Shown piece by piece: positions 1 to 54,321 of a stretch of 54,321 bases of DNA. The stretch is from a virus: the IMG/VR virus record IMGVR_UViG_3300044788_000028, positions 1 to 54,321 of that record; one strand, written 5' to 3'. The translations under genes were made by a program, and so were the position numbers. Below the pieces are notes generated by a model, which saw only the letters and a program-made list of their open reading frames with translations, was not told where the DNA came from and made no database searches. Numbering within the stretch: the first letter of the stretch is position 1; each line of letters begins with the position of its first letter.

Positions 1-127
1 GTGCGAACGCCGGGCCGTGCCTGCTCTCCGCTACGCGGGTTAGACGCCCGCGTCGACGACGTACAGCGCCTGCTCGTTCGGCAGCGCGAGCGCGTTCACC
101 TGACACTCAACCGTCAGGTCACGCCCA
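1..127. repeat. 127-bp terminal direct repeat, copy 1 (identical to 54195..54321); circular-assembly overlap
   Basis: Read directly: bases 1-127 (gtgcgaacgccgggccgtgcc...caggtcacgccca) recur exactly as the last 127 bases. The repeat cuts through the 3' end of the capsid gene. Confidence 0.9.
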
Positions 128-1101
128 CCATTGCCCACTTCCTTGATCACCGTCATGCCGTTGACGTCGATCTGCGCCGCAGGGTTCGCGGCCGCAAGCT
201 GGTAGGCCCGCGCGACGGGGGCATAGAAGGTGTTGCCGATGATCCCGGACGCCGGGATGAATGCCACGATGTTGTCCGGCCAGACCTTCGTCTGGACGCG
301 GGTCGATCCACCGTCGCTGAACACCTCGTGCGTGTCCTCGACGACGATGATGGCGAACGGTCCACCGAACTCGGCGGACAGGCGGTTCTGAAGCTCCGCC
401 TTGCTCAGCGGCAGGGCCTGACCGGACGCACTCGCTGCCGGCGCGGTGACCTGCATCGCACGGAAGGTGCTGAGGCGCATCACGGCGCCACGCAGGGAGC
501 CGATGAAAGTCTGTGCGTTGTACGACTCCTCGAGGAACTGCGTCCACGCGGTGCCCGTCACGGGCGTCGCGGTCCACGGGGTCGGACTCACGTAACGGTC
601 ACCGCTGAACTGCAGGTCGATGACCTTGTCCGCCGCGCTGCCCTGCGGGTTGCGCACGGTCACGCTGCCGGTGGCCCACGCCTTCATTGCGTCGATCTCG
701 ATACGGCGCAGGTTTGCCATGACCAGCCCGTCCGTACGAACCGGAATCTGCGGGCCGACGATCTGACGGAAGATCGCCTCGTTGCCAATGGTACCCTCGA
801 GCAGCCGCTGCATCTCGTACTCCTCGATCTTGAAGTACGATTCGATCGGCAGCATCTCGACGTCCTTCAGCGGCGGCGTCACGAGCGGGATGTGACGTCC
901 ACGCGCATTCCATTCACGCCGATCGGCGGCGGGACGCAGGTCCAGCGTGGTGATGTCGCTCAGCTTCACGCTGCGCGCGTCCACGCGGGGGAAGAGCAGG
1001 GGATGGTACATCTTCCCCATGTCGATGGCCGAGCGCGCCTGAGCGCGCACGGTGAGAGCGGCGTTGGTGAGCGCCAGCTCGGAGTCAAGCCACGAAAACA
1101 T
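40..1101 (-). CDS. Major capsid protein, lambda gpE-like
   Basis: 353-aa ORF with ATG at 1101 preceded by GGAG. It follows the scaffold and decoration genes. The C-terminal half (FAIIVVEDTHEVF...VWPDNIVAFIP) resembles lambda gpE (VAIVVYSGQYVE...FLPDNTMVLG), recalled from memory. Confidence 0.85.
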   Translation of the reverse strand: MFSWLDSELALTNAALTVRAQARSAIDMGKMYHPLLFPRVDARSVKLSDITTLDLRPAADRREWNARGRHIPLVTPPLKDVEMLPIESYFKIEEYEMQRLLEGTIGNEAIFRQIVGPQIPVRTDGLVMANLRRIEIDAMKAWATGSVTVRNPQGSAADKVIDLQFSGDRYVSPTPWTATPVTGTAWTQFLEESYNAQTFIGSLRGAVMRLSTFRAMQVTAPAASASGQALPLSKAELQNRLSAEFGGPFAIIVVEDTHEVFSDGGSTRVQTKVWPDNIVAFIPASGIIGNTFYAPVARAYQLAAANPAAQIDVNGMTVIKEVGNGGRDLTVECQVNALALPNEQALYVVDAGV

Positions 1102-1137
1102 TTTCTGATCTCCTGTGAGTGTGAGTTGGCGCTGCGC

Positions 1138-1812
1138 TTACGAGTTGGTGACCGCGATGCCGGCGCGGAACCCTGCGATCTCCGCGGCCGTGTACGCCCG
1201 TCCGAGGATGTCCTCAGCGAGGTCCCGATTGACCAGTCCGTCGGTGGCAACCACGATCGCGAAGACACCCGTCAGCGCGGCCACGTTGTTGTCGACGAGC
1301 TTCTGTGCTTCGACCGTGACGCCGTACACTTCGTCATTGTCGCCTGCGGTCACGTCCCACGTGATGACGTCACCGGCTTCGAAGTCGGTCGCGCCATCCG
1401 AGACGGTCACGTTTAGCTGCGGCGACACGAACGCGGTACCGACGATCAGTTCGCCGATGTACCCGGACTTGCTGCCCTCGACCGCTGCATGCGCCGTGGC
1501 ACCCGTGGTCAGGAGCGTGGCGGTAATGGTCTCGGCCGGCTGCCCGTACCCGCCGGTCGCCGCGCCGATCACACCGTTCGCGTTGCCCGTGGTCACGGTG
1601 CCCTGCGCGACCGTGCTCTTGGTCTGCGGGGATGCGACCAGCTGCCCCGACTTGGTCAGCGGCACACCGGGCTTGATGCGCCCATGTGTGTCGACCTCGA
1701 AGGTCGACAGATCGGAAAGATCGACATCGATGGCCACGGTGTGGCTCACCAGCCCCACGAAGGGGCTCGGGTAGCTGTCGCCCCCGCTGGTCTTGTTCAC
1801 GCTCATCGGCAT
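1138..1812 (-). CDS. Putative head decoration protein (gpD-like C-terminus)
   Basis: 224-aa Gly/Thr/Ala-rich ORF between the scaffold and capsid genes; GGAG lies 7 nt upstream of the ATG. The C-terminal FRAGIAVTNS resembles the lambda gpD ending FAGTAISIV. Confidence 0.55.
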   Translation of the reverse strand: MPMSVNKTSGGDSYPSPFVGLVSHTVAIDVDLSDLSTFEVDTHGRIKPGVPLTKSGQLVASPQTKSTVAQGTVTTGNANGVIGAATGGYGQPAETITATLLTTGATAHAAVEGSKSGYIGELIVGTAFVSPQLNVTVSDGATDFEAGDVITWDVTAGDNDEVYGVTVEAQKLVDNNVAALTGVFAIVVATDGLVNRDLAEDILGRAYTAAEIAGFRAGIAVTNS

Positions 1813-1839
1813 TGTCCTGCTCCTGTTGGTGCGGGTGAG

Positions 1840-2589
1840 TTACTGCACGAGCGCCAGCCCGGCGAACGCGCCGTGCGGCTTGATGCCTTCCTGCGCGGTA
1901 CCGGCCGCGGCTTGCTTCTTCACGTCCTCGCGAATCTTGTCGAACGTCGAAGGCGGTGTGTGCGGAGCACCCTTGGCCCCTGTCCCGCCACCAGCGTCCG
2001 TTCCCACCAGCACGAAGTCTGCCGGTGCACTGCCCTTCAGTTCCTCCGCCAGCATCCCTAGCTGCGCATCGAAGTCGGTCGCGGCAAACGGAATGTCCTT
2101 GCCCGCCTGCAACACCTGCCGCGTCCCATCGTCTCCGATCTTGATGCGAGCGATGACATCCGCCTTCTCGACCAGCACGTCCGCGAATGCCTCCACCAGT
2201 CGCTTCTCCCCCTTGCCCAGCGCCGTGCGCAACTTGGCCTTCGCCTGCCCGTGTCGCTCGGTGCGCAGGTTGCCCAGCAGTTCGGTCTCCCGCGCGGTCG
2301 CCTTGTCCTTCACCGTCTGGATCTCACGACCATACTGGTCGTGCAGGGCCTTGGTGTCGGGGGCGCTCTTGAGTGTGGTGACCTCGGTCTTCAGCGTGAC
2401 CACTTCTCCCTCGAGCGCCGTGACCTTGCCCTGCGCAGCGGTGAGTTCGGCTCCCTTCTTGCCGTAGCCGACATCGTGACCGCTCTGGAAGATGTGCTGG
2501 TACAGCCCGCCCGCGTTGGCCTGAATGGCTGCCGCCTGCTTGTCCTTGTCCTCGCCTGCGGCCTTGAGTGCTTCGATCAGCTTGTCCAT
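1840..2589 (-). CDS. Scaffolding protein
   Basis: 249 aa counted from the internal ATG at 2589 (GGAG upstream). Long Ala/Lys/Glu/Thr-rich coiled-coil-like stretches. Position is immediately upstream of the decoration and capsid genes. Confidence 0.7.
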   Translation of the reverse strand: MDKLIEALKAAGEDKDKQAAAIQANAGGLYQHIFQSGHDVGYGKKGAELTAAQGKVTALEGEVVTLKTEVTTLKSAPDTKALHDQYGREIQTVKDKATARETELLGNLRTERHGQAKAKLRTALGKGEKRLVEAFADVLVEKADVIARIKIGDDGTRQVLQAGKDIPFAATDFDAQLGMLAEELKGSAPADFVLVGTDAGGGTGAKGAPHTPPSTFDKIREDVKKQAAAGTAQEGIKPHGAFAGLALVQ

Positions 2590-2725
2590 GGTGGTGCTCC
2601 GTATCGTGGAGTAGACGCGACAGGGTGGTATCGGGACCCTGACCCGCAACACCCTTTCGGGTGGCTTTGCTGCTTCGCGTATAAGAATGAGGGCACACGT
2701 CGTTGCGGACCAACCAACGGGAGTA

Positions 2726-3589
2726 TCATGTCAGGATGCGGATTTCTCCTTGCCCGCAACGGCAGTGGGGGTGTGGGTTGCGGGGCCACTGATCCGGACG
2801 GTACCAGCCGGGGCCGTGGCCACTGTCGTGCCGGGCGATGCCAAGGCACACGGGACACACGACGTTGTCACCGGCGGTCTGCCACTTCGCGACCATCTGC
2901 ACCACGGCCTTCGTGAGCGCCAGCGCGTTGCCTTGGCGGTACCCCTCGAAGCTCTCGGTAATGATGACCCGTTCCGCACGCCACGGGATGGAGGCACCTG
3001 CCTTCACGTCTGCCTTGGTCATCCCCCCGAGGTCCACGGGCAACTGCCCGGCGAGCAGGCGCCGGATACCACGCACCGCACCGGCGCTGGGCATCTCGCC
3101 CACGGCACTACGGATATAGTCGGCCATTGCCTGCTCGGCCGTGCTCATGTTGTCCTTGATCATGGCGTCGATGGTGGAGCCCTTGCGCAGTTGCTTCATC
3201 AGTGCCTTGGTCTCCACCGGCACGGTGGAGAGCCGCAGGGCAATGCCCCCCGCGTCCACGCGCGCGACCTTGGCCACGCTGAAGTTGACGGCTTTGTGCT
3301 CCCGTACGATGGCCGACAGGATTTCGGCCTGCGCATCCTTGGTCGCCGCGATCCATGCGGTCTCGACGTCTGCGAGTGCGCGCTCGAGTGCCGTGAGCAA
3401 CCGCGCCGCGTCGGCCTTGGTCATCACCTGCGTGCCTGCGGCCGCCTTGGCGAAGCGCACCGACGCCTCGGCCAAGGCGGCATCCACCTTGCGGATCGCC
3501 CCACGGGACGCGCGCGCTGAGGCCGCGCGCACCCGCTGCATGAGAGCGGCGAACTGCCGTGCGGCGACGCGTTGCTCTTCGCGGGTCAC
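2726..3589 (-). CDS. Minor head morphogenesis protein (Phage Mu F / SPP1 gp7-like)
   Basis: The C-terminal CPVCLGIA...WPRNPHPHCRC motif is typical of the Mu F family. GTG at 3589 overlaps the upstream stop as GTGA; an alternative ATG start lies downstream. Confidence 0.75.
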   Translation of the reverse strand: MTREEQRVAARQFAALMQRVRAASARASRGAIRKVDAALAEASVRFAKAAAGTQVMTKADAARLLTALERALADVETAWIAATKDAQAEILSAIVREHKAVNFSVAKVARVDAGGIALRLSTVPVETKALMKQLRKGSTIDAMIKDNMSTAEQAMADYIRSAVGEMPSAGAVRGIRRLLAGQLPVDLGGMTKADVKAGASIPWRAERVIITESFEGYRQGNALALTKAVVQMVAKWQTAGDNVVCPVCLGIARHDSGHGPGWYRPDQWPRNPHPHCRCGQGEIRILT

Positions 3590-4164
3590 GACACGTATGC
3601 GGCGAGGGTGGACTTCTGGTTCCGGTTGTCTGCGCCGGTGTCGCCGAACAAACGGTAGGCCTTGGTCTGCACGAAGTCGGTGAACCCCACGGACAAGATC
3701 ACCACACCCCAATCCTTGACGCGAGTGGTGAGGGTGTTCTTCAGGGACTGCTCGAGGTCCTTCTGGTCTGACTGCAACTCCGCCCACGACTTCTCGCGCA
3801 CCCGGCTGGCAAGGTGTGTCATGGCTACGGCGTCGAGCGCCGTCTCGAAGTCGAAGACCTCACAGTAATACTTGACGGGGTCAACGACCTTGAAGGTGAT
3901 GTTGGCACTGAACGACGCCACCTTCTCGTCCTTCGTGGTCATGGTCTGTGTGAGGAGGTTGCGGGTCTCTACGCTGATGATGACGAACTCTGCCTCCTCG
4001 ATCTTGCAGGGCCACATCCAGAAGAACCCCGTGCACACGCGGTGCGGTTGCCCCCACCGGAACACGATCGCCCGGCGGTAGCTGCGCGCCACGCGGAACG
4101 GGGTGAACAGCTTGATGAGCCGTTCGAGATGGACAACGATTGCTTCGAACCAACTCACTAACAT
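3586..4164 (-). CDS. SPFH / band-7 (stomatin-prohibitin-like) domain protein
   Basis: 192 aa from the ATG at 4164 (GGAGG upstream). SPFH-like pattern: RRAIVFRWGQP..., TKDEKVASFSANITFKVVDPVKY, DWGVVILSVGFTDF. Confidence 0.7.
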   Translation of the reverse strand: MLVSWFEAIVVHLERLIKLFTPFRVARSYRRAIVFRWGQPHRVCTGFFWMWPCKIEEAEFVIISVETRNLLTQTMTTKDEKVASFSANITFKVVDPVKYYCEVFDFETALDAVAMTHLASRVREKSWAELQSDQKDLEQSLKNTLTTRVKDWGVVILSVGFTDFVQTKAYRLFGDTGADNRNQKSTLAAYVS

Positions 4165-4550
4165 ACCCTCCGGATATACGCCGCAAGCGCGTCTACCCTG
4201 CAAAGGTCTTCCTGCAACAAACCGAGCGCCGTATTGCAGTTGCTACACAGCAGCCCCCGAACTGCTCCGGTCTTGTGGTGGTGGTCAACACTCAGGCGTA
4301 AAGTCGCTCCGCGGTACTTTCTTGTTTCGCGCGCACCACACGAAGCACATCGCCCTTGTTGACGTTCACACATCAAGATATACTGCTCAAGTGTAAGCCC
4401 GTATGTACGAAGAAGATTTCTTTTGAGGAGCCAAGTTGGTTCTTTGCGTTTGCGCGCTTCATATAGACGTTTTTGTGAAAACGGATTCTTTTTGTGATAC
4501 ATACGTGTGTAAAGTGCCGCTGCTGCACGGCACTTTATCAGTGCCGCCAC
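4158..4550 (-). CDS. Endonuclease VII-type (HNH-like) nuclease, paralog 1, N-terminally atypical
   Basis: Catalytic block CASCG...LSVDHHHKTGAVRGLLCSNCN and YGLTLEQY are shared with five paralogs. The gene sits in a low-G+C island. The start is uncertain (GTG 4550, ATG 4598 or ATG 4502), and the N-terminal GCRC motif of the paralogs is missing. Confidence 0.7.
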   Translation of the reverse strand: MAALIKCRAAAALYTRMYHKKNPFSQKRLYEARKRKEPTWLLKRNLLRTYGLTLEQYILMCERQQGRCASCGARETRKYRGATLRLSVDHHHKTGAVRGLLCSNCNTALGLLQEDLCRVDALAAYIRRVC

Positions 4551-5082
4551 AGATACAACGAATCTCTTGGGCGAGGGACAGGTCGCCGCCACAGACATCG
4601 CACAGCTCTTCCGGTGCGGCCTCGCGAGGTGCGGATTTCTCTGCGCGAGCCTCTTGTGTCGCGTCGTAGGCCAACTCGGTGAGTTCTTCGAGCGCCTGAC
4701 GGGCCGCATCGTGCCCACAGGTGCAACCGTCCCAGAAACCCTCACCATCAACGAATCCCTTACACTCGTCGTGGCCGGTCCACAGCCCTTTCTTGACGGC
4801 GTCTTCCATCGCACTCACCCGAGCGACGGTCGCGCCCCGTAGTTCACGCTCGGCCTGCGTAACGCCGTCATTCCACCGATAGCGTTCCCGTTCGCCCTCG
4901 CTGACGCGCGGACAGGCCCGCAGGGCGGCACGGACGCTTTCGAGGAGTTGCCTTTGCTCCTCCATCCCGGCAACGTGCGCCTCGGTCCCGGCGTCAATCG
5001 CAGCGCGCACCACTCCCACACTCAGGATCGGCTCGCCCTGTTCGTCAGCGGGCACCCGCAACAAGACGGTGCGCTCAGGCAT
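4459..5082 (-). CDS. Hypothetical Cys-rich protein
   Basis: 207-aa ORF with ATG at 5082. No motif recognised. Its last ~30 codons run out of frame into the low-G+C nuclease island. Confidence 0.5.
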   Translation of the reverse strand: MPERTVLLRVPADEQGEPILSVGVVRAAIDAGTEAHVAGMEEQRQLLESVRAALRACPRVSEGERERYRWNDGVTQAERELRGATVARVSAMEDAVKKGLWTGHDECKGFVDGEGFWDGCTCGHDAARQALEELTELAYDATQEARAEKSAPREAAPEELCDVCGGDLSLAQEIRCICGGTDKVPCSSGTLHTYVSQKESVFTKTSI

Positions 5083-5194
5083 TTAGCGGCCCTCCGGGGG
5101 CGTCGAGGTTCACGGGCGGCATGATCTCGCCGGCGGCGCGGGTAACGACACACCGGCAGCCGTGATTGCTGTATTGACTGCGGTTATGCTTCAT
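5075..5194 (-). pseudogene. Orphan 39-codon ORF carrying the N-terminal KH..Y.N.GCRC motif of the Endo VII paralogs (possible nuclease-gene remnant)
   Basis: Hand translation gives MKHNRSQYSNHGCRCVVTRAAGEIMPPVNLDAPGGPLNA. The first ~15 codons are low G+C and resemble MSKHGTISRYVNGRCRC of paralog 4. The third Cys and the nuclease domain are absent. Confidence 0.35.
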
Positions 5195-5197
5195 TGT

Positions 5198-5323
5198 TCA
5201 ACCCAAGACATAACCCACCGCCACACCGGCGAGGAAGATGACCAGCAACACCACGCATCCACATCCGAGGATGGAGTTCGGGATCACCACCTCGTTCGGG
5301 TCCCGCTCGCGGCGGCGCGCCAC
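5198..5323 (-). CDS. Small membrane protein (41 aa)
   Basis: Hand translation from GTG 5323 gives VARRRERDPNEVVIPNSILGCGCVVLLVIFLAGVAVGYVLG, with one clear hydrophobic helix. It fills the gap between flanking genes. Confidence 0.35.
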   Translation of the reverse strand: MARRRERDPNEVVIPNSILGCGCVVLLVIFLAGVAVGYVLG

Positions 5324-5325
5324 GG

Positions 5326-6720
5326 TTAGCGCAGCCACGGGCGGACGTCATATGTGCCCTGCACCGCGCCGGGCAGGTCAGCCAGCAAGGGCCAACGGTG
5401 GGTCACCCCGTGCTCCGCATGCACCCCGAACATCCACTGCGCCGGCTTGTCCGCCTTGCCGAGTCCGTGCACACTGAACTCCGTGCCACCGATCAGGGAG
5501 CCATTGATGAAGCTCTCCCCGGCAGCGTGCGGGAGTGACGTCGCGGTGTGGAAGTGTCCGAAGAGATAGTGGTGCACGACCACGCTGCGGGCGGACTCGA
5601 GGGCATTTACGTTGCCCACCAGTCGGTTGATCCCGTACCACGGAATCTGATTCCACGACTTCACGTCGTGCCCGTGCGTCTGAAGGAAGTTCCATCCCTC
5701 GACGTCGAAGATGACGCTATAGCTGTTCGGGGTGTGCCACCGGATGCGGTCACCCATGCCGCTGAGGTGCTCCTTCGCCATCCATGCGATGAGTGTGTCC
5801 CAACTACGCAGCGGGTCCTTCTGCTGCACGCGCCGTGCGTCCGGCAATCGGCCGTGGTTGCCGCTGGTGCAGAACACCTCGATCTCCGCGAAGTCGCCGG
5901 CGAGATCGCGCAGCGCCTGCGCGAGCAGCAGGCCCGCGCCATACACGGCGTGCACCACGCTCGGCGCGTCGCTGTGGCGTTCGACCTCGTGGATGCTACC
6001 GGAGATGAGGTCGCCGTTGAGCGATACCACCAGCTTGGGGAACACCCACCCGCCGCCCCGTTCCATCTTCCGTTTGATGCTAAGCAGGGAATGCACGATG
6101 GAATAGACACGGCGCCCGGCCGTCGTGGCGTCGTACGCGTTGAGGTCGCGGACCCGCTCCGGGTCGACGACCTCGTACATGTGCCAGTCGCTCAGCATGA
6201 GGACCAGCGTCTCGCGCACCGTGTCGTCCTTGGCCTTGGGTGGCTTGACATACGCCGGGGGTGCGGGGAAATCCTGTGCCACGTCCTTGACCAGCCGCGT
6301 GAGTGTGATACGCAACGACTTCTCCCCGGCGGCTTCGTGCAGAAGGTCTCGCTCATGGCGGGCCAGTCGCACCCGCTCGACCTGCACCTCGAGGGGCACA
6401 GTGGACTTGATGCTGCTGGGGGTTCCGCGGGTCATGTGCTGCTCGACCACGGCAGTCTCGACGGCGGCGAGCGCCACCTTCATCACGCGGGCGATCGTCT
6501 CCATGCCGCGCCCTTCATCCTCGTACAGTTCCCGCACCCGCTGCACCTGCTTCGCGTCCAGCGGCTTGACCGGCGCGGCCGTGGCGCGCTTGAACTTGTG
6601 TTCAGCCACTGCTTCTTCGATCTGGATGCTGGGTAGGCGCATCAGACGCGCGCAGGTCTCCATCCCTCGACCTTCGACTTCGTAGAGGTTGCGCAGTCGA
6701 GTGATTTGTTTTTGGTTCAT
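5326..6720 (-). CDS. Calcineurin-like metallophosphoesterase with two tandem N-terminal HTH-like repeats
   Basis: Motifs appear in the canonical order: LSDWH (DxH), NGDLISG (GDxx), SGNHGR (GNH), THGHD, GHFH. The N-terminus repeats ITRLRNLYEVEGRGMETCARLM and VQRVRELYEDEGRGMETIARVM. ATG at 6720 with GGGAG upstream. Confidence 0.75.
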   Translation of the reverse strand: MNQKQITRLRNLYEVEGRGMETCARLMRLPSIQIEEAVAEHKFKRATAAPVKPLDAKQVQRVRELYEDEGRGMETIARVMKVALAAVETAVVEQHMTRGTPSSIKSTVPLEVQVERVRLARHERDLLHEAAGEKSLRITLTRLVKDVAQDFPAPPAYVKPPKAKDDTVRETLVLMLSDWHMYEVVDPERVRDLNAYDATTAGRRVYSIVHSLLSIKRKMERGGGWVFPKLVVSLNGDLISGSIHEVERHSDAPSVVHAVYGAGLLLAQALRDLAGDFAEIEVFCTSGNHGRLPDARRVQQKDPLRSWDTLIAWMAKEHLSGMGDRIRWHTPNSYSVIFDVEGWNFLQTHGHDVKSWNQIPWYGINRLVGNVNALESARSVVVHHYLFGHFHTATSLPHAAGESFINGSLIGGTEFSVHGLGKADKPAQWMFGVHAEHGVTHRWPLLADLPGAVQGTYDVRPWLR

Positions 6721-6766
6721 GCGGCGCTCCCGCGTGAAGGTATGTGCGAACGATAGGTGCAACGCG

Positions 6767-6804
6767 CACGGGGCGCTCGAAGCATGGACCTCGAGCGCCC
6801 CGTG
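6767..6804 (-). terminator. 14-bp perfect GC-rich hairpin just after the portal stop codon
   Basis: cacggggcgctcga (6767-6780) pairs with tcgagcgccccgtg (6791-6804), with a 10-nt loop. There is no clear U-tract on the coding (minus) strand, so terminator function is uncertain. Confidence 0.35.
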
Positions 6805-6811
6805 CGTTTTC

Positions 6812-8827
6812 CTACGCCCCGGCTGCTGGGGCGGGTGGAGTCGGAGGCGGAGCGCCCGGTGCGGGTGGTGCAGCGGGTGCCCCTACCGGCGGTGCCTTCG
6901 GAGTTGGCTTGAAGGCACCGTTACCGGCGTCACCCATGATCTGCTCTGCCTTGCTGGCGACGATGTTGAAGAACGCCTCGAGCATCGCAATGCCGGAGTT
7001 GCGCGGGATGGTCCCTTCCGCGACCAGCGTTACGATCTCCACGGCAGCCGCGATCTGCGCACCGTTGAGCACCGTGTCCGTGGTAGTCTGAATCACTTGG
7101 TCAGGTGCCTTGGGAGGCAGTGCACTCGGGTCCGCTGCGCTGCCCGGTGCCGGCGTCCCCGCACCGCGGCCGAACTCGGCATTGATCGTGGCCATGCGCG
7201 TCTGTTCCGACGCCACGGCTTCCGCGCTGGTCGTGAACTCGCTTTCGATGGTGGCTTGGTCCTCGGCGCTGGTCAGCGTCCCCGACTCCTTCGCGGCGAT
7301 CATCATCAGCTTCGCACTCATCGTCGGGCTCATCAGCCCGCTGGTCTTCTGGAGATCGAACAGACGCTCGATGCTATCGAGCACCGGCGCAAGGTCAAAG
7401 TCGCGCGTCCATGTGCTGCTGCCCTGCGGGGCGGCGGACCCGAACCGCTGCTCGAGGAAGAAGATCGCAATGTTCTGCGATGCCTCGACTTCGGACGCGA
7501 GCAGGGCAAGGCGCGGCGCCTTGCCCTCACCGAACCCGGCGTCCTTACTGGCACCGCTCGAGTTGGGTGTGCCACTGACCTCGAGTCCGGTCACCTCACG
7601 CACGGTCTCGCGGATGGCAGACATGCGCTTGGTGAAGACGTCCGCCGTGACGGCACCGGCGCTCGAGTCCTGTACCGTGGGCACCACCTTGGTCGTGCCC
7701 GGCTCGCCGCTCGAGGGCACCGGGATGTACTTGGACCCGTCAAGGATTTTCTCCATCGCCACTTCGAACGCCTGCGGGTCCACGCCGAGCAGGAACTGAA
7801 GCGAGGAGGCCGCGTCCCATGCGTCGAAGCTGGCGGCTGAGTCGAGGTTCATGTACGCGACCGCGGCGTTGCCGAGTTCGGTCGTGGCGCAGCGCGACAT
7901 CCGATCTTTGTCGCGCTCGTAGTAGTGCACCCACATCGGGATCGCACCCTTCGTGCCGTCCCACGTGCCGACGTCGCCCGGCTCGGCGCTCACCGTGCCT
8001 TGGCTGTCGAAGGTCCACCACCCGCCACCGGAGAAGATGATCTCCCCATCGGCGTCAAAGCCGGTGAACCCCTTACGCACGTAGAGGCGTACGCGCTTGC
8101 TGTTCGCGCGGTCCAGCTTGCCGTCGCTGCCCAGCACGGCGGACTTCGGCGGCAGGTTCTGGATGGCCCACGACAGGCGCCCGTTCTCGAAATCCCAGTT
8201 GTAGATATCGAGCGGGCTGATATGGGTGAGGTACGGGCGCTTGCCCTCGAAGACGTCGCGCTGGGTCACGCCGGGGAGCACGCTCGCTTCGGTGAACACC
8301 CAGCGGTGCCCGGTCGCGCCTGCCCAGCGGGTCACGTCCGCCCAAAAGGTGTCCCACTGCGACCCGTCATTACCGACGCCGTCGGTGTTGTAGAAGACCA
8401 GTTCGGCGTTCGTCGGATTGGCCTGCACACGCTCGGGTCTGATCTTCCCGAGCGACCCGAAGCTCAGGCCCTTGTCCATCGTCGGGCGCTTGCGGAACAG
8501 GTGCCCCGTCAGCATCGCCATGAACGCATCGGGGAAGTTGACATACATCGCCTGCGACTGCCGCATGGTGTAGTGTTCGCCGGGCTGGTACTTGGTCAGC
8601 GTCCCTACCTTGTCCTTGTTCGCCAATCCCGAGGACAGTTCGCCCGCGTCGAGTGTGGCGCTGAACTCCCCGACCGTCCCGCTGGGGCACGGCGTCTCCC
8701 AATCAAAGCGGCGCAGTTCGGGCAGCACACTGACGCCCCCGCGCAGGCGGCGCTCGTTCCGCCGCCACTCGCCTTCGCGCAGCTTGAAGAGAGGATGTTG
8801 GTCCTGCAACCACTCGCGCTTCGCCAT
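6812..8827 (-). CDS. Portal protein (DUF4055-like)
   Basis: 671 aa, downstream of terL. The segment AMYVNFPDAFMAMLTGHLFRKRP resembles the conserved DUF4055 portal motif (from memory). Pro/Ala-rich C-terminal tail. Confidence 0.8.
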   Translation of the reverse strand: MAKREWLQDQHPLFKLREGEWRRNERRLRGGVSVLPELRRFDWETPCPSGTVGEFSATLDAGELSSGLANKDKVGTLTKYQPGEHYTMRQSQAMYVNFPDAFMAMLTGHLFRKRPTMDKGLSFGSLGKIRPERVQANPTNAELVFYNTDGVGNDGSQWDTFWADVTRWAGATGHRWVFTEASVLPGVTQRDVFEGKRPYLTHISPLDIYNWDFENGRLSWAIQNLPPKSAVLGSDGKLDRANSKRVRLYVRKGFTGFDADGEIIFSGGGWWTFDSQGTVSAEPGDVGTWDGTKGAIPMWVHYYERDKDRMSRCATTELGNAAVAYMNLDSAASFDAWDAASSLQFLLGVDPQAFEVAMEKILDGSKYIPVPSSGEPGTTKVVPTVQDSSAGAVTADVFTKRMSAIRETVREVTGLEVSGTPNSSGASKDAGFGEGKAPRLALLASEVEASQNIAIFFLEQRFGSAAPQGSSTWTRDFDLAPVLDSIERLFDLQKTSGLMSPTMSAKLMMIAAKESGTLTSAEDQATIESEFTTSAEAVASEQTRMATINAEFGRGAGTPAPGSAADPSALPPKAPDQVIQTTTDTVLNGAQIAAAVEIVTLVAEGTIPRNSGIAMLEAFFNIVASKAEQIMGDAGNGAFKPTPKAPPVGAPAAPPAPGAPPPTPPAPAAGA

Positions 8828-8842
8828 GATCGTGATCCTCGG

Positions 8843-9211
8843 TTAGCGGGTGGGCTCGCCGCCGGCGGCCCGTGCTGCGTTCTCCATCGGGGACTTGTCG
8901 TAACCGTACCGCAGCTGCTCGTACAGGTAGCGCGGCAGAAAGGTCAGCGGGTACTTGCACCACTGCTCACGGTAGTGGTACTCCTCGTGTTTGCGGCGCT
9001 CCGAAGTCATCACTGCGAGGTCCGTGTCCGTATAGACGTAGCACCGCGCCCCGATGGTCATGGCTTCCTCGTGCGGGAAGACATGCTGCAAGACCCAACC
9101 CATCCAGTGCTCGCTCACGATCTGCCACTGGCCGTGAAAGTACACCAGCCAGTAGATGAGGCAGGCATAGCCGACCCACGCCACCAGTAAGAACTCGATG
9201 ATCTGTTTCAT
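8843..9211 (-). CDS. Small membrane-anchored protein with HExxH motif
   Basis: 122 aa with an N-terminal hydrophobic helix (IIEFLLVAWVGYACLIYWLVYF) and HEEYHYREQW. The start overlaps the terL stop as ATGA. Confidence 0.55.
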   Translation of the reverse strand: MKQIIEFLLVAWVGYACLIYWLVYFHGQWQIVSEHWMGWVLQHVFPHEEAMTIGARCYVYTDTDLAVMTSERRKHEEYHYREQWCKYPLTFLPRYLYEQLRYGYDKSPMENAARAAGGEPTR

Positions 9212-10521
9212 CTCCGCACCGTCCGGAACTTGTCGGCCGTCTGGCCGAGCGCCAAGCGCGCACGGTCGCGCGCGTACACCACCAACCCGAGAGCTATCAC
9301 ACCGTCGTCGTGCAGGCCTTGGGGCGCTTCGTACCGCACCCCGTGCTTGGTGTATTCGTACCCAAAGGATTCTAGTTCAGCCACCAACCATCCGCGAGGG
9401 TAGCGGACCTCCTTCCGGTGCAGCGCCGTCATCAGGCGCTCCATGAGTCCCTGCTTGCTGGGACCCGTGAAGACGAACAGCTCGCCTTGCGGCTTGCACG
9501 CCTTCAGCACATCGCGCGCCACCTTGTCGCCGACGCCGGTCGCGTCGATCGCGAACGGGGCACGGTACTCATTGATGAGTGCGGCAATGCGGGGCACGGT
9601 CGCTTCCCACGGCAGCTGAAAGCGGTCGAGCGCCACGACCTGCCCCGTGTCGACGTCCATGATGCAGACGACCGTATAGTCCTCCGCACGGGCGATGTCG
9701 ATCCCGGCGCAGTAGCGGTTGCCCTCCCGGTGCTGGGGCGCGATGCGGAACACCACGCTCCCGATGGCCTCGTAGACCATCATGGCGCACGCGGCGATCG
9801 CCAGCAGACCGAAGGGGTTGCCCGCGTTCTCCGACGGTTCGCCGAGATACTCCTGCTTGTACGCGTCCTCGGGCAGGTCGCGCTTCGCCCCCATGATCTC
9901 CTCGAGCAAGACCTTGGGGTTGAGCACGCTGGGCATCCGGAACGACGCCCACTCGCCTTCGCCTGCGAGCATGTGCGCCTGTCCCTTCTCGAACAGCGTA
10001 TGGAAATAGCGCCTACCCTTCGGTGTGCCGAGGAACCACGCGCCGCCGCGGTGAATGGTCAGCGTCGGGCGGATGTCGTTCTCCCACCGCTCCTTGAGGT
10101 CCTTGACCAACCCGGCTTCATCGATGGTGATCTCGTCGTAGTCCTTGCCGCGCCCCGCGTCGGGGGAGTCGAGAGTCCACATCTCGAGCACCCCACCGTT
10201 GATCAACTCGAGGCGCTTCTCGGTCTCGGACTTGTCGCGCACGATGGGGGTGAGGCGCTTCTGGAGATCGCGCCACGCGTCGGAGAGCAGCTTGTACGTG
10301 GGGGCGAACCACCCGTGCGAGCGCCCCCGCAGCACGGTGCGCAGGGCACGACGCTTCCCGAACGTGGTCTTACCCAGCCGGCGCCCACACTGTGCGACGT
10401 TGAACCGTGCCTGATAGTCCTCGAGGATCTGTTGGCCGCTGTGGTTCTTCGGCACGCGCACGGTCGCACTGCCGCCCGTCTGCGTGATGTGTCGGCGCTT
10501 GCGGTTGAGGAGGACCTGCAC
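9208..10521 (-). CDS. terL: Terminase large subunit
   Basis: Walker A CGRRLGKTT and Walker B YDEITIDEAG. Nuclease-domain acidic motifs AGIDIARAED, FAIDATGVGD and HDDGVIA. GTG start lies directly after the upstream stop. Confidence 0.9.
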   Translation of the reverse strand: MQVLLNRKRRHITQTGGSATVRVPKNHSGQQILEDYQARFNVAQCGRRLGKTTFGKRRALRTVLRGRSHGWFAPTYKLLSDAWRDLQKRLTPIVRDKSETEKRLELINGGVLEMWTLDSPDAGRGKDYDEITIDEAGLVKDLKERWENDIRPTLTIHRGGAWFLGTPKGRRYFHTLFEKGQAHMLAGEGEWASFRMPSVLNPKVLLEEIMGAKRDLPEDAYKQEYLGEPSENAGNPFGLLAIAACAMMVYEAIGSVVFRIAPQHREGNRYCAGIDIARAEDYTVVCIMDVDTGQVVALDRFQLPWEATVPRIAALINEYRAPFAIDATGVGDKVARDVLKACKPQGELFVFTGPSKQGLMERLMTALHRKEVRYPRGWLVAELESFGYEYTKHGVRYEAPQGLHDDGVIALGLVVYARDRARLALGQTADKFRTVRR

Positions 10522-11007
10522 CTAGTGCTTCCCGTTGCCGTTACCGTTCGGCGCCGTGGCAATACGGGAGGCCGTGGCGATCGCGACCGCGGCGCCCACC
10601 ACGCGCTTCATGTCCACGGGCGTTCGCTTTTTGGTGGGCGCGGTGCCCGCCTTGCCTTCCTCGGGCGGCTCCTCGTCCCACACCACGGTGACCTTGACCT
10701 CCGTGTCGAGCGGCGCGTCGAAGAAGCCGAGGCGGTTGAGCAGCGTGTCCGCGGACTTCATGTCTGGCTCAATCGCGCGCACGCCATCCTTCGCTTCAGG
10801 CGACGTCGGAGGCACGGCAGCTGTACCCTTCGCGGCGTTGACGAAGGTGGTGGCAAGCTCCAACTGCAAGTCCGCGCGCGCGCGGTCGATGCACTTGCGC
10901 AGATGCGGCCACTTCCCGAACAGGTTCACGTCGCAGTCCATGAGCACCGCGATCGCCTTGTCGGGCAGCCCCTTGCCGGCGATGTCGGCGAGCTTCTCGA
11001 CGTCCAT
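10522..11007 (-). CDS. Putative terminase small subunit
   Basis: 161 aa from the ATG at 11007, immediately upstream of terL. The call rests on position and size only. Confidence 0.5.
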   Translation of the reverse strand: MDVEKLADIAGKGLPDKAIAVLMDCDVNLFGKWPHLRKCIDRARADLQLELATTFVNAAKGTAAVPPTSPEAKDGVRAIEPDMKSADTLLNRLGFFDAPLDTEVKVTVVWDEEPPEEGKAGTAPTKKRTPVDMKRVVGAAVAIATASRIATAPNGNGNGKH

Positions 11008-11026
11008 GGTGAGTCCCACCTTCTGC

Positions 11027-11404
11027 TTACGAGGCACAGCGCCGTGCTCCCCGGTGCGCCATACGATCGGCGTCCGTTTCGATGATAGGGTTGATGAGGG
11101 TGAAGCAGTGGGGGCAGCGGGCCTGTTGCGACAGCCCCTTGCAGGACCAGCACCGCAGCAACACCGCGCCCACCTCGAGCGGGGGTATGCGTACACGAGA
11201 CAGGGCCTTGGCCTGCACCCGCTCGCGCTTCCGGGCGCGCGCGGCACACGCCGGGGTGAGCACCACCTTCCCCACCCCGTGGCGCTTCAGCAACGCGTAC
11301 ACGTCCCACTGATCGCGGAAGGTGCTGGGGTACTGGCGCGCGATCCGCTCGGCCGTCCAGTTGCGTTCGCGATAGAGATGGAAGATGCGGGCAGGTGTGG
11401 GCAT
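11027..11404 (-). CDS. HTH plus zinc-ribbon DNA-binding protein
   Basis: 125 aa from the ATG at 11404. The N-terminal ARIFHLYRERNWTAERIARQY resembles the HTH-like repeats of the 5326..6720 protein. C-terminal CWSC...CPHC zinc ribbon. First gene after the long non-coding inverted repeat. Confidence 0.5.
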   Translation of the reverse strand: MPTPARIFHLYRERNWTAERIARQYPSTFRDQWDVYALLKRHGVGKVVLTPACAARARKRERVQAKALSRVRIPPLEVGAVLLRCWSCKGLSQQARCPHCFTLINPIIETDADRMAHRGARRCAS

Positions 11405-11486
11405 GACGTAAGTCAAGTGAGTGGTGCCATTTCCGGCAACCCTCACGTCCATCCCACGCGTGCTGATGGGCCGTTCCCAATAGAAT

Positions 11487-11698
11487 GTCTACCCGGGGAT
11501 TTGGCGGATGGAATCAGGGAGTTTGAGTTATAGTCTCCCGTACTTCCCCGCGTAACTAACTCAATACCAACAACTTACCGCGGTACCATAGGCTACTAGT
11601 AGCTACCTAACTTACGTTACTACAGTACGTTACCCCACGAACCGAGCTCCTCTATAACTCAAACTCACTGATTCCATCCGCCAAATCCCCCGGTAGAC
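11487..11698. repeat. 47-bp inverted repeat (45/47 match) flanking a 118-bp lower-G+C spacer
   Basis: Left arm 11487-11533 is gtctacccggggatttggcggatggaatcagggagtttgagttatag. The reverse complement of the right arm 11652-11698 is gtctaccgggggatttggcggatggaatcagtgagtttgagttatag. The spacer contains the palindrome gctactagtagc. Confidence 0.9.
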
Positions 11699-11731
11699 CG
11701 CCTTTAGTACGCCGTAGGCGCACCGCCTACA

Positions 11732-12166
11732 TCAGTACCCGACGGGCTGCCCGCAGTTGGTACACCGCTGCGCGCGGTGGTTGCGTATGGTGTGTGGAGG
11801 AAACGGCGTGCCGCAGTGCGAACAGGGGGCCAGTTGGGCGTCGAGGAACAGGAACGCGATGGCCCGTTTGGTAAGCCATCTCTGATGCTTCACCTCTTTA
11901 CGGCACACATCACACGTAGGAGGTTTCCGTTGTGGGGCGATCCTCCGTGCCTTGCACACCGTACATATGACCAGCAGGTCCACACGTGCCTTCTCACGGC
12001 AGGCCTCGCAGGTGTGGGGACGGCGCTGTTTGACCACCGGCTTACCACAGCGTTCACAGCGCGCCGAAAGTCGCCTGCCACCCTTCCGGCATTTATCGCA
12101 CGTCAACGGCCGCCGTTGCGCCGCGACCGGATCGCCGCAACAGCGGCACTTCAGGCGGAGGCTCAT
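11732..12166 (-). CDS. Protein made of four tandem zinc-ribbon repeats
   Basis: 144 aa from the ATG at 12166 (ATGA overlap). Repeats: CRCCGDPVAAQRRPLTCDKCR, CERCGKPVVKQRRPHTCEACR, CTVCKARRIAPQRKPPTCDVCR, CSHCG...CTNCG. Confidence 0.6.
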   Translation of the reverse strand: MSLRLKCRCCGDPVAAQRRPLTCDKCRKGGRRLSARCERCGKPVVKQRRPHTCEACREKARVDLLVICTVCKARRIAPQRKPPTCDVCRKEVKHQRWLTKRAIAFLFLDAQLAPCSHCGTPFPPHTIRNHRAQRCTNCGQPVGY

Positions 12167-12711
12167 GGGAACAGCAACTCCCGGATCTGAGAAGGCGACC
12201 ACGCGTACTTCGACGAGCGGCAGAGCACGAGGTCCGGCGGCGGGGCCACCTGCACCACGCGGCGCAACCACTCGGGCATCGCCTTCGCGACGTAGACCAA
12301 GGTATACATCTGATCGATGCTCATGGTGAACGGCTGCACGTCGCAGAGCACCAGCGCCCGGCACCCGTCCGCCGCCCACCCGCGCAGGAAGTGGGGCTGC
12401 GCATCGCGGAAGGGGATGCGCCATCCTGCCTTGACGTGTGCGGCGAGCGCGTCCCACGTCCACCGTGTGCGCGGCTTCCCGTCGTCCTGCGCACGCCACA
12501 CGTCCAGCATGACATGGACACTGGCAGGCAGTACCTTGAGTTCGACCAGTGTGACGCGCCCGCCAGTACGCGACGCCCCGATGATGTCAGGCCAGCCCGG
12601 TGCCACGGCTTCGAGCCGGCGCAGGGTGAACCCGCTGGCGAGCGGCTCCCCCACGAGCTTGAGCCCGGACCACATGGCGGACTCGGTCCACTTGGTGGCC
12701 TTACGCGGCAT
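12163..12711 (-). CDS. PD-(D/E)xK nuclease, VRR-NUC-like
   Basis: GWPDIIGASRTGGRVTLVELKV fits the PD...ExK signature of VRR-NUC nucleases. 182 aa. Confidence 0.5.
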   Translation of the reverse strand: MPRKATKWTESAMWSGLKLVGEPLASGFTLRRLEAVAPGWPDIIGASRTGGRVTLVELKVLPASVHVMLDVWRAQDDGKPRTRWTWDALAAHVKAGWRIPFRDAQPHFLRGWAADGCRALVLCDVQPFTMSIDQMYTLVYVAKAMPEWLRRVVQVAPPPDLVLCRSSKYAWSPSQIRELLFP

Positions 12712-12738
12712 GCTTCACCTCCACGCGCAGCAAGGGGT

Positions 12739-12966
12739 TCAGCATGTGTCGTACCCCTCCTGTTCGACGACACCGGGGGCAACCCCGGCGCTCTCCTCCG
12801 CGTGCCGGATCGAGGGGACGCCGCACGGGGAGGCGAGGCGCGTGTCCACGCTGTCCACCGTGAGTGAGCCCTTGCCCCGGCGTTCGAGCTGGATGCCCAC
12901 GCGGATGAGATCCGTGCGCGTGGGATACTTGACGATGGTCCAGTTCTTTGGGATCGGCATGGTCAC
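12739..12966 (-). CDS. Hypothetical protein
   Basis: 75-aa ORF. GTG 12966 forms a GTGA overlap; ATG 12960 is the alternative start. Confidence 0.45.
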   Translation of the reverse strand: MTMPIPKNWTIVKYPTRTDLIRVGIQLERRGKGSLTVDSVDTRLASPCGVPSIRHAEESAGVAPGVVEQEGYDTC

Positions 12967-13220
12967 CCCTTCACGTAGCGCAGGCGCCGCTTGGTGTGCC
13001 GGTGGACGCGGGTCGCGACATCGAAGGCGATGTTGTGGGCGAAGGTGATGCGGTCAGCCCGGTCCGCATCGTTGATCAGGCAGTACAGCACATGCGGCGC
13101 GTGCAGCTCCGGGTCATACACCGTGCGAAAGGTGTCGCGGTACGCGGTGCGGGCCTGATCGGTCCACCGCTTCCACACGCGTTGCGGGACGGGGTGCTTC
13201 TTGGGGCGTGGTCTACGCAT
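12963..13220 (-). CDS. Hypothetical protein
   Basis: 85-aa ORF with an ATG start, packed between neighbours. Confidence 0.5.
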   Translation of the reverse strand: MRRPRPKKHPVPQRVWKRWTDQARTAYRDTFRTVYDPELHAPHVLYCLINDADRADRITFAHNIAFDVATRVHRHTKRRLRYVKG

Positions 13221-13653
13221 GGCTTGCCTCCGTGAGTCGGTTCGCGCGGCGCAGGTGCCACGCGTGAAGAATGTCGAGCGCCGTCAGCTTCAGGCGGAAC
13301 CCCGCGTCGAGCGCGGTACGGCGACGCGCGGTGCCGGCGTAGTGATGGAGTTCGTTGTGCATCTCACTGGTACAGATGGCGTCGCACCGGGCGACGTCGC
13401 GGTTCCGTGTCGGGTCCCACCGATCCTTGCCCCCGGCGAAGAACGCCTCACTGAAGATGCCTCGGCGCTTGCGTGAGGGCAGTACGACCCGGAACGACTC
13501 CTGCGGGAGTCGCGTCTGTGGGCGCGAAGGGACCGTGACGCCCTTGCTGGCGTTGGGCACCAACGGGGCCTTGCCGCCACCACCGAACACCCCGGCGATT
13601 GCCCCGGCCAGTAGCGCCAGCTTCGCCCCGAACCCGCGTGGTCTGATACTCAT
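13213..13653 (-). CDS. Hypothetical protein with Gly-zipper N-terminus
   Basis: 146 aa from the ATG at 13653 (ATGA overlap). N-terminal LALLAGAIAGVFGGGG hydrophobic segment. The upstream part of the track ORF was discarded. Confidence 0.5.
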   Translation of the reverse strand: MSIRPRGFGAKLALLAGAIAGVFGGGGKAPLVPNASKGVTVPSRPQTRLPQESFRVVLPSRKRRGIFSEAFFAGGKDRWDPTRNRDVARCDAICTSEMHNELHHYAGTARRRTALDAGFRLKLTALDILHAWHLRRANRLTEASHA

Positions 13654-14096
13654 GGTTGTGGTCTCCCGTGGATGATGGTTGTCATGACGCGCTTCCGCTC
13701 TCGCCCGGCTCGCACGACCTGCACGAAGCGGATCGGGTGCAGCAGCGCGGTGACGGCGATGTACGTCCAACGCCGGGGGCGCGACCACATGCTGATCGGG
13801 GCATGGCGCCAGCACCACGTATCCGCCATCGTACCGTCCATGCGTTGCTTGAAGGGAAACTGCCGACGCCGGGGGTCCAGCGTCGACCACTTGCGGTAAT
13901 ACTTGGACTCCCGCCCGCACACGTCGCACGGATACTTGGACTTCGCCGCACGGGCGTTGCACGCGTCCGCGTGCGCTTGCGCATCCCGCGCCTGCCGGTG
14001 CATGTCCGTGAAGGACAGTCCGCGCTTGTGCAGCGCCCGCGCGACCTTGGTCATGTGCTGTGTGCGCTTGCGATGGATCTTGCGTTTGAGGCTCAT
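13650..14096 (-). CDS. Hypothetical basic protein
   Basis: 148 aa from the ATG at 14096 (ATGA overlaps at both ends). Confidence 0.5.
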   Translation of the reverse strand: MSLKRKIHRKRTQHMTKVARALHKRGLSFTDMHRQARDAQAHADACNARAAKSKYPCDVCGRESKYYRKWSTLDPRRRQFPFKQRMDGTMADTWCWRHAPISMWSRPRRWTYIAVTALLHPIRFVQVVRAGRERKRVMTTIIHGRPQP

Positions 14097-14482
14097 CGGC
14101 AGAGGTGGTTGAGGGCAGCGTCGAGTGAGGCAAAACACCGGGCATGGTAGAGCACCCACGGGGAGGCACTCTTGTGCGTGACGCCCCATGCGATCACCTG
14201 TTTGCCTTGGCGGTGTGCCAAGGCGATCTCCATGGCCGTGCCCCACGACGGGCGCTCGCACCGTGCCAAGACCACGTCGCATCCTTGGATGTCGATCAGG
14301 TCACCTTCCACGCACTGTGCGACGGTGAGGTTCGTCCAGACCTCCACGCTGCGGTAGTCGCGGGTCATGGGGTTGCGCACCGTGTGCCCGGCCTGCCTGA
14401 GACGGAAGCTGGCGAGCCGCCGCCAGTCGTACGCCTCCTTGTCGCTGCACCCAGCGATGGCCCCGGCGAGGTAGATGATCAT
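14093..14482 (-). CDS. Nucleoside 2-deoxyribosyltransferase-like protein
   Basis: 129 aa. MIIYLAGAI..., D(x)nCDVVLA and SWGTAMEIALA match the general pattern of the deoxyribosyltransferase / dNMP N-glycosidase fold (from memory). Confidence 0.6.
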   Translation of the reverse strand: MIIYLAGAIAGCSDKEAYDWRRLASFRLRQAGHTVRNPMTRDYRSVEVWTNLTVAQCVEGDLIDIQGCDVVLARCERPSWGTAMEIALAHRQGKQVIAWGVTHKSASPWVLYHARCFASLDAALNHLCR

Positions 14483-14632
14483 CTAGTCCCGGGGGTCCAT
14501 GAGGGTGGGGCGGTGTCCGTTCTGTGGTGGGGGGAGCGGCTTCCCCGTGTCCATGCGGTGCAGCATGTTGCTCACGCCCATACCCGCGAGCATGCCCAAA
14601 CAGAACATGACCAACAGGATCAGGTAGATCAT
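14483..14632 (-). CDS. Small membrane protein (49 aa)
   Basis: Hand translation gives MIYLILLVMFCLGMLAGMGVSNMLHRMDTGKPLPPPQNGHRPTLMDPRD. ATGA overlap upstream; its stop abuts the next ATG. Confidence 0.5.
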   Translation of the reverse strand: MIYLILLVMFCLGMLAGMGVSNMLHRMDTGKPLPPPQNGHRPTLMDPRD

Positions 14633-15417
14633 TTCGCCTCCTCGAGTTCAGCGATCATGGATGCGCACTCCGCGTAGCCGGCGGTATCGGTGAGATTGTC
14701 GCGCTTGTGCTGATGCGCCTCGCGCGATAGCTTGACGGCGATCATCATCAGCGTAGCGAGGCGCGGCGGGATGTCGGGCAACCGCTCTTCCCCTTCGACC
14801 AGTTCATCCTTGCACAACTGCGCACGGGTGACCAGCGCAAGCCCGCACCGCTTGAGCCACCGCTCGAGCAGGGCAGACCACATACGCCCCGTCGCGCGGT
14901 AGTCGTGGATCGGGTGCCCGTAGTCGTTCCCTCGGTTGCCGTGGACGAGGCGTTGGGCTTCCTCGAGGATGGTTTCGGGCTGCACGGCACGCACGGGCGC
15001 CAGCAGGTCCGCGATCGCCGGCAGCTTCACCGTGGTCACGTTGCCGGGGTAACGGGCGGCGAACACCGGCTTCCCCAGCAGCACACAAAGGATCAACTCC
15101 ACACGCGTTCCCTTACTGCGCTCCCACCCGTCGAGCACCACCGTCGCGTCGGCCTTGGCCAACTCCGCCACGTCCTCAGCAAACATCAGCGGGAGCAGTG
15201 GGTCGCCGTAGTGGCATTTCGTCACGCCGGGGACGAAGGGGGTGTCATGTACCCGCTCCCATACGCGGGTGTTGGTGTCGAACGGGGTGATCGCCTCGTG
15301 TCCCCACGCGCGCCACGCCGCTTGCGCGTCGTTGAACGCGGGGAAGTTGTCCTGCGCGATTCCGTCCATGGGTCCTGCCACATACACACGCATTTTAGTT
15401 GTACCGTCGTGACTCAT
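14629..15417 (-). CDS. DUF4406-like (deoxyribosyltransferase-like) domain fused to a DUF6378-like domain
   Basis: The N-terminal half (MRVYVAGPMDG...NFPAFN...GHEAITP...GWERSKGTRVEL) fits DUF4406. The C-terminal half (HGNRGNDYGHP...MMIAVKLSREAH...DNLTDTAGYA) fits the phage DUF6378 pattern. Both assignments are from memory. Confidence 0.55.
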   Translation of the reverse strand: MSHDGTTKMRVYVAGPMDGIAQDNFPAFNDAQAAWRAWGHEAITPFDTNTRVWERVHDTPFVPGVTKCHYGDPLLPLMFAEDVAELAKADATVVLDGWERSKGTRVELILCVLLGKPVFAARYPGNVTTVKLPAIADLLAPVRAVQPETILEEAQRLVHGNRGNDYGHPIHDYRATGRMWSALLERWLKRCGLALVTRAQLCKDELVEGEERLPDIPPRLATLMMIAVKLSREAHQHKRDNLTDTAGYAECASMIAELEEAK

Positions 15418-15575
15418 GGGCGCTTGGGGGTGAGGCAGGCCTCAATCACCTGCGCAGGGTGAAGTTGCTGCGGCACAATCAGGAAGATGTGCTCCGCGAC
15501 GAAGGCGCACACCAACAGGAGCACGGTGATGTACGCGGACACGGCCATGCGGCGTTCGAAGCGAGTGGAGATCAT
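15414..15575 (-). CDS. Small membrane protein (53 aa)
   Basis: Hand translation gives MISTRFERRMAVSAYITVLLLVCAFVAEHIFLIVPQQLHPAQVIEACLTPKRP. ATGA overlaps at both ends. Confidence 0.5.
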   Translation of the reverse strand: MISTRFERRMAVSAYITVLLLVCAFVAEHIFLIVPQQLHPAQVIEACLTPKRP

Positions 15576-15853
15576 GCGACTCCGTCGTTCATGTAGTCGC
15601 GCAGACGCGCGTTGATGATCCGGCGCAAGTCGTCCCGCATGTGCGAGGCGAGCGTGCGCAGGTCCGGGGGCAGTCCATCCATGACATGGAGCAGCGCGGT
15701 CTCCTGCGCCTCCACCAACAGGGTGGCCACGATGTCATCGGTGAGCCAGCGCCCACCGAGCAGGGTGGCCACCATGCGTGCCTCGATCTCCGTGCGCACC
15801 TGCTGTGCCGGCGACGGGATACAGTCCGCCGGCACGAGGGCGATGTGGGTCAT
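15572..15853 (-). CDS. Hypothetical protein
   Basis: 93 aa from the ATG at 15853, with GGAGG 7 nt upstream. Confidence 0.55.
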   Translation of the reverse strand: MTHIALVPADCIPSPAQQVRTEIEARMVATLLGGRWLTDDIVATLLVEAQETALLHVMDGLPPDLRTLASHMRDDLRRIINARLRDYMNDGVA

Positions 15854-15957
15854 AGCCAATCCTCCTCGAGGTACTCCGCGATGATCTTGTTCACTTGGTC
15901 GATCAACACCAGCGTCGCGGCTTGGAACCGATGGGTCTCGTATTGGAGGAGAGGCAT
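15850..15957 (-). CDS. Small hypothetical protein (35 aa)
   Basis: Hand translation gives MPLLQYETHRFQAATLVLIDQVNKIIAEYLEEDWL. Its stop overlaps the next ATG as ATGA. Confidence 0.35.
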   Translation of the reverse strand: MPLLQYETHRFQAATLVLIDQVNKIIAEYLEEDWL

Positions 15958-15958
15958 G

Positions 15959-16153
15959 TCAGGGGAGGTAGATGGTGTCGAGTTCAACCCTGATTATGTG
16001 CATCCGGTCGCGCACCCGCCCGCACACCTGCACCGTGTGAAAGTCCTTGATCTCCACGGCTTCTACTTCGATGTTGTTGAGCAGCTGCTCAAGCTCTTGC
16101 AGCACGCTGTTGGCCGCGCGCTTGCACATCGCGCTCTCGCTGTTGTCACTCAT
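15959..16153 (-). CDS. Hypothetical protein
   Basis: 64 aa from the ATG at 16153, with GGAGG upstream. Confidence 0.55.
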   Translation of the reverse strand: MSDNSESAMCKRAANSVLQELEQLLNNIEVEAVEIKDFHTVQVCGRVRDRMHIIRVELDTIYLP

Positions 16154-16197
16154 TGAAATCCCTCCGTCGTTGGGGGTACAAGGGGAAGTATACGTGG

Positions 16198-16422
16198 TCA
16201 AGACCTGTTCTGCAAGGTGGTCAAGTGCTCGGCCCACACCCGCATATAGGCAGCGTGTTCGGCACTGGTCGCGCGCCAGAACGTTCTCGGGGCACGTACA
16301 TACCCACACTCGCGGAGAACCGAGCGGAGGGGAAGGTCCGGACGGTGACTACGCGGGTGGGGCGCGTTGGGTTTGATCTCGCACCCCGGATACGGTCTGA
16401 TCCGCAGGTAGTTACGCGGCAT
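16198..16422 (-). CDS. Hypothetical protein (weak)
   Basis: 74-aa ORF in backbone-like G+C. It fills an otherwise 258-bp gap, and its ATG overlaps the nuclease paralog 2 stop by 11 nt. Confidence 0.35.
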   Translation of the reverse strand: MPRNYLRIRPYPGCEIKPNAPHPRSHRPDLPLRSVLRECGYVRAPRTFWRATSAEHAAYMRVWAEHLTTLQNRS

Positions 16423-16810
16423 GGTTTTCTAGGTAGTAAGCAAGCGTGCGTAAAACTATCGCACTATCGCCAGCATGACCTAACACCAAGTTGCATTTCA
16501 TACATAACAACCCACGTACCTTGCCCGTTTTATGATCATGATCCACACCAAGCCGTCGGTGACCGTCGGTTTTCCTGCACCCAAAGCACCTGCCATTCTG
16601 CTTCTTCATTAGCGCACGGTAGTCTTTGACACTCATACTGTGGTGATGTTTCAGCCCGTTACGCAGTTGCGCTGCACTGGCACGGCGATGTGCTGCTTGG
16701 TATATGGAGAGTGCTTTCCGGCAACGTACACACCGGCAACCTTTGCGGTACCGACCACGCGTGCCGTGTGAAAGAACTACTGTGCGAAACCAACCACGAC
16801 CTTTACTCAT
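16412..16810 (-). CDS. Endonuclease VII-type nuclease, paralog 2 (free-standing homing-endonuclease-like)
   Basis: GTRGRYRKGCRCVRCRKA N-terminal motif and CFGC...GVDHDHKTGKVRGLLCMKCN catalytic block. Low-G+C island. The ATG at 16810 overlaps the polA stop as ATGA. Confidence 0.85.
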   Translation of the reverse strand: MSKGRGWFRTVVLSHGTRGRYRKGCRCVRCRKALSIYQAAHRRASAAQLRNGLKHHHSMSVKDYRALMKKQNGRCFGCRKTDGHRRLGVDHDHKTGKVRGLLCMKCNLVLGHAGDSAIVLRTLAYYLENHAA

Positions 16811-18831
16811 GTTGTAATCTCCGGGTGTTTTGCACACCACCAGTTGGCCCCGAGCCCGGCGTCGACCAGCAACGGCACACGCAACGGCATGGCGTCGCGC
16901 ATGATCTCCGCCACGCGGTTGCCCGTGGCTTGGTCGGGGACGCTGATGCCGATCTCGTCGTGTACGGTGACCAGCGGGAGGAACCCCTCGCGGTGCACGG
17001 CGACCAGCGCGGCCTTCATCATGTCTGCGGCGCTCCCTTGGATGAGACGGTTCATCGCCTTGTGCGGCGACTCGTGAGCCGGGAAGCGGCAGCGTCGCCC
17101 GGCAATGGTCTTGATCACCTTGTCCGCCCGCGCTTTCCGCTGGCAGGCGTCGTTCAACTGCTGCACGAACGGGGCGTTGGCGTGGTACTGCTGCATGATA
17201 CGCAGACCCTCTTCGCCCGGCGCTTCCGTACGATTGCCACGGCCATCGTCCACCCACACCGTCGGGAGCCCGAGACGGTGGCACAACGTCACCGCGCCCA
17301 TCCCATACGCCGCGGCGAGGTTGATGGTCTTGGCACTGTCGCGGTCGAGCCCTGTCAGCGTGGCCATGAACTGGTGATAGTCCATGTCGGGGTTGTTCTT
17401 GTACTGCTCGACCGCCGCGGCGGCGCCCACGCAGTTGATCACGTCCGCGTAGTGTACCGTGAGGCGTGGCTCCTGCTGGCTGTAGTCGGCCGCACACCAG
17501 AACTCACCGGGCTCGGGGAGGAACAGGGCGCGCATGGCCGGACCGATCAGCTTGTTCCGTGTGGGGATGTTCTGTAGGTTTGGGTAGCTCGAGCTATAGC
17601 GTCCGCTCACCGTGCCCCCGTCGTCTGACCGCAGCGAGTTGAACTGGCAGTGGACCCTTCCCTTGACGTGCATGTCGAGGATATACCCTTGCGCGAAGGT
17701 ACTGCCCGCCTTGTCGAGCGTGCGCACGGTCAGGACATGCTGCAACCACGGCTCGGCACGCGTGGTCAACCATCCCGCGGTAAAGCTGGGCTGCCCGTGG
17801 GGATTGCGGTCTGTGGGCGCCGTGAACGGGTACACGACCCCCGTCGCTTCGCAGGCCTTGGCAATCGCCTGCGCCTCCCACACCGGGACATCGAACCCGA
17901 CCAACCGCTTGATCTCCCCCTCGAGGGTCTTCTGTTCCTGTGCCCAACGGTCTACCAGGAGCTCCGCGCCCACCGTGTCGACTGCAACCCCGTTGTTCCG
18001 CATGGCAATCAGAATAGGGAGCTGCGCCATCTCGAGGGCGTACACGCGCAGGAGCCGCTCAGACTCAATCTTTGTCGACAGCTTGATGACCAGTTCGCGC
18101 GCGAGCACGGCGTCGGCTTCGGCGTAGGGTCCAACATAGCGCGCCGGGAGAAAGCGCAGTTGTGACTTGAGGTCCGTGAGGTGGTAGTACGCCGCAGCTT
18201 TACGCAGCACGCCTTCGTCCTTGCCGGCGAAGCCGTAATCCTTCGCCACCGCGTCCAGCTTGTAGCTCCGGCGGTGCTCGTCGAGCAGGGACGCCATGAC
18301 GAATCCGTCATGGACCATACCCTTCGGATATCCGCATCCGTACGCCATGCACCATCCGATATCGTAGAGCGCAGAGTAACAACACACGGTCACCGTGGGG
18401 TCAGCAAACAGATCGCGCAACCACGCCATGACGTGCTCGCGGGTCAGCTGGTCGGCGCCGGCTTCTGGATGGCTGAAGGGGAAGTAGGCTTGCCCACCCG
18501 GCCACGCGATCGCGATCCCCAGCACCTCACCTCCGTCCTCGGGGAAGCACCAGCCCGCACCGCGCGACTTGATTGTGCGGTCCCACGTCTCCACGTCCAC
18601 CGCTATGGTGCAGTCGTGCAGGCGGGGAAGCTCGGTAGGGCACGACCACACGGACTCCGGTGGTGGGCCGTAGCCGGGTGTGCCCACCCCAGCCAGCGAC
18701 GTGCCGGCGTTCCCCTCCCGCCCCCGGTGTGCGCGGTCCTGACGCTCCCCGCCCTTCCGCTTGGGCAAGCCGGGGAGATCACCCTTCTTGATGTCCTTCC
18801 AAAAGAACCCGCGCTCGTCGCCGAACTGCAT
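16807..18831 (-). CDS. Family A DNA polymerase with 3'-5' exonuclease domain (T7-like)
   Basis: Exo I motif IAVDVET. Pol motif A DYSQQEPRL, motif B KTINLAAAYGMG and motif C VTVHDEI. ATG at 18831 (TGATG overlap with the upstream nuclease gene). Confidence 0.9.
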   Translation of the reverse strand: MQFGDERGFFWKDIKKGDLPGLPKRKGGERQDRAHRGREGNAGTSLAGVGTPGYGPPPESVWSCPTELPRLHDCTIAVDVETWDRTIKSRGAGWCFPEDGGEVLGIAIAWPGGQAYFPFSHPEAGADQLTREHVMAWLRDLFADPTVTVCCYSALYDIGWCMAYGCGYPKGMVHDGFVMASLLDEHRRSYKLDAVAKDYGFAGKDEGVLRKAAAYYHLTDLKSQLRFLPARYVGPYAEADAVLARELVIKLSTKIESERLLRVYALEMAQLPILIAMRNNGVAVDTVGAELLVDRWAQEQKTLEGEIKRLVGFDVPVWEAQAIAKACEATGVVYPFTAPTDRNPHGQPSFTAGWLTTRAEPWLQHVLTVRTLDKAGSTFAQGYILDMHVKGRVHCQFNSLRSDDGGTVSGRYSSSYPNLQNIPTRNKLIGPAMRALFLPEPGEFWCAADYSQQEPRLTVHYADVINCVGAAAAVEQYKNNPDMDYHQFMATLTGLDRDSAKTINLAAAYGMGAVTLCHRLGLPTVWVDDGRGNRTEAPGEEGLRIMQQYHANAPFVQQLNDACQRKARADKVIKTIAGRRCRFPAHESPHKAMNRLIQGSAADMMKAALVAVHREGFLPLVTVHDEIGISVPDQATGNRVAEIMRDAMPLRVPLLVDAGLGANWWCAKHPEITT

Positions 18832-19268
18832 CAGACGCAACGCCTCCGTATATAGGACAAAAGAGCGCGCGCAATGATTGGATCTTCGTGTACTTGTCCG
18901 ACCGCGTGGTTACAATGGAAGCACAGCAACCCGCGTATTTTTCCTGTTGTATGGTTATGATCTACAGCGAGTCGATAAAGAGTACCGTGTGCAACCTTGG
19001 ACTCCGTGCGTTTGCAGATGGCACATACACCACGTTGACGTTGAAGAAGTTGATTGTACTGCACCAAGGACATCCCATACATAGCTCGCAGGTTCGCACC
19101 ACGCCATATATCAGGACGTGCTTTACGTCGGGAGAGAGCCCATGTGTTGTTTGCTTTCTTGCACCGCGCGCACCTGCATCCGCGAAGTGGATAGGTGTTT
19201 GGGTCAAACCAATACCGTCGAACGGTACCGTGTGGCGCGGGCGGTTTGGATGCTCTGCGTTTAGACAC
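18831..19268 (-). CDS. Endonuclease VII-type nuclease, paralog 3
   Basis: GTVRRYW...RGCRCARCKKA and CAIC...AVDHNHTTGKIRGLLCFHCN. Low-G+C island. Probable GTG start at 19268, overlapping the queE stop. Confidence 0.8.
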   Translation of the reverse strand: MSKRRASKPPAPHGTVRRYWFDPNTYPLRGCRCARCKKANNTWALSRRKARPDIWRGANLRAMYGMSLVQYNQLLQRQRGVCAICKRTESKVAHGTLYRLAVDHNHTTGKIRGLLCFHCNHAVGQVHEDPIIARALLSYIRRRCV

Positions 19269-20040
19269 CGAGGCGATTTCCCCAGATAAGGCAATGCAGT
19301 TGCGGGAGCACGCGTGTATCATACCATCCTTGCTCGAGGACCTTTTCAGCCAGCACTTTCAAACTACTCAACAACTCCCCGCGCTGACGGTCTAGTGCGG
19401 CGAAGTTCCCCAAGGACACTCCTTCGCGCACCGTCACGTCATCATTGCCGACTTGCAAGTAGAGCGGGACATCGTAGTGCACCGCCAGTTCGTGGACCTG
19501 CGCGGCGTACTCGAAGTCCTTCTTGAAGGCGTTGCCGGTGAACACAACCACCTTCAGGATGGTATCCTTCGGGCGGTAGCGGTAGCTCAGGCCGGATAGA
19601 GACCGCATCCCAAGCAACTCACCCAGCGTCGACCAGTTGGTTGTCATCCCGCTGCTCGGCGGCTTGGGACTGATACAGAGGTGGTCAAGCTGCGCCATCC
19701 AGTCATGGATGATTGAGCCCTGCGTTTCCATGGTGAAGGTGAACCCCTGCTGGTGCCCGAGGCGAATGAGTTCCTCACATCCGTTTTGCAGCGCAGGGTT
19801 GCCACCGCTCAGCGTGATGAGGATGGGTTGGTCACCAGTGAGACGGCAGACGTCCATGAGCACGTCTTCCGGTGGCATCTGCGTCCACTTGTGCCGGTGT
19901 TCCGGGAGCACCGCGTGCAGCGAGTCACACCACGAGCAGCGGTAGTCACACCCGCCGAGCCGCACGAAGACGGTGGGGCGCCCGATCATCGAACCTTCTC
20001 CTTGAATCGTTGGCCCAAACACCTCTGATACTCTCAGCAT
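19261..20040 (-). CDS. queE: 7-carboxy-7-deazaguanine synthase (radical SAM)
   Basis: FGPTIQGEG...FVRLGGCDYRCSWCDS radical-SAM cluster motif. 259 aa, a size typical of QueE. Confidence 0.85.
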   Translation of the reverse strand: MLRVSEVFGPTIQGEGSMIGRPTVFVRLGGCDYRCSWCDSLHAVLPEHRHKWTQMPPEDVLMDVCRLTGDQPILITLSGGNPALQNGCEELIRLGHQQGFTFTMETQGSIIHDWMAQLDHLCISPKPPSSGMTTNWSTLGELLGMRSLSGLSYRYRPKDTILKVVVFTGNAFKKDFEYAAQVHELAVHYDVPLYLQVGNDDVTVREGVSLGNFAALDRQRGELLSSLKVLAEKVLEQGWYDTRVLPQLHCLIWGNRLGV

Positions 20041-20462
20041 ATATTGTGTCTCTTGATATAGGTAAGAAGACCACTAAGGACAGCAGGATCGTCTCTTGCT
20101 GAGCCAAGTGCCATATTGCACAGCGTACAAAGAATCCCACGCACGGTACCAGTCGTATGGTCGTGGTCAACGGTAAGTCTTTCCTTGCTCTTGCACACGG
20201 CACAAGTCCCGCGCTGTTTGGCAAGTAGCAAGTTGTACTGTGCTAGTGTGATACCGTACAAAGTTTTCAGCCGCCACTTCCTGATTACATCAGGGGAAGG
20301 TTTCTTTCGTGGACGAACATTACGGTACCGTTTTTGCTTTTGGTACAAGGCGCGCCGATTGCGGCGACGGTAAACTTTGTGGTACACGGAACTTGCCACT
20401 TTACACGGGGAACATCTGCACCGACCATTTACATATCGGGAAATGGTGCCATGCTTAGACAT
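20034..20462 (-). CDS. Endonuclease VII-type nuclease, paralog 4
   Basis: MSKHGTISRYVNGRCRCSPCKVA and CAVC...TVDHDHTTGTVRGILCTLCN. Hand counts give about 42-53% G+C, versus about 63% in a terL stretch. Confidence 0.85.
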   Translation of the reverse strand: MSKHGTISRYVNGRCRCSPCKVASSVYHKVYRRRNRRALYQKQKRYRNVRPRKKPSPDVIRKWRLKTLYGITLAQYNLLLAKQRGTCAVCKSKERLTVDHDHTTGTVRGILCTLCNMALGSARDDPAVLSGLLTYIKRHNIC

Positions 20463-20718
20463 CGAGTTTGGGATAGAGGTTGGCGAGCCCGCCGGCGAGG
20501 GACTCGGTGACTTCGCGCCATGCGCCGGCGCGGACCTCCGCACGGCACCCCCGTTGTCCGGCGGGTGCCGTGTCGTCCTTGTAGAGCACGCGGTACGCGA
20601 TACCGTCAGGGGTGCGTCCCACGCTGTAGCAGATGTCGGTCATCTTCACGATACGCCCGGTGCCCAGCACCAGCAGCGTGCCGGGTTCAAGCTTGGGGTT
20701 ATCACTCAGCACGGTCAT
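20455..20718 (-). CDS. Hypothetical protein
   Basis: 87 aa from the ATG at 20718 (alternative ATG at 20730). No motif recognised. Confidence 0.45.
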   Translation of the reverse strand: MTVLSDNPKLEPGTLLVLGTGRIVKMTDICYSVGRTPDGIAYRVLYKDDTAPAGQRGCRAEVRAGAWREVTESLAGGLANLYPKLDV

Positions 20719-21181
20719 AGCGCCCTGCATTGTTGATGGCGTCGTGCGTGAAGGTGGCCCCACTGAGCGCCAGCGGGATCAACCACAACAGGTTCGGCAC
20801 CACGCCCCATCGCTCGAGGTCCCGCACGCGGAGGCGGGTGCACTGCTCATCGGTAACGGTCTGCACCCGCATGAACGTATCATAAGGCACGGTCATGGAG
20901 AAGAAATCCACACGCCACGGCTTGTCGCTCCCCACCTTCGGGTCAGTGCTGTTACCGATGGTCAGGAAGTAATCGTCGTGCGTCCATGACAGGTCGAGTC
21001 CGGTCTCCTCCCGGAACTCGCGGGTCATGGCCATCGCACCGCTCTCCCCCGGCTCTACCTTGCCCCCGATCCCGTTGAGCTTGCCGCGCTGCCACGACGG
21101 GCGCTGCTTGCGGATCAACCACACCTCGATGCCGTCAGGGTCATCCTCACAGAACAGGAACCCCACCACATAGCGGATCAT
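20702..21181 (-). CDS. NUDIX (MutT-like) hydrolase
   Basis: Nudix box GGKVEPGESGAMAMTREFREETGL (Gx5Ex7REUxEExGU). ATGA overlap with the clamp gene stop. Confidence 0.85.
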   Translation of the reverse strand: MIRYVVGFLFCEDDPDGIEVWLIRKQRPSWQRGKLNGIGGKVEPGESGAMAMTREFREETGLDLSWTHDDYFLTIGNSTDPKVGSDKPWRVDFFSMTVPYDTFMRVQTVTDEQCTRLRVRDLERWGVVPNLLWLIPLALSGATFTHDAINNAGRYDRAE

Positions 21182-22188
21182 GCGTGTCTCCCCAGCACCA
21201 CCCCGGTGAGCAGGCCGTCCTCACTGATGAAGCCGGCTGGCTTGGGGAACGCTGTCAGGTCGATGTACTTCGCCCGTGCGACCACGGGCGTCAGGAACTT
21301 TGGGGTCCACGAACTGGTGAACTCGGTGACACTGCCGATGCCCACGTCGAGCACGACGTGCGCACCTTCCTCCCCGCCCTCCATGGTGTCGTGCCCGATC
21401 TTGATGTGTTCGTTCTCGGGGGTCAGTTCCGTCAGCTGGTGATACGTATCCCGGAACTCCGGTGTGACCTCGAAGCTGCTCTCCGGGTCCGGCAGGTGCT
21501 TGTCCACGATCTCTGACGCAGCAGGGAACTCGCCGATGACCCCGGCACAGCGCACCCACGCGCCGTTATCCCAGCGAAAGAACCATGCGTGGTCCGCCAC
21601 GGCCCACTCCGTCAAGTGCTCGTGGTGTGAGGTGATGAAGTCGAACGCCCAGCGGGGGAGCAGCACGTCCATGTCCGCGACCGCCGGGTGCTGTACCTTG
21701 TACCGTCCGATGGCGACGTTGGTGGTCGCGATCAGGTACCCGCGTTGGAATCCGACGCACGTGGACCACACCCGTGCGGCGTTGGCGCCGATGAAGGGCT
21801 CGACTGCCCGCAACGCCGTCATCAACTCCTCGGTCCACGGGTGCCACGTCAGCGTCTGAAGCAGGGCGTCGTAGTCGTAGGGCCATGCGTCCCGGGGCAT
21901 GGTGGCGAAGGTGCAGCGCAGCTTGCCCGCCTTGAGCACCGCCTGCGTCGCGCTGGTGGGCCACGTCAGGGTCATCGCGCGGTCAGGACCCACGCTGACG
22001 AGGACCTTCTGCAAGGGCGCGCCGGGGAGCAGGGCAGCAGGGCCGCCGTAGTCCACGGGGTGCACCGCACACACGTTGCCGTCGGTCGCCGCCATACGCC
22101 CCGGCTCGAGCATGAAGTGGCTAAGCGCGGGCACCACGCCCTTGGTGGTCAGCGCGTCCTTGAGCCAGCTTACCGCCCGTAGCATCAT
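21178..22188 (-). CDS. DNA polymerase III beta sliding-clamp-like protein
   Basis: Segments align by eye with E. coli DnaN: GRMAATDGNVCAV; GKLRCTFATMPRDAWP versus GRSRFSLSTLPAADFP; LIATTNVAIGRY versus TVATDGHRLAV; VIGEFPAASEIV versus VDGRFPDYRRVL. Confidence 0.8.
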   Translation of the reverse strand: MMLRAVSWLKDALTTKGVVPALSHFMLEPGRMAATDGNVCAVHPVDYGGPAALLPGAPLQKVLVSVGPDRAMTLTWPTSATQAVLKAGKLRCTFATMPRDAWPYDYDALLQTLTWHPWTEELMTALRAVEPFIGANAARVWSTCVGFQRGYLIATTNVAIGRYKVQHPAVADMDVLLPRWAFDFITSHHEHLTEWAVADHAWFFRWDNGAWVRCAGVIGEFPAASEIVDKHLPDPESSFEVTPEFRDTYHQLTELTPENEHIKIGHDTMEGGEEGAHVVLDVGIGSVTEFTSSWTPKFLTPVVARAKYIDLTAFPKPAGFISEDGLLTGVVLGRHA

Positions 22189-22325
22189 GGTGCTTCCTCC
22201 TGTGCCTTCGCGATCGCCGCCTTCGCGGCTATCTTGCCGTACCGCGCCAGCATCTCCGCGTACAGCGCGCCGTCCTTGGTGCGCACGCAGATTGCCGCGT
22301 CATGCTCGAGGTCGCCCGTGGTCAT
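22185..22325 (-). CDS. Small hypothetical protein (46 aa)
   Basis: Hand translation gives MTTGDLEHDAAICVRTKDGALYAEMLARYGKIAAKAAIAKAQEEAP. ATGA overlaps with both dpdA and the clamp gene. Confidence 0.5.
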   Translation of the reverse strand: MTTGDLEHDAAICVRTKDGALYAEMLARYGKIAAKAAIAKAQEEAP

Positions 22326-23209
22326 AGGTCGAAGGTGGATTGCCGTTTGGTGAACCGCTCCACGCCCTTGGTTTCGAAGGAGCGATAGGTGCGGGCACAG
22401 ACCAGCTGACGGGGATGATGATGTGCAGCAAGGTCGGCCGCGGCGTACCCGTGCTTCGCCAGTGCCGCGTCGACCTCTGCCTTCTGGAGTTCCGGCATGG
22501 TGTTGTAGTGGGAGCCCTGCAAGTCGCGCGCACTCGGACTCTGTGGACTGAACGAGACGAGGAGTATCTTACCACTCGACACTTCGATGAGGGCGTTGCC
22601 GAACGCTGCGATCTGTAACCACGAGCTGGAGTCGACGCTGTACCACGGGAACGCGCGCATCAGGGAAAAGGTGGTCATGCCGAACCCGTGGACCTTGGTG
22701 TACGGTTTGCCCTCCTCATCCGTAGCGATGTCCCACGCGGTCTCCAACCACTCCTTGCGGTGCACACCGGGCACGCCGACGAGTCCCCCGAAGGCCATAT
22801 ACTCCACCTCGTGGCACATCCGCTTGAGCACACTCCACGCCTCCCCATAATGGAACGTGGGGATCGCTTTGATGCCAGCGTCCCGCATGGTGCAGTACGC
22901 CTCCCACGTCGCTACGTCATCCCCGATGACATCGAGCGCGGCAACCACGGTCCAGAACTCCGCCGTGCTTTGGCAGTAGTCCATGAACTTCGCCAAGCTG
23001 ATCGTCTCCCCCTTGGCCTTGGCACTGAACGCCCCGCAGTCGAGGAACAGGTCCATGCCCATCTCCCGCATGGTCAGCACGTCGCGGGTGGGTTGGTTCT
23101 CGTTGCTGTACCCGTGGTAGTAATACGACATCAGTCGGCGGGAGAGGTGGACACCCACACTCTGCTCCCACGCCGCCGTGCCCTGCTCACCTGCCAAGTA
23201 CACCCTCAC
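22322..23209 (-). CDS. dpdA: DpdA-family DNA guanine transglycosylase (7-deazaguanine insertion into DNA)
   Basis: RLMSYYYH, FLDCGAFS, LDVIGDD, MAFGGLVG and YSVDSSSW match the phage DpdA / TGT-like pattern (from memory). GTG at 23209 forms a GTGA overlap with the queD stop. The upstream part of the track ORF was discarded. Confidence 0.8.
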   Translation of the reverse strand: MRVYLAGEQGTAAWEQSVGVHLSRRLMSYYYHGYSNENQPTRDVLTMREMGMDLFLDCGAFSAKAKGETISLAKFMDYCQSTAEFWTVVAALDVIGDDVATWEAYCTMRDAGIKAIPTFHYGEAWSVLKRMCHEVEYMAFGGLVGVPGVHRKEWLETAWDIATDEEGKPYTKVHGFGMTTFSLMRAFPWYSVDSSSWLQIAAFGNALIEVSSGKILLVSFSPQSPSARDLQGSHYNTMPELQKAEVDAALAKHGYAAADLAAHHHPRQLVCARTYRSFETKGVERFTKRQSTFDL

Positions 23210-23742
23210 GCGCGCTTCCCATACTTGCGAGTGATGTGCGACGGGGGGATGTAATCGGCGTAGCAGTTGGGTGTCTCCCACACCCGCACCTTCGTCAACC
23301 ACACCTTGCCAGCAGTCAGCTTGCGCACGGTGGCGTCGACCATCGTGTACCACACGTGAGCCAAGTGCTCTGCCGTGGGCACCACGTCCAACAGTACAAC
23401 CTTTCCTACGTTCAGCCCCTGCGTGACACGCAGGCGGTACTTGGGTCGTGTAACGCTGACCCCGAACCATTGTGTCGCCAGCGGGTCCTTGTACCAGAGG
23501 CACAGCGCGTGGTCGAAGTTGACGTCGATGCAGTCCATCATCGCGTCCTTCAGTACCCCGAAGTCCGTGACCATGCCCTGCTCAGCACCCTGCTTGACCA
23601 GCGACAGGGTGGTCGCCGTGGCTTCGATCAGGTAGCGGTGCCCGTGCACGTTGCGGCACTTGCTGGCATGGTTGGTCACGCGATGGCCCATGTCGATGCC
23701 GATCTGCCGGGTGATCTCGACTCGTCCGTTGGGTGATGTCAT
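23206..23742 (-). CDS. queD: 6-carboxy-5,6,7,8-tetrahydropterin synthase
   Basis: IDMGHRVTNHASKCRNVHGHRY matches the PTPS/QueD catalytic Cys-His motif. 178 aa. Confidence 0.85.
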   Translation of the reverse strand: MTSPNGRVEITRQIGIDMGHRVTNHASKCRNVHGHRYLIEATATTLSLVKQGAEQGMVTDFGVLKDAMMDCIDVNFDHALCLWYKDPLATQWFGVSVTRPKYRLRVTQGLNVGKVVLLDVVPTAEHLAHVWYTMVDATVRKLTAGKVWLTKVRVWETPNCYADYIPPSHITRKYGKRA

Positions 23743-24116
23743 TGGTGTCTCCGAAGATATATTAGTGCTGATTTTACAACGCGCCTACTATCTCGCAAGC
23801 TGCCAAGACCTTGATTACACGCGGTGCACAGCAACCCGCGAATGCGTCCTGTTTTATGGCTATGATCAACGGCAAGATTGCGTCCATTTCCACGGCGCTC
23901 AGGTTTGTGGCACACTGCACAAACACCGCCCTGCTTTTTCAACAGCACCGCATATTGTTCCGGTGTGATACCAAAGGCGCGCAACAGGTGTGCCCCGTGC
24001 CGTTGTTTAGGAACGCGCTTATGATACGCAGCATCGTACGCAGCGCGTGCCCGCTTGCATGGCCAGCACCGGCAACCCTGCACGTATCTGGAAGCTGTAC
24101 CGTGCGCGGAAGCCAT
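23739..24116 (-). CDS. Endonuclease VII-type nuclease, paralog 5
   Basis: MASAHGTASRYVQGCRCWPCKRA and CAVC...AVDHSHKTGRIRGLLCTACN. Low-G+C island. It starts 1 nt after the folE stop and ends in an ATGA overlap with queD. Confidence 0.85.
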   Translation of the reverse strand: MASAHGTASRYVQGCRCWPCKRARAAYDAAYHKRVPKQRHGAHLLRAFGITPEQYAVLLKKQGGVCAVCHKPERRGNGRNLAVDHSHKTGRIRGLLCTACNQGLGSLRDSRRVVKSALIYLRRHQ

Positions 24117-24117
24117 T

Positions 24118-25074
24118 TTATTTTGCGTCCCGACACAAGCCAATGAATTCAGCGCGGGCGGCAGCATCGGTCTGCAATACCCCCCGCACAGCTGAGGTAG
24201 TCGTCAAGCTGCCGTGTATCTTCACACCGCGAGAAGACATGCACATATGTGCTGCACGCACCAGTACGCCCACACCAAGCGGAGCAACGTGCGTGACAAG
24301 CGCGTCGGCAATCTGTGTGGTCATACGCTCCTGCACTTGCAACCGCCGAGAAAAAAGGTCCACGAGGCGGGCCAGCTTCGACAATCCCACGATTTTCCCG
24401 TTGGGGATATATCCGACGTGCGCCACCCCATGGATGGGGGCGAGGTGGTGCTCACAGTAGCTCACGACCGGAATGTTGTGTACGATCACCATCTGATTGT
24501 AGTCGGCGCTGCCGTCCGCGAACGACTTGAGCACGTCCTTCGGGTCTTGCCCGTACCCACTCCCCCACTCGCGCCACGCCTTGATGACGCGCGCCGGCGT
24601 CTCCCGCAGTCCTTCTCGGGTGGGGTCGTCGCCGATGTATTGTATCAGGCGGGTCACGATGTCGTGCGCGCTGTTGTCGTTGCCCGCTTCCTCTACCTCC
24701 CACGGGAACACCAGCCACGTCCCGTGCGGGTAGGTCCCTTCTACGATGTCGCAACCCGCCGGGACCTTCTGGAGCAGGGCTACGAAGTGGGCGCCCCGAT
24801 ACTTTTCGTAGTAGCGTAGACGCGTGGCGCCTGAGTCAATCAGGTCGTCCACAAACACATCCGCGGCGTCCGGGTCGTCCGTCATGGTCGCGAAGACGTT
24901 TTCGTTCCGGAACGCCGCCATGACCAGCGCTGCCGCCGCGATCCCGCCGCGCGGGATGCCGTAGAGCTTCAGGTGCTTGGTGCGCAGGGTGGGCAGGTCG
25001 AAGGTACGCACCACACGCTCCGCACAGTCCTGCAACTCCCGCAGGGTGAGCATAACCATGTTAGGCATGCGCAC
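24118..25074 (-). CDS. folE: Fusion protein: Gpt-like purine phosphoribosyltransferase domain plus GTP cyclohydrolase I
   Basis: N-terminal half: YGIPRGGIAAAALV, PRPP loop VFVDDLIDSGATR, AHFVALLQKVPAG and TWLVFPWE. C-terminal half: SYCEHHLAPIHG, GKIVGLSKLARLV and RRLQVQERMT (FolE). The start is GTG 25074 or ATG 25068. Confidence 0.8.
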   Translation of the reverse strand: MRMPNMVMLTLRELQDCAERVVRTFDLPTLRTKHLKLYGIPRGGIAAAALVMAAFRNENVFATMTDDPDAADVFVDDLIDSGATRLRYYEKYRGAHFVALLQKVPAGCDIVEGTYPHGTWLVFPWEVEEAGNDNSAHDIVTRLIQYIGDDPTREGLRETPARVIKAWREWGSGYGQDPKDVLKSFADGSADYNQMVIVHNIPVVSYCEHHLAPIHGVAHVGYIPNGKIVGLSKLARLVDLFSRRLQVQERMTTQIADALVTHVAPLGVGVLVRAAHMCMSSRGVKIHGSLTTTSAVRGVLQTDAAARAEFIGLCRDAK

Positions 25075-25936
25075 CGTCCGCTTGCCTGTCGGTACGAAGG
25101 AAGACGTGGAGACCCGCTACCCACGGGCTCAGGTATCCATCTTGCGCGTCCGCCTTCAGGTACTCGAGGGCACCGCGCAACGCCTCGGGATGGTAGTTGT
25201 TGGTCGTAGGCAGTGCCATCACTCCTTCTGCCGCCGCACGCAGCACCAGCGGGTCGGGGAGATCCGCGTCCACGAACCCCTGCGCCCGTAGGAGGGTCGC
25301 GTGGTCGTGCCCGGTGGGCGGGTACGCCCCGTCATACGCGGTGTGGGTGTACGCGAGGGCGCTGTACGCACCGGGGGTGGCACACGCCAGCCGCACCGTT
25401 TGCGCCTTGGAGTGGAACATCAGCGGAGTGTGGATACGGAACACCCCGTCACGCAGTCCCAGCGCCTTGGTGATGGCGTGCTCCTGTGCCACCACGAACT
25501 CGAGGCGGCAGTCCGGATAGTTGGCGTTATCTGCTTCGCACACCCCGGTGATCAGGTCGTAGCAGTCCAGTGCCACGGCACGGTTCGCGGCCAACGTCAG
25601 GAAGAAGGCGTTCCGCATGGGCACGAACGTCAACTCGACACGGTCGCCGATGACAGTCGCCATCTGTTGAGCGTCCGCGTATTGCTCAAGGACCTGCGTG
25701 GGGTCGGTGAGCGGGCTGCGGCTGCGCAGGACACCGGGCACGCCGACACTTTGTACGTCAACCCCAGCGCGCGCGGCCACGACGGACGCGGCGTCAAGCT
25801 CTCGACTGTGCCGCTGTCCGTAGTTGACGACCAGCGCATGGACCGGGGAGAAGCGGGACAGCGCCCAATACAAGCAGGTGGTGCTATCCTGCCCACCCGA
25901 TAGCACGACGAGGGCGGGAGACTGGTCCTTTGTCAT
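25061..25936 (-). CDS. queC: 7-cyano-7-deazaguanine synthase-like protein lacking the Zn-Cys cluster, with a C-terminal extension
   Basis: ALVVLSGGQDSTTCLYWAL (PP-loop), NYGQRHSREL, ITGVCEADNANYPDCRLEFV. Where E. coli QueC has CYNG...[10 protein letters not shown], this protein reads AYDGAYPPTGHDHATLLRAQGF. ATG at 25936 (ATGA overlap). Confidence 0.8.
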   Translation of the reverse strand: MTKDQSPALVVLSGGQDSTTCLYWALSRFSPVHALVVNYGQRHSRELDAASVVAARAGVDVQSVGVPGVLRSRSPLTDPTQVLEQYADAQQMATVIGDRVELTFVPMRNAFFLTLAANRAVALDCYDLITGVCEADNANYPDCRLEFVVAQEHAITKALGLRDGVFRIHTPLMFHSKAQTVRLACATPGAYSALAYTHTAYDGAYPPTGHDHATLLRAQGFVDADLPDPLVLRAAAEGVMALPTTNNYHPEALRGALEYLKADAQDGYLSPWVAGLHVFLRTDRQADGAHA

Positions 25937-26361
25937 TGATGTTTCCTGATGTAGTTGGTGAGGTGCTTTGCCGTGGTGTGATTGTCGCCGACACAACCCA
26001 CCGCGCGGTTGCACTTGGCACACAGCAAACCACGCGTCTTTCCTGTTGCGTGGTTATGATCAACAGCAAGGCGTATTTTACGTGGTGGTTCTAAGCACAC
26101 TGCACAGACCCCGCGCTGTTGTTCAAGCAGGGATTCATACTGCGTGATTGTCAGACCATACAATCGTTTCAGACGCGCTTTACGCGGCATGTGTGGATTA
26201 CGACGCCGGTAATCAGCCATCCGTTTGGTTGCTGCTTTTCGACACACACCACAGCGGCAGCCGCGTGTATATCGAAAGTTACTGTGCGGTATCCCTAAAA
26301 CACCAAGGCCCCTCCGCTGTTGCAGAGGGGCGTTGGTGTTTTGTCGGCGAACGCGCATCAC
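25933..26361 (-). CDS. Endonuclease VII-type nuclease, paralog 6
   Basis: NFRYTRGCRCGVCRKA and CAVC...AVDHNHATGKTRGLLCAKCN. Low-G+C island. Stop-start overlaps at both ends. Confidence 0.85.
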   Translation of the reverse strand: MMRVRRQNTNAPLQQRRGLGVLGIPHSNFRYTRGCRCGVCRKAATKRMADYRRRNPHMPRKARLKRLYGLTITQYESLLEQQRGVCAVCLEPPRKIRLAVDHNHATGKTRGLLCAKCNRAVGCVGDNHTTAKHLTNYIRKHQ

Positions 26362-27023
26362 GCCTTCGGCTTCGCCAGATAATAAACGAGACCGCGCTTG
26401 TCCGACTTCTCCTTGAGCACCTTGAGCTTGTGCTCCTTCGGATAGCGGTTGACCTGCAGCGACGCGGTCGTGAGCAGAGCGTCCTTCTTCCGCCCCGGGA
26501 AGACCTTGATCAGCTCGGCGTGGATCTCGGCCTTGCTGGCGCCGTTGCCGCGCTGCATCATGCGGGCGATGGTCGCAACGACGCCCGGTCCCTTGTCGGC
26601 CTTGGGGGCCTTCACCTTGGCGGCGCGCTTGGTCTTGGTGTTCTTCTTGGTCTTGGCCATACTGGTATCCTCGGACTGTGACGCGCTGGGCGCGTCGGTG
26701 GGTGCTGCATCCTGCGGGGACGTCGTTGCTGCTGCCTTCTCTTCCACGACCACCTTGCCATCACCCGTCAGGGAAACGGCTGTGGTATCGGGATTGACCT
26801 TCGCGCGGGCACGCTCCTGTGCCGCGTGCTTGGCGCTCTGCTTCTTGATGCGCTTGACCTCGGTGACTTCCTTCGCGTCGTCAGCGACGCTGGGGCCGCC
26901 ACCCAACCGCGCGTCCACCTCACGCGCCATCTGCTGCGCGGCTGCGGCTATCACTTCCTTGGCCTGCGGTGCAGCGCCCCCGTCCATGATGTCCTTGACG
27001 GCGGCGACTACGGGGTTGGTCAT
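26358..27023 (-). CDS. Lys/Ala-rich histone-H1-like DNA-binding protein with a C-terminal winged-helix-like domain
   Basis: Central KTKKNTKTKRAAKVKAPKADK tract. The C-terminal VATIARMMQRGNGASKAEIHAELIKVF... resembles a DUF3489-type winged helix (from memory). Confidence 0.5.
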   Translation of the reverse strand: MTNPVVAAVKDIMDGGAAPQAKEVIAAAAQQMAREVDARLGGGPSVADDAKEVTEVKRIKKQSAKHAAQERARAKVNPDTTAVSLTGDGKVVVEEKAAATTSPQDAAPTDAPSASQSEDTSMAKTKKNTKTKRAAKVKAPKADKGPGVVATIARMMQRGNGASKAEIHAELIKVFPGRKKDALLTTASLQVNRYPKEHKLKVLKEKSDKRGLVYYLAKPKA

Positions 27024-27107
27024 GGTGGTGCTCCTGTCGTTGTGGGTGTGAGGTCGTTACGGGTAAGGTACTGTGATCGATCCGTGGTACGCAAGGGGGT
27101 CACCCCC

Positions 27108-28655
27108 TTACGCGGCCACGGCCTTTTCCGCCGGCTTGCCCCCGAGGACGGCGACCTCGTACAGCACGGACTTGGCGCGGGTGACCGCGACATACATCAG
27201 GTTGATCTCCTGCTGGACCTGCCACGCCTGCCGGGCGTACTTGCTGGGCATGTACTTGTTCCGCCCCAGCAGGTACACCCGCTCCCACTCCCGCCCCTTC
27301 GCCTTGTGGACGGTGCTCAGCGTGAGCGTGTCCGCCGGGCGCCCGCTGTCCGTGTCGGTAAACAGGCGGTCGATTTCCGCCCGCAGGTCGTCTACCGTGC
27401 TCCCGGGGGGAAGCGCGTTGCAGAGCACCCGGAGGGTGTCCACACGGTCGCTGATGCTGGCTGCCTGCGACTCGCGCCCCTTCGCCATCAACCGCGACAC
27501 CTCGCGCTCCTCATATGCGTCCAGCTTGGTGAGCAGGGCGTCCAGCGACCGCAGCTTCCATTTCCCCGCGAGGGCCAGCAACCCCTTGCCGATATCCCGT
27601 CCCTCGACGTGGCAGGCCACCTTGCGCTTGATCAAGCTGTACGCCAGCTCGACCAGTGGCTTGGTGTTCCGGCACAGCACCGCGTCCTCCTTGCGGAGCA
27701 TCCCTTGCACGGCGAAGTCGTCGAGCACCACGTCGGTGATCATGGTCACCTCCCCCTCGGGTGCCACGGGGGCGGCTTCGATGTGGCTGACCCACTGCTG
27801 CGCGTGGGCGACCACCGCCTTGGGGCAACGGTAGGTCACGGTCAACGGGAGCACGGTGCAGTTGAACTCCCGTGTGATGAGGTCGAGGGCGTCGCTGTCC
27901 GCCCCGGTGAACCCGTAGATGGCCTGATGGGTGTCGCCCACCGCGATCAAGCGGCCCCCGGTCTTCAGGAGCTTGCGTGCCATCGCCCGGCGTGCCGGGT
28001 TGGTGTCCTGCGCCTCGTCGACCAACACCCAATCGTAGGTCTGGAAGCGGGCGTTGTGGACCAGCGGTGCGTACAGCATGTCGTCGAAGTCGATGATCTC
28101 GTGGTCCCGGGCCGTGGACTCCCGCAGCACTCGCTGCGCCAGCACCAGCCCGGTGTCGATGTCAGAGTCCATGCTCGCGTCACTGCTCCCGTCGTCGGTG
28201 AGCAGGTCGTCGAGGTCGTAGTGGTTGACCAACTGCATCCATGAGCTCATGTCCCCGGCCGGGCTGTCCACCCCGATGAGCGCCTGCTTGGCGATGCTCA
28301 CCGCCCGCTGCACGAACCGTCGCAGGCCCTTCGGCACCGCGAGGTCGTCGCAGATCATGTCCAGCTTCTTGTCCTCCACCTTCACGCGGTACGCCACGCG
28401 GCGCCACGCGCGGAAGCCGAACGAGTGAAACGTGCCTGCGGTCACGTTGGGGTTGCTACGGGTCCGTGACCCGATCTCCACGGCGATATTCTTGTTGTAC
28501 GCGAGGAACGCGACCGTACCCTCCATCATGCTGGTGGCTTCGACGAGCGTGGTGGTCTTACCGCTCCCCGCCACCGCCTCGATGCGGGCGCACCCTGTCC
28601 CGGTGCGTACCCACCCGAAGACGGCTTGCTGCTGGGGACTCCAGATCCGTGTCAT
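27108..28655 (-). CDS. UvrD/Rep-family SF1 helicase (copy 1)
   Basis: AVAGSGKTTT (motif I), VLVDEAQDT (II), GDTHQAIYGFTGA (III), STVHKAKGREWERVYLL, YVAVTRAK. ATG at 28655 with GGAGG upstream. The N-terminal extension of the track ORF was discarded. Confidence 0.85.
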   Translation of the reverse strand: MTRIWSPQQQAVFGWVRTGTGCARIEAVAGSGKTTTLVEATSMMEGTVAFLAYNKNIAVEIGSRTRSNPNVTAGTFHSFGFRAWRRVAYRVKVEDKKLDMICDDLAVPKGLRRFVQRAVSIAKQALIGVDSPAGDMSSWMQLVNHYDLDDLLTDDGSSDASMDSDIDTGLVLAQRVLRESTARDHEIIDFDDMLYAPLVHNARFQTYDWVLVDEAQDTNPARRAMARKLLKTGGRLIAVGDTHQAIYGFTGADSDALDLITREFNCTVLPLTVTYRCPKAVVAHAQQWVSHIEAAPVAPEGEVTMITDVVLDDFAVQGMLRKEDAVLCRNTKPLVELAYSLIKRKVACHVEGRDIGKGLLALAGKWKLRSLDALLTKLDAYEEREVSRLMAKGRESQAASISDRVDTLRVLCNALPPGSTVDDLRAEIDRLFTDTDSGRPADTLTLSTVHKAKGREWERVYLLGRNKYMPSKYARQAWQVQQEINLMYVAVTRAKSVLYEVAVLGGKPAEKAVAA

Positions 28656-28657
28656 GG

Positions 28658-29086
28658 TCAGGTGCCTCCGGTTGGGGCAAGGCCGCAGAGGGGCGCGGCG
28701 TACAACGGGAACGCGAAGCCGGGGTGTGTGCCGGCAGGCCAAAGGCGCATGTGCGCCATCTCGTGCGTGATGGTGGGGGCGTCCAGCCGGCGTACCCATA
28801 TCGCGTTGAGGCTGGGGTTCACCGCGCCGAACGGGTCGTCCAACTGGTCCCACCCCTTCGGGGCATGGTACCCCACGAACACCCGCGTCCCGCGCCACGC
28901 GGTGTCCCCCGTCAGGCACGTCGCGGCCTTGGTCCACCACGCGACCACGCTGTCCGGAACGACCGTCAGTTCGCGCGTGGGGCGCAGGGCTGTGCCCCAC
29001 TCGGTGAGCGGTGGGGTGGTCTCGGCCGCCGCCGTGACCACGAGGAACACCGCCAACCCTACCACCATCTTGCCTTGCCGTGTCAT
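28658..29086 (-). CDS. Small secreted or membrane-anchored protein with HExxH motif
   Basis: 142 aa from the ATG at 29086. N-terminal MVVGLAVFLVVTAAA signal/anchor segment and ITHEMAHMRLW. Confidence 0.55.
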   Translation of the reverse strand: MTRQGKMVVGLAVFLVVTAAAETTPPLTEWGTALRPTRELTVVPDSVVAWWTKAATCLTGDTAWRGTRVFVGYHAPKGWDQLDDPFGAVNPSLNAIWVRRLDAPTITHEMAHMRLWPAGTHPGFAFPLYAAPLCGLAPTGGT

Positions 29087-29162
29087 GGGAACCTCGTCGT
29101 TGATGTGGTTCGCTTCTTCAGGGACACCACGGGCACCGTGACCGTGTCCTGCGCCTTCAGCA

Positions 29163-29363
29163 TCACGTACCCGAGCACCGCACCCACCATCGTAGCCGAC
29201 ACGTCGAGCACGTGCTCCCGGCGGGTGCCGTGGTACTGGCGGTCGTCGTACACCTCCTTGCCCCGACCAGCGGCGGGAAGAACCGTACCGGACCCTTGAG
29301 CCCGACAGAGGCACCCCCGACGAACAGGGTCATGCCGATGATGGCGTGCAGGAGCTTGTCCAT
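29163..29363 (-). CDS. Small membrane protein (frame and end uncertain)
   Basis: The hydrophobic start MDKLLHAIIGMTLFVGGASVGL is coupled (TAATG) to the upstream small ORF. A second frame (29083..~29211) ends in an ATGA overlap with the next gene. Confidence 0.35.
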   Translation of the reverse strand: MDKLLHAIIGMTLFVGGASVGLKGPVRFFPPLVGARRCTTTASTTAPAGSTCSTCRLRWWVRCSGT

Positions 29364-29527
29364 TAGGTCCTCCGTCCAAGGGTTGACCGGATCTCCTGCA
29401 CCACTTCGCGTGCGACCACCCGTGCGACCACCCGGCGCAGGGTCCCCATGCGACCGTTGACGGTGCGGTGGCTCTGCGCCGCGATGCGGCGCAGGATGAG
29501 GTTCGCTTGCCGGCGTTTGGGGGTCAT
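29363..29527 (-). CDS. Small basic protein (54 aa)
   Basis: Hand translation gives MTPKRRQANLILRRIAAQSHRTVNGRMGTLRRVVARVVAREVVQEIRSTLGRRT. ATGA overlap upstream and TAATG overlap downstream. Confidence 0.45.
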   Translation of the reverse strand: MTPKRRQANLILRRIAAQSHRTVNGRMGTLRRVVARVVAREVVQEIRSTLGRRT

Positions 29528-30399
29528 GTGGCCGCCATGCGCTCGAGCTTCTTCGCCTGCGCCTTACGGGCGACCTTCTTCGCCTGCTTGGCTTCGTTCC
29601 CCTGCGTGATCAGGTCCTCTTCCTTGCTGGCATCCTTGGCGACGTGCGACGTACTGAGTAGGCGCAACCGCACGAACGGCACCAGTGGGTTCACCTGCGT
29701 GCGCACCAGCAGGTCCGCGCGCTCACGGGCCTTGGCTTCGACGTACTCAAACCCCTCGGGGCTGATGTGGACCGTGTACTGCAACTCGAGCCACGCGGTG
29801 AGCCCCTGTCCCGGCACCACCACATTGACCGGCAGGTACACGTTGCGTGAGCGCCACCCGCCCGAGCGCGGGCACCCGTCGATCACGGACACCTTGCTGT
29901 CGTCGAGCGCGGTGAAGCTGCCGGGCTGCCCTACCACCCCGACCTTGCGGTTCGCCCCAGCGGCCCCACCTGCCCCAGCCTCGCGCAGCTTGTAGAACCC
30001 GTCCATGCCGCCGGCGAGCTTGATGAACTGGTGGCGGAGGTTCTGGTAGAGCTTGAACCCCAACTCCGTGGCGAGGTCAGCCAGTGGTTCCCCGGCGACC
30101 CAACGGTCGAACGCCTTGCCCACCTCGGGCGTCGCGGCGAACGCCTTGGCCTTCGCCGGCTTGGTCGTGATCTCCTGCGCCGCCGCGAGCGTGCCGGGGT
30201 GCTTGCTGGTGACCGGAAAGTTGACGGCAAGCTCTGCCTTCAAGTGCTTGACCGCGATCGCCACCACCTCATCTTGTTCGTCACGGGTGCGCTTGCGCAT
30301 CGGAACCCGTGCTGCGTCGAGCGCCTTCACACTACGCTTGCCCTTCGGCGGTGCTGCGTTACGCCGTGCACCGGGCTTCACTTTGCTGCTGCGACTCAT
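29524..30399 (-). CDS. Hypothetical basic protein
   Basis: 291-aa ORF with Lys/Arg-rich termini. No motif recognised. Confidence 0.55.
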   Translation of the reverse strand: MSRSSKVKPGARRNAAPPKGKRSVKALDAARVPMRKRTRDEQDEVVAIAVKHLKAELAVNFPVTSKHPGTLAAAQEITTKPAKAKAFAATPEVGKAFDRWVAGEPLADLATELGFKLYQNLRHQFIKLAGGMDGFYKLREAGAGGAAGANRKVGVVGQPGSFTALDDSKVSVIDGCPRSGGWRSRNVYLPVNVVVPGQGLTAWLELQYTVHISPEGFEYVEAKARERADLLVRTQVNPLVPFVRLRLLSTSHVAKDASKEEDLITQGNEAKQAKKVARKAQAKKLERMAAT

Positions 30400-30586
30400 G
30401 GGACCCTCCCTCGTTGAGTTCCGCCACGGCCGCTCTGGCCGCGATGCGGTGTTGCAGGATCATGCTGGCCCAGCGTTCGGGGCAGTGGCGGTACACCGCC
30501 CCGGTGTTGCTCTCCAACTGTTGCGCCGCTCCCTCATGGTACGCCGCGAGGGTTGTCAGGAGCAGGCGCGTGGTGTCGGTGCTCAC
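30359..30586 (-). CDS. Hypothetical protein
   Basis: 75-aa ORF with a GTG start directly after the upstream stop. It overlaps the next gene by 41 nt. Confidence 0.4.
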   Translation of the reverse strand: MSTDTTRLLLTTLAAYHEGAAQQLESNTGAVYRHCPERWASMILQHRIAARAAVAELNEGGSHESQQQSEARCTA

Positions 30587-30808
30587 TTAGCAATCTCGGC
30601 GGAGGTACGCTGCGACACTGCTCAACGTGACTGCTGCCTTCTGCCACGCCTTCCTCTGTGTGGCGGTAATACTGTCCGGGGCGCCACCAAACTCGCGCGC
30701 CGCGCGCTGTTCAGCTATGCGGCCAAGAGCTTCAGCGACTCCGGCAACACCCTCCTCATTCACGAGGTTCTGTAGGTCGAGCTGGCTGTGCTGCTTCATT
30801 ACATCCAT
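30587..30808 (-). CDS. Hypothetical protein
   Basis: 73 aa from the ATG at 30808 (MDVMKQHSQLDL...). Confidence 0.45.
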   Translation of the reverse strand: MDVMKQHSQLDLQNLVNEEGVAGVAEALGRIAEQRAAREFGGAPDSITATQRKAWQKAAVTLSSVAAYLRRDC

Positions 30809-30863
30809 CCGTCGTTGAGGTCCCGGGGGTGCGCGGGGTGCGCACCCCCACGGGGTTGCAGTG

Positions 30864-31085
30864 CTACAGTACCACTTGCTCGAGCTTGGTGCCCAGCGCC
30901 GGCAGCGCGTTGGCTTCAAGGTGGTCAGCGAACGCGTCGTCCTCGCGGGCGGTCATCCTGCGCTGACTGTTCAGGTTCTCTTCCTTGACTAGCTTGACCA
31001 CCAGCCCCTGAGCTTCGAAGCGCCCCTCTACGAAGCTGATGCTGAGTTCGCCAACCTTGGTGAGCTTGGTCTTGGTGCCTTGCAT
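30864..31085 (-). CDS. Hypothetical protein
   Basis: 73-aa ORF with ATG at 31085 and GGAG upstream. First gene after the 369-bp non-coding region. Confidence 0.55.
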   Translation of the reverse strand: MQGTKTKLTKVGELSISFVEGRFEAQGLVVKLVKEENLNSQRRMTAREDDAFADHLEANALPALGTKLEQVVL

Positions 31086-31440
31086 GGAAGTGCTCCGTTC
31101 GTTGTGTGTGAGGTCTTCGCTTCGTTGATGTTGGTGGCGCCCTGTTCACGGCGCCTGCGGTTGTGTGGACCCGCCCCGGTGATCCTCTTGGCTGAGCATA
31201 CACTCGAGCCAGCTTTTCGCACCGGGCATCATGGAGGGGGTCTTGGGTGGTTGAGGGGGTGCCCGGCTTGCCGCTCTGGCCTCGCCGCCTGCACCATCAC
31301 CGCCCGCCCCGCTTCGCTTTTCAAACAACGACCTACTATGGTATAAGGTCATGGCGGGGCCGTAGGGTATCAAGGATCAGTTATCTCTATCAATATCAAC
31401 GACTTACGGGGTCGACCACACAAATGTGATAGCCATTTCC

Positions 31441-31452
31441 GGGTCTAGACCC
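31441..31452. promoter_or_regulatory. GGGTCTAGACCC 12-bp palindrome, copy 1
   Basis: Read directly. It begins 2 nt from the helicase copy 2 stop codon (minus strand TAAGGGGGTCTAGACCC). The same 12-mer is at 53249-53260, and an 11/12 copy is at 38235-38246. Confidence 0.6.
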
Positions 31453-31454
31453 CC

Positions 31455-32948
31455 TTAGAAGCGCCATGCCCGCTCTGATACGGGGGACACCAGCACCAAC
31501 CGCTCCCGGGCGCGGGTGACCCCCACGTACTGCACCCGTAGCTCTGCGTCCGGTTCACGCTGTGCCCCGGCTTCGACGCGCTGCGTGATGTCTGTTAGCA
31601 AGGCGACATGATCGGCCTGCGCCCCCTTCGCCCCGTGTACCGTGCTGATACGCACGCGCCCCGGCTTGGTCAGGGACTCCCCGCGCTGGCGGAGTTCGCG
31701 GATGTACAGCATGTCATCGGGGTTCATGTGTTCGCAGGCATCATACCATTGGGTTGCCCGGTCGAACCCCGGTGCAAGGACATGCTCCCACGCACACAAC
31801 TCCGGGAGGTACTCGACCGCGATGTCGGTACGTACCCCGTGCGGCAGGAAGGGGAGCAGCGTGCGGACCTCCGCACGGGGTACCCCGTTGCCGCGTTGGA
31901 GATGGAAGTAGGCCATCGCCGCGCGCACCGCCGGCAACGCCCATGACCAGCGCCCGTCCGGCAACTGATAGACCACACCCTGCTGCCGGGCCATCGCGCG
32001 CCATCCGGCAAGCTGCGCATTCGTCCGTGCCAGCAGCAACCACTCTCCTTCTCGCACGTCCACGTACTCGGTACCCGTGACCCACTCGACCACACCCTCC
32101 GCGTCCCGGGGGGCGTACACCTTCGGGGTGCGTTGGTGCATCCGTGCCGTGACCCCGTCTGCTAGTCGCTTGATGCTGCGGGGGAGGCGGAAGCTCACCG
32201 GCAAGACCCGGCGCTCCCCGCGTACCCGTTGCAGGAAATCCACGTCAGCGCCTGACCAGTGGTAGACGGCTTGGTCGTCGTCACCGGCGATGATCAGTCT
32301 ACAGTCCGCCGGGAGAATGCGCCGCAGCAGCGACCACTGTGCCGTCGAGGTGTCCTGTGCTTCGTCGAGGTAGAGCACGTCCACGTCAAGCGTGCCCCCG
32401 GTGTCCGCGATCATGTCACTGAAGTCCGTGAGCGCGTTGCGCTGCTTGAACGTGGCGTAGTCCGCGGCCAGTCGTTCGACGTACTCCCATTCGAGATCCG
32501 GTAACTGCGCGGTATCCCATTCGTGATAGAGGGAGGTTTCCCGTGCCGCGGCCAGTCCCAGCAACGAGAGCACGCGGTCGGCGAAGGTGCCTTCGTCCAC
32601 GTCATAGATGGGCGGGGCAGTCCCGTCATCGGTGGGGTCCACGCGGGGGGCTGCCGCGCTGAAGGCCTCCCCCATCGCCGCGCCGAACTGGTGCAGGTGG
32701 ACAGGGCCGAGCACGTCGCTGCGCGTCAACTCCGCCAGCTTGAACGCCGTGGCGTGGATGGTCTTGAAGTAGGGGAGGTCGCCCCGCGCCACACGGTTCA
32801 CCGCTTCCCGTATCGCGCGCCGGGAAAAGCTCACGAACGCGAGGCGCTCCGGGGCGACCCCGTGCTCGAGGTCGTGGTGCACCATGCGCAGCAGGGTTTC
32901 CGTCTTGCCGGTCCCCGGTGGCCCTAGCACCAACTGCACGTCGCGCAT
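31455..32948 (-). CDS. UvrD/Rep-family SF1 helicase (copy 2)
   Basis: VLGPPGTGKTET (I), LYLDEAQD (II), AGDDDQAVY (III), TVHGAKGAQADHVALL, YVGVTRARE. ATG at 32948. The N-terminal extension of the track ORF was discarded. Confidence 0.85.
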   Translation of the reverse strand: MRDVQLVLGPPGTGKTETLLRMVHHDLEHGVAPERLAFVSFSRRAIREAVNRVARGDLPYFKTIHATAFKLAELTRSDVLGPVHLHQFGAAMGEAFSAAAPRVDPTDDGTAPPIYDVDEGTFADRVLSLLGLAAARETSLYHEWDTAQLPDLEWEYVERLAADYATFKQRNALTDFSDMIADTGGTLDVDVLYLDEAQDTSTAQWSLLRRILPADCRLIIAGDDDQAVYHWSGADVDFLQRVRGERRVLPVSFRLPRSIKRLADGVTARMHQRTPKVYAPRDAEGVVEWVTGTEYVDVREGEWLLLARTNAQLAGWRAMARQQGVVYQLPDGRWSWALPAVRAAMAYFHLQRGNGVPRAEVRTLLPFLPHGVRTDIAVEYLPELCAWEHVLAPGFDRATQWYDACEHMNPDDMLYIRELRQRGESLTKPGRVRISTVHGAKGAQADHVALLTDITQRVEAGAQREPDAELRVQYVGVTRARERLVLVSPVSERAWRF

Positions 32949-32968
32949 CTTGGTGTCTAGACGGGAGT

Positions 32969-32992
32969 GGATTGTTCGCTGGTGAACAATCC
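32969..32992 (-). other. 9-bp stem-loop between the primase and helicase genes
   Basis: ggattgttc / gctggt / gaacaatcc read directly. A GTCTAGAC octamer lies 7 nt away at 32955-32962. Confidence 0.5.
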
Positions 32993-33010
32993 ACGCGTCG
33001 CATCTTGCAT

Positions 33011-34603
33011 CTAAAACTCCTCGTCTGGCTTGGCTGCCGGCGCCGGGATTGGTGCCGTTGCCGCGTCGGTGAACACCGGCAAGGACCACCATGATAGCGA
33101 CTTGCCCTTGAAGCTCCAATGACCATTCTCCGCGTTGCGGTCCCGCAGGAAGGACCACAACGCGTGCGCGTTCTGGAAAATGACGTGCCGCGACTTGAGG
33201 TACCCAACCAAGTCCTTGCTGCGGAAGAAGACGCGGTCGCTCTCAATGAAGACCTTGCCCTGCTGCAATCCTTCCCGGTTGGCCGCGTACACGTTCTGCG
33301 TACAGAAGCTCCGGGTCCACATCCATACTTGCCCCCACGGCCCCGCGTCCTCCGGGCTCGGCACCACGTCTGCCCGCGACACCAAGGCCTGAAGGTAAGC
33401 GCGCCACTTGGCCCCGGTCACGTTCGCGGGAATGATGTTGCACACCGCGAGGCACCGTTGGTTGAACAGATCCACGCTGTAGAGTTCGGCGTTGCTCAAC
33501 TGCACCCGCTTGCCGTTCAGCACAATGACCCACAGCGGGTCATCGAACGGCGCTTCGTACTTGGTGATCTCCTCGATCTCCATCGTGCTGTGCCCACTGT
33601 CCGGGAGGTCACCACCCACTCCGAACAGGCGCTTCTTGCAGAGCGCCTTCTGGCAGACCGCATTGATGGGGACCTGCGTACAGAGATACTGATACTTCTT
33701 TCGGGTCAGCGACTTGACAATGTCGCCTACTTCGTCCTCGCGCAGCTGTCCCATGCGTTCGTTGTACGTATGGAGAAGGTGTTCCCAATCCACGGGGAAC
33801 GCCTTCTGCAAGTACACACCCACGCTGACCATGCCGTTCCGCTTGCCGCCGTCCGGAAATCCACCCTGTGCTTCGTACGTTTGCAAACAGGGCGGCCCGT
33901 CCTTGAACAGGGTGTCGGGCACCGTGCTCATTACGGCCTCGGTGGCCTGCTCCGGTGTGAGGCACGCCGCGTCCGCCGCATCGAGGAACTGTTCGAAGGT
34001 GCTCGGCTTCCCGTCGATGATGGCGTAGCGGTTGGTGGTCGCCACGGTGAACCACGGGAGATTGATCCATGACCCGATGTCCCGGTCGTTAGCCCGTGAC
34101 GACTGCTTCGGGAAAATCTCCACGGTGTGTGCCATGCCCAGCAGCGCCGCGTACTCTGTGAGACGGTGGCGCACCACGGTTGCCGGCACGGGGTCCTTCA
34201 GGAACAAGTAGAAGTGCCCACCCCCGGACTTCGACCGGCACAGGACCAGCGGCAACTTCTTGGCCTTGACCTTCTGCTCCCACTCGGCGTGATTCATGTC
34301 TCGCACGTCGAGGTCGATGGCCCCGAACAGCACGGTATCGTCCTCACGGAGCATGATGATGCCGAGCCCGTTGCCCACCCCCTCGAGGTGGTCCCGGTAC
34401 AACTCCGGCACGGGTTCCCCGCGCACGGTGATGGCTTTACCCTTGACCTTCTCGCCTTCCGCGCCCTGTTGCTCTGCGAGCTTGAATGACCCGTATGCCT
34501 TGCCATATCCACGGAACAGGGATACGAAACGGGCGACCAGCGTATCCGGGACCGTATGCTCCCGGATACGCTGGCCTTCGTTCGGCGATGCCGAAGATGT
34601 CAC
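33011..34603 (-). CDS. Archaeo-eukaryotic-type primase(-polymerase) with PriCT-like domain
   Basis: GIIMLREDDTVLFGAIDLDV (DxD), SKSGGGHFYLFL (sGH) and GPPCLQ...GGFPDGGKRNGMVSVGVYL (PriCT-like). No Walker A motif. GTG start. The C-terminus is acidic and ends in Phe (KPDEEF). Confidence 0.75.
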   Translation of the reverse strand: MTSSASPNEGQRIREHTVPDTLVARFVSLFRGYGKAYGSFKLAEQQGAEGEKVKGKAITVRGEPVPELYRDHLEGVGNGLGIIMLREDDTVLFGAIDLDVRDMNHAEWEQKVKAKKLPLVLCRSKSGGGHFYLFLKDPVPATVVRHRLTEYAALLGMAHTVEIFPKQSSRANDRDIGSWINLPWFTVATTNRYAIIDGKPSTFEQFLDAADAACLTPEQATEAVMSTVPDTLFKDGPPCLQTYEAQGGFPDGGKRNGMVSVGVYLQKAFPVDWEHLLHTYNERMGQLREDEVGDIVKSLTRKKYQYLCTQVPINAVCQKALCKKRLFGVGGDLPDSGHSTMEIEEITKYEAPFDDPLWVIVLNGKRVQLSNAELYSVDLFNQRCLAVCNIIPANVTGAKWRAYLQALVSRADVVPSPEDAGPWGQVWMWTRSFCTQNVYAANREGLQQGKVFIESDRVFFRSKDLVGYLKSRHVIFQNAHALWSFLRDRNAENGHWSFKGKSLSWWSLPVFTDAATAPIPAPAAKPDEEF

Positions 34604-34610
34604 GTGCTAC

Positions 34611-35513
34611 CTAGAACGGCTCGTCGCCCGGCTCCCGCTGCGGCGTGGGCGCCGCACCTGCTGGGATGTCCTCGATGACCACACCCACCGCGTCCTGAAT
34701 CGGCTGGGTGCGCACCGCGCCACTGAGCGCGGCCGCGCAGAACTCGCGTGCCGTGCGGTACAGCGCCTCGCCGTTGTCGAGCCCGATGGTGGGACCGTCC
34801 GGCACGATGTTGACGCCGAACCACGATCCCTTGTCGTTCTTCTCGGGCACCGACGTGATGCGGTACGACATGTAGAACATCGCTGGCGTGAATGGGGCGC
34901 CCGTCGTCGGGTGCTTCGCGACCAGCTCCTTGATAATGCTGTTCCACCGTCGCGCCTTCTTCAGCTGCGTGCCGGACAAGCTGAGTACGCACTGCCGCGC
35001 CGTGCCGTTCTTCTCATCCACCAGCAGCACGTAGTACATGCCGGCGCGCACCATCTCGGTGCCCTCGGGGGTGCGGTCCTTCCCCGTTTCCGGGTCACGG
35101 CTGCACCGTGCGGAGTTGCTGGGGTCGGTGCGCCAGTCCTTGACGAACCCACCACCCGTCGCGCGGGGCTTCCATTCCGTGTAGCTGGGCGTGAATGCCA
35201 CCGGGACGACGAGTACGCCCTCCTCACCGTCGAACACCTCACGGGTGACGGTGTTGATGAACATGCTCGGGCGCCCGTCCGGCAGATACTTCTCGTTGCC
35301 GCGCGTGACCTCGGGCGAGAGTCCCTGCAACACACGCAGGAACGGGATCGCAAGGTCGTCGGTGCTGAACTTCTGGACGTTGTCCTTCGCGTCCTGCAAC
35401 AGCAGGTCGGCGAGGTCCTGCGTGACGAGCCCCGTACTGGAAGGCACGGGTGCCGTGGCGACCGCGGTGCCGGGGGTGTCCGGCTCGGCTGGCGCCTTGG
35501 TCTTGCTAGCCAT
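34611..35513 (-). CDS. Putative ssDNA-binding / recombination protein
   Basis: 300 aa in the replication module. The acidic C-terminal tail ending in Phe (REPGDEPF) recalls T7 gp2.5. No fold-level motif recognised. Confidence 0.35.
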   Translation of the reverse strand: MASKTKAPAEPDTPGTAVATAPVPSSTGLVTQDLADLLLQDAKDNVQKFSTDDLAIPFLRVLQGLSPEVTRGNEKYLPDGRPSMFINTVTREVFDGEEGVLVVPVAFTPSYTEWKPRATGGGFVKDWRTDPSNSARCSRDPETGKDRTPEGTEMVRAGMYYVLLVDEKNGTARQCVLSLSGTQLKKARRWNSIIKELVAKHPTTGAPFTPAMFYMSYRITSVPEKNDKGSWFGVNIVPDGPTIGLDNGEALYRTAREFCAAALSGAVRTQPIQDAVGVVIEDIPAGAAPTPQREPGDEPF

Positions 35514-35540
35514 TGTGATGCTCCTGTGAAGTGAGTGGAC

Positions 35541-36185
35541 CTACTTGGCCTTCTTGATGCTCACGCGCCGGGCGGCATACGCACCCACGCGGTCCAACGG
35601 CACGGGCTGACCCTGTTGGATCAACTCGCGCAATAGCGCCTTGAACGACGCGGTGTTGACCGACGACTTGTCAGTGAACCCGTACCCGTCGGTCTTCAGC
35701 TTGCTGATCAACGCCTCGGCTTCCGTGCCTTGGCCCTTCTTGAAGGGCACGAGGATGTCGCGGGTAATGAGACCATCATTCCCCGTCTCACGCAGCCATG
35801 CGCATGCCTGCCCCAGCTTGTCACCGGCGAGGGAGACTTGCAGGAAGGGTCCCACCTCGAGCTTCCGTCCGTCCGTGGTGGTGAAGGTCTTGACGTTCGC
35901 GGCGTCCATCGCCTCGGGGAGCGTCACCTCGAGCAGTGTGCGCTCCTGCGTTTGCAACAGCTTCAGCGACTGCTCGACCTGCACGATCTGTTCCTCGAGC
36001 GTCACCGCCTGCTCGGCGAGTTCGCCGATGGTCCGGATGGCGTCTGCCGGTGCCTGCGCCGCCACGGCTGCGGCGTCCGCGGCGAAGTCGATCGCCGACC
36101 CGGCACCAGCCGCGAACCCCTCGGGATGCTGCTCCTCACCCGGCTCTACGTCGCGGACCTGCCGCATGGGAATACGGTGCTTCAT
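35541..36185 (-). CDS. Hypothetical coiled-coil protein (possibly Mu Gam-like)
   Basis: 214 aa from the ATG at 36185 (ATGA overlap). N-terminal coiled coil (LEEQIVQVEQSLKLLQTQERTLLE) followed by a mixed alpha/beta C-terminal half. The Gam resemblance is only impressionistic. Confidence 0.3.
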   Translation of the reverse strand: MKHRIPMRQVRDVEPGEEQHPEGFAAGAGSAIDFAADAAAVAAQAPADAIRTIGELAEQAVTLEEQIVQVEQSLKLLQTQERTLLEVTLPEAMDAANVKTFTTTDGRKLEVGPFLQVSLAGDKLGQACAWLRETGNDGLITRDILVPFKKGQGTEAEALISKLKTDGYGFTDKSSVNTASFKALLRELIQQGQPVPLDRVGAYAARRVSIKKAK

Positions 36186-36601
36186 GTGGACCCTCCTTCG
36201 TTGATGTGTGGTGCGTCGATGTCGAGGGCGAGTTGCCCAAGGTCGACCCGCACCGGGATGTACCGCTCCACGACATTGGTGCGCCGCCCCTGCGCATCCT
36301 TTGCGCGCTGCGCACTCAGCCACACGAACTGATCGAACCCGAGGTCGGAGATGGCGACCCCCACCATAAGGGCCGCGATGGCTCCGCCCCCGGCCGCGGT
36401 GAGAAAATCCGCCTTGGGGTCGAAGTGCTCGAGGCGCTTCTTGATGTTGTCCAATGTGTGGACGCTCCGATGCAGCGGGTTGTCGCCTGCTTGCACCAGC
36501 ACCACCACTTCACCAAACGCGGACAGCGGCTTGAGGTCCGGGGTTTCGCCGGCACGGCTGACCGTGGGTTGTACAAGGAGGTAAACTGTTGGTGATGGCA
36601 T
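36182..36601 (-). CDS. Hypothetical protein
   Basis: 139 aa from the ATG at 36601. The upstream part of the track ORF was discarded. Confidence 0.5.
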   Translation of the reverse strand: MPSPTVYLLVQPTVSRAGETPDLKPLSAFGEVVVLVQAGDNPLHRSVHTLDNIKKRLEHFDPKADFLTAAGGGAIAALMVGVAISDLGFDQFVWLSAQRAKDAQGRRTNVVERYIPVRVDLGQLALDIDAPHINEGGST

Positions 36602-36666
36602 GGGCGGTTCCCGTCGTTGGGGTACGCGTAAAGGTATGGTAAGGGCCACGGCGCTACAAGACTCGT

Positions 36667-38106
36667 TCACCCCAGCAAGTAACGCAGCGCCGCGCTGTTG
36701 CGCACAATGTCCGTAAGCTCCTGCACCTTCTCCACGGACTTGATCATCTTCTCCTCCATCGTCCCTTCGCTCACGAGGTCCACGTAGCGCACGCGCTCCT
36801 TCTGGCCGAGGCGATACGTGCGGTCGTTCGCCTGCTTCCGTTGCAGGTAGCTCCACGTATGGGAGTACCAGATCACCGTCGTCCCTTGCAGAATGGTCAG
36901 TGACTCCGCGCCCTTGGACGGGGTCACCAGCAGCACCTTGATGCTGGCGTCCTCCTTGAAGGCGTTCAGCTGCCGCGCGCACTCGTCGTCGGACAGCTTC
37001 CCATAGTACCGCGCGCAAGCGATCCCTTCCGCGGCGAGCGCCACAGCCAAGCGGTCCACGTCATACTGCCACTTGCACCACACAACCACCTGCCCCGGTG
37101 CCTGCGCGACTTCGTCCACCGCCACGTCCACACGCGGACACGGGAACTCCGTCACCGTGCGGTTGCCCTCGAGGTCCTTGTGCCCAATGAATCCGGAGAG
37201 CACCTGCTGCATGCGGATCATCCGCACCATGAGCATCTGTTCGTCGATGACCGCGCCGCTGTCCAGCACCGTGAGGCACTCGTCGCGCAACTCGGTATAG
37301 AGGCGCCGTTGTTCTTCGCCGAGCGTGGTGTACACCGTCACCGGCGGCAACCGCTCCGGCATGTCTGCACACTCCGCGAGAGTGGCGGTGGCCATGAACG
37401 GGCGAATCTTGTCCAGCAGGATATCGGTGTTGCGGTACCCCACGATCTTGGTGAAGCGGTCGAAGCGACGCTCCACACAGAACCACGCCTTGAACTCCGT
37501 GTAGGTGCGGCAACCAATGATGCCGGGGTCGATGAACCCGAACTGCGAGAACAGGTTCTCATACCCCTTGGCCAGCGGCGTGCCGGTCAGGATACGGCGG
37601 ACGCGTAGGTGCTCGCGGAGCTTGAGCAGCGCCTTGGTGCGGCGCGCACCCGGGGTCTTGATCTTGTGCGACTCGTCCGCGATCCCCATCACGCCCCACT
37701 GCTCGCGCTGCTTCAGCACGTCGGCGACGAACGCCTGCCCGCTGGACCCGGACATGGCTTCGATGTTGACGGCCACCAGCACCAGCGCGTCCGGGTCCCG
37801 CAGCGCGTCGGCAGCGGCCTTGGTCTGCTTCGCGGTCATGCGCGACGTGTAGAGGACGCTGCGGGTGTTGGCGGCAGGGTCCCAATGGAGCGCCGCTTGT
37901 TCCGGCCACACGCGGTGTCCCCCGTTCGGTCCCCACGCGATGACGGTGCGGATATCCTTGGCAAGGTAGCGGTGCATCGCGGTATCGAGCGCGATCTTGG
38001 TCTTGCCGGTGCCGGGGTCCATGAGCAGCGCGAACGCGTCGAGGTCGCCGCTCTGCTGGTAGATCCGTCGTTGGTGATCATACTGCGTCGTGTAGGGTGC
38101 GTGCAT
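36667..38106 (-). CDS. SNF2-family helicase/ATPase
   Basis: DPGTGKTKIAL (I), IADESHKIK (DExH) and LTGTPLAKG, plus a C-terminal helicase domain (LLVTPSKGAESLTI, NDRTYRLGQ). ATG at 38106. Confidence 0.85.
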   Translation of the reverse strand: MHAPYTTQYDHQRRIYQQSGDLDAFALLMDPGTGKTKIALDTAMHRYLAKDIRTVIAWGPNGGHRVWPEQAALHWDPAANTRSVLYTSRMTAKQTKAAADALRDPDALVLVAVNIEAMSGSSGQAFVADVLKQREQWGVMGIADESHKIKTPGARRTKALLKLREHLRVRRILTGTPLAKGYENLFSQFGFIDPGIIGCRTYTEFKAWFCVERRFDRFTKIVGYRNTDILLDKIRPFMATATLAECADMPERLPPVTVYTTLGEEQRRLYTELRDECLTVLDSGAVIDEQMLMVRMIRMQQVLSGFIGHKDLEGNRTVTEFPCPRVDVAVDEVAQAPGQVVVWCKWQYDVDRLAVALAAEGIACARYYGKLSDDECARQLNAFKEDASIKVLLVTPSKGAESLTILQGTTVIWYSHTWSYLQRKQANDRTYRLGQKERVRYVDLVSEGTMEEKMIKSVEKVQELTDIVRNSAALRYLLG

Positions 38107-38235
38107 GGGTACAACGGTAACGCCGGGGTATTGGTGCTCCCTAGACCCACCGCCCTCGCCTGCACCAACGACGTAGGGCAGCGCAGGCGTGCATTTCCTT
38201 GGGCGGGGAACACCCACCCAACACTGCCGAGAAAC

Positions 38236-38279
38236 GGTCTAGACCCGCTCTAGTCCCGCTCTAGTCCCGCTCTAGTGCA
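38236..38279. repeat. Four TCTAG-centred units phased at 11 bp
   Basis: ggTCTAGacccgc TCTAGtcccgc TCTAGtcccgc TCTAGtgcag read directly (TCTAG at 38238, 38249, 38260 and 38271). It lies between the lysis and replication modules. A further CTAGACCC is at 38141-38148. Confidence 0.85.
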
Positions 38280-38475
38280 GCAGCGATCGGATGATGTCGA
38301 GGGCCACGGGCGCGGGAGTGTCCACGCGCGCCGTGGTGTTTAGGTAGTGGCAGTGCCATACGACCATGTCCTCATAGGGCACCGGAGGGCACGCACCAGC
38401 GGGTGCGCGCTTTGCGAGCGCGTACGCCACCGCGACGGGGTACATCATGTCGGCGCTGGTGAAGTGGGCGTCCAT
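38272..38475 (-). CDS. Hypothetical protein
   Basis: 67-aa ORF with an ATG start abutting the upstream stop. Confidence 0.5.
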   Translation of the reverse strand: MDAHFTSADMMYPVAVAYALAKRAPAGACPPVPYEDMVVWHCHYLNTTARVDTPAPVALDIIRSLLH

Positions 38476-39153
38476 TTACTTCTTGACCTGATGGTAGCCG
38501 ATGACGGCTACGGTGACCACCCCCACGACCTCGAGCACCTTCTCCGTGGTGTGCCACGCGCGCTTGATGAAGGAGGGACGCGGCGGTTCTGCCGGCACCT
38601 GCTGCTCGGTCTTGTTGAGCGCGTCCTTCAGGGACGTGACCAGCGTGTCCATCTGATAGGCGTATATGACGTGCGCGGTGCTGTCCTCGATGAACCGCAG
38701 GTACAGACCGAACGCGTCCTGCGACAGGCGATCGGCGGCCCGCACAAGGCCAAGGTGCACCAGCACGAACGCGGAGTCGGGCATGGCCGCCACGGTGGCC
38801 GAGTCGACAAGGACAACCGTGTCCGCTGTGGTGTCCTTGGTGAAGACCTTGAGTTGCGCGGTCAGCGCTGCGTTGTCCCGTTTCAGCGTGGTCACGCTGG
38901 CAGACAGGGCGCCCGTGGTCTTCAGGGCAGCCGCGCGTTGCCGGGCGGCTGCGGTGTCGCGGGCCGCGATGACGCGGTGCGTGCTGTCCCGCACGATCGC
39001 CACGCGTGCAGACGCCACACCCCGCGCTTCCGCGTCCTCGAGCTTGTGGTCGTACCACGCCGTCACGCTGAAGATGGCCGCGACACCACCCGCCAAGGCC
39101 CACGCGGGCCACGGCACCTTTCCCAGCACGGTCACGATCGTCTTGAAGTTCAT
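38476..39153 (-). CDS. Lysis-cassette coiled-coil protein with hydrophobic helices at both ends (spanin-like?)
   Basis: N-terminal WPAWALAGGVAAIFSVTAW and C-terminal VLEVVGVVTVAVIGY hydrophobic segments with an Ala/Arg/Thr-rich helical middle. Located downstream of the amidase gene. Confidence 0.45.
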   Translation of the reverse strand: MNFKTIVTVLGKVPWPAWALAGGVAAIFSVTAWYDHKLEDAEARGVASARVAIVRDSTHRVIAARDTAAARQRAAALKTTGALSASVTTLKRDNAALTAQLKVFTKDTTADTVVLVDSATVAAMPDSAFVLVHLGLVRAADRLSQDAFGLYLRFIEDSTAHVIYAYQMDTLVTSLKDALNKTEQQVPAEPPRPSFIKRAWHTTEKVLEVVGVVTVAVIGYHQVKK

Positions 39154-39254
39154 GGCATCCTCAGCAGGTGGAGCGCCGGGGTACTTTGCGAACAGGCGCT
39201 TGCATGGTCAGTGCGACGTCGTCGCGGCAGGCGGTCGCGTTTCCCCCGGCACAT
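39150..39254 (-). CDS. Tiny basic ORF (34 aa), doubtful
   Basis: Hand translation gives MCRGKRDRLPRRRRTDHASACSQSTPALHLLRMP. TGATG overlap with the amidase stop and ATGA overlap with the next start. Confidence 0.25.
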   Translation of the reverse strand: MCRGKRDRLPRRRRTDHASACSQSTPALHLLRMP

Positions 39255-39766
39255 CATGTTGCCGCCACGCGGCGGCGTACTTCCTCATAGTCCAGCACGC
39301 GGTTGCGCGTGCGCAGTTTCCCGTCAGCATCCTGTCCTTCGCAGTCCACCTTCCGCCCGCGCGGCCACGCCTCGATCGCGTGCGTGGTAATGCGCCACGT
39401 TTGCGTGAGCGGCCAGCGGTGCTTCCTGAACAACCGTACACACACGTCCACCATCGCCGCAAGCTGACGCGCCGTCGCGTGGTCCTTGGCGTTGGCGGTG
39501 ATAGCGATCCCATAGAAGGCGGAGTTCGCGTCCGTGTACACCAGCTTCTCGCCGGAAGACTTACAGACCCCCGCGTGCCATGCCCGCGCGTCCTCGGGTG
39601 TCACGGCAACTACGACCCCGTCATCCTGCACCGCGATGTTGTAACTAACGTGGCACGCCGGGTCCTTGGTCAGCCATTGGATACCGGAGGCGTCACTCGT
39701 GCTGTCGTCGTAGTGCAGCATGATCCCCAGCCGCTGTCCGCGCACGCGGTTGAAGTTACCCAACAT
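39254..39766 (-). CDS. N-acetylmuramoyl-L-alanine amidase (Amidase_2 / T7 lysozyme-like) endolysin
   Basis: GIMLHYDDS, AWHAG, FYGIAI and ITTHAIEAWPRGRKVDC fit the Zn-ligand pattern (H...H...C) of PGRP-type amidases. The start is ATG 39766 or 39799. Confidence 0.8.
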   Translation of the reverse strand: MLGNFNRVRGQRLGIMLHYDDSTSDASGIQWLTKDPACHVSYNIAVQDDGVVVAVTPEDARAWHAGVCKSSGEKLVYTDANSAFYGIAITANAKDHATARQLAAMVDVCVRLFRKHRWPLTQTWRITTHAIEAWPRGRKVDCEGQDADGKLRTRNRVLDYEEVRRRVAAT

Positions 39767-40157
39767 CTTCGCGCTCCGTGTGCTCCCCGCGTTCGTCATC
39801 GTGCTTCGCGTTGGGTTCCGCGTGGAGCAGCGTGCCCACCGTCCGGACCTCACCTATGCCGAAGCGGTTGATCAGGTTGCTCCCGAAGGCGACCACTTCC
39901 TGCGCGCTCACCTTGCTGAGCGCGTTGAGCACCGGGATCGCGTACACCAGCGCAATGCAGAGCGTGGCTTCCGGCCAGCCCGCAATGCCGGCGGTACGCA
40001 TCTGCTGGTACATGCCGTAGGCGAACGCGGTCACGATCGCGCGGGACATGCTGAAGACGTAGGGGGCGTCGACGCTCATGGCGCGCGCAGGGTTCTTCTC
40101 CGCCCACGGCGACAGCAGGGCGAAGGTCACCGCGCGGACGAACTTGTAGAAGCGCAC
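39756..40157 (-). CDS. Membrane protein, holin candidate
   Basis: 133 aa with about 3 hydrophobic helices (VTFALLSPW, AIVTAFAYGMY, LCIALVYAIPVL) and a charged C-terminus. Directly upstream of the endolysin gene. GTG start. Confidence 0.5.
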   Translation of the reverse strand: MRFYKFVRAVTFALLSPWAEKNPARAMSVDAPYVFSMSRAIVTAFAYGMYQQMRTAGIAGWPEATLCIALVYAIPVLNALSKVSAQEVVAFGSNLINRFGIGEVRTVGTLLHAEPNAKHDDERGEHTEREDVG

Positions 40158-40161
40158 GCGC

Positions 40162-40551
40162 CTAGTCCCCTGAACGGGTAAGGTTACCGTCCCGCGTCAC
40201 CGCGGCGAGGATGGTCTTGGTCTGCGTATCCAGCGCGCGATCGACACGCTCGAACCCGGAGCGCACCTCGCCACGGAGCGTATCCACCGACCGTTCGCGG
40301 TCCCGCTTCTCCTCGCTGACGCGCGCGTGGGCGGACGCGGCGCTGGCCTTGGCGCTGCTGATCGCCCCCTTGGTCAATCCCCACGTCGTGCCGGCACCGA
40401 ACATCCCGGCAGCCAGCGCCCATCCCATTGCTTCCGGCGTCTTTGCTCCACTGACTGCTTCGAGCAGGGTGGTCAAGCCGGCGGTGGCGACACCGATGGC
40501 GAGGATGGTGAACTTGGTCGTGAGAGTCATGGGTGTAAGTTCGCTCGACAT
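40162..40551 (-). CDS. Membrane protein, holin/antiholin candidate
   Basis: Two hydrophobic helices (FTILAIGVATAGLTTLL, WALAAGMFGAGTTWGL) followed by a charged tail. The start is uncertain (ATG 40551 or 40530, or TTG 40569). Confidence 0.45.
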   Translation of the reverse strand: MSSELTPMTLTTKFTILAIGVATAGLTTLLEAVSGAKTPEAMGWALAAGMFGAGTTWGLTKGAISSAKASAASAHARVSEEKRDRERSVDTLRGEVRSGFERVDRALDTQTKTILAAVTRDGNLTRSGD

Positions 40552-40573
40552 AGGGGGTGCGGCCACCAACGGA

Positions 40574-41743
40574 TCAATCGGTATCCACGTATGCCGCCGT
40601 TGGCGGCGTGAACTCCTGCGACCAGTAGTTCCACCCCTTCATAATGCGCACCTCGTCGATGTACCCGTTGAAGTCACGCCCAGCGTTGACGGACTTGCCG
40701 ATCAGGATGGCCGCTGAGTTGCGCGCCCATACGGTGTTCGTGCTGGCCTCAGTTTGGATCACACCGTCGATGTAGAGTTGGAACTGCATGCCGAAGGACA
40801 CAACTGCGATGTGGTGCCACGCACCATCGTTGATGGCTACTGCGCTCGGCCCCAAGAGCGGTGAGCCGAGTCCCGCGTGGTAGAACGACACCTTACCACT
40901 GCTTGCCACGGCGTTGAGCAGTAGCGACCACGAGCCGGTCCCGAAGCTCCCGCTGTCGCGCTCGATGAGTGTGGCGAACTGCGTGTTCTGCGACGTGCGT
41001 ACCCAACACTCAATCGTGTTCCATGTGCCGAGGTTGAACATCTTGTCGTCGGCGGTCACCGTGAGGTAGTCACCCGTGCCGTCGAACAGTGCGGACGCGC
41101 CGCCGAACTTGGACTGCGCGGTGCTGATCTGCGCGTTGCCGCTGGGCGTGACCGTATGCCCCTTCACGTCGGTGAAGGTCGTGGACGCGTTGGTGCCGTC
41201 CATATGCAGCAGCAGCACCGTCTTATTGATCATGCTGAGCGACCCACTCGATGACGGGGGCGACTGCCATGACGGCAGGCCACTGTCCACCATGAGCACA
41301 TACCCGTCCGGCGCGGCACCGATGGGGAGGATAGCCGGGCTGTCTCCGTCGCTGTAGACCAAGTCTCCGGCGGCGCCGTTGTACAACCCCTTCAGGGTCC
41401 AGAACCCGATCTCGCGAATGTCCTCGAAGTGGGTGAGTTCCCCGCTCAGTGTGGTCACCTTCGCCATCGGTATCTTCGTAACCAAGTCCAGCGCCGCGTC
41501 GGCACTCACCGTGCCCGCATGCGTGCGCTGCACGTACTTGGTGCTGTTGTCCGCGATGACGATCGTCCCGTCGGCACTTACGCTGCCGTCGAAGTTGAAG
41601 CCGCCGTGGTAGGCGAACGTGCGGGTGGACTGCACCATCGCCGCCAAGCGCGGCGACCAGCCGCCGAAGATGATGGTGTCCAGCCGCGTGAGCGACTGGT
41701 CAAGGTCCCCGTAGGGGAGGCGGTAGCGCGGAGTGCTGGGCAT
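40574..41743 (-). CDS. Tail fibre / receptor-binding protein with C-terminal LamG (concanavalin-A-like) domain
   Basis: LLLHMDGTNASTTFTDVKGH...FDGTGDYLTV...ECWVR...WSLLL...GAWHHIAVV...LYIDG...GYIDEVRI is the classic Laminin_G_3 pattern. Confidence 0.8.
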   Translation of the reverse strand: MPSTPRYRLPYGDLDQSLTRLDTIIFGGWSPRLAAMVQSTRTFAYHGGFNFDGSVSADGTIVIADNSTKYVQRTHAGTVSADAALDLVTKIPMAKVTTLSGELTHFEDIREIGFWTLKGLYNGAAGDLVYSDGDSPAILPIGAAPDGYVLMVDSGLPSWQSPPSSSGSLSMINKTVLLLHMDGTNASTTFTDVKGHTVTPSGNAQISTAQSKFGGASALFDGTGDYLTVTADDKMFNLGTWNTIECWVRTSQNTQFATLIERDSGSFGTGSWSLLLNAVASSGKVSFYHAGLGSPLLGPSAVAINDGAWHHIAVVSFGMQFQLYIDGVIQTEASTNTVWARNSAAILIGKSVNAGRDFNGYIDEVRIMKGWNYWSQEFTPPTAAYVDTD

Positions 41744-41746
41744 GGC

Positions 41747-43546
41747 CTAGTAGAACCCCTGCCCCCACAGCACGTCGCCCGCGTCTGCAGGCGTGCTGCC
41801 GGAGCCACTGTCGTCATCGCTGGTTGAGCCGGGTTCCGTCCACCCGGACGCCGGCACACTGTACGTCGCCTTCGTCACGCTGAACACATCCTGCACTCCG
41901 TCGACCGTGATCTCCCCGTCCTCGAGGGTGCCGTAGTTGATTGAAGTAATACGCAGCACCAAGTCTGCCACGCCGAACGCGGACTCGTTCGCCACGACCG
42001 CGTCCCCCTGCATGAACGCGAACCCCTCACGGTTCATCTTCCACGAGTACCGCGCCAGCGGAATGCTGTGCGCTCGGCGCAGACGCGCCGCGACCAACGC
42101 CGCGAGGTCCGGGTTCGTGATGTAGGGCAGGTCGATGGGGAGCGTCCGGATGCGCCCGGTGGCCTGATAGTTCGCAAGGTCTTGGTCGGTGACCACATCG
42201 TCCACGAACCCCCGCTTCTCCGTGGTGTTGATCAGGCGACGGTAGGTCAGGCGGATCTCGTTGAGTGTTTCCTTCCATGTGGAGGGGGCATACTTCACCG
42301 CGCTGGTGTTGGAGGTGTTCAGCACCGGCAGGTCCATAATGTCGTAGTCCGGGCGAATGAGCTTCAGCCGCAACTGCCCGGTCACGGGGTTGGTCGCCAG
42401 CGTGGCGTCGATGGTGTTCAGGATGTCGCGGATCACACTGCCCGCGTCCGTGGGGCGCGTGAGGGTGCAACTGATCCCGAAGGCCTCGTCGCGCAGCGTG
42501 ACCGCGCACGCCTCGAAGCTCGCAAGGTCCAGCGTCGCCGGGTCGCGGCCAATGCCGTATCCCTTGTGCGTCAGGATGTCGTAGAGGATTTCCGCGGGGT
42601 TCGCGTCGAGTCCGATGGTGGCCTCTGTCGCCGTCTGTCCCAGCGGCGAGTCGCCGGTCGGGTCCCACCACGCCGTCCGCCGCAGCAGCAGCTTCATCGG
42701 CTTGGGCGACCCGTCCTGCGCCGCGATGTAGAACGGCGTGCCGCCCCCCGCGCCCATCACGAGATACGCGAAGTTCGGCCACCGCGAGCAGTCGGCGCCA
42801 TAGATGCTCGCGTCCGCGAGGATCGGATCCAGTGGCTGGCGGGTCGCGTCGTCGTATCCCCAATACATCGCGAGCCAGCCGTGCTCGAGCTGCGTGGGGT
42901 TCTCGTAGTCCGCCCCGATGCCCCCGGCCTGCTCATCGCCCCCGAACATCGCGTGCGAGCTATCGCCGTTCCGCGCGCCGTTATTCCCGAACACCTGCAT
43001 GAGCGTCGGGCCTCCGGGGAACGACGGGGCGCTCGGGCCGCGCCCATCATCGATGAACCCGCCTGCGTCGGACGGCGTCGGCGGCGTGCCGGTCGCGCCG
43101 CCCAGGACCTCGTGGCCGCCGCCCGTGAGGTGCCAGTTCCGGCAGCTCTTGTCGCTGAAGCTGATGTCGAGGATCTCGTTGACGACGCCCCAGCCGAGGA
43201 GATGGTGCGCGAACATGGAGAAGAACCACTGCTTGTGCTTCTGCTTTCCGACCTTGCCCCACCACACCGTATTCGGAGCGACCATCGCCGTGCCCCACCA
43301 CACGGGCACCGGCTGTCCGGCCGTTGCGGTAGGACCTTGAAACTCTTGGTCGCGCGGTCCCTTCTGCCGGGGCGCCAGCGCCTTCGAGATGAAGTAGCTC
43401 GCGACCGACAGGATGATGTTGATAAGCAGGAGCACCAAGAACCCGAAGGCCTGCAACGGTTCGCTGCTCGGGGGTACAGCCGGCACCAACCCCGCCAGCC
43501 GCGCGCCGGCGAGAGCAACGATCAGGACAAACAGGAAGGTGAACAT
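41747..43546 (-). CDS. Tail tip / host-specificity protein (lambda gpJ N-terminal / GTA g15-like)
   Basis: 599 aa in the last position of the tail-tip block, with a hydrophobic N-terminus. The family call is from memory of the Phage-tail_3 pattern. Confidence 0.6.
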   Translation of the reverse strand: MFTFLFVLIVALAGARLAGLVPAVPPSSEPLQAFGFLVLLLINIILSVASYFISKALAPRQKGPRDQEFQGPTATAGQPVPVWWGTAMVAPNTVWWGKVGKQKHKQWFFSMFAHHLLGWGVVNEILDISFSDKSCRNWHLTGGGHEVLGGATGTPPTPSDAGGFIDDGRGPSAPSFPGGPTLMQVFGNNGARNGDSSHAMFGGDEQAGGIGADYENPTQLEHGWLAMYWGYDDATRQPLDPILADASIYGADCSRWPNFAYLVMGAGGGTPFYIAAQDGSPKPMKLLLRRTAWWDPTGDSPLGQTATEATIGLDANPAEILYDILTHKGYGIGRDPATLDLASFEACAVTLRDEAFGISCTLTRPTDAGSVIRDILNTIDATLATNPVTGQLRLKLIRPDYDIMDLPVLNTSNTSAVKYAPSTWKETLNEIRLTYRRLINTTEKRGFVDDVVTDQDLANYQATGRIRTLPIDLPYITNPDLAALVAARLRRAHSIPLARYSWKMNREGFAFMQGDAVVANESAFGVADLVLRITSINYGTLEDGEITVDGVQDVFSVTKATYSVPASGWTEPGSTSDDDSGSGSTPADAGDVLWGQGFY

Positions 43547-43547
43547 G

Positions 43548-44387
43548 TTAGTTCAGCGTCTGCCACGGGGAACGGTCAGGCATCAGCGCGAAGCCGCCGA
43601 AGCGTTCGATGTTGTCGTGTACGTCAAGACAGTCCGTCGTATGGCGGTTGCACCCGGCAATGAGTTGCACGGAGTCCCCCACCACGGCCCCCAGCAACGG
43701 GGTTTGCAGCGTAAGCACGTCGTCGACCTGTTGCACCACGAACACCTTGCGCCCGAGGAAGTTCACTACCCCCGCGTTGTAGAAGGTAGAGCCGCTCCCC
43801 ACATGGTCGTCCGGGCTGTCGTTCTCCACCACGGTGATGGTAAGTAGGTCCACGGAGATATCCGTAATGGTGCCGGAGAAGGTGACCCGCGACGCATCCG
43901 CCCCACAGAAGGCGTCAAACAGCATGTGCGGGCACGTGCGTTGGCAGAACACCCGCCCGGTGCTGTCACTCCACGCCGCCTCCTCTGAGGTGCCCACGAT
44001 CTTGCAGAAGCTCCCTTCAAACAGGGCGCTTGCGATCTCGCCATTGAACAGCGTCGCCGACTCCCCGTCTGCGAGGCCCCGCTGCCAGCGGTAGATGGTC
44101 ATGTGGATCGGCGACGGCGAGAGCGTACCACGCAGTTCATCCGTCACGCAGCAGATACGGGGGATGTCGACGTCCACCTGCATGGTGGTATCTTCGCCGT
44201 TCTGCTGAATGTCTCCGCGGTGCAGGCCGGCAGTGCCGGTGTAGGTCTCACTGTTGAAGACCACGTCCGACTCGCAGTTCGCGTACAGCCACGCCTCAAC
44301 CACGGCGCCCGTGGTACGCGTGAACTTATACAGCTCAAGCGGCTCGCTGTCGGCAACGCTGCGTTCGCGGTCTTCGTATGTGGTCAT
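43548..44387 (-). CDS. Tail tip protein, DUF2163 / BR0599-like (GTA g13-like)
   Basis: The C-terminal AGCNRHTTDCLDVHDNIERFGGFALMP matches the GC...C..F.N...FgGfp motif of the Phage_BR0599 family (from memory). Confidence 0.65.
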   Translation of the reverse strand: MTTYEDRERSVADSEPLELYKFTRTTGAVVEAWLYANCESDVVFNSETYTGTAGLHRGDIQQNGEDTTMQVDVDIPRICCVTDELRGTLSPSPIHMTIYRWQRGLADGESATLFNGEIASALFEGSFCKIVGTSEEAAWSDSTGRVFCQRTCPHMLFDAFCGADASRVTFSGTITDISVDLLTITVVENDSPDDHVGSGSTFYNAGVVNFLGRKVFVVQQVDDVLTLQTPLLGAVVGDSVQLIAGCNRHTTDCLDVHDNIERFGGFALMPDRSPWQTLN

Positions 44388-45028
44388 GGCGTCTGCACCG
44401 GAAGATCAATCACTGGGATTTCCAACGTCCCGCTGCTCATGGTACTCCACTCAAGCACCGGGCTGTCGGTGTCCAACCGTACCAGCAACAGGAACGCAAT
44501 CAGGTCCTTCGTGGTCACCGGGTGACCCACCGCCGAACTGATAGTAATGGTCTCCGTGCCATCCAGCGGGTTCTCCACACTGCTCTCAATCTTTCGCGCG
44601 ACCAGTGTTTGTGCCACCGCGGCCACGCGAGGGAAGAAGGCGAGGTGCTCACGTCCGTATCCCACCCCACCATAGAGCAGGGTGTACCCGCTCCGGGTGA
44701 TGTCGAAGGTGGTATCGGTGTCCCCGATGGTGTCCGTGGCGTGAAAGGCCAGCGACCACAATGGTATCCAGAATGTGTTTCGCTTCCCCTGCACCGTGTC
44801 GCGCACGAACTCCCGTGCGTTCAGCATCTCCTGCCGCGTGCTCAGCATGTAGCGCAGACGTGCAGAGGTGCGGGGGCGCGGCTGATGCGGTGAGTCAAAC
44901 TTCAGCGGTCCCGGTCCGGTGTCGCTCAGCACGTTCTTGGCCTGCACCAACTTCATGGTGCGGGTCGGGTCCTGCCAGTCCGGCGCCCAATCCAGCAACG
45001 GGAGCGAGAGATAAGTCGGGAGACTCAC
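44384..45028 (-). CDS. Distal tail protein-like (paralog of the N-terminal part of 45025..46647)
   Basis: 214 aa with a GTG start (GTGA overlap). It shares RPR...L...F...G....F.IP.W pattern blocks with the upstream gene. Confidence 0.55.
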   Translation of the reverse strand: MSLPTYLSLPLLDWAPDWQDPTRTMKLVQAKNVLSDTGPGPLKFDSPHQPRPRTSARLRYMLSTRQEMLNAREFVRDTVQGKRNTFWIPLWSLAFHATDTIGDTDTTFDITRSGYTLLYGGVGYGREHLAFFPRVAAVAQTLVARKIESSVENPLDGTETITISSAVGHPVTTKDLIAFLLLVRLDTDSPVLEWSTMSSGTLEIPVIDLPVQTP

Positions 45029-46647
45029 GAGTGTGTTGCCTCGACGAACATGGTTTCGAAGTCATCCTGCCATGCAAGGTGCTCATTGTCGTCCGGGTCC
45101 ACAAGATACACGGTCACGCGGTACACTTCGCCCGTACCCGAGATCGCGCCGTCGCCATCGTGCGCGAAGCCAAGGATTGTTGACGCGCCTGCGCGACAGG
45201 TCACGAACGCGCCACCATGCACACCGGCAACCTCGGCATTGGTGTAGTCATCGCCGGTGAAGTCGTGCGAGGTGACCTCCGGGGTGCCGTACCCCGGATC
45301 ATCGAAGTGCTCGGTGACAATCTTGCAGCCCTTGTACGCCGCGATCTTCGCGAAGCGGACACAGAAGCCATGATGGAGTTCGACCGTGTCTGCGTTGAGG
45401 GACAGTTCGTCCTCGAGCGGGTAGTTCTGAATCCCGCCCGGCGCCCCTACATCGTACAGTCCATAGCTGCTCACGCGGCTGCCACGTCCCGTTACCCCGG
45501 CGACGTTGCTGCATCCGCCCATCAGGGACACCGCGACGGCGAGCCAGAGATGGTCAGTCGGCGTACCCGCGGCCGGCTCAAAGTATCCTGACCCGGAGAA
45601 CACTGATCCCACGATGGGCGCCCCCTCGGGTTGCAGGCCAGCCGGGAACGGTCCGAAGCAGGTCAGGTCGCAGTCGACCCCGACTTCCGTGCCAAGGCCG
45701 ATTGACGGGATGACCTTGTCGAAGTCGGCCGGACGCTTCAGGGTACAGAGACTGAACCCCGTGACCTTGCCCTTGCCGGATGGCGCCATGCGCGACGCGT
45801 GTGTGTACGTGACGCCACAGTCCGTCACACTGGTGTACCCGAACAACTGCCACGCCGGAGCACCGTCCGCAAAGTTCGGATGTAGACTGCCGGTGTTGTT
45901 GTTGTCGTGCGGCAACGCACTAGGGGAGAGGTAGAGGATGCTACCACCCCACGTCGGGCGTACCATGAGGGCACGCGCGGGCGACCGCGACTCGTCTTCC
46001 TCCCCATCCTCGCACGGTGGGTTCTTCGACGTGGGACACTGCCCACTCGTGAAGTCGAGCGCGACCTGCGCGGCGCCACGCGTGGGACGCAGCACGTCAG
46101 GGTCTTCCGTGAGGAGCATCAGTTGCAACGGCACGACGAGCGTGCGCTGCTTGGGCCAGTCCCGGGTGATCGCAGACCGCGCGGTCAGTGTGGTCCCGTC
46201 TTCTGACGCTAGTAGGAACGGCTCGTAGTCGTCGTGTGCCCGCCACAAGAGGCAGGGCACGTCCTCCTCGTCCGCGATGCGCTGCGTGAGGTCGCGACCG
46301 CTCGAGTCGTCAACCACGAGTTCCGTGTCATCGGTCGCCGCGTCGTCAGCCAGTACCATCGCGTCCTGCCACTGCGGGACGCCGTAGGTGTGTCGCTGCC
46401 ATCCGAATATGAGCGCCTCGAGGTGCTGTGCCTCATCGCGCTCGAAGCACACCACATTCGCCTTGATGTGGTGGCGGGGGCGTAGTGGCGCACGCACGGC
46501 AATCCGTTGCTCAGTGCCATCGTCCGCCGTAATGATGTCGGTCTGAAACTCCCACCCTTCCTGAATGGGGAAGTTGAACAGGAAAGGCACCGGCCGAAGG
46601 ACGGTGCCACTGAAGGGTAGGTCAAGGTCCACCGTAGGGATCGGCAT
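45025..46647 (-). CDS. Tail protein (distal-tail-like N-terminal domain plus a ~340-aa extension)
   Basis: 540 aa, immediately after the tape measure gene (TAATG overlap). Confidence 0.6.
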   Translation of the reverse strand: MPIPTVDLDLPFSGTVLRPVPFLFNFPIQEGWEFQTDIITADDGTEQRIAVRAPLRPRHHIKANVVCFERDEAQHLEALIFGWQRHTYGVPQWQDAMVLADDAATDDTELVVDDSSGRDLTQRIADEEDVPCLLWRAHDDYEPFLLASEDGTTLTARSAITRDWPKQRTLVVPLQLMLLTEDPDVLRPTRGAAQVALDFTSGQCPTSKNPPCEDGEEDESRSPARALMVRPTWGGSILYLSPSALPHDNNNTGSLHPNFADGAPAWQLFGYTSVTDCGVTYTHASRMAPSGKGKVTGFSLCTLKRPADFDKVIPSIGLGTEVGVDCDLTCFGPFPAGLQPEGAPIVGSVFSGSGYFEPAAGTPTDHLWLAVAVSLMGGCSNVAGVTGRGSRVSSYGLYDVGAPGGIQNYPLEDELSLNADTVELHHGFCVRFAKIAAYKGCKIVTEHFDDPGYGTPEVTSHDFTGDDYTNAEVAGVHGGAFVTCRAGASTILGFAHDGDGAISGTGEVYRVTVYLVDPDDNEHLAWQDDFETMFVEATHS

Positions 46648-49424
46648 TAGTGCCCCAAGACCTCTTTCGCAGACTGCCGATTGTTCTTCAGTGCCTTGAT
46701 TACCGCGCGGCTCCCGGGGCCGCTCTCCACCTGCCGCACCACGGCGTCGGGGTGCACCTCGATGACCACGCGGGTAATGTCGCGGTCGATCCCCCCCGTC
46801 TGCTTGTCCAGCAGTCCGCCGGGGGCGTTCGCCACCACGGGACCGCCCGAGGCGTAGTGCGTGACCCCTGCGCGCCGCAGTGGCGCCCCGCTGCGCATCG
46901 CCAACCGCAGGCGCTCGAGCTGCACGAGTCCGCCCATCTGTCGCACCATCTGCTTGTTCAGTACGAACTCTCCCGGCGTGAGCATCGCGCGCACGCTGTC
47001 GCCGGTGCCAGCACCGGGCACCGCGCCACCGGCGGCGAACTGGAAGCCACCGCTCGGGACCGGCACGCCGAGCGCCTTGGCCACGGCGGTGATGGCCTGC
47101 AAGACAAGGATCTGTTGGATCATCTGGAGGATAGCACTGATGAAGCTGCGCGCCATGTCCCCGAACGCCTCGCCGACGCTGTGCGTGCCGTCGGACAGTT
47201 CGCTCAGGAACGTGAGCAGGGAGCGCCCACCCGCGACGAGTGCGCCCTGCTGCATCTGTTGTAGCTGGGTCTTGGCACCCTGCGCGGCGACCACAATGTC
47301 GCCCAGCTTCACCAGTTGGTCGTCAATGGCGGCCACGATCGCCGGGTCAGACACGGTCCCGCGCAGGAGAATGAATGCCTGCGTCAGTTGCTCGACGTTG
47401 GTCCCCTGCGCCGCGATGAACTGGTTCTGTTTGGCAAGCGCCTGATCTTGCGTAAGCAGACCCACTGAAACCTCTTGGTTTAGCTGGGTCTGGTTCCGCG
47501 CAATGGCCTGCGACAGACGGTCCGCCGCGGTGCTCAGGTTCTCGAACTTCGCCTTGCCCGTCGCCGCGTCCGTGAACTGTTGCAAGGCGGCTGCCTGCTG
47601 CGCCCCGGTGATCCCGATCTGTGTGAGCTTGGTCTTGAGTTCCGTGACCTGCTGATCGATGCCAATGAGCGCCGCGTCCAGCGTGCGCCCCTGCGCCTCG
47701 GCGAGCGCCTTCTCAAAGTCAAGCCGGGCGTTGTTGAGTTCGATGTCCTTGGCACTGCGCTCCGCGCGCACCTGCGCGATCTGTCCCTCGGTGCGCAGTT
47801 GCACCATCTGGATTTCGTTCTCCGCCCCACGCAGAGCCGTGCGTGCCTGAATGGCGTCCGGACCATCAGGACGAATCTTCTCCTGCGCGGCAAGGGTCTT
47901 GGCCAACTCAACCGCACGCACGCGGGCTGCCGTCAACTCGGCGTTCCCCTGCTCACGGATGGCTTGCTCACGCGCGGCGAAGAACTGTGCGACGGTACTG
48001 CGGCCTTGATCAAAGCTCGCACTGGCCGCGCTCACGAACTGTGCAGTGAGTTCCTTGACGCGCCCCAACTGGCGGTCCAGTTCGGCGATGCGTGCGTCGC
48101 TCATCGCCTTCACGATCGCCTGCTGGTCGGTCGCCTGCAAGTGGAGCGTCTGCTTGATGGCTTCGCCCAACTGCTTGGTCTTCGAGAGGATCTGATCCGT
48201 GCTGAGCTTGGTCACGTCGATGGGTTCGATCTTCCCACCCGCCTTGCGCAGCGTCGTGACCGTCTGGTTCAGTTCTGCAATGGCGGCGTCGCGGGCATCC
48301 TTCGCGGCACCCTGCACGTCTTCCGGCTTGCCGAACAGGGACTTCCAGAGCGCCGCGCTGTCGTCTTCGCCCGCCTTCCGGAACGCGCGGATCTCGCTGT
48401 CCGCCGTGGTGAGTTCGTTGAGCGCCTCCTTGAAGTTCCCCTGCACCACGTTCGCCATCGCACCCGCCACCCCTTCGACGTTGCGCGTAACGAGGAAGGT
48501 GATATTGCCGGCGGTCTTGGCGATTTCATTGAGCCCGAACACAATGACCTTGACTGCGCCTCCTACGATCTCCCCCAACGTCTGGAAGACCGTGCGCGCG
48601 CCCTGCGTACTGCCGGTCAAGTCATCCATCGAGTTGACGGACTGCACGAGTCCCGGGATCACGCCCTCTAGGAAGGTGCGAGACAGGGTAGACGCCTGCG
48701 ACTGCAAACCCACCAGCGACGCGTTGAACTCCTCAGCGGCACGGACATCGGTCTCGCGCATGATCTGCCCGAGGCGTTCTGCTTCGCTGGAAGCCTTGGC
48801 GAACCCCTCGCCGCCCAGCGATTGCAGCAGTGCGATGAGCTTGGTCGCGCGCCCACCAAGCAAGGCCTGCGCGACCGTGCTCTTCGTCGCGCCGCTGGTG
48901 AAGTTGTTGAGCGCGGCACCCACACGGAGCAGGGACTCGTCCAGCGGGAGGTCGATCAGCTTACGCCAGTCGAGTCCAATCGCCGCGAACATCTGCTGCG
49001 TGGCGACGTTCCCCTGCTGCACTTCGCGCAGGGAGTTCGACAGTTGGTTGAACCCGAGCCGCAGGTTGACGAGGTCAAGGCCCATCGTGCGTGCGGAGAA
49101 CTGCAATACCGACAGCTTCTCGACGCTGACGCCGGTCTCTTGGCTGAACCCGCTCAGGGCCTCGGCGTTTTGGAGCGCGTCCGTCCCGAGTTGCAGGAAC
49201 CGATTGATGCCCAGCGCGGCTGCCGCCAGCCCGACAAGGTTCTTGATGGCGTCTTTCGCACCTGCGCCGAAGGAGGAGAACCCGGTGGCAGACTTCGCCG
49301 CCGCGTCAACCTCCTTGGTCTGCGCACCCATCTTCTTCAGCCCGTCAACCACCTGATTGATGGCGGCAGCGCCTTCCTTGCCGTCGCCAGTGATCTTCAG
49401 GTTCAGGGTAACATTGTTCGCCAT
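46647..49424 (-). CDS. Tape measure protein
   Basis: 925 aa, Ala/Gln/Leu-rich and helical, following the G/GT chaperone genes. Confidence 0.85.
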   Translation of the reverse strand: MANNVTLNLKITGDGKEGAAAINQVVDGLKKMGAQTKEVDAAAKSATGFSSFGAGAKDAIKNLVGLAAAALGINRFLQLGTDALQNAEALSGFSQETGVSVEKLSVLQFSARTMGLDLVNLRLGFNQLSNSLREVQQGNVATQQMFAAIGLDWRKLIDLPLDESLLRVGAALNNFTSGATKSTVAQALLGGRATKLIALLQSLGGEGFAKASSEAERLGQIMRETDVRAAEEFNASLVGLQSQASTLSRTFLEGVIPGLVQSVNSMDDLTGSTQGARTVFQTLGEIVGGAVKVIVFGLNEIAKTAGNITFLVTRNVEGVAGAMANVVQGNFKEALNELTTADSEIRAFRKAGEDDSAALWKSLFGKPEDVQGAAKDARDAAIAELNQTVTTLRKAGGKIEPIDVTKLSTDQILSKTKQLGEAIKQTLHLQATDQQAIVKAMSDARIAELDRQLGRVKELTAQFVSAASASFDQGRSTVAQFFAAREQAIREQGNAELTAARVRAVELAKTLAAQEKIRPDGPDAIQARTALRGAENEIQMVQLRTEGQIAQVRAERSAKDIELNNARLDFEKALAEAQGRTLDAALIGIDQQVTELKTKLTQIGITGAQQAAALQQFTDAATGKAKFENLSTAADRLSQAIARNQTQLNQEVSVGLLTQDQALAKQNQFIAAQGTNVEQLTQAFILLRGTVSDPAIVAAIDDQLVKLGDIVVAAQGAKTQLQQMQQGALVAGGRSLLTFLSELSDGTHSVGEAFGDMARSFISAILQMIQQILVLQAITAVAKALGVPVPSGGFQFAAGGAVPGAGTGDSVRAMLTPGEFVLNKQMVRQMGGLVQLERLRLAMRSGAPLRRAGVTHYASGGPVVANAPGGLLDKQTGGIDRDITRVVIEVHPDAVVRQVESGPGSRAVIKALKNNRQSAKEVLGH

Positions 49425-49436
49425 GACCGTGCTCCG

Positions 49437-50164
49437 CTAGTCGTCGTGCATGATCCACTCAGGGGGTTGCGGCATCTTCCCGTCCTTCGTGCCCCCCAGC
49501 ACGGCAAGCAGTTCGTGGTGCCGGTGTATCGCCAACAGGTCTTTCCGGTACTGGTGCTCATACGCTAGCAGGACCTCGCGCAACTCCCACCGTGCCACCC
49601 TCACGCACGTGTCCGGGTCGTACCCTGCCACCTCCCGCAGTAGGCGTGCCCACGGCCACCACGGGTCATTCTCCCACCGCCCCGCCTGCTCCTTCCGATG
49701 TCGTCGCGATCGGCGCGGGGCGCCGAACAGGTGCTCGAACTCCGCTAGGAGTTGCGACCGCTCGACAAAAAATCGCCCACCACCTGCGTCAGCATGGTGA
49801 CCAGTATCTGCTTCTCCTCCGTGTCCGTCAGGGTCGCCAAGAACACCGACGTCGACGCCGCGTGCTTTGGTGACCACTCCCCCTGCACCGGCACCAGCAC
49901 GCCGGCCAGTAGATCGCACACCGCGTCTGCTTCGAAGATACGGGTCACGACGCGGGTGAGGTACGCGTCGAGGGCGTCCGTGTCCTTGATGAGCGCGGCC
50001 TGCACCTCGAGGTCTGCTTTGTCCAGTCCGGCACGACGCGCCGCGTTCATCATCCACACATCCTGATCGAAGCGGCTGGCCCGTACCAAACGGAACTCAC
50101 GCTGAGTGGGGAACCCCCGACCCAGCGTGAGCACCGTCGCCGAATCCTTCGTGGCGGTGGTCAT
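49437..50164 (-). CDS. Tail assembly chaperone GT-like fusion (-1 programmed frameshift product)
   Basis: The G frame reads ...GDFLSSGRNS*. After a -1 slip on TTTTTTG, the second frame reads ...FFVERSQLLAEFEHLFG... and continues to the stop at 49437. Confidence 0.7.
49745..50164 (-). CDS. Tail assembly chaperone G-like
   Basis: 139 aa between the tube and tape measure genes, with a slippery site 7 codons before its stop. Confidence 0.75.
   Translation of the reverse strand: MTTATKDSATVLTLGRGFPTQREFRLVRASRFDQDVWMMNAARRAGLDKADLEVQAALIKDTDALDAYLTRVVTRIFEADAVCDLLAGVLVPVQGEWSPKHAASTSVFLATLTDTEEKQILVTMLTQVVGDFLSSGRNS
49766..49772 (-). promoter_or_regulatory. Slippery heptamer T TTT TTG for -1 ribosomal frameshifting
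   Basis: Plus strand caaaaaa at 49766-49772. In the G frame the codons are GAT TTT TTG, which fits X XXY YYZ. Confidence 0.7.
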
Positions 50165-50167
50165 GGC

Positions 50168-50986
50168 TTACGGAGCCAGACTCGGCGCATCGATCAGCTT
50201 GTACAGCGGCGAACTGGTACTGCCCCCGAACAGTCCCGCGCTGTCGTCGAGCAACTTGCACTTCAGGGTCCACGTCCCGAACTCGTTCTGGATCAGCCCG
50301 AGGTCGCCGTCACTGGTGAGGGAGCAGCGGTAGAACTCCGCGTCGCGGTTCGGCCCCTGCGCGTTGTCCGCGGCGAACCGGATCGCAGCCTCGACCACGA
50401 CTTCGGTGCCCGCGCGGATGCGCTTGTGCGCCACCGCAACGGCCCAATCGTAGTCTGCCACCAGACCAGCCGTCACGTCGATGGTGCCCCCTTCCGCTGC
50501 GCTGAAGATGCGGATGAACCCGCGCGCCGCGTCGGTGACCTCGTAGTCCGTGCCCTCGGTGTAAGTTGCCGGGGTGTCCGGTGCGATGTTCTTCAGCACC
50601 ACGCTCGAGACGAGTGGGTGCGCCAGCTTGAACAGCACATCCAACTCAAAGTCGTCTGCGGCGGCAAGGGGTTCCTCAACCACGGAGCCACCGGCAGACG
50701 CCCCCACGGATTCGATGTTGCCTTGCAGGAGGGCAGCGAGCACCTCCTCATTGAACTCGTCCCCTTGGATGGTGACGGTGACTTCGCGTTCGCTGGTGAT
50801 CTCCTTGTAGATCACGTTCGCAGCGATGCGCGAAGACTTCTTGGTGAGCTTGGTGTCGGCCGTGGCAATCGTCAGTGCTTCGACGTTGCCCATGTCGATG
50901 AAGTTGCCGCGCACGCCGCTCGTGATGCGCGCCCAGCGGACGATGCCCCGTCCGAGTTGCAGAAGGTCCGGCGATGGAGAACGCAT
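50168..50986 (-). CDS. Major tail tube protein, paralog B
   Basis: 272 aa. The N-terminal ~90 aa and C-terminal ~55 aa are near-identical to those of 51014..51826, while the middle has diverged. Confidence 0.7.
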   Translation of the reverse strand: MRSPSPDLLQLGRGIVRWARITSGVRGNFIDMGNVEALTIATADTKLTKKSSRIAANVIYKEITSEREVTVTIQGDEFNEEVLAALLQGNIESVGASAGGSVVEEPLAAADDFELDVLFKLAHPLVSSVVLKNIAPDTPATYTEGTDYEVTDAARGFIRIFSAAEGGTIDVTAGLVADYDWAVAVAHKRIRAGTEVVVEAAIRFAADNAQGPNRDAEFYRCSLTSDGDLGLIQNEFGTWTLKCKLLDDSAGLFGGSTSSPLYKLIDAPSLAP

Positions 50987-51013
50987 GGGACTGACTCCGG
51001 GGTGTGGTTGAGG

Positions 51014-51826
51014 TTACGCGCTGGGCGGATCGGTGAGTTCATACAACGGGGACTCCGTGCTACCCCCGAACAGTCCCTCACTGTCGTCGAGCAGCTTGCA
51101 CTTCAGGGTCCATGTGCCGAACTCGTTCTGGATCAGTCCGAGGTCGCCATCGCTGGTGAGCGACGCGCGGTAGAAGAACCCGTCGCGATTGGGTCCCTCG
51201 GCGTTGTCGGCGGAGAAGTGGACACTGGCCTCGATAACCACCTCCGTGCCCCCGTCGATCTGGTCACGGTCGATGGTCGCGCCGTAGTCGTACCCGACCT
51301 TGATCTCTGCCGCCGGATTGATGTCGCCACCGTCCGCCGCCAGCACAAGGTAGATGAGTCCGCGCTTTGCGTCGACGATGGTGTAGTCGTCGCCACCGCT
51401 GCCGGTGTTGGTGAACGTGGTCGCGCCCTGCTTCAGCGTCAGGTTGCTGATGAGTGGGTGCGCCGTCTGCAGGATGACACCAAGTTCGCCGGGGGTGCCC
51501 AGCGACTCCGCGTCCACCGCGATGGTACCACCACCCGCCGCAGAGACCACGGACTTGCTTCCCTGCAACAGCGCGGTGATGACCTCAGCGTTGAACTCAT
51601 CACCCTGCAGCGTGAGGGTGACTTCGCGCTCGCTGGTCACTTCCTTGTAGACGACGTTCGCCGCCACACGGGAGGACTTCTTCGTGAGCTTGGTGTCCGC
51701 CGTGGCGATGGTGCACGCCTCGACATTGCCCGCATCGAACCACGCGCTGCGCACGCCGTCGACGATGGGCGCCCAGCGGACGATGCCGCGACCAAGTTGC
51801 AGCAGGTCAGGCGATGGAGAACGCAT
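51014..51826 (-). CDS. Major tail tube protein, paralog A
   Basis: 270 aa. MRSPSPDLLQLGRGIVRWA... and ...LTSDGDLGLIQNEFGTWTLKCKLLDDS are shared with paralog B. Positioned upstream of the chaperone genes. Confidence 0.7.
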   Translation of the reverse strand: MRSPSPDLLQLGRGIVRWAPIVDGVRSAWFDAGNVEACTIATADTKLTKKSSRVAANVVYKEVTSEREVTLTLQGDEFNAEVITALLQGSKSVVSAAGGGTIAVDAESLGTPGELGVILQTAHPLISNLTLKQGATTFTNTGSGGDDYTIVDAKRGLIYLVLAADGGDINPAAEIKVGYDYGATIDRDQIDGGTEVVIEASVHFSADNAEGPNRDGFFYRASLTSDGDLGLIQNEFGTWTLKCKLLDDSEGLFGGSTESPLYELTDPPSA

Positions 51827-51908
51827 GGCACAACTCCGAGCAAAAGGTGGTCAGGTTTACAACGGGAAAGTTCATGGTAGTTCCCTACAGGCACAACCAA
51901 CGTGGACT

Positions 51909-52505
51909 TCAGGTCAGCCGCCGCACGCGGCAGGTGGCCAGCACGGCGCCGAACATGGTGGCATTGTGAACTCCCATGCGCACCCGGAACTGTTCCAGCT
52001 TGAGGATCTCTGTGACTTCCACGGAACCCACCGCGCCTTCGCCGCCCAGCGTGCGCCACGTATCCCCGTTACTGTCAGCCGGGATCGGCACCTTGCTGAG
52101 CTTGGGTTCGTTGAAGGCGAGCAGGGAGTCACTGACGGCGGTGAGCACGTAGTCACCCCGACGCCGGGAGAAGAGTTCCGGCTGGTCACGCTCGATGTAG
52201 CTCAGGCCGATCTCCACCCCGTCGAAGTCCAGTTGCCCACGGTTCCGACGCACCATGCTCGGCGTGGAGACCTGCGCGACCAGTGCGAGCGCAGGCACGA
52301 CCGTGGGGTTGTAGCGCGGGAACATGCAGGCGTCGTCCACGTCGTTGTAGATGGTGACGGGAAGTACATCGGTGCCGATGGCAAGTTCGTCCTCGTCGTT
52401 GCCGTCGAGACCCGTATCGATCATGGCGTCCAGCAGCGCACGGACGCCATAGTCCTCGTGGGTGTTGACCCAGCGAGTGATGATGCGCGTGAAGCGGGTG
52501 TTCAT
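51909..52505 (-). CDS. Head-tail joining / tail terminator candidate
   Basis: 198 aa. The call rests only on its position between the connector and tube genes. Confidence 0.45.
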   Translation of the reverse strand: MNTRFTRIITRWVNTHEDYGVRALLDAMIDTGLDGNDEDELAIGTDVLPVTIYNDVDDACMFPRYNPTVVPALALVAQVSTPSMVRRNRGQLDFDGVEIGLSYIERDQPELFSRRRGDYVLTAVSDSLLAFNEPKLSKVPIPADSNGDTWRTLGGEGAVGSVEVTEILKLEQFRVRMGVHNATMFGAVLATCRVRRLT

Positions 52506-53020
52506 GTGGCCACCTGACGGATGCGTCCTTCGATGAGGTAATCGCGGATACTTTGGCGGATGTCCTCGAGCACCACCGGCGGCAGGGGGTCAGGGATCAA
52601 CTGGCGCTCCGGAATGATCCCCTTGCCGGGTCCCGTGGTCTGCTGATGAAAGTCGGCGTACGCGACACGCGTGCCGAACAGCAGGGAGAAACGGTCCGTG
52701 GTGTAGATGCTGCCTTCCGCACCGCGTACCGTCAGCGACTTGAGCAGACGCCCTTCGCGGATCATTATTGGATGTGCACCCCCGTATCCCTTCCCTTCGC
52801 GGTCGCGGATCGTGCTCGGGGCCAACTCCGGCCATCCACTACCGAACGCGTCGCCTTCGGTCGCGAACTGGATCTTCACCATCTCCCGCAGCGTGCCGAG
52901 GATGGGACCGCCGAGCACGGGGCGGTAATCCTCAAAGCGCCCAGCGAGCAGGGCGAACTTGACCTGCGCCTCTGACGCGTCGAGGACAGTGCTCAGACCG
53001 GCAATCGCGGACTGTGCCAT
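52502..53020 (-). CDS. Virion morphogenesis / head-tail adaptor protein (Mu G-like)
   Basis: 172 aa. GSGWPELAPSTI...IMIREGRLLKSL...FGTRVAYADFHQ resembles the Phage_tail_S / Mu gpG family pattern (from memory). Confidence 0.55.
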   Translation of the reverse strand: MAQSAIAGLSTVLDASEAQVKFALLAGRFEDYRPVLGGPILGTLREMVKIQFATEGDAFGSGWPELAPSTIRDREGKGYGGAHPIMIREGRLLKSLTVRGAEGSIYTTDRFSLLFGTRVAYADFHQQTTGPGKGIIPERQLIPDPLPPVVLEDIRQSIRDYLIEGRIRQVAT

Positions 53021-53466
53021 TACAGAGGCTCCGTCTGTCCATAGCCCTGCGTCGGGGAGACGCCCCCGCCCATCGTGCGCGAGGACCGCACGGCGCGGAT
53101 ACGCCCGAACGCCTCGACCATGTTGTTGCCTGCGGCAACGGCGGACTGCACCTGCGTGATGATCTCGAGCGCCTGCGGGTGAATGGCCACGTCGCGATAG
53201 GTCACGGACTCCGCCTGCGCGCTCGAGGTTTCTGATGCGACTACAAACGGGTCTAGACCCGCTTCCACCTGCATGTTCAGTTGCAGCACGACCGCAAGAG
53301 ACACGCGTACAAGCTGCGCGGCGCTCAGCCGGGCTACCATACGGTCGGTAAGACCAAGCAGCGCCTCAGCCACTTCCTGTTGCGCGGCGTACTGCGTGGC
53401 GCTCTGCGTCAGCAACGCGAGCACTTTCGGCGAACGCAGCGCGTTGCTGCTGATGTCGATGAGCAT
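53020..53466 (-). CDS. Head-tail connector candidate
   Basis: 148-aa ORF. A start at 53466 overlaps the upstream ORF by 100 nt; the alternative ATG is at 53343. Confidence 0.45.
   Translation of the reverse strand: MLIDISSNALRSPKVLALLTQSATQYAAQQEVAEALLGLTDRMVARLSAAQLVRVSLAVVLQLNMQVEAGLDPFVVASETSSAQAESVTYRDVAIHPQALEIITQVQSAVAAGNNMVEAFGRIRAVRSSRTMGGGVSPTQGYGQTEPL
53249..53260. promoter_or_regulatory. GGGTCTAGACCC 12-bp palindrome, copy 3 (inside coding sequence)
   Basis: Read directly: acgGGTCTAGACCCgct. Confidence 0.5.
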
Positions 53467-53776
53467 CGGATGGTTCCCTTGCTGCGGCGATCGCAGCGGT
53501 GAGTTCGGCTCGCGACAATCGCGAGTAGCGCTTGATCTTCAGCACGCGCGCCTCTGCCTTCATCTCGGTCCACGATTGGTTCGGTACGAGCGCGCCATTC
53601 GCCAGCAGCTTGCGGCCGACCCCGCACACATACCCCAGCGCCTTTAGCTTGGAGATGTTGTGCCCCGTGGCGACCAGCGCTGCTTCATCACCGGGACGAT
53701 ACACGCGATCATCCCCATGCAGTTCGAACGCGCGGACAATGCAGAAGGTGTACATGACTACAAGGTGCCGTGGCAC
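53366..53776 (-). CDS. Hypothetical protein with Rho-N/SAP-like helix-extended-helix segment
   Basis: EMKAEARVLKIKRYSRLSRAELTAAI resembles a Rho_N/SAP motif. The start is GTG 53776 or ATG 53755. Confidence 0.45.
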   Translation of the reverse strand: MPRHLVVMYTFCIVRAFELHGDDRVYRPGDEAALVATGHNISKLKALGYVCGVGRKLLANGALVPNQSWTEMKAEARVLKIKRYSRLSRAELTAAIAAAREPSDAHRHQQQRAAFAESARVADAERHAVRRATGSG

Positions 53777-53801
53777 CCGTTCGTAAAGCTAGAGAACCCA
53801 A

Positions 53802-53827
53802 CGGCGCCGGGGTCACACCCGGCGCCG
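53802..53827 (-). terminator. Rho-independent terminator-like hairpin after the capsid operon
   Basis: 10-bp perfect stem cggcgccggg / cccggcgccg with a 6-nt loop. On the minus strand it is followed by TTGGGTTCTCTAGCTTT. Confidence 0.5.
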
Positions 53828-53859
53828 CTGAGCAGGTTCCCTAGCACCAGCGGTTCCAT

Positions 53860-54153
53860 TTACGCGGCCGTCTCGTACTCGATGCAGACATCGGTCACCA
53901 CCACACCGGGGCCGGCGAAGTCGATCCCGCCCGCATCGGCCTCGACCAGCACGCCCTCGTCGTAGAGGTTGGTGCGGCTTTCCGGAGCAGCCGGCAGACT
54001 TTCCGCTGCAATGCTGATCAGGCCAAGCGCCCGCAACTGGCGGGCTTGTACATCCGAGATCGCCGCCTTGAGCGCGGTCTCGTCTCCCACGTCGTAGTTC
54101 ACCCCGAGATAGGTGAACTTGCAAAGGATGGTAAGGTCAGCGGTCGTGGACAT
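53860..54153 (-). CDS. Hypothetical head-associated protein
   Basis: 97 aa from the ATG at 54153. It is the first gene downstream of the capsid gene across the circular junction. Confidence 0.5.
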   Translation of the reverse strand: MSTTADLTILCKFTYLGVNYDVGDETALKAAISDVQARQLRALGLISIAAESLPAAPESRTNLYDEGVLVEADAGGIDFAGPGVVVTDVCIEYETAA

Positions 54154-54176
54154 GTTTGTAGTATCCCGTAGTGGAG

Positions 54177-54211
54177 CGGCCCGGCGCCCGCCTTGTGCGA
54201 ACGCCGGGCCG
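54177..54211 (-). other. 10-bp GC stem / 15-nt loop hairpin between the capsid gene and the next gene
   Basis: cggcccggcg (54177-54186) pairs with cgccgggccg (54202-54211; this arm also occurs at 8-17). There is no U-tract. Confidence 0.45.
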
Positions 54212-54321
54212 TGCCTGCTCTCCGCTACGCGGGTTAGACGCCCGCGTCGACGACGTACAGCGCCTGCTCGTTCGGCAGCGCGAGCGCGTTCACCTGACAC
54301 TCAACCGTCAGGTCACGCCCA
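54195..54321. repeat. 127-bp terminal direct repeat, copy 2
   Basis: Identical to 1..127. Confidence 0.9.

What the first reader, a model, noticed from the sequence alone, without database searches (positions are those of the whole stretch)
24118..25074. Gpt-like guanine phosphoribosyltransferase fused to GTP cyclohydrolase I inside a dpdA/preQ0 cluster: possible guanine-recycling loop
The 318-aa ORF has two halves.

Residues ~1-135 carry type-I PRTase hallmarks laid out as in xanthine-guanine PRTase: YGIPRGGIAAAALV, the PRPP loop VFVDDLIDSGATR, AHFVALLQKVPAG and TWLVFPWE. I align these from memory with E. coli Gpt (VSRGGLVPGALLA, VIDDLVDTGGT, AHFVTIFAKPAG, TWIEQPWD). Residues ~140-318 are canonical FolE (SYCEHHLAP, GKIVGLSKLARLV, RLQVQERMT).

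DpdA-type transglycosylases release one free guanine per base they exchange. A Gpt domain fused to the first enzyme of the preQ0 pathway could convert that guanine plus PRPP into GMP, and so via GTP back into FolE substrate. This would close a salvage loop. Alternatively, it could ribosylate a 7-deazapurine base to make a nucleotide-level precursor.

I am not aware of this fusion being described for phage 7-deazaguanine systems.
Basis: partly seen in the sequence, partly recalled or inferred. Interest (0 to 1): 0.8.

Follow-up and report, generated by a model that had tools for sequence, protein, structure and literature searches.

The report
Guanine-salvage-like enzyme fused to phage FolE
This phage gene joins a stripped-down copy of the bacterial guanine-salvage enzyme Gpt to the first enzyme of the pathway that makes modified guanine for phage DNA. 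The same pairing turns up, unremarked, in hundreds of phages that rewrite the G in their DNA.

Summary
Window 24118..25074 (-) is one uninterrupted gene. Residues about 1-130 form a Gpt-like type I phosphoribosyltransferase (PRT) domain and residues 139-314 a complete GTP cyclohydrolase I (FolE). It lies in a queC / PRT-folE / queD / dpdA / clamp / queE cluster of a 54-kb phage contig.

The fusion is not unique. All 153 distinct related IMG/VR loci inspected carry the PRT inside a folE/que cluster, fused to FolE in all but one. Cultured Pseudomonas, Vibrio, Stenotrophomonas and other phages have it too, labelled only "GTP cyclohydrolase I".

The domain is a shortened Gpt. It lacks the flexible catalytic loop but keeps the PPi loop, the PRPP motif and the Gpt base-contact residues at 89-100% across 273 members.

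Stand-alone Gpt-like PRTs were found in 29 of 50,697 phage records. The 27 that belong to named phages are all 7-deazaguanine phages, including all three lineages with complete G replacement. Four phages with 16-32% replacement have none.

Favoured mechanism: guanine released by DpdA is recycled through GMP and GTP to FolE (about 0.4). Main rival: a TubE/ToyH-like PRT that ribosylates the 7-deazaguanine base (about 0.3). No activity has been tested. I found no description of the fusion in the searchable literature.

The parts
24118..25074 (-). PRT-FolE fusion gene. It is 318 aa from the first GTG; the likely true start is ATG 25053, giving 311 aa.
   Evidence: Continuous ORF. The identical 311-aa product was called by JGI on this contig. 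The two domains are fused in one ORF in 152 of the 153 distinct related IMG/VR loci.
24685..25074 (-). N-terminal mini-Gpt domain, residues 1-130: a type I PRT fold without flexible loop II.
   Evidence: NF006613 2.5e-7, phrog_8995 2.8e-8 and PDB XGPRT 7e-7. Profile against PDB XPRT 1.3e-9. The family HMM aligns to Gpt 1-140 with a 17-residue stretch plus 3 further residues absent from the beta2/loop region. In the AF2 model (pLDDT 95.3) the domain is alternating strands and helices. BFVD Foldseek hits phage and viral PRTs at probability 1.0.
24943..24954 (-). PPi-binding loop P41-R42-G43-G44, equivalent to Gpt S36-R37-G38-G39.
   Evidence: Conserved at 93-99% in 273 unique family members. Alignment to Gpt.
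24823..24852 (-). PRPP-binding motif V75-D-D-L-I-D-S-G-A-T84, equivalent to Gpt I87-DDLVDTGGT96. It includes D80, the equivalent of Gpt D92.
   Evidence: D76 and D77 are 100% conserved, D80 98%, S81 95%, G82 99% and T84 99%.
24697..24768 (-). Hood / base-binding segment K103...W120-L-V-F-P-W-E126. K103 corresponds to Gpt K115, W120 to W134 and E126 to D140. Residues 108-115 are a Gpt-like longer loop that most relatives lack.
   Evidence: K103 is 89% conserved, W120 98% and F123/P124/W125/E126 about 97%. Residues 108-115 are present in fewer than 25% of members. Pairwise alignment with XGPRT.
24133..24660 (-). GTP cyclohydrolase I (FolE) domain, residues 139-314.
   Evidence: PF01227 at 230 bits. 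TIGR00063 at 207 bits, above its cutoff. Foldseek against M. tuberculosis, human and T. thermophilus FolE gives TM 0.9.
24445..24456 (-). FolE zinc/catalytic motif C207-E-H-H210. The second zinc Cys lies in H276-M-C278 at 24226-24249.
   Evidence: Read from the sequence. The residue roles come from established knowledge of E. coli FolE (C110/H112/H113/C181).
25061..25936 (-). queC, with likely start ATG 25936. There is no Gat domain.
   Evidence: PF06508 2.4e-46. Start codon and RBS.
23206..23742 (-). queD (CPH4 synthase).
   Evidence: PF01242 2e-26.
22322..23209 (-). dpdA (DNA guanine transglycosylase, 9g/iggy type).
   Evidence: phrog_887 5.4e-49. Syntenic with DpdA in related loci. Start position.
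19261..20040 (-). queE (radical SAM CDG synthase).
   Evidence: PF04055/PF13353. Homologous to QueE of related loci.
21178..22188 (-). DNA polymerase processivity factor (sliding clamp), conserved next to dpdA in this phage group.
   Evidence: phrog_947 7.3e-30. Synteny.

Best explanation
The ORF encodes one bifunctional enzyme. [quoted passage not shown] The N-terminal half is a shortened relative of bacterial xanthine-guanine PRTase (Gpt). It retains every motif needed to bind PRPP, PPi/Mg and a 6-oxopurine, but has lost the flexible loop.

Proposed mechanism:
1. DpdA swaps preQ0 into phage DNA and releases one free guanine per exchange.
2. The PRT domain condenses that guanine with PRPP to give GMP.
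3. Host Gmk and Ndk raise GMP to GTP.
4. The FolE half feeds GTP back into preQ0 synthesis.

The loop makes the modification nearly purine-neutral. It also removes guanine, which would otherwise compete with preQ0 for the DpdA-DNA intermediate.

Shown: the one-gene architecture, the homology and residue conservation of both halves, the cluster context, and the phage-wide association of Gpt-like PRTs with 7-deazaguanine genes.

Inferred: catalytic activity, guanine as the substrate, and the loop itself.
For: Architecture and homology.

Residues expected for catalysis on a 6-oxopurine are conserved at 89-100% in 273 unique members. These are R42, D76, D77, D80 (the Gpt D92 equivalent, which contacts N7), K103, W120 and E126.

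The fusion or adjacency is always with FolE, the GTP consumer:
- 152 of the 153 distinct IMG/VR loci have PRT and FolE fused; the remaining one has them as adjacent genes.
- PRT and folE are neighbouring genes in Flavobacterium phage immuto_2-6A and Brevundimonas phage MaInes.

Most fused loci also carry a DpdA within the fetched flanks. DpdA needs the free deazaguanine base and releases guanine.

The domain is dispensable for the chemistry. 9g, CAjan, iggy and Rosebush modify 16-32% of G with no PRT anywhere in their genomes. That fits an economy role rather than a core biosynthetic role.

This 54-kb phage showed no ribonucleotide reductase or NMP kinase among the ORFs I annotated. GMP therefore fits host enzymes better than a deazaguanine nucleotide would.

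Stand-alone members occur beside nucleotide-metabolism genes, with no que genes within 8-10 kb. They keep the same conserved residues, which argues for an ordinary purine substrate.

Scale (my estimate): the genome has 34,805 G. At 16-32% replacement and a burst of 100, that is about 0.6-1.1 million guanines per cell, comparable to a bacterial GTP pool.
Against: - No biochemistry exists for any member.
- The flexible loop thought to shield the transition state in 6-oxopurine PRTs is missing.
- The window protein does not reach Pfam or NCBIfam curated thresholds for PRT families.
- GMP to GTP needs two host steps, so the fusion gives no direct channelling.
- Hosts usually have their own Gpt or Hpt.
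- The only PRT from a FolE/QueD/QueE cluster that has been assayed (TubE) uses a 7-deazaguanine base, not guanine.
- Stand-alone relatives are found in exactly the phages with complete G replacement, for which a nucleotide-level route has been proposed.
- Conservation of the guanine-face contacts cannot tell guanine from preQ0 or CDG, because both share O6, N1 and N2.
Confidence: 0.4

Rival explanations
1. Deazapurine PRTase. The domain condenses the pathway's own base (preQ0, or CDG/ADG) with PRPP to make a 7-deazaguanine ribonucleotide, as TubE and ToyH do in tubercidin and toyocamycin biosynthesis. This would open a nucleotide-level route (NMP, NDP, dNDP, dNTP, then the DNA polymerase) that supplements or replaces DpdA base exchange and allows very high replacement.
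For: - TubE, a purine-type PRT encoded with GCH-I, QueD and QueE homologues, was shown in vitro to be a CDG-specific PRPP transferase. ToyH is its homologue in the toyocamycin cluster.
- tblastn with the phiST PRT finds only 34 of 50,697 phage records. They are Cellulophaga phiST-type (dDG), Campylobacter Firehammervirus (dADG), Flavobacterium immuto (fdPreQ1), Brevundimonas MaInes-type, Synechococcus BUCT-ZZ01, five Vibrio fusions and two uncultured records.
- All three lineages reported to have complete G replacement carry a PRT. Four phages with 16-32% replacement carry none, on six-frame HMM scans of the whole genomes.
- ADG nucleoside was seen in CP220-infected cells, and a modified-dGTP route has been proposed for those phages.
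- In MaInes the PRT sits in a run of ribonucleotide reductase, dNMP kinase, FolE and PRT.
- The window has a Nudix gene in its cluster, as the tubercidin cluster has TubG.
Against: - A DpdA, which needs the free base, is detected in most fused loci. A PRT that consumed the base would compete with it.
- D80 is 98% conserved. It is the equivalent of the Asp that contacts purine N7, an atom 7-deazapurines lack.
- The domain is fused or adjacent to FolE, not to QueC, QueE or kinases.
- The small fused-type phages lack ribonucleotide reductase and kinases.
- The Nudix gene is not conserved in the other 80 loci.
- Sequence relatedness to TubE and ToyH could not be tested because their sequences are not held.
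Confidence: 0.3
2. General purine-salvage auxiliary gene. The PRT boosts the guanylate pool from any free purine, for example bases released by nucleoside deoxyribosyltransferase-like or N-glycosidase enzymes or by host turnover. It has no specific link to DpdA-released guanine, and the fusion to FolE only reflects a shared need for GTP.
For: - Stand-alone mini-PRTs lie next to ThyX, dCMP deaminase, DHFR, Nuc_deoxyrib_tr and YfbR-like HD genes, with no que or dpdA within 8-10 kb.
- The window itself encodes a DUF4406 (deoxyribosyltransferase-like) + DUF6378 protein at 14629-15417.
Against: - Among cultured phages, every lineage I inspected that has a Gpt-like PRT also has folE/queD/queE genes.
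- Only 8-10 kb around the 'que-less' stand-alone genes could be read, and phiST and MaInes show that clusters can be split by 8-17 kb.
Confidence: 0.12
3. Non-catalytic ligand-binding domain. The loop-less PRT fold only binds PRPP, GMP, guanine or (p)ppGpp and regulates the FolE decamer allosterically, as PurR- and PyrR-type PRT folds act in regulation.
For: - The catalytic flexible loop is missing.
- The AF2 model places the two domains confidently relative to each other, with pTM 0.86.
- The first FolE helix (D138..R142..Q145) is conserved together with the PRT domain, even in stand-alone forms.
Against: - Stand-alone and unfused versions exist with the same invariant residues and no FolE attached.
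- The full catalytic set, including the N7-contacting Asp and the Mg/PPi ligands, is 89-100% conserved.
- Other loop-less stand-alone phage PRTs exist, namely immuto gp211 and Campylobacter F379_164.
Confidence: 0.08
4. Artefact: two separate genes joined by an assembly or sequencing error, or a chance resemblance to Gpt.
For: One related locus has PRT and FolE as adjacent separate ORFs (L144). RefSeq annotates PaMx25 as two genes.
Against: - 152 of 153 independent viral loci and all of the top 120 database homologues are single ORFs of about 300 aa.
- The PaMx25 split is an annotation error in the wrong frame.
- Profile E-values to Gpt reach 1e-9 to 1e-15.
Confidence: 0.01

Closest known systems
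E. coli xanthine-guanine phosphoribosyltransferase Gpt (XGPRT; PDB 1NUL, 1A95-98; NCBIfam NF006613)
   Same: Best structural and sequence relative of the N-domain. The shared features are the SRGG/PRGG PPi loop, the DDL(V/I)D(T/S)G-x-T PRPP motif, AHFV...K-PAG and W-x-x-x-P-W-(D/E). The equivalents of Gpt R37, D88/D89, D92, K115, W134 and D140 are all conserved.
   Different: About 20 residues are missing from the beta2/flexible-loop region. In most relatives a further 10 hood residues are also missing, though the window protein keeps these. It scores 30 bits against a family cutoff of 138. It is fused to FolE, is essentially restricted to phages, and has no measured activity.
GTP cyclohydrolase I FolE (PF01227, TIGR00063)
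   Same: The C-terminal half is a full-length, above-threshold FolE with its zinc and catalytic residues and TM 0.9 to solved FolE structures. It plays the same role as the plain FolE of phages 9g, CAjan and iggy.
   Different: It carries an N-terminal domain of about 130 aa that the FolE of 9g (204 aa), CAjan (196 aa), iggy (207 aa) and Rosebush (191 aa) lacks.
TubE (tubercidin) and ToyH (toyocamycin) phosphoribosylpyrophosphate transferases of Streptomyces deazapurine nucleoside clusters
   Same: They are purine-type PRTs encoded together with GCH-I, QueD and QueE homologues. TubE has been shown to act in a 7-deazaguanine pathway, and the tubercidin cluster also contains a Nudix enzyme, as the window does.
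   Different: They are stand-alone proteins of 194 aa in antibiotic clusters that have no DNA transglycosylase. The TubE substrate is CDG, not guanine. Homology to the phage domain beyond the shared PRT superfamily was not tested.
Stand-alone 'phosphoribosyl transferase' genes of 7-deazaguanine phages: Cellulophaga phiST CGPG_00045, Flavobacterium immuto_2-6A gp211, Campylobacter CP220/F379_164, Brevundimonas MaInes_00780, Synechococcus BUCT-ZZ01
   Same: They belong to the same Gpt-like group: they share the W-x-x-(F/Y)-P-W-(E/D) ending and score 27-60 bits on the family HMM. They sit in or near folE/queD/queE clusters. immuto gp211 lies directly upstream of folE, in the same order as in the fusion, and it too lacks the flexible loop.
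   Different: They are separate genes. phiST, MaInes and BUCT-ZZ01 keep the long loop. phiST, immuto and the Campylobacter phages have complete G replacement and (phiST, immuto) a DpdA3-type transglycosylase, whereas the window has a 9g-type DpdA.
Gat-QueC (glutamine amidotransferase fused to QueC in phage 9g and relatives)
   Same: It is another case in which a phage 7-deazaguanine pathway enzyme has acquired an extra catalytic domain by fusion. Some PRT-FolE phages also carry Gat-QueC (PaMx25, L023, L054).
   Different: The domains and the step are different. Gat-QueC changes the final product (dG+), whereas the PRT domain is not needed for any known step.

Membership tests
Type I phosphoribosyltransferase fold (Pfam PF00156 Pribosyltran) | PRPP-binding motif: hydrophobic strand, two acidic residues, then small residues ending in Thr | tested here: met
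   V73-F-V-D76-D77-L-I-D-S-G-A-T84. D76/D77 are 100% and T84 99% conserved in 273 members.
Type I phosphoribosyltransferase fold (Pfam PF00156 Pribosyltran) | Score above the Pfam gathering threshold | tested here: not met
   The window protein gives no PF00156 hit at E<=1. 36 of 97 relatives hit at E<=0.01, best 5e-7. Five close homologues carry a precomputed PF00156 assignment.
Type I phosphoribosyltransferase fold (Pfam PF00156 Pribosyltran) | Alpha/beta core with a PPi loop after the first core strand | tested here: met
   AF2 model (pLDDT 95.3): E35-39, PRGG loop, H43-57, E62-64, E73-79, H83-91, E96-104. Foldseek against BFVD hits phage and giant-virus PRTs at probability 1.0.
Type I phosphoribosyltransferase fold (Pfam PF00156 Pribosyltran) | Flexible catalytic loop (loop II) between core strands 2 and 3 | tested here: not met
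   A 17-residue stretch plus 3 further residues of Gpt (roughly 54-70 and just before the PRPP motif) have no counterpart.
Xanthine-guanine PRTase Gpt (NCBIfam NF006613 equivalog) | Score above the curated equivalog cutoff (138 bits) | tested here: not met
   30.4 bits, E 2.5e-7, covering only residues 60-129.
Xanthine-guanine PRTase Gpt (NCBIfam NF006613 equivalog) | 6-oxopurine-binding residues: Lys to O6, aromatic stacking, Asp to N7, acidic residue after P-W | tested here: met
   K103 (89%), W120 (98%), D80 (98%) and E126 (97%) align with Gpt K115, W134, D92 and D140. The residue roles come from my knowledge of the XGPRT and HGPRT structures and were not re-derived here.
Xanthine-guanine PRTase Gpt (NCBIfam NF006613 equivalog) | Guanine/xanthine + PRPP gives the NMP | not testable with these tools
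   This needs an enzyme assay or genetic complementation.
GTP cyclohydrolase I FolE (PF01227 / TIGR00063) | Score above curated cutoffs over the full-length domain | tested here: met
   PF01227 at 230.5 bits (cutoff 27), covering profile positions 4-178 of 179. TIGR00063 at 207 bits (cutoff 181.6).
GTP cyclohydrolase I FolE (PF01227 / TIGR00063) | Zinc ligands and catalytic His (C-E-H-H ... H-x-C), and the fold | tested here: met
   C207-E-H-H210 and H276-M-C278. TM 0.88-0.93 to solved FolE structures.
Phage DpdA / preQ0 DNA-modification cluster | Co-encoded FolE, QueD, QueE, QueC and a DpdA transglycosylase | tested here: met
   All five lie within 19261-25936 on one strand. The same set is present in related loci.
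Phage DpdA / preQ0 DNA-modification cluster | 7-deazaguanine actually present in virion DNA | not testable with these tools
   This is a metagenomic contig. No PRT-FolE phage appears in the modification tables of the papers read.
TubE/ToyH-type 7-deazapurine PRTase | PRT encoded with GCH-I, QueD and QueE homologues | tested here: met
   Window cluster. tub and toy cluster composition.
TubE/ToyH-type 7-deazapurine PRTase | Specific sequence relationship to TubE or ToyH | not tested
TubE/ToyH-type 7-deazapurine PRTase | CDG or preQ0 + PRPP gives the nucleotide | not testable with these tools
   This needs an enzyme assay.

The most novel reading that the evidence does not exclude
Gpt-like PRTases are a missing, general component of phage 7-deazaguanine DNA systems, and they work on the deazaguanine base itself. 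By making preQ0, CDG or ADG ribonucleotides, they would open a replication-coupled, nucleotide-pool route to modified DNA that runs alongside DpdA base exchange. That route would be what allows complete replacement of G. PRT-FolE phages such as this one, NP1, PaMx25 and VpKK5 would then have far higher replacement than the 16-32% seen in PRT-less 9g, CAjan, iggy and Rosebush. This would contradict the current view that insertion is always post-replicative.
Probability: 0.3. Interest if true: 0.85.

Novelty: new variant of a known kind. Interest (0 to 1): 0.66.

Why it matters
Phage 7-deazaguanine DNA modification is currently described as FolE, QueD, QueE and QueC plus a DpdA transglycosylase and tailoring enzymes. 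Nothing in that scheme deals with the guanine that base exchange throws away. Nothing in it explains how some phages reach 100% replacement either.

A conserved Gpt-like PRT is fused to FolE in hundreds of phages. It stands alone in every lineage so far known to replace all its G. That makes it a concrete candidate for one of these two gaps: a purine-recycling loop, or entry of the modified base into the nucleotide pool.

Either outcome would add a step to a pathway that matters for phage evasion of restriction and CRISPR. It can be tested directly, because cultured phages (NP1, PaMx25, Quinobequin-P09, VpKK5, phiST, immuto, CP220) carry the gene.

There are two further returns. The domain would be about the smallest type I PRTase known, at roughly 115-125 residues with no flexible loop. 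The result also corrects database annotation, since all members are labelled only "GTP cyclohydrolase I" and PaMx25 is mis-split.

Tried and rejected
- Single-sequence AlphaFold gave an unusable model, with pLDDT 34. It was repeated with a 97-sequence alignment.
- Foldseek against the PDB returned only FolE structures in the 50 rows shown. The model cannot be cropped, so I have no PDB fold ranking for the N-domain.
- Megablast of the region against 50,697 phage records found nothing.
- tblastn with the N-domain alone found only 7 Vibrio records, so it badly understates the distribution.
- The first word-indexed protein search found only 7 relatives. The exhaustive HMMER search was needed.
- I looked for a PRT-FolE phage with measured modification levels. 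Iggy, 9g, CAjan and Rosebush all turned out to have plain FolE, so no measured phage carries the fusion.
- I considered that PaMx25 and NP1-type phages have a frameshifted or split PRT, because tblastn hits start at residue 78 and RefSeq shows two genes. I rejected this: a 297-aa in-frame ORF exists, and the annotated 'gp38' is in the wrong frame.
- I considered the window's Nudix gene as a conserved partner, by analogy with TubG. I rejected this: it is absent from the other 80 loci.
- The genome-contig scan gave only 11 MAG loci, mostly the same phage cluster, so there is no evidence for a cellular origin of the fusion.
- Crippen 2019 (PMC6854489) and the MMBR 2024 review (PMC10966956) could not be read. 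A mention of the PRT in either cannot be excluded.
- The TubE and ToyH sequences were not obtainable, so no direct comparison was made.
Full report
**1. The observation**

Window 24118..25074 (minus strand) is a single ORF of 318 aa with no internal stop.

The C-terminal half is an unambiguous FolE:
- Pfam GTP_cyclohydroI scores 1.2e-68 over residues 139-314.
- TIGR00063 scores 207 bits against a cutoff of 181.6.
- PHROG 2197 also matches.
- The C207-E-H-H210 and H276-M-C278 motifs are intact.
- The AlphaFold model superposes on M. tuberculosis, human and T. thermophilus FolE at TM about 0.9.

The N-terminal half is weaker on single-sequence searches but clear with profiles:
- It does not hit Pfam Pribosyltran at E<=1.
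- It hits NCBIfam xanthine PRT at 2.5e-7, PHROG 8995 'phosphoribosyl transferase' at 2.8e-8 and the E. coli XGPRT crystal structures at 7e-7.
- A profile of eight relatives hits XPRT/XGPRT structures at 1.3e-9.
- A family HMM aligns end to end with the real E. coli Gpt (residues 1-140, 42 bits).
- 36 of 97 relatives hit PF00156 at E<=0.01.

With a 97-sequence alignment the AlphaFold model is confident (pLDDT 95.3, pTM 0.86). It shows an alternating strand/helix domain before the first FolE helix. Against predicted viral structures the model matches 'phosphoribosyl transferase' proteins at probability 1.0.

The likely true start is ATG 25053, giving 311 aa. That is the product JGI called on this very 54,321-bp contig (P0152). 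It begins just after the queC stop.

**2. Surroundings**

Almost all genes of the contig are on the minus strand, and it carries terminase, DNA polymerase A, helicases, primase and clamp genes. It is therefore a phage of the Queuovirinae type.

The cluster reads, in the direction of transcription:
- an EndoVII-like ORF
- queC (25061-25936)
- PRT-folE
- an EndoVII-like ORF
- queD (23206-23742)
- dpdA (22322-23209)
- clamp (21178-22188)
- Nudix (20702-21181)
- an EndoVII-like ORF
- queE (19261-20040)

QueC has no Gat domain, so the predicted product is dPreQ0 or a close derivative.

**3. The fusion is common, not unique**

tblastn finds full-length matches in several groups of cultured phages:
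- Vibrio phages 1.207.B and VpKK5.
- Stenotrophomonas, Variovorax and Sphingomonas phages.
- The Pseudomonas NP1/PaMx25/Quinobequin/JG054 group.

All are annotated just 'GTP cyclohydrolase'.

In PaMx25, RefSeq splits the gene into a wrong-frame 'hypothetical protein' and a 191-aa folE. A 297-aa in-frame fusion ORF is in fact present.

Two scans of IMG/VR each confirmed more than 300 viral contigs:
- All 81 loci of the first analysis (80 from IMG/VR plus Vibrio phage 1.207.B) have PRT and FolE in one ORF inside a queE-queC-queD-[PRT-folE]-dpdA-clamp cluster.
- 72 of the 73 new IMG/VR loci from the second scan are also fused.
- The one exception (L144) has PRT and FolE as adjacent separate genes.

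An exhaustive HMMER search of 1.84 billion representative proteins found 3,262 relatives at E<=1e-3 and 700 at E<=1e-10. The top 120 full-length homologues are all fusions of about 300 aa, named 'GTP cyclohydrolase I' where named at all.

One genome per species across 185,579 species gave only 11 loci. All are in MAGs and most carry the same phage cluster. The family is essentially phage-restricted.

**4. Anatomy of the N-domain**

Relative to Gpt, the family lacks a 17-residue stretch plus 3 further residues in the second core strand and flexible catalytic loop. Most members also lack about 10 residues of the hood. The window protein keeps a longer, Gpt-like hood (K-V-P-A-G-C-D-I-V-E-G-T-Y-P-H-G-T-W); residues 108-115 are present in fewer than a quarter of members.

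Across 273 unique members, conservation is as follows:

| Residue(s) | Conservation |
|---|---|
| P41 | 97% |
| R42 | 93% |
| G43, G44 | 99% |
| A71 | 97% |
| D76, D77 | 100% |
| D80 | 98% |
| S81 | 95% |
| G82 | 99% |
| T84 | 99% |
| K103 | 89% |
| W120 | 98% |
| F123-P124-W125-E126 | about 97% |

By alignment these correspond to Gpt residues as follows:
- R42 to R37 (PPi)
- D76/D77 to D88/D89 (Mg/ribose)
- D80 to D92 (N7 contact)
- S81-T84 to T93-T96 (5'-phosphate)
- K103 to K115 (O6)
- W120 to W134 (stacking)
- E126 to D140

The residue roles come from my knowledge of the XGPRT and HGPRT structures.

Such conservation at a mean column identity of 23% indicates selection for chemistry, not just for a fold.

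Stand-alone versions of about 130-160 aa exist with the same invariant residues. They also keep the first 'FolE' helix (D..R..Q) and one further helix. This suggests they descend from fusions and that the PRT module has a function of its own.

**5. A wider association found on the way**

The viral fold search pointed to the 142-aa 'phosphoribosyl transferase' of Cellulophaga phage phiST. That protein is intermediate between Gpt and the mini-domain: it keeps the long loop but ends in W-I-V-F-P-W-E.

tblastn with it against 50,697 phage records finds only 34 records:
- 5 Cellulophaga records of the phiST type
- 15 Campylobacter Firehammervirus records
- 4 Flavobacterium 'immuto' records
- 2 Brevundimonas records
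- 1 Synechococcus record
- 5 Vibrio PRT-FolE fusions
- 2 uncultured phage records

Every lineage I inspected is a 7-deazaguanine phage:
- phiST carries folE-queE-queD-dpdL-dpdA3.
- immuto_2-6A has queD-queE-..-PRT-folE-..-dpdA-dpdN-tmk-queF.
- F379's gene is even annotated 'purine phosphoribosyltransferase / queuosine biosynthesis protein'.
- MaInes has ribonucleotide reductase, dNMP kinase, folE and XPRT in a run, with queE/queD/queC 8 kb away.
- BUCT-ZZ01 has queE-XGPRT-x-queD-folE.

The immuto and Campylobacter proteins also lack the flexible loop.

According to the literature, phiST (dDG), Campylobacter CP220-type (dADG) and immuto (fdPreQ1) are the lineages with complete G replacement.

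Six-frame HMM scans of the complete genomes of 9g, CAjan, iggy and Rosebush find no PRT. These phages have about 25%, 32%, 16.5% and 28% of G replaced. Their best scores are <=10 bits. phiST, MaInes and the window score 59-152 bits.

So 3 of 3 complete-replacement lineages have a PRT, against 0 of 4 partial-replacement phages. The sample is small and not phylogenetically independent, but it is suggestive.

None of the three key open-access papers mentions a PRT. Ten full-text searches found no description of the association. Two relevant papers were not readable.

**6. Mechanism**

Two readings fit the data.

*(i) Guanine recycling (favoured, about 0.4).* DpdA releases one guanine per exchange. 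The PRT converts guanine plus PRPP to GMP, host kinases make GTP, and the fused FolE recommits it.

In favour:
- The domain is Gpt-like, down to the Asp that contacts N7.
- Its partner by fusion or adjacency is always the GTP-consuming FolE.
- A DpdA, which needs the free deazaguanine base, is present in most fused loci.
- The domain is dispensable in PRT-less relatives, as expected for an economy function.
- This small phage shows no ribonucleotide reductase or kinase among the ORFs I annotated to process an unusual nucleotide.
- Stand-alone members sit among ordinary nucleotide-metabolism genes.
- The flux is not trivial. With 34,805 G per genome, 16-32% replacement and a burst of 100, about a million guanines are released per cell. 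This estimate is mine.
- The need grows with the fraction replaced, which would explain the correlation in section 5.

*(ii) Deazapurine PRTase (about 0.3).* TubE is a purine-type PRT encoded with GCH-I, QueD and QueE homologues. It was shown in vitro to be a CDG-specific PRPP transferase, and ToyH is its toyocamycin counterpart. By analogy the phage PRT would make deazaguanine nucleotides for polymerase incorporation.

In favour:
- This would explain complete replacement.
- It would explain the ADG nucleoside seen in CP220-infected cells.
- It would fit the earlier proposal of a modified dGTP route.

Against:
- It competes with DpdA for the base.
- The N7-contacting Asp is conserved.
- The domain is linked to FolE rather than to late enzymes.

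*Lesser rivals.* These are a general salvage gene (0.12), a non-catalytic regulatory domain (0.08) and an artefact (0.01).

Sequence analysis cannot separate (i) from (ii), because guanine and preQ0/CDG present the same O6/N1/N2 face.

**7. Comparison and novelty**

Both domains belong to known superfamilies. PRTs inside deazapurine gene clusters are known from Streptomyces antibiotics.

What appears new:
- the PRT-FolE architecture
- the loop-less mini-Gpt subfamily
- the recognition that Gpt-like PRTs accompany phage 7-deazaguanine DNA systems

I therefore rate this a new variant of a known kind. I do not file the N-domain as a Gpt equivalog. It fails the curated score, and a defining structural element, the flexible loop, was tested and is absent. 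It does share the fold and the active-site residues, so 'works like a purine PRT' remains the best functional statement.

**8. Verdict**

The mechanism is unresolved between two interesting options. Interest is 0.66.

Noticed in passing
window 20034-20543, 23739-24167, 25933-26361 (all minus strand): Three paralogous Endonuclease VII-domain ORFs (PF02945, 1e-19 to 2e-24) are interspersed between the deazaguanine genes. Their GC3 is 0.50-0.54, against 0.72-0.85 for the neighbouring genes. They look like recently acquired free-standing homing endonucleases, and they may explain why the gene order here differs from the usual queE-queC-queD-folE-dpdA.
   Followed up: partly
window 20702-21181 (-): A Nudix hydrolase gene lies between the clamp gene and queE, inside the modification cluster. 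The tubercidin cluster also pairs a PRT (TubE) with a Nudix (TubG). However, this Nudix was not detected in the other 80 related loci. Its substrate is unknown.
   Followed up: partly
window 14629-15417 (-): A 262-aa protein combines DUF4406 (nucleoside 2-deoxyribosyltransferase-like; phrog_355) with DUF6378. Genes with Nuc_deoxyrib_tr, DUF6378 and YfbR-like HD domains also accompany the stand-alone mini-PRTs in L161 and L176/L177. This may be a second source of free purine base that a PRT could salvage.
   Followed up: no
L084 4757-5687 (Pseudomonas phage PaMx25, NC_041953.1 gp38/gp37): RefSeq annotates a wrong-frame 124-aa 'hypothetical protein' plus a 191-aa folE. A single 297-aa PRT-FolE ORF (L084 4794-5687) actually exists there. 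All fusion genes seen in GenBank and JGI are named only 'GTP cyclohydrolase I'.
   Followed up: yes
proteins P0015 (583 aa), P0070 (582 aa), P0057/P0088/P0091/P0128 (about 340 aa), P0020 (363 aa): Some family members carry large insertions between the PRT domain and the C-terminal part of FolE. The roughly 330-aa ones may be inteins. P0020 shows two PRT-like stretches.
   Followed up: no
L082 8914-12455; L173 480-6134; L144 7298-8329: Variant architectures exist. L082 has queD-queE-PRT(130 aa)-x-dpdA-clamp with no FolE or QueC nearby. L173 has queC..queE..PRT-(270 aa)-folE as separate genes. L144 has PRT and FolE as adjacent ORFs. L058 and L060 have queD-queE-PRT-FolE with no QueC or DpdA detectable within 7-8 kb, which would be a CDG-type pathway as in phiST or tubercidin.
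   Followed up: partly
L163 7905-8810 (Dehalococcoidia MAG chromosome OZ241375.1): A PRT-FolE fusion sits in a 2.7-Mb chromosome-level MAG with no que or dpdA genes detected within 8 kb. It could be a prophage remnant or a rare cellular copy.
   Followed up: no
window 25061-25936 (-): QueC has a C-terminal extension of roughly 70 residues beyond the PF06508 domain (domain residues 37-252 of the 320-aa ORF), with no family match. The iggy paper reports a similar unexplained extension in that phage's QueC.
   Followed up: no
window 27108-29000 and 31455-33158 (-): Two paralogous helicase genes of the same PHROG (1967) lie 2.5 kb apart in the replication module.
   Followed up: no
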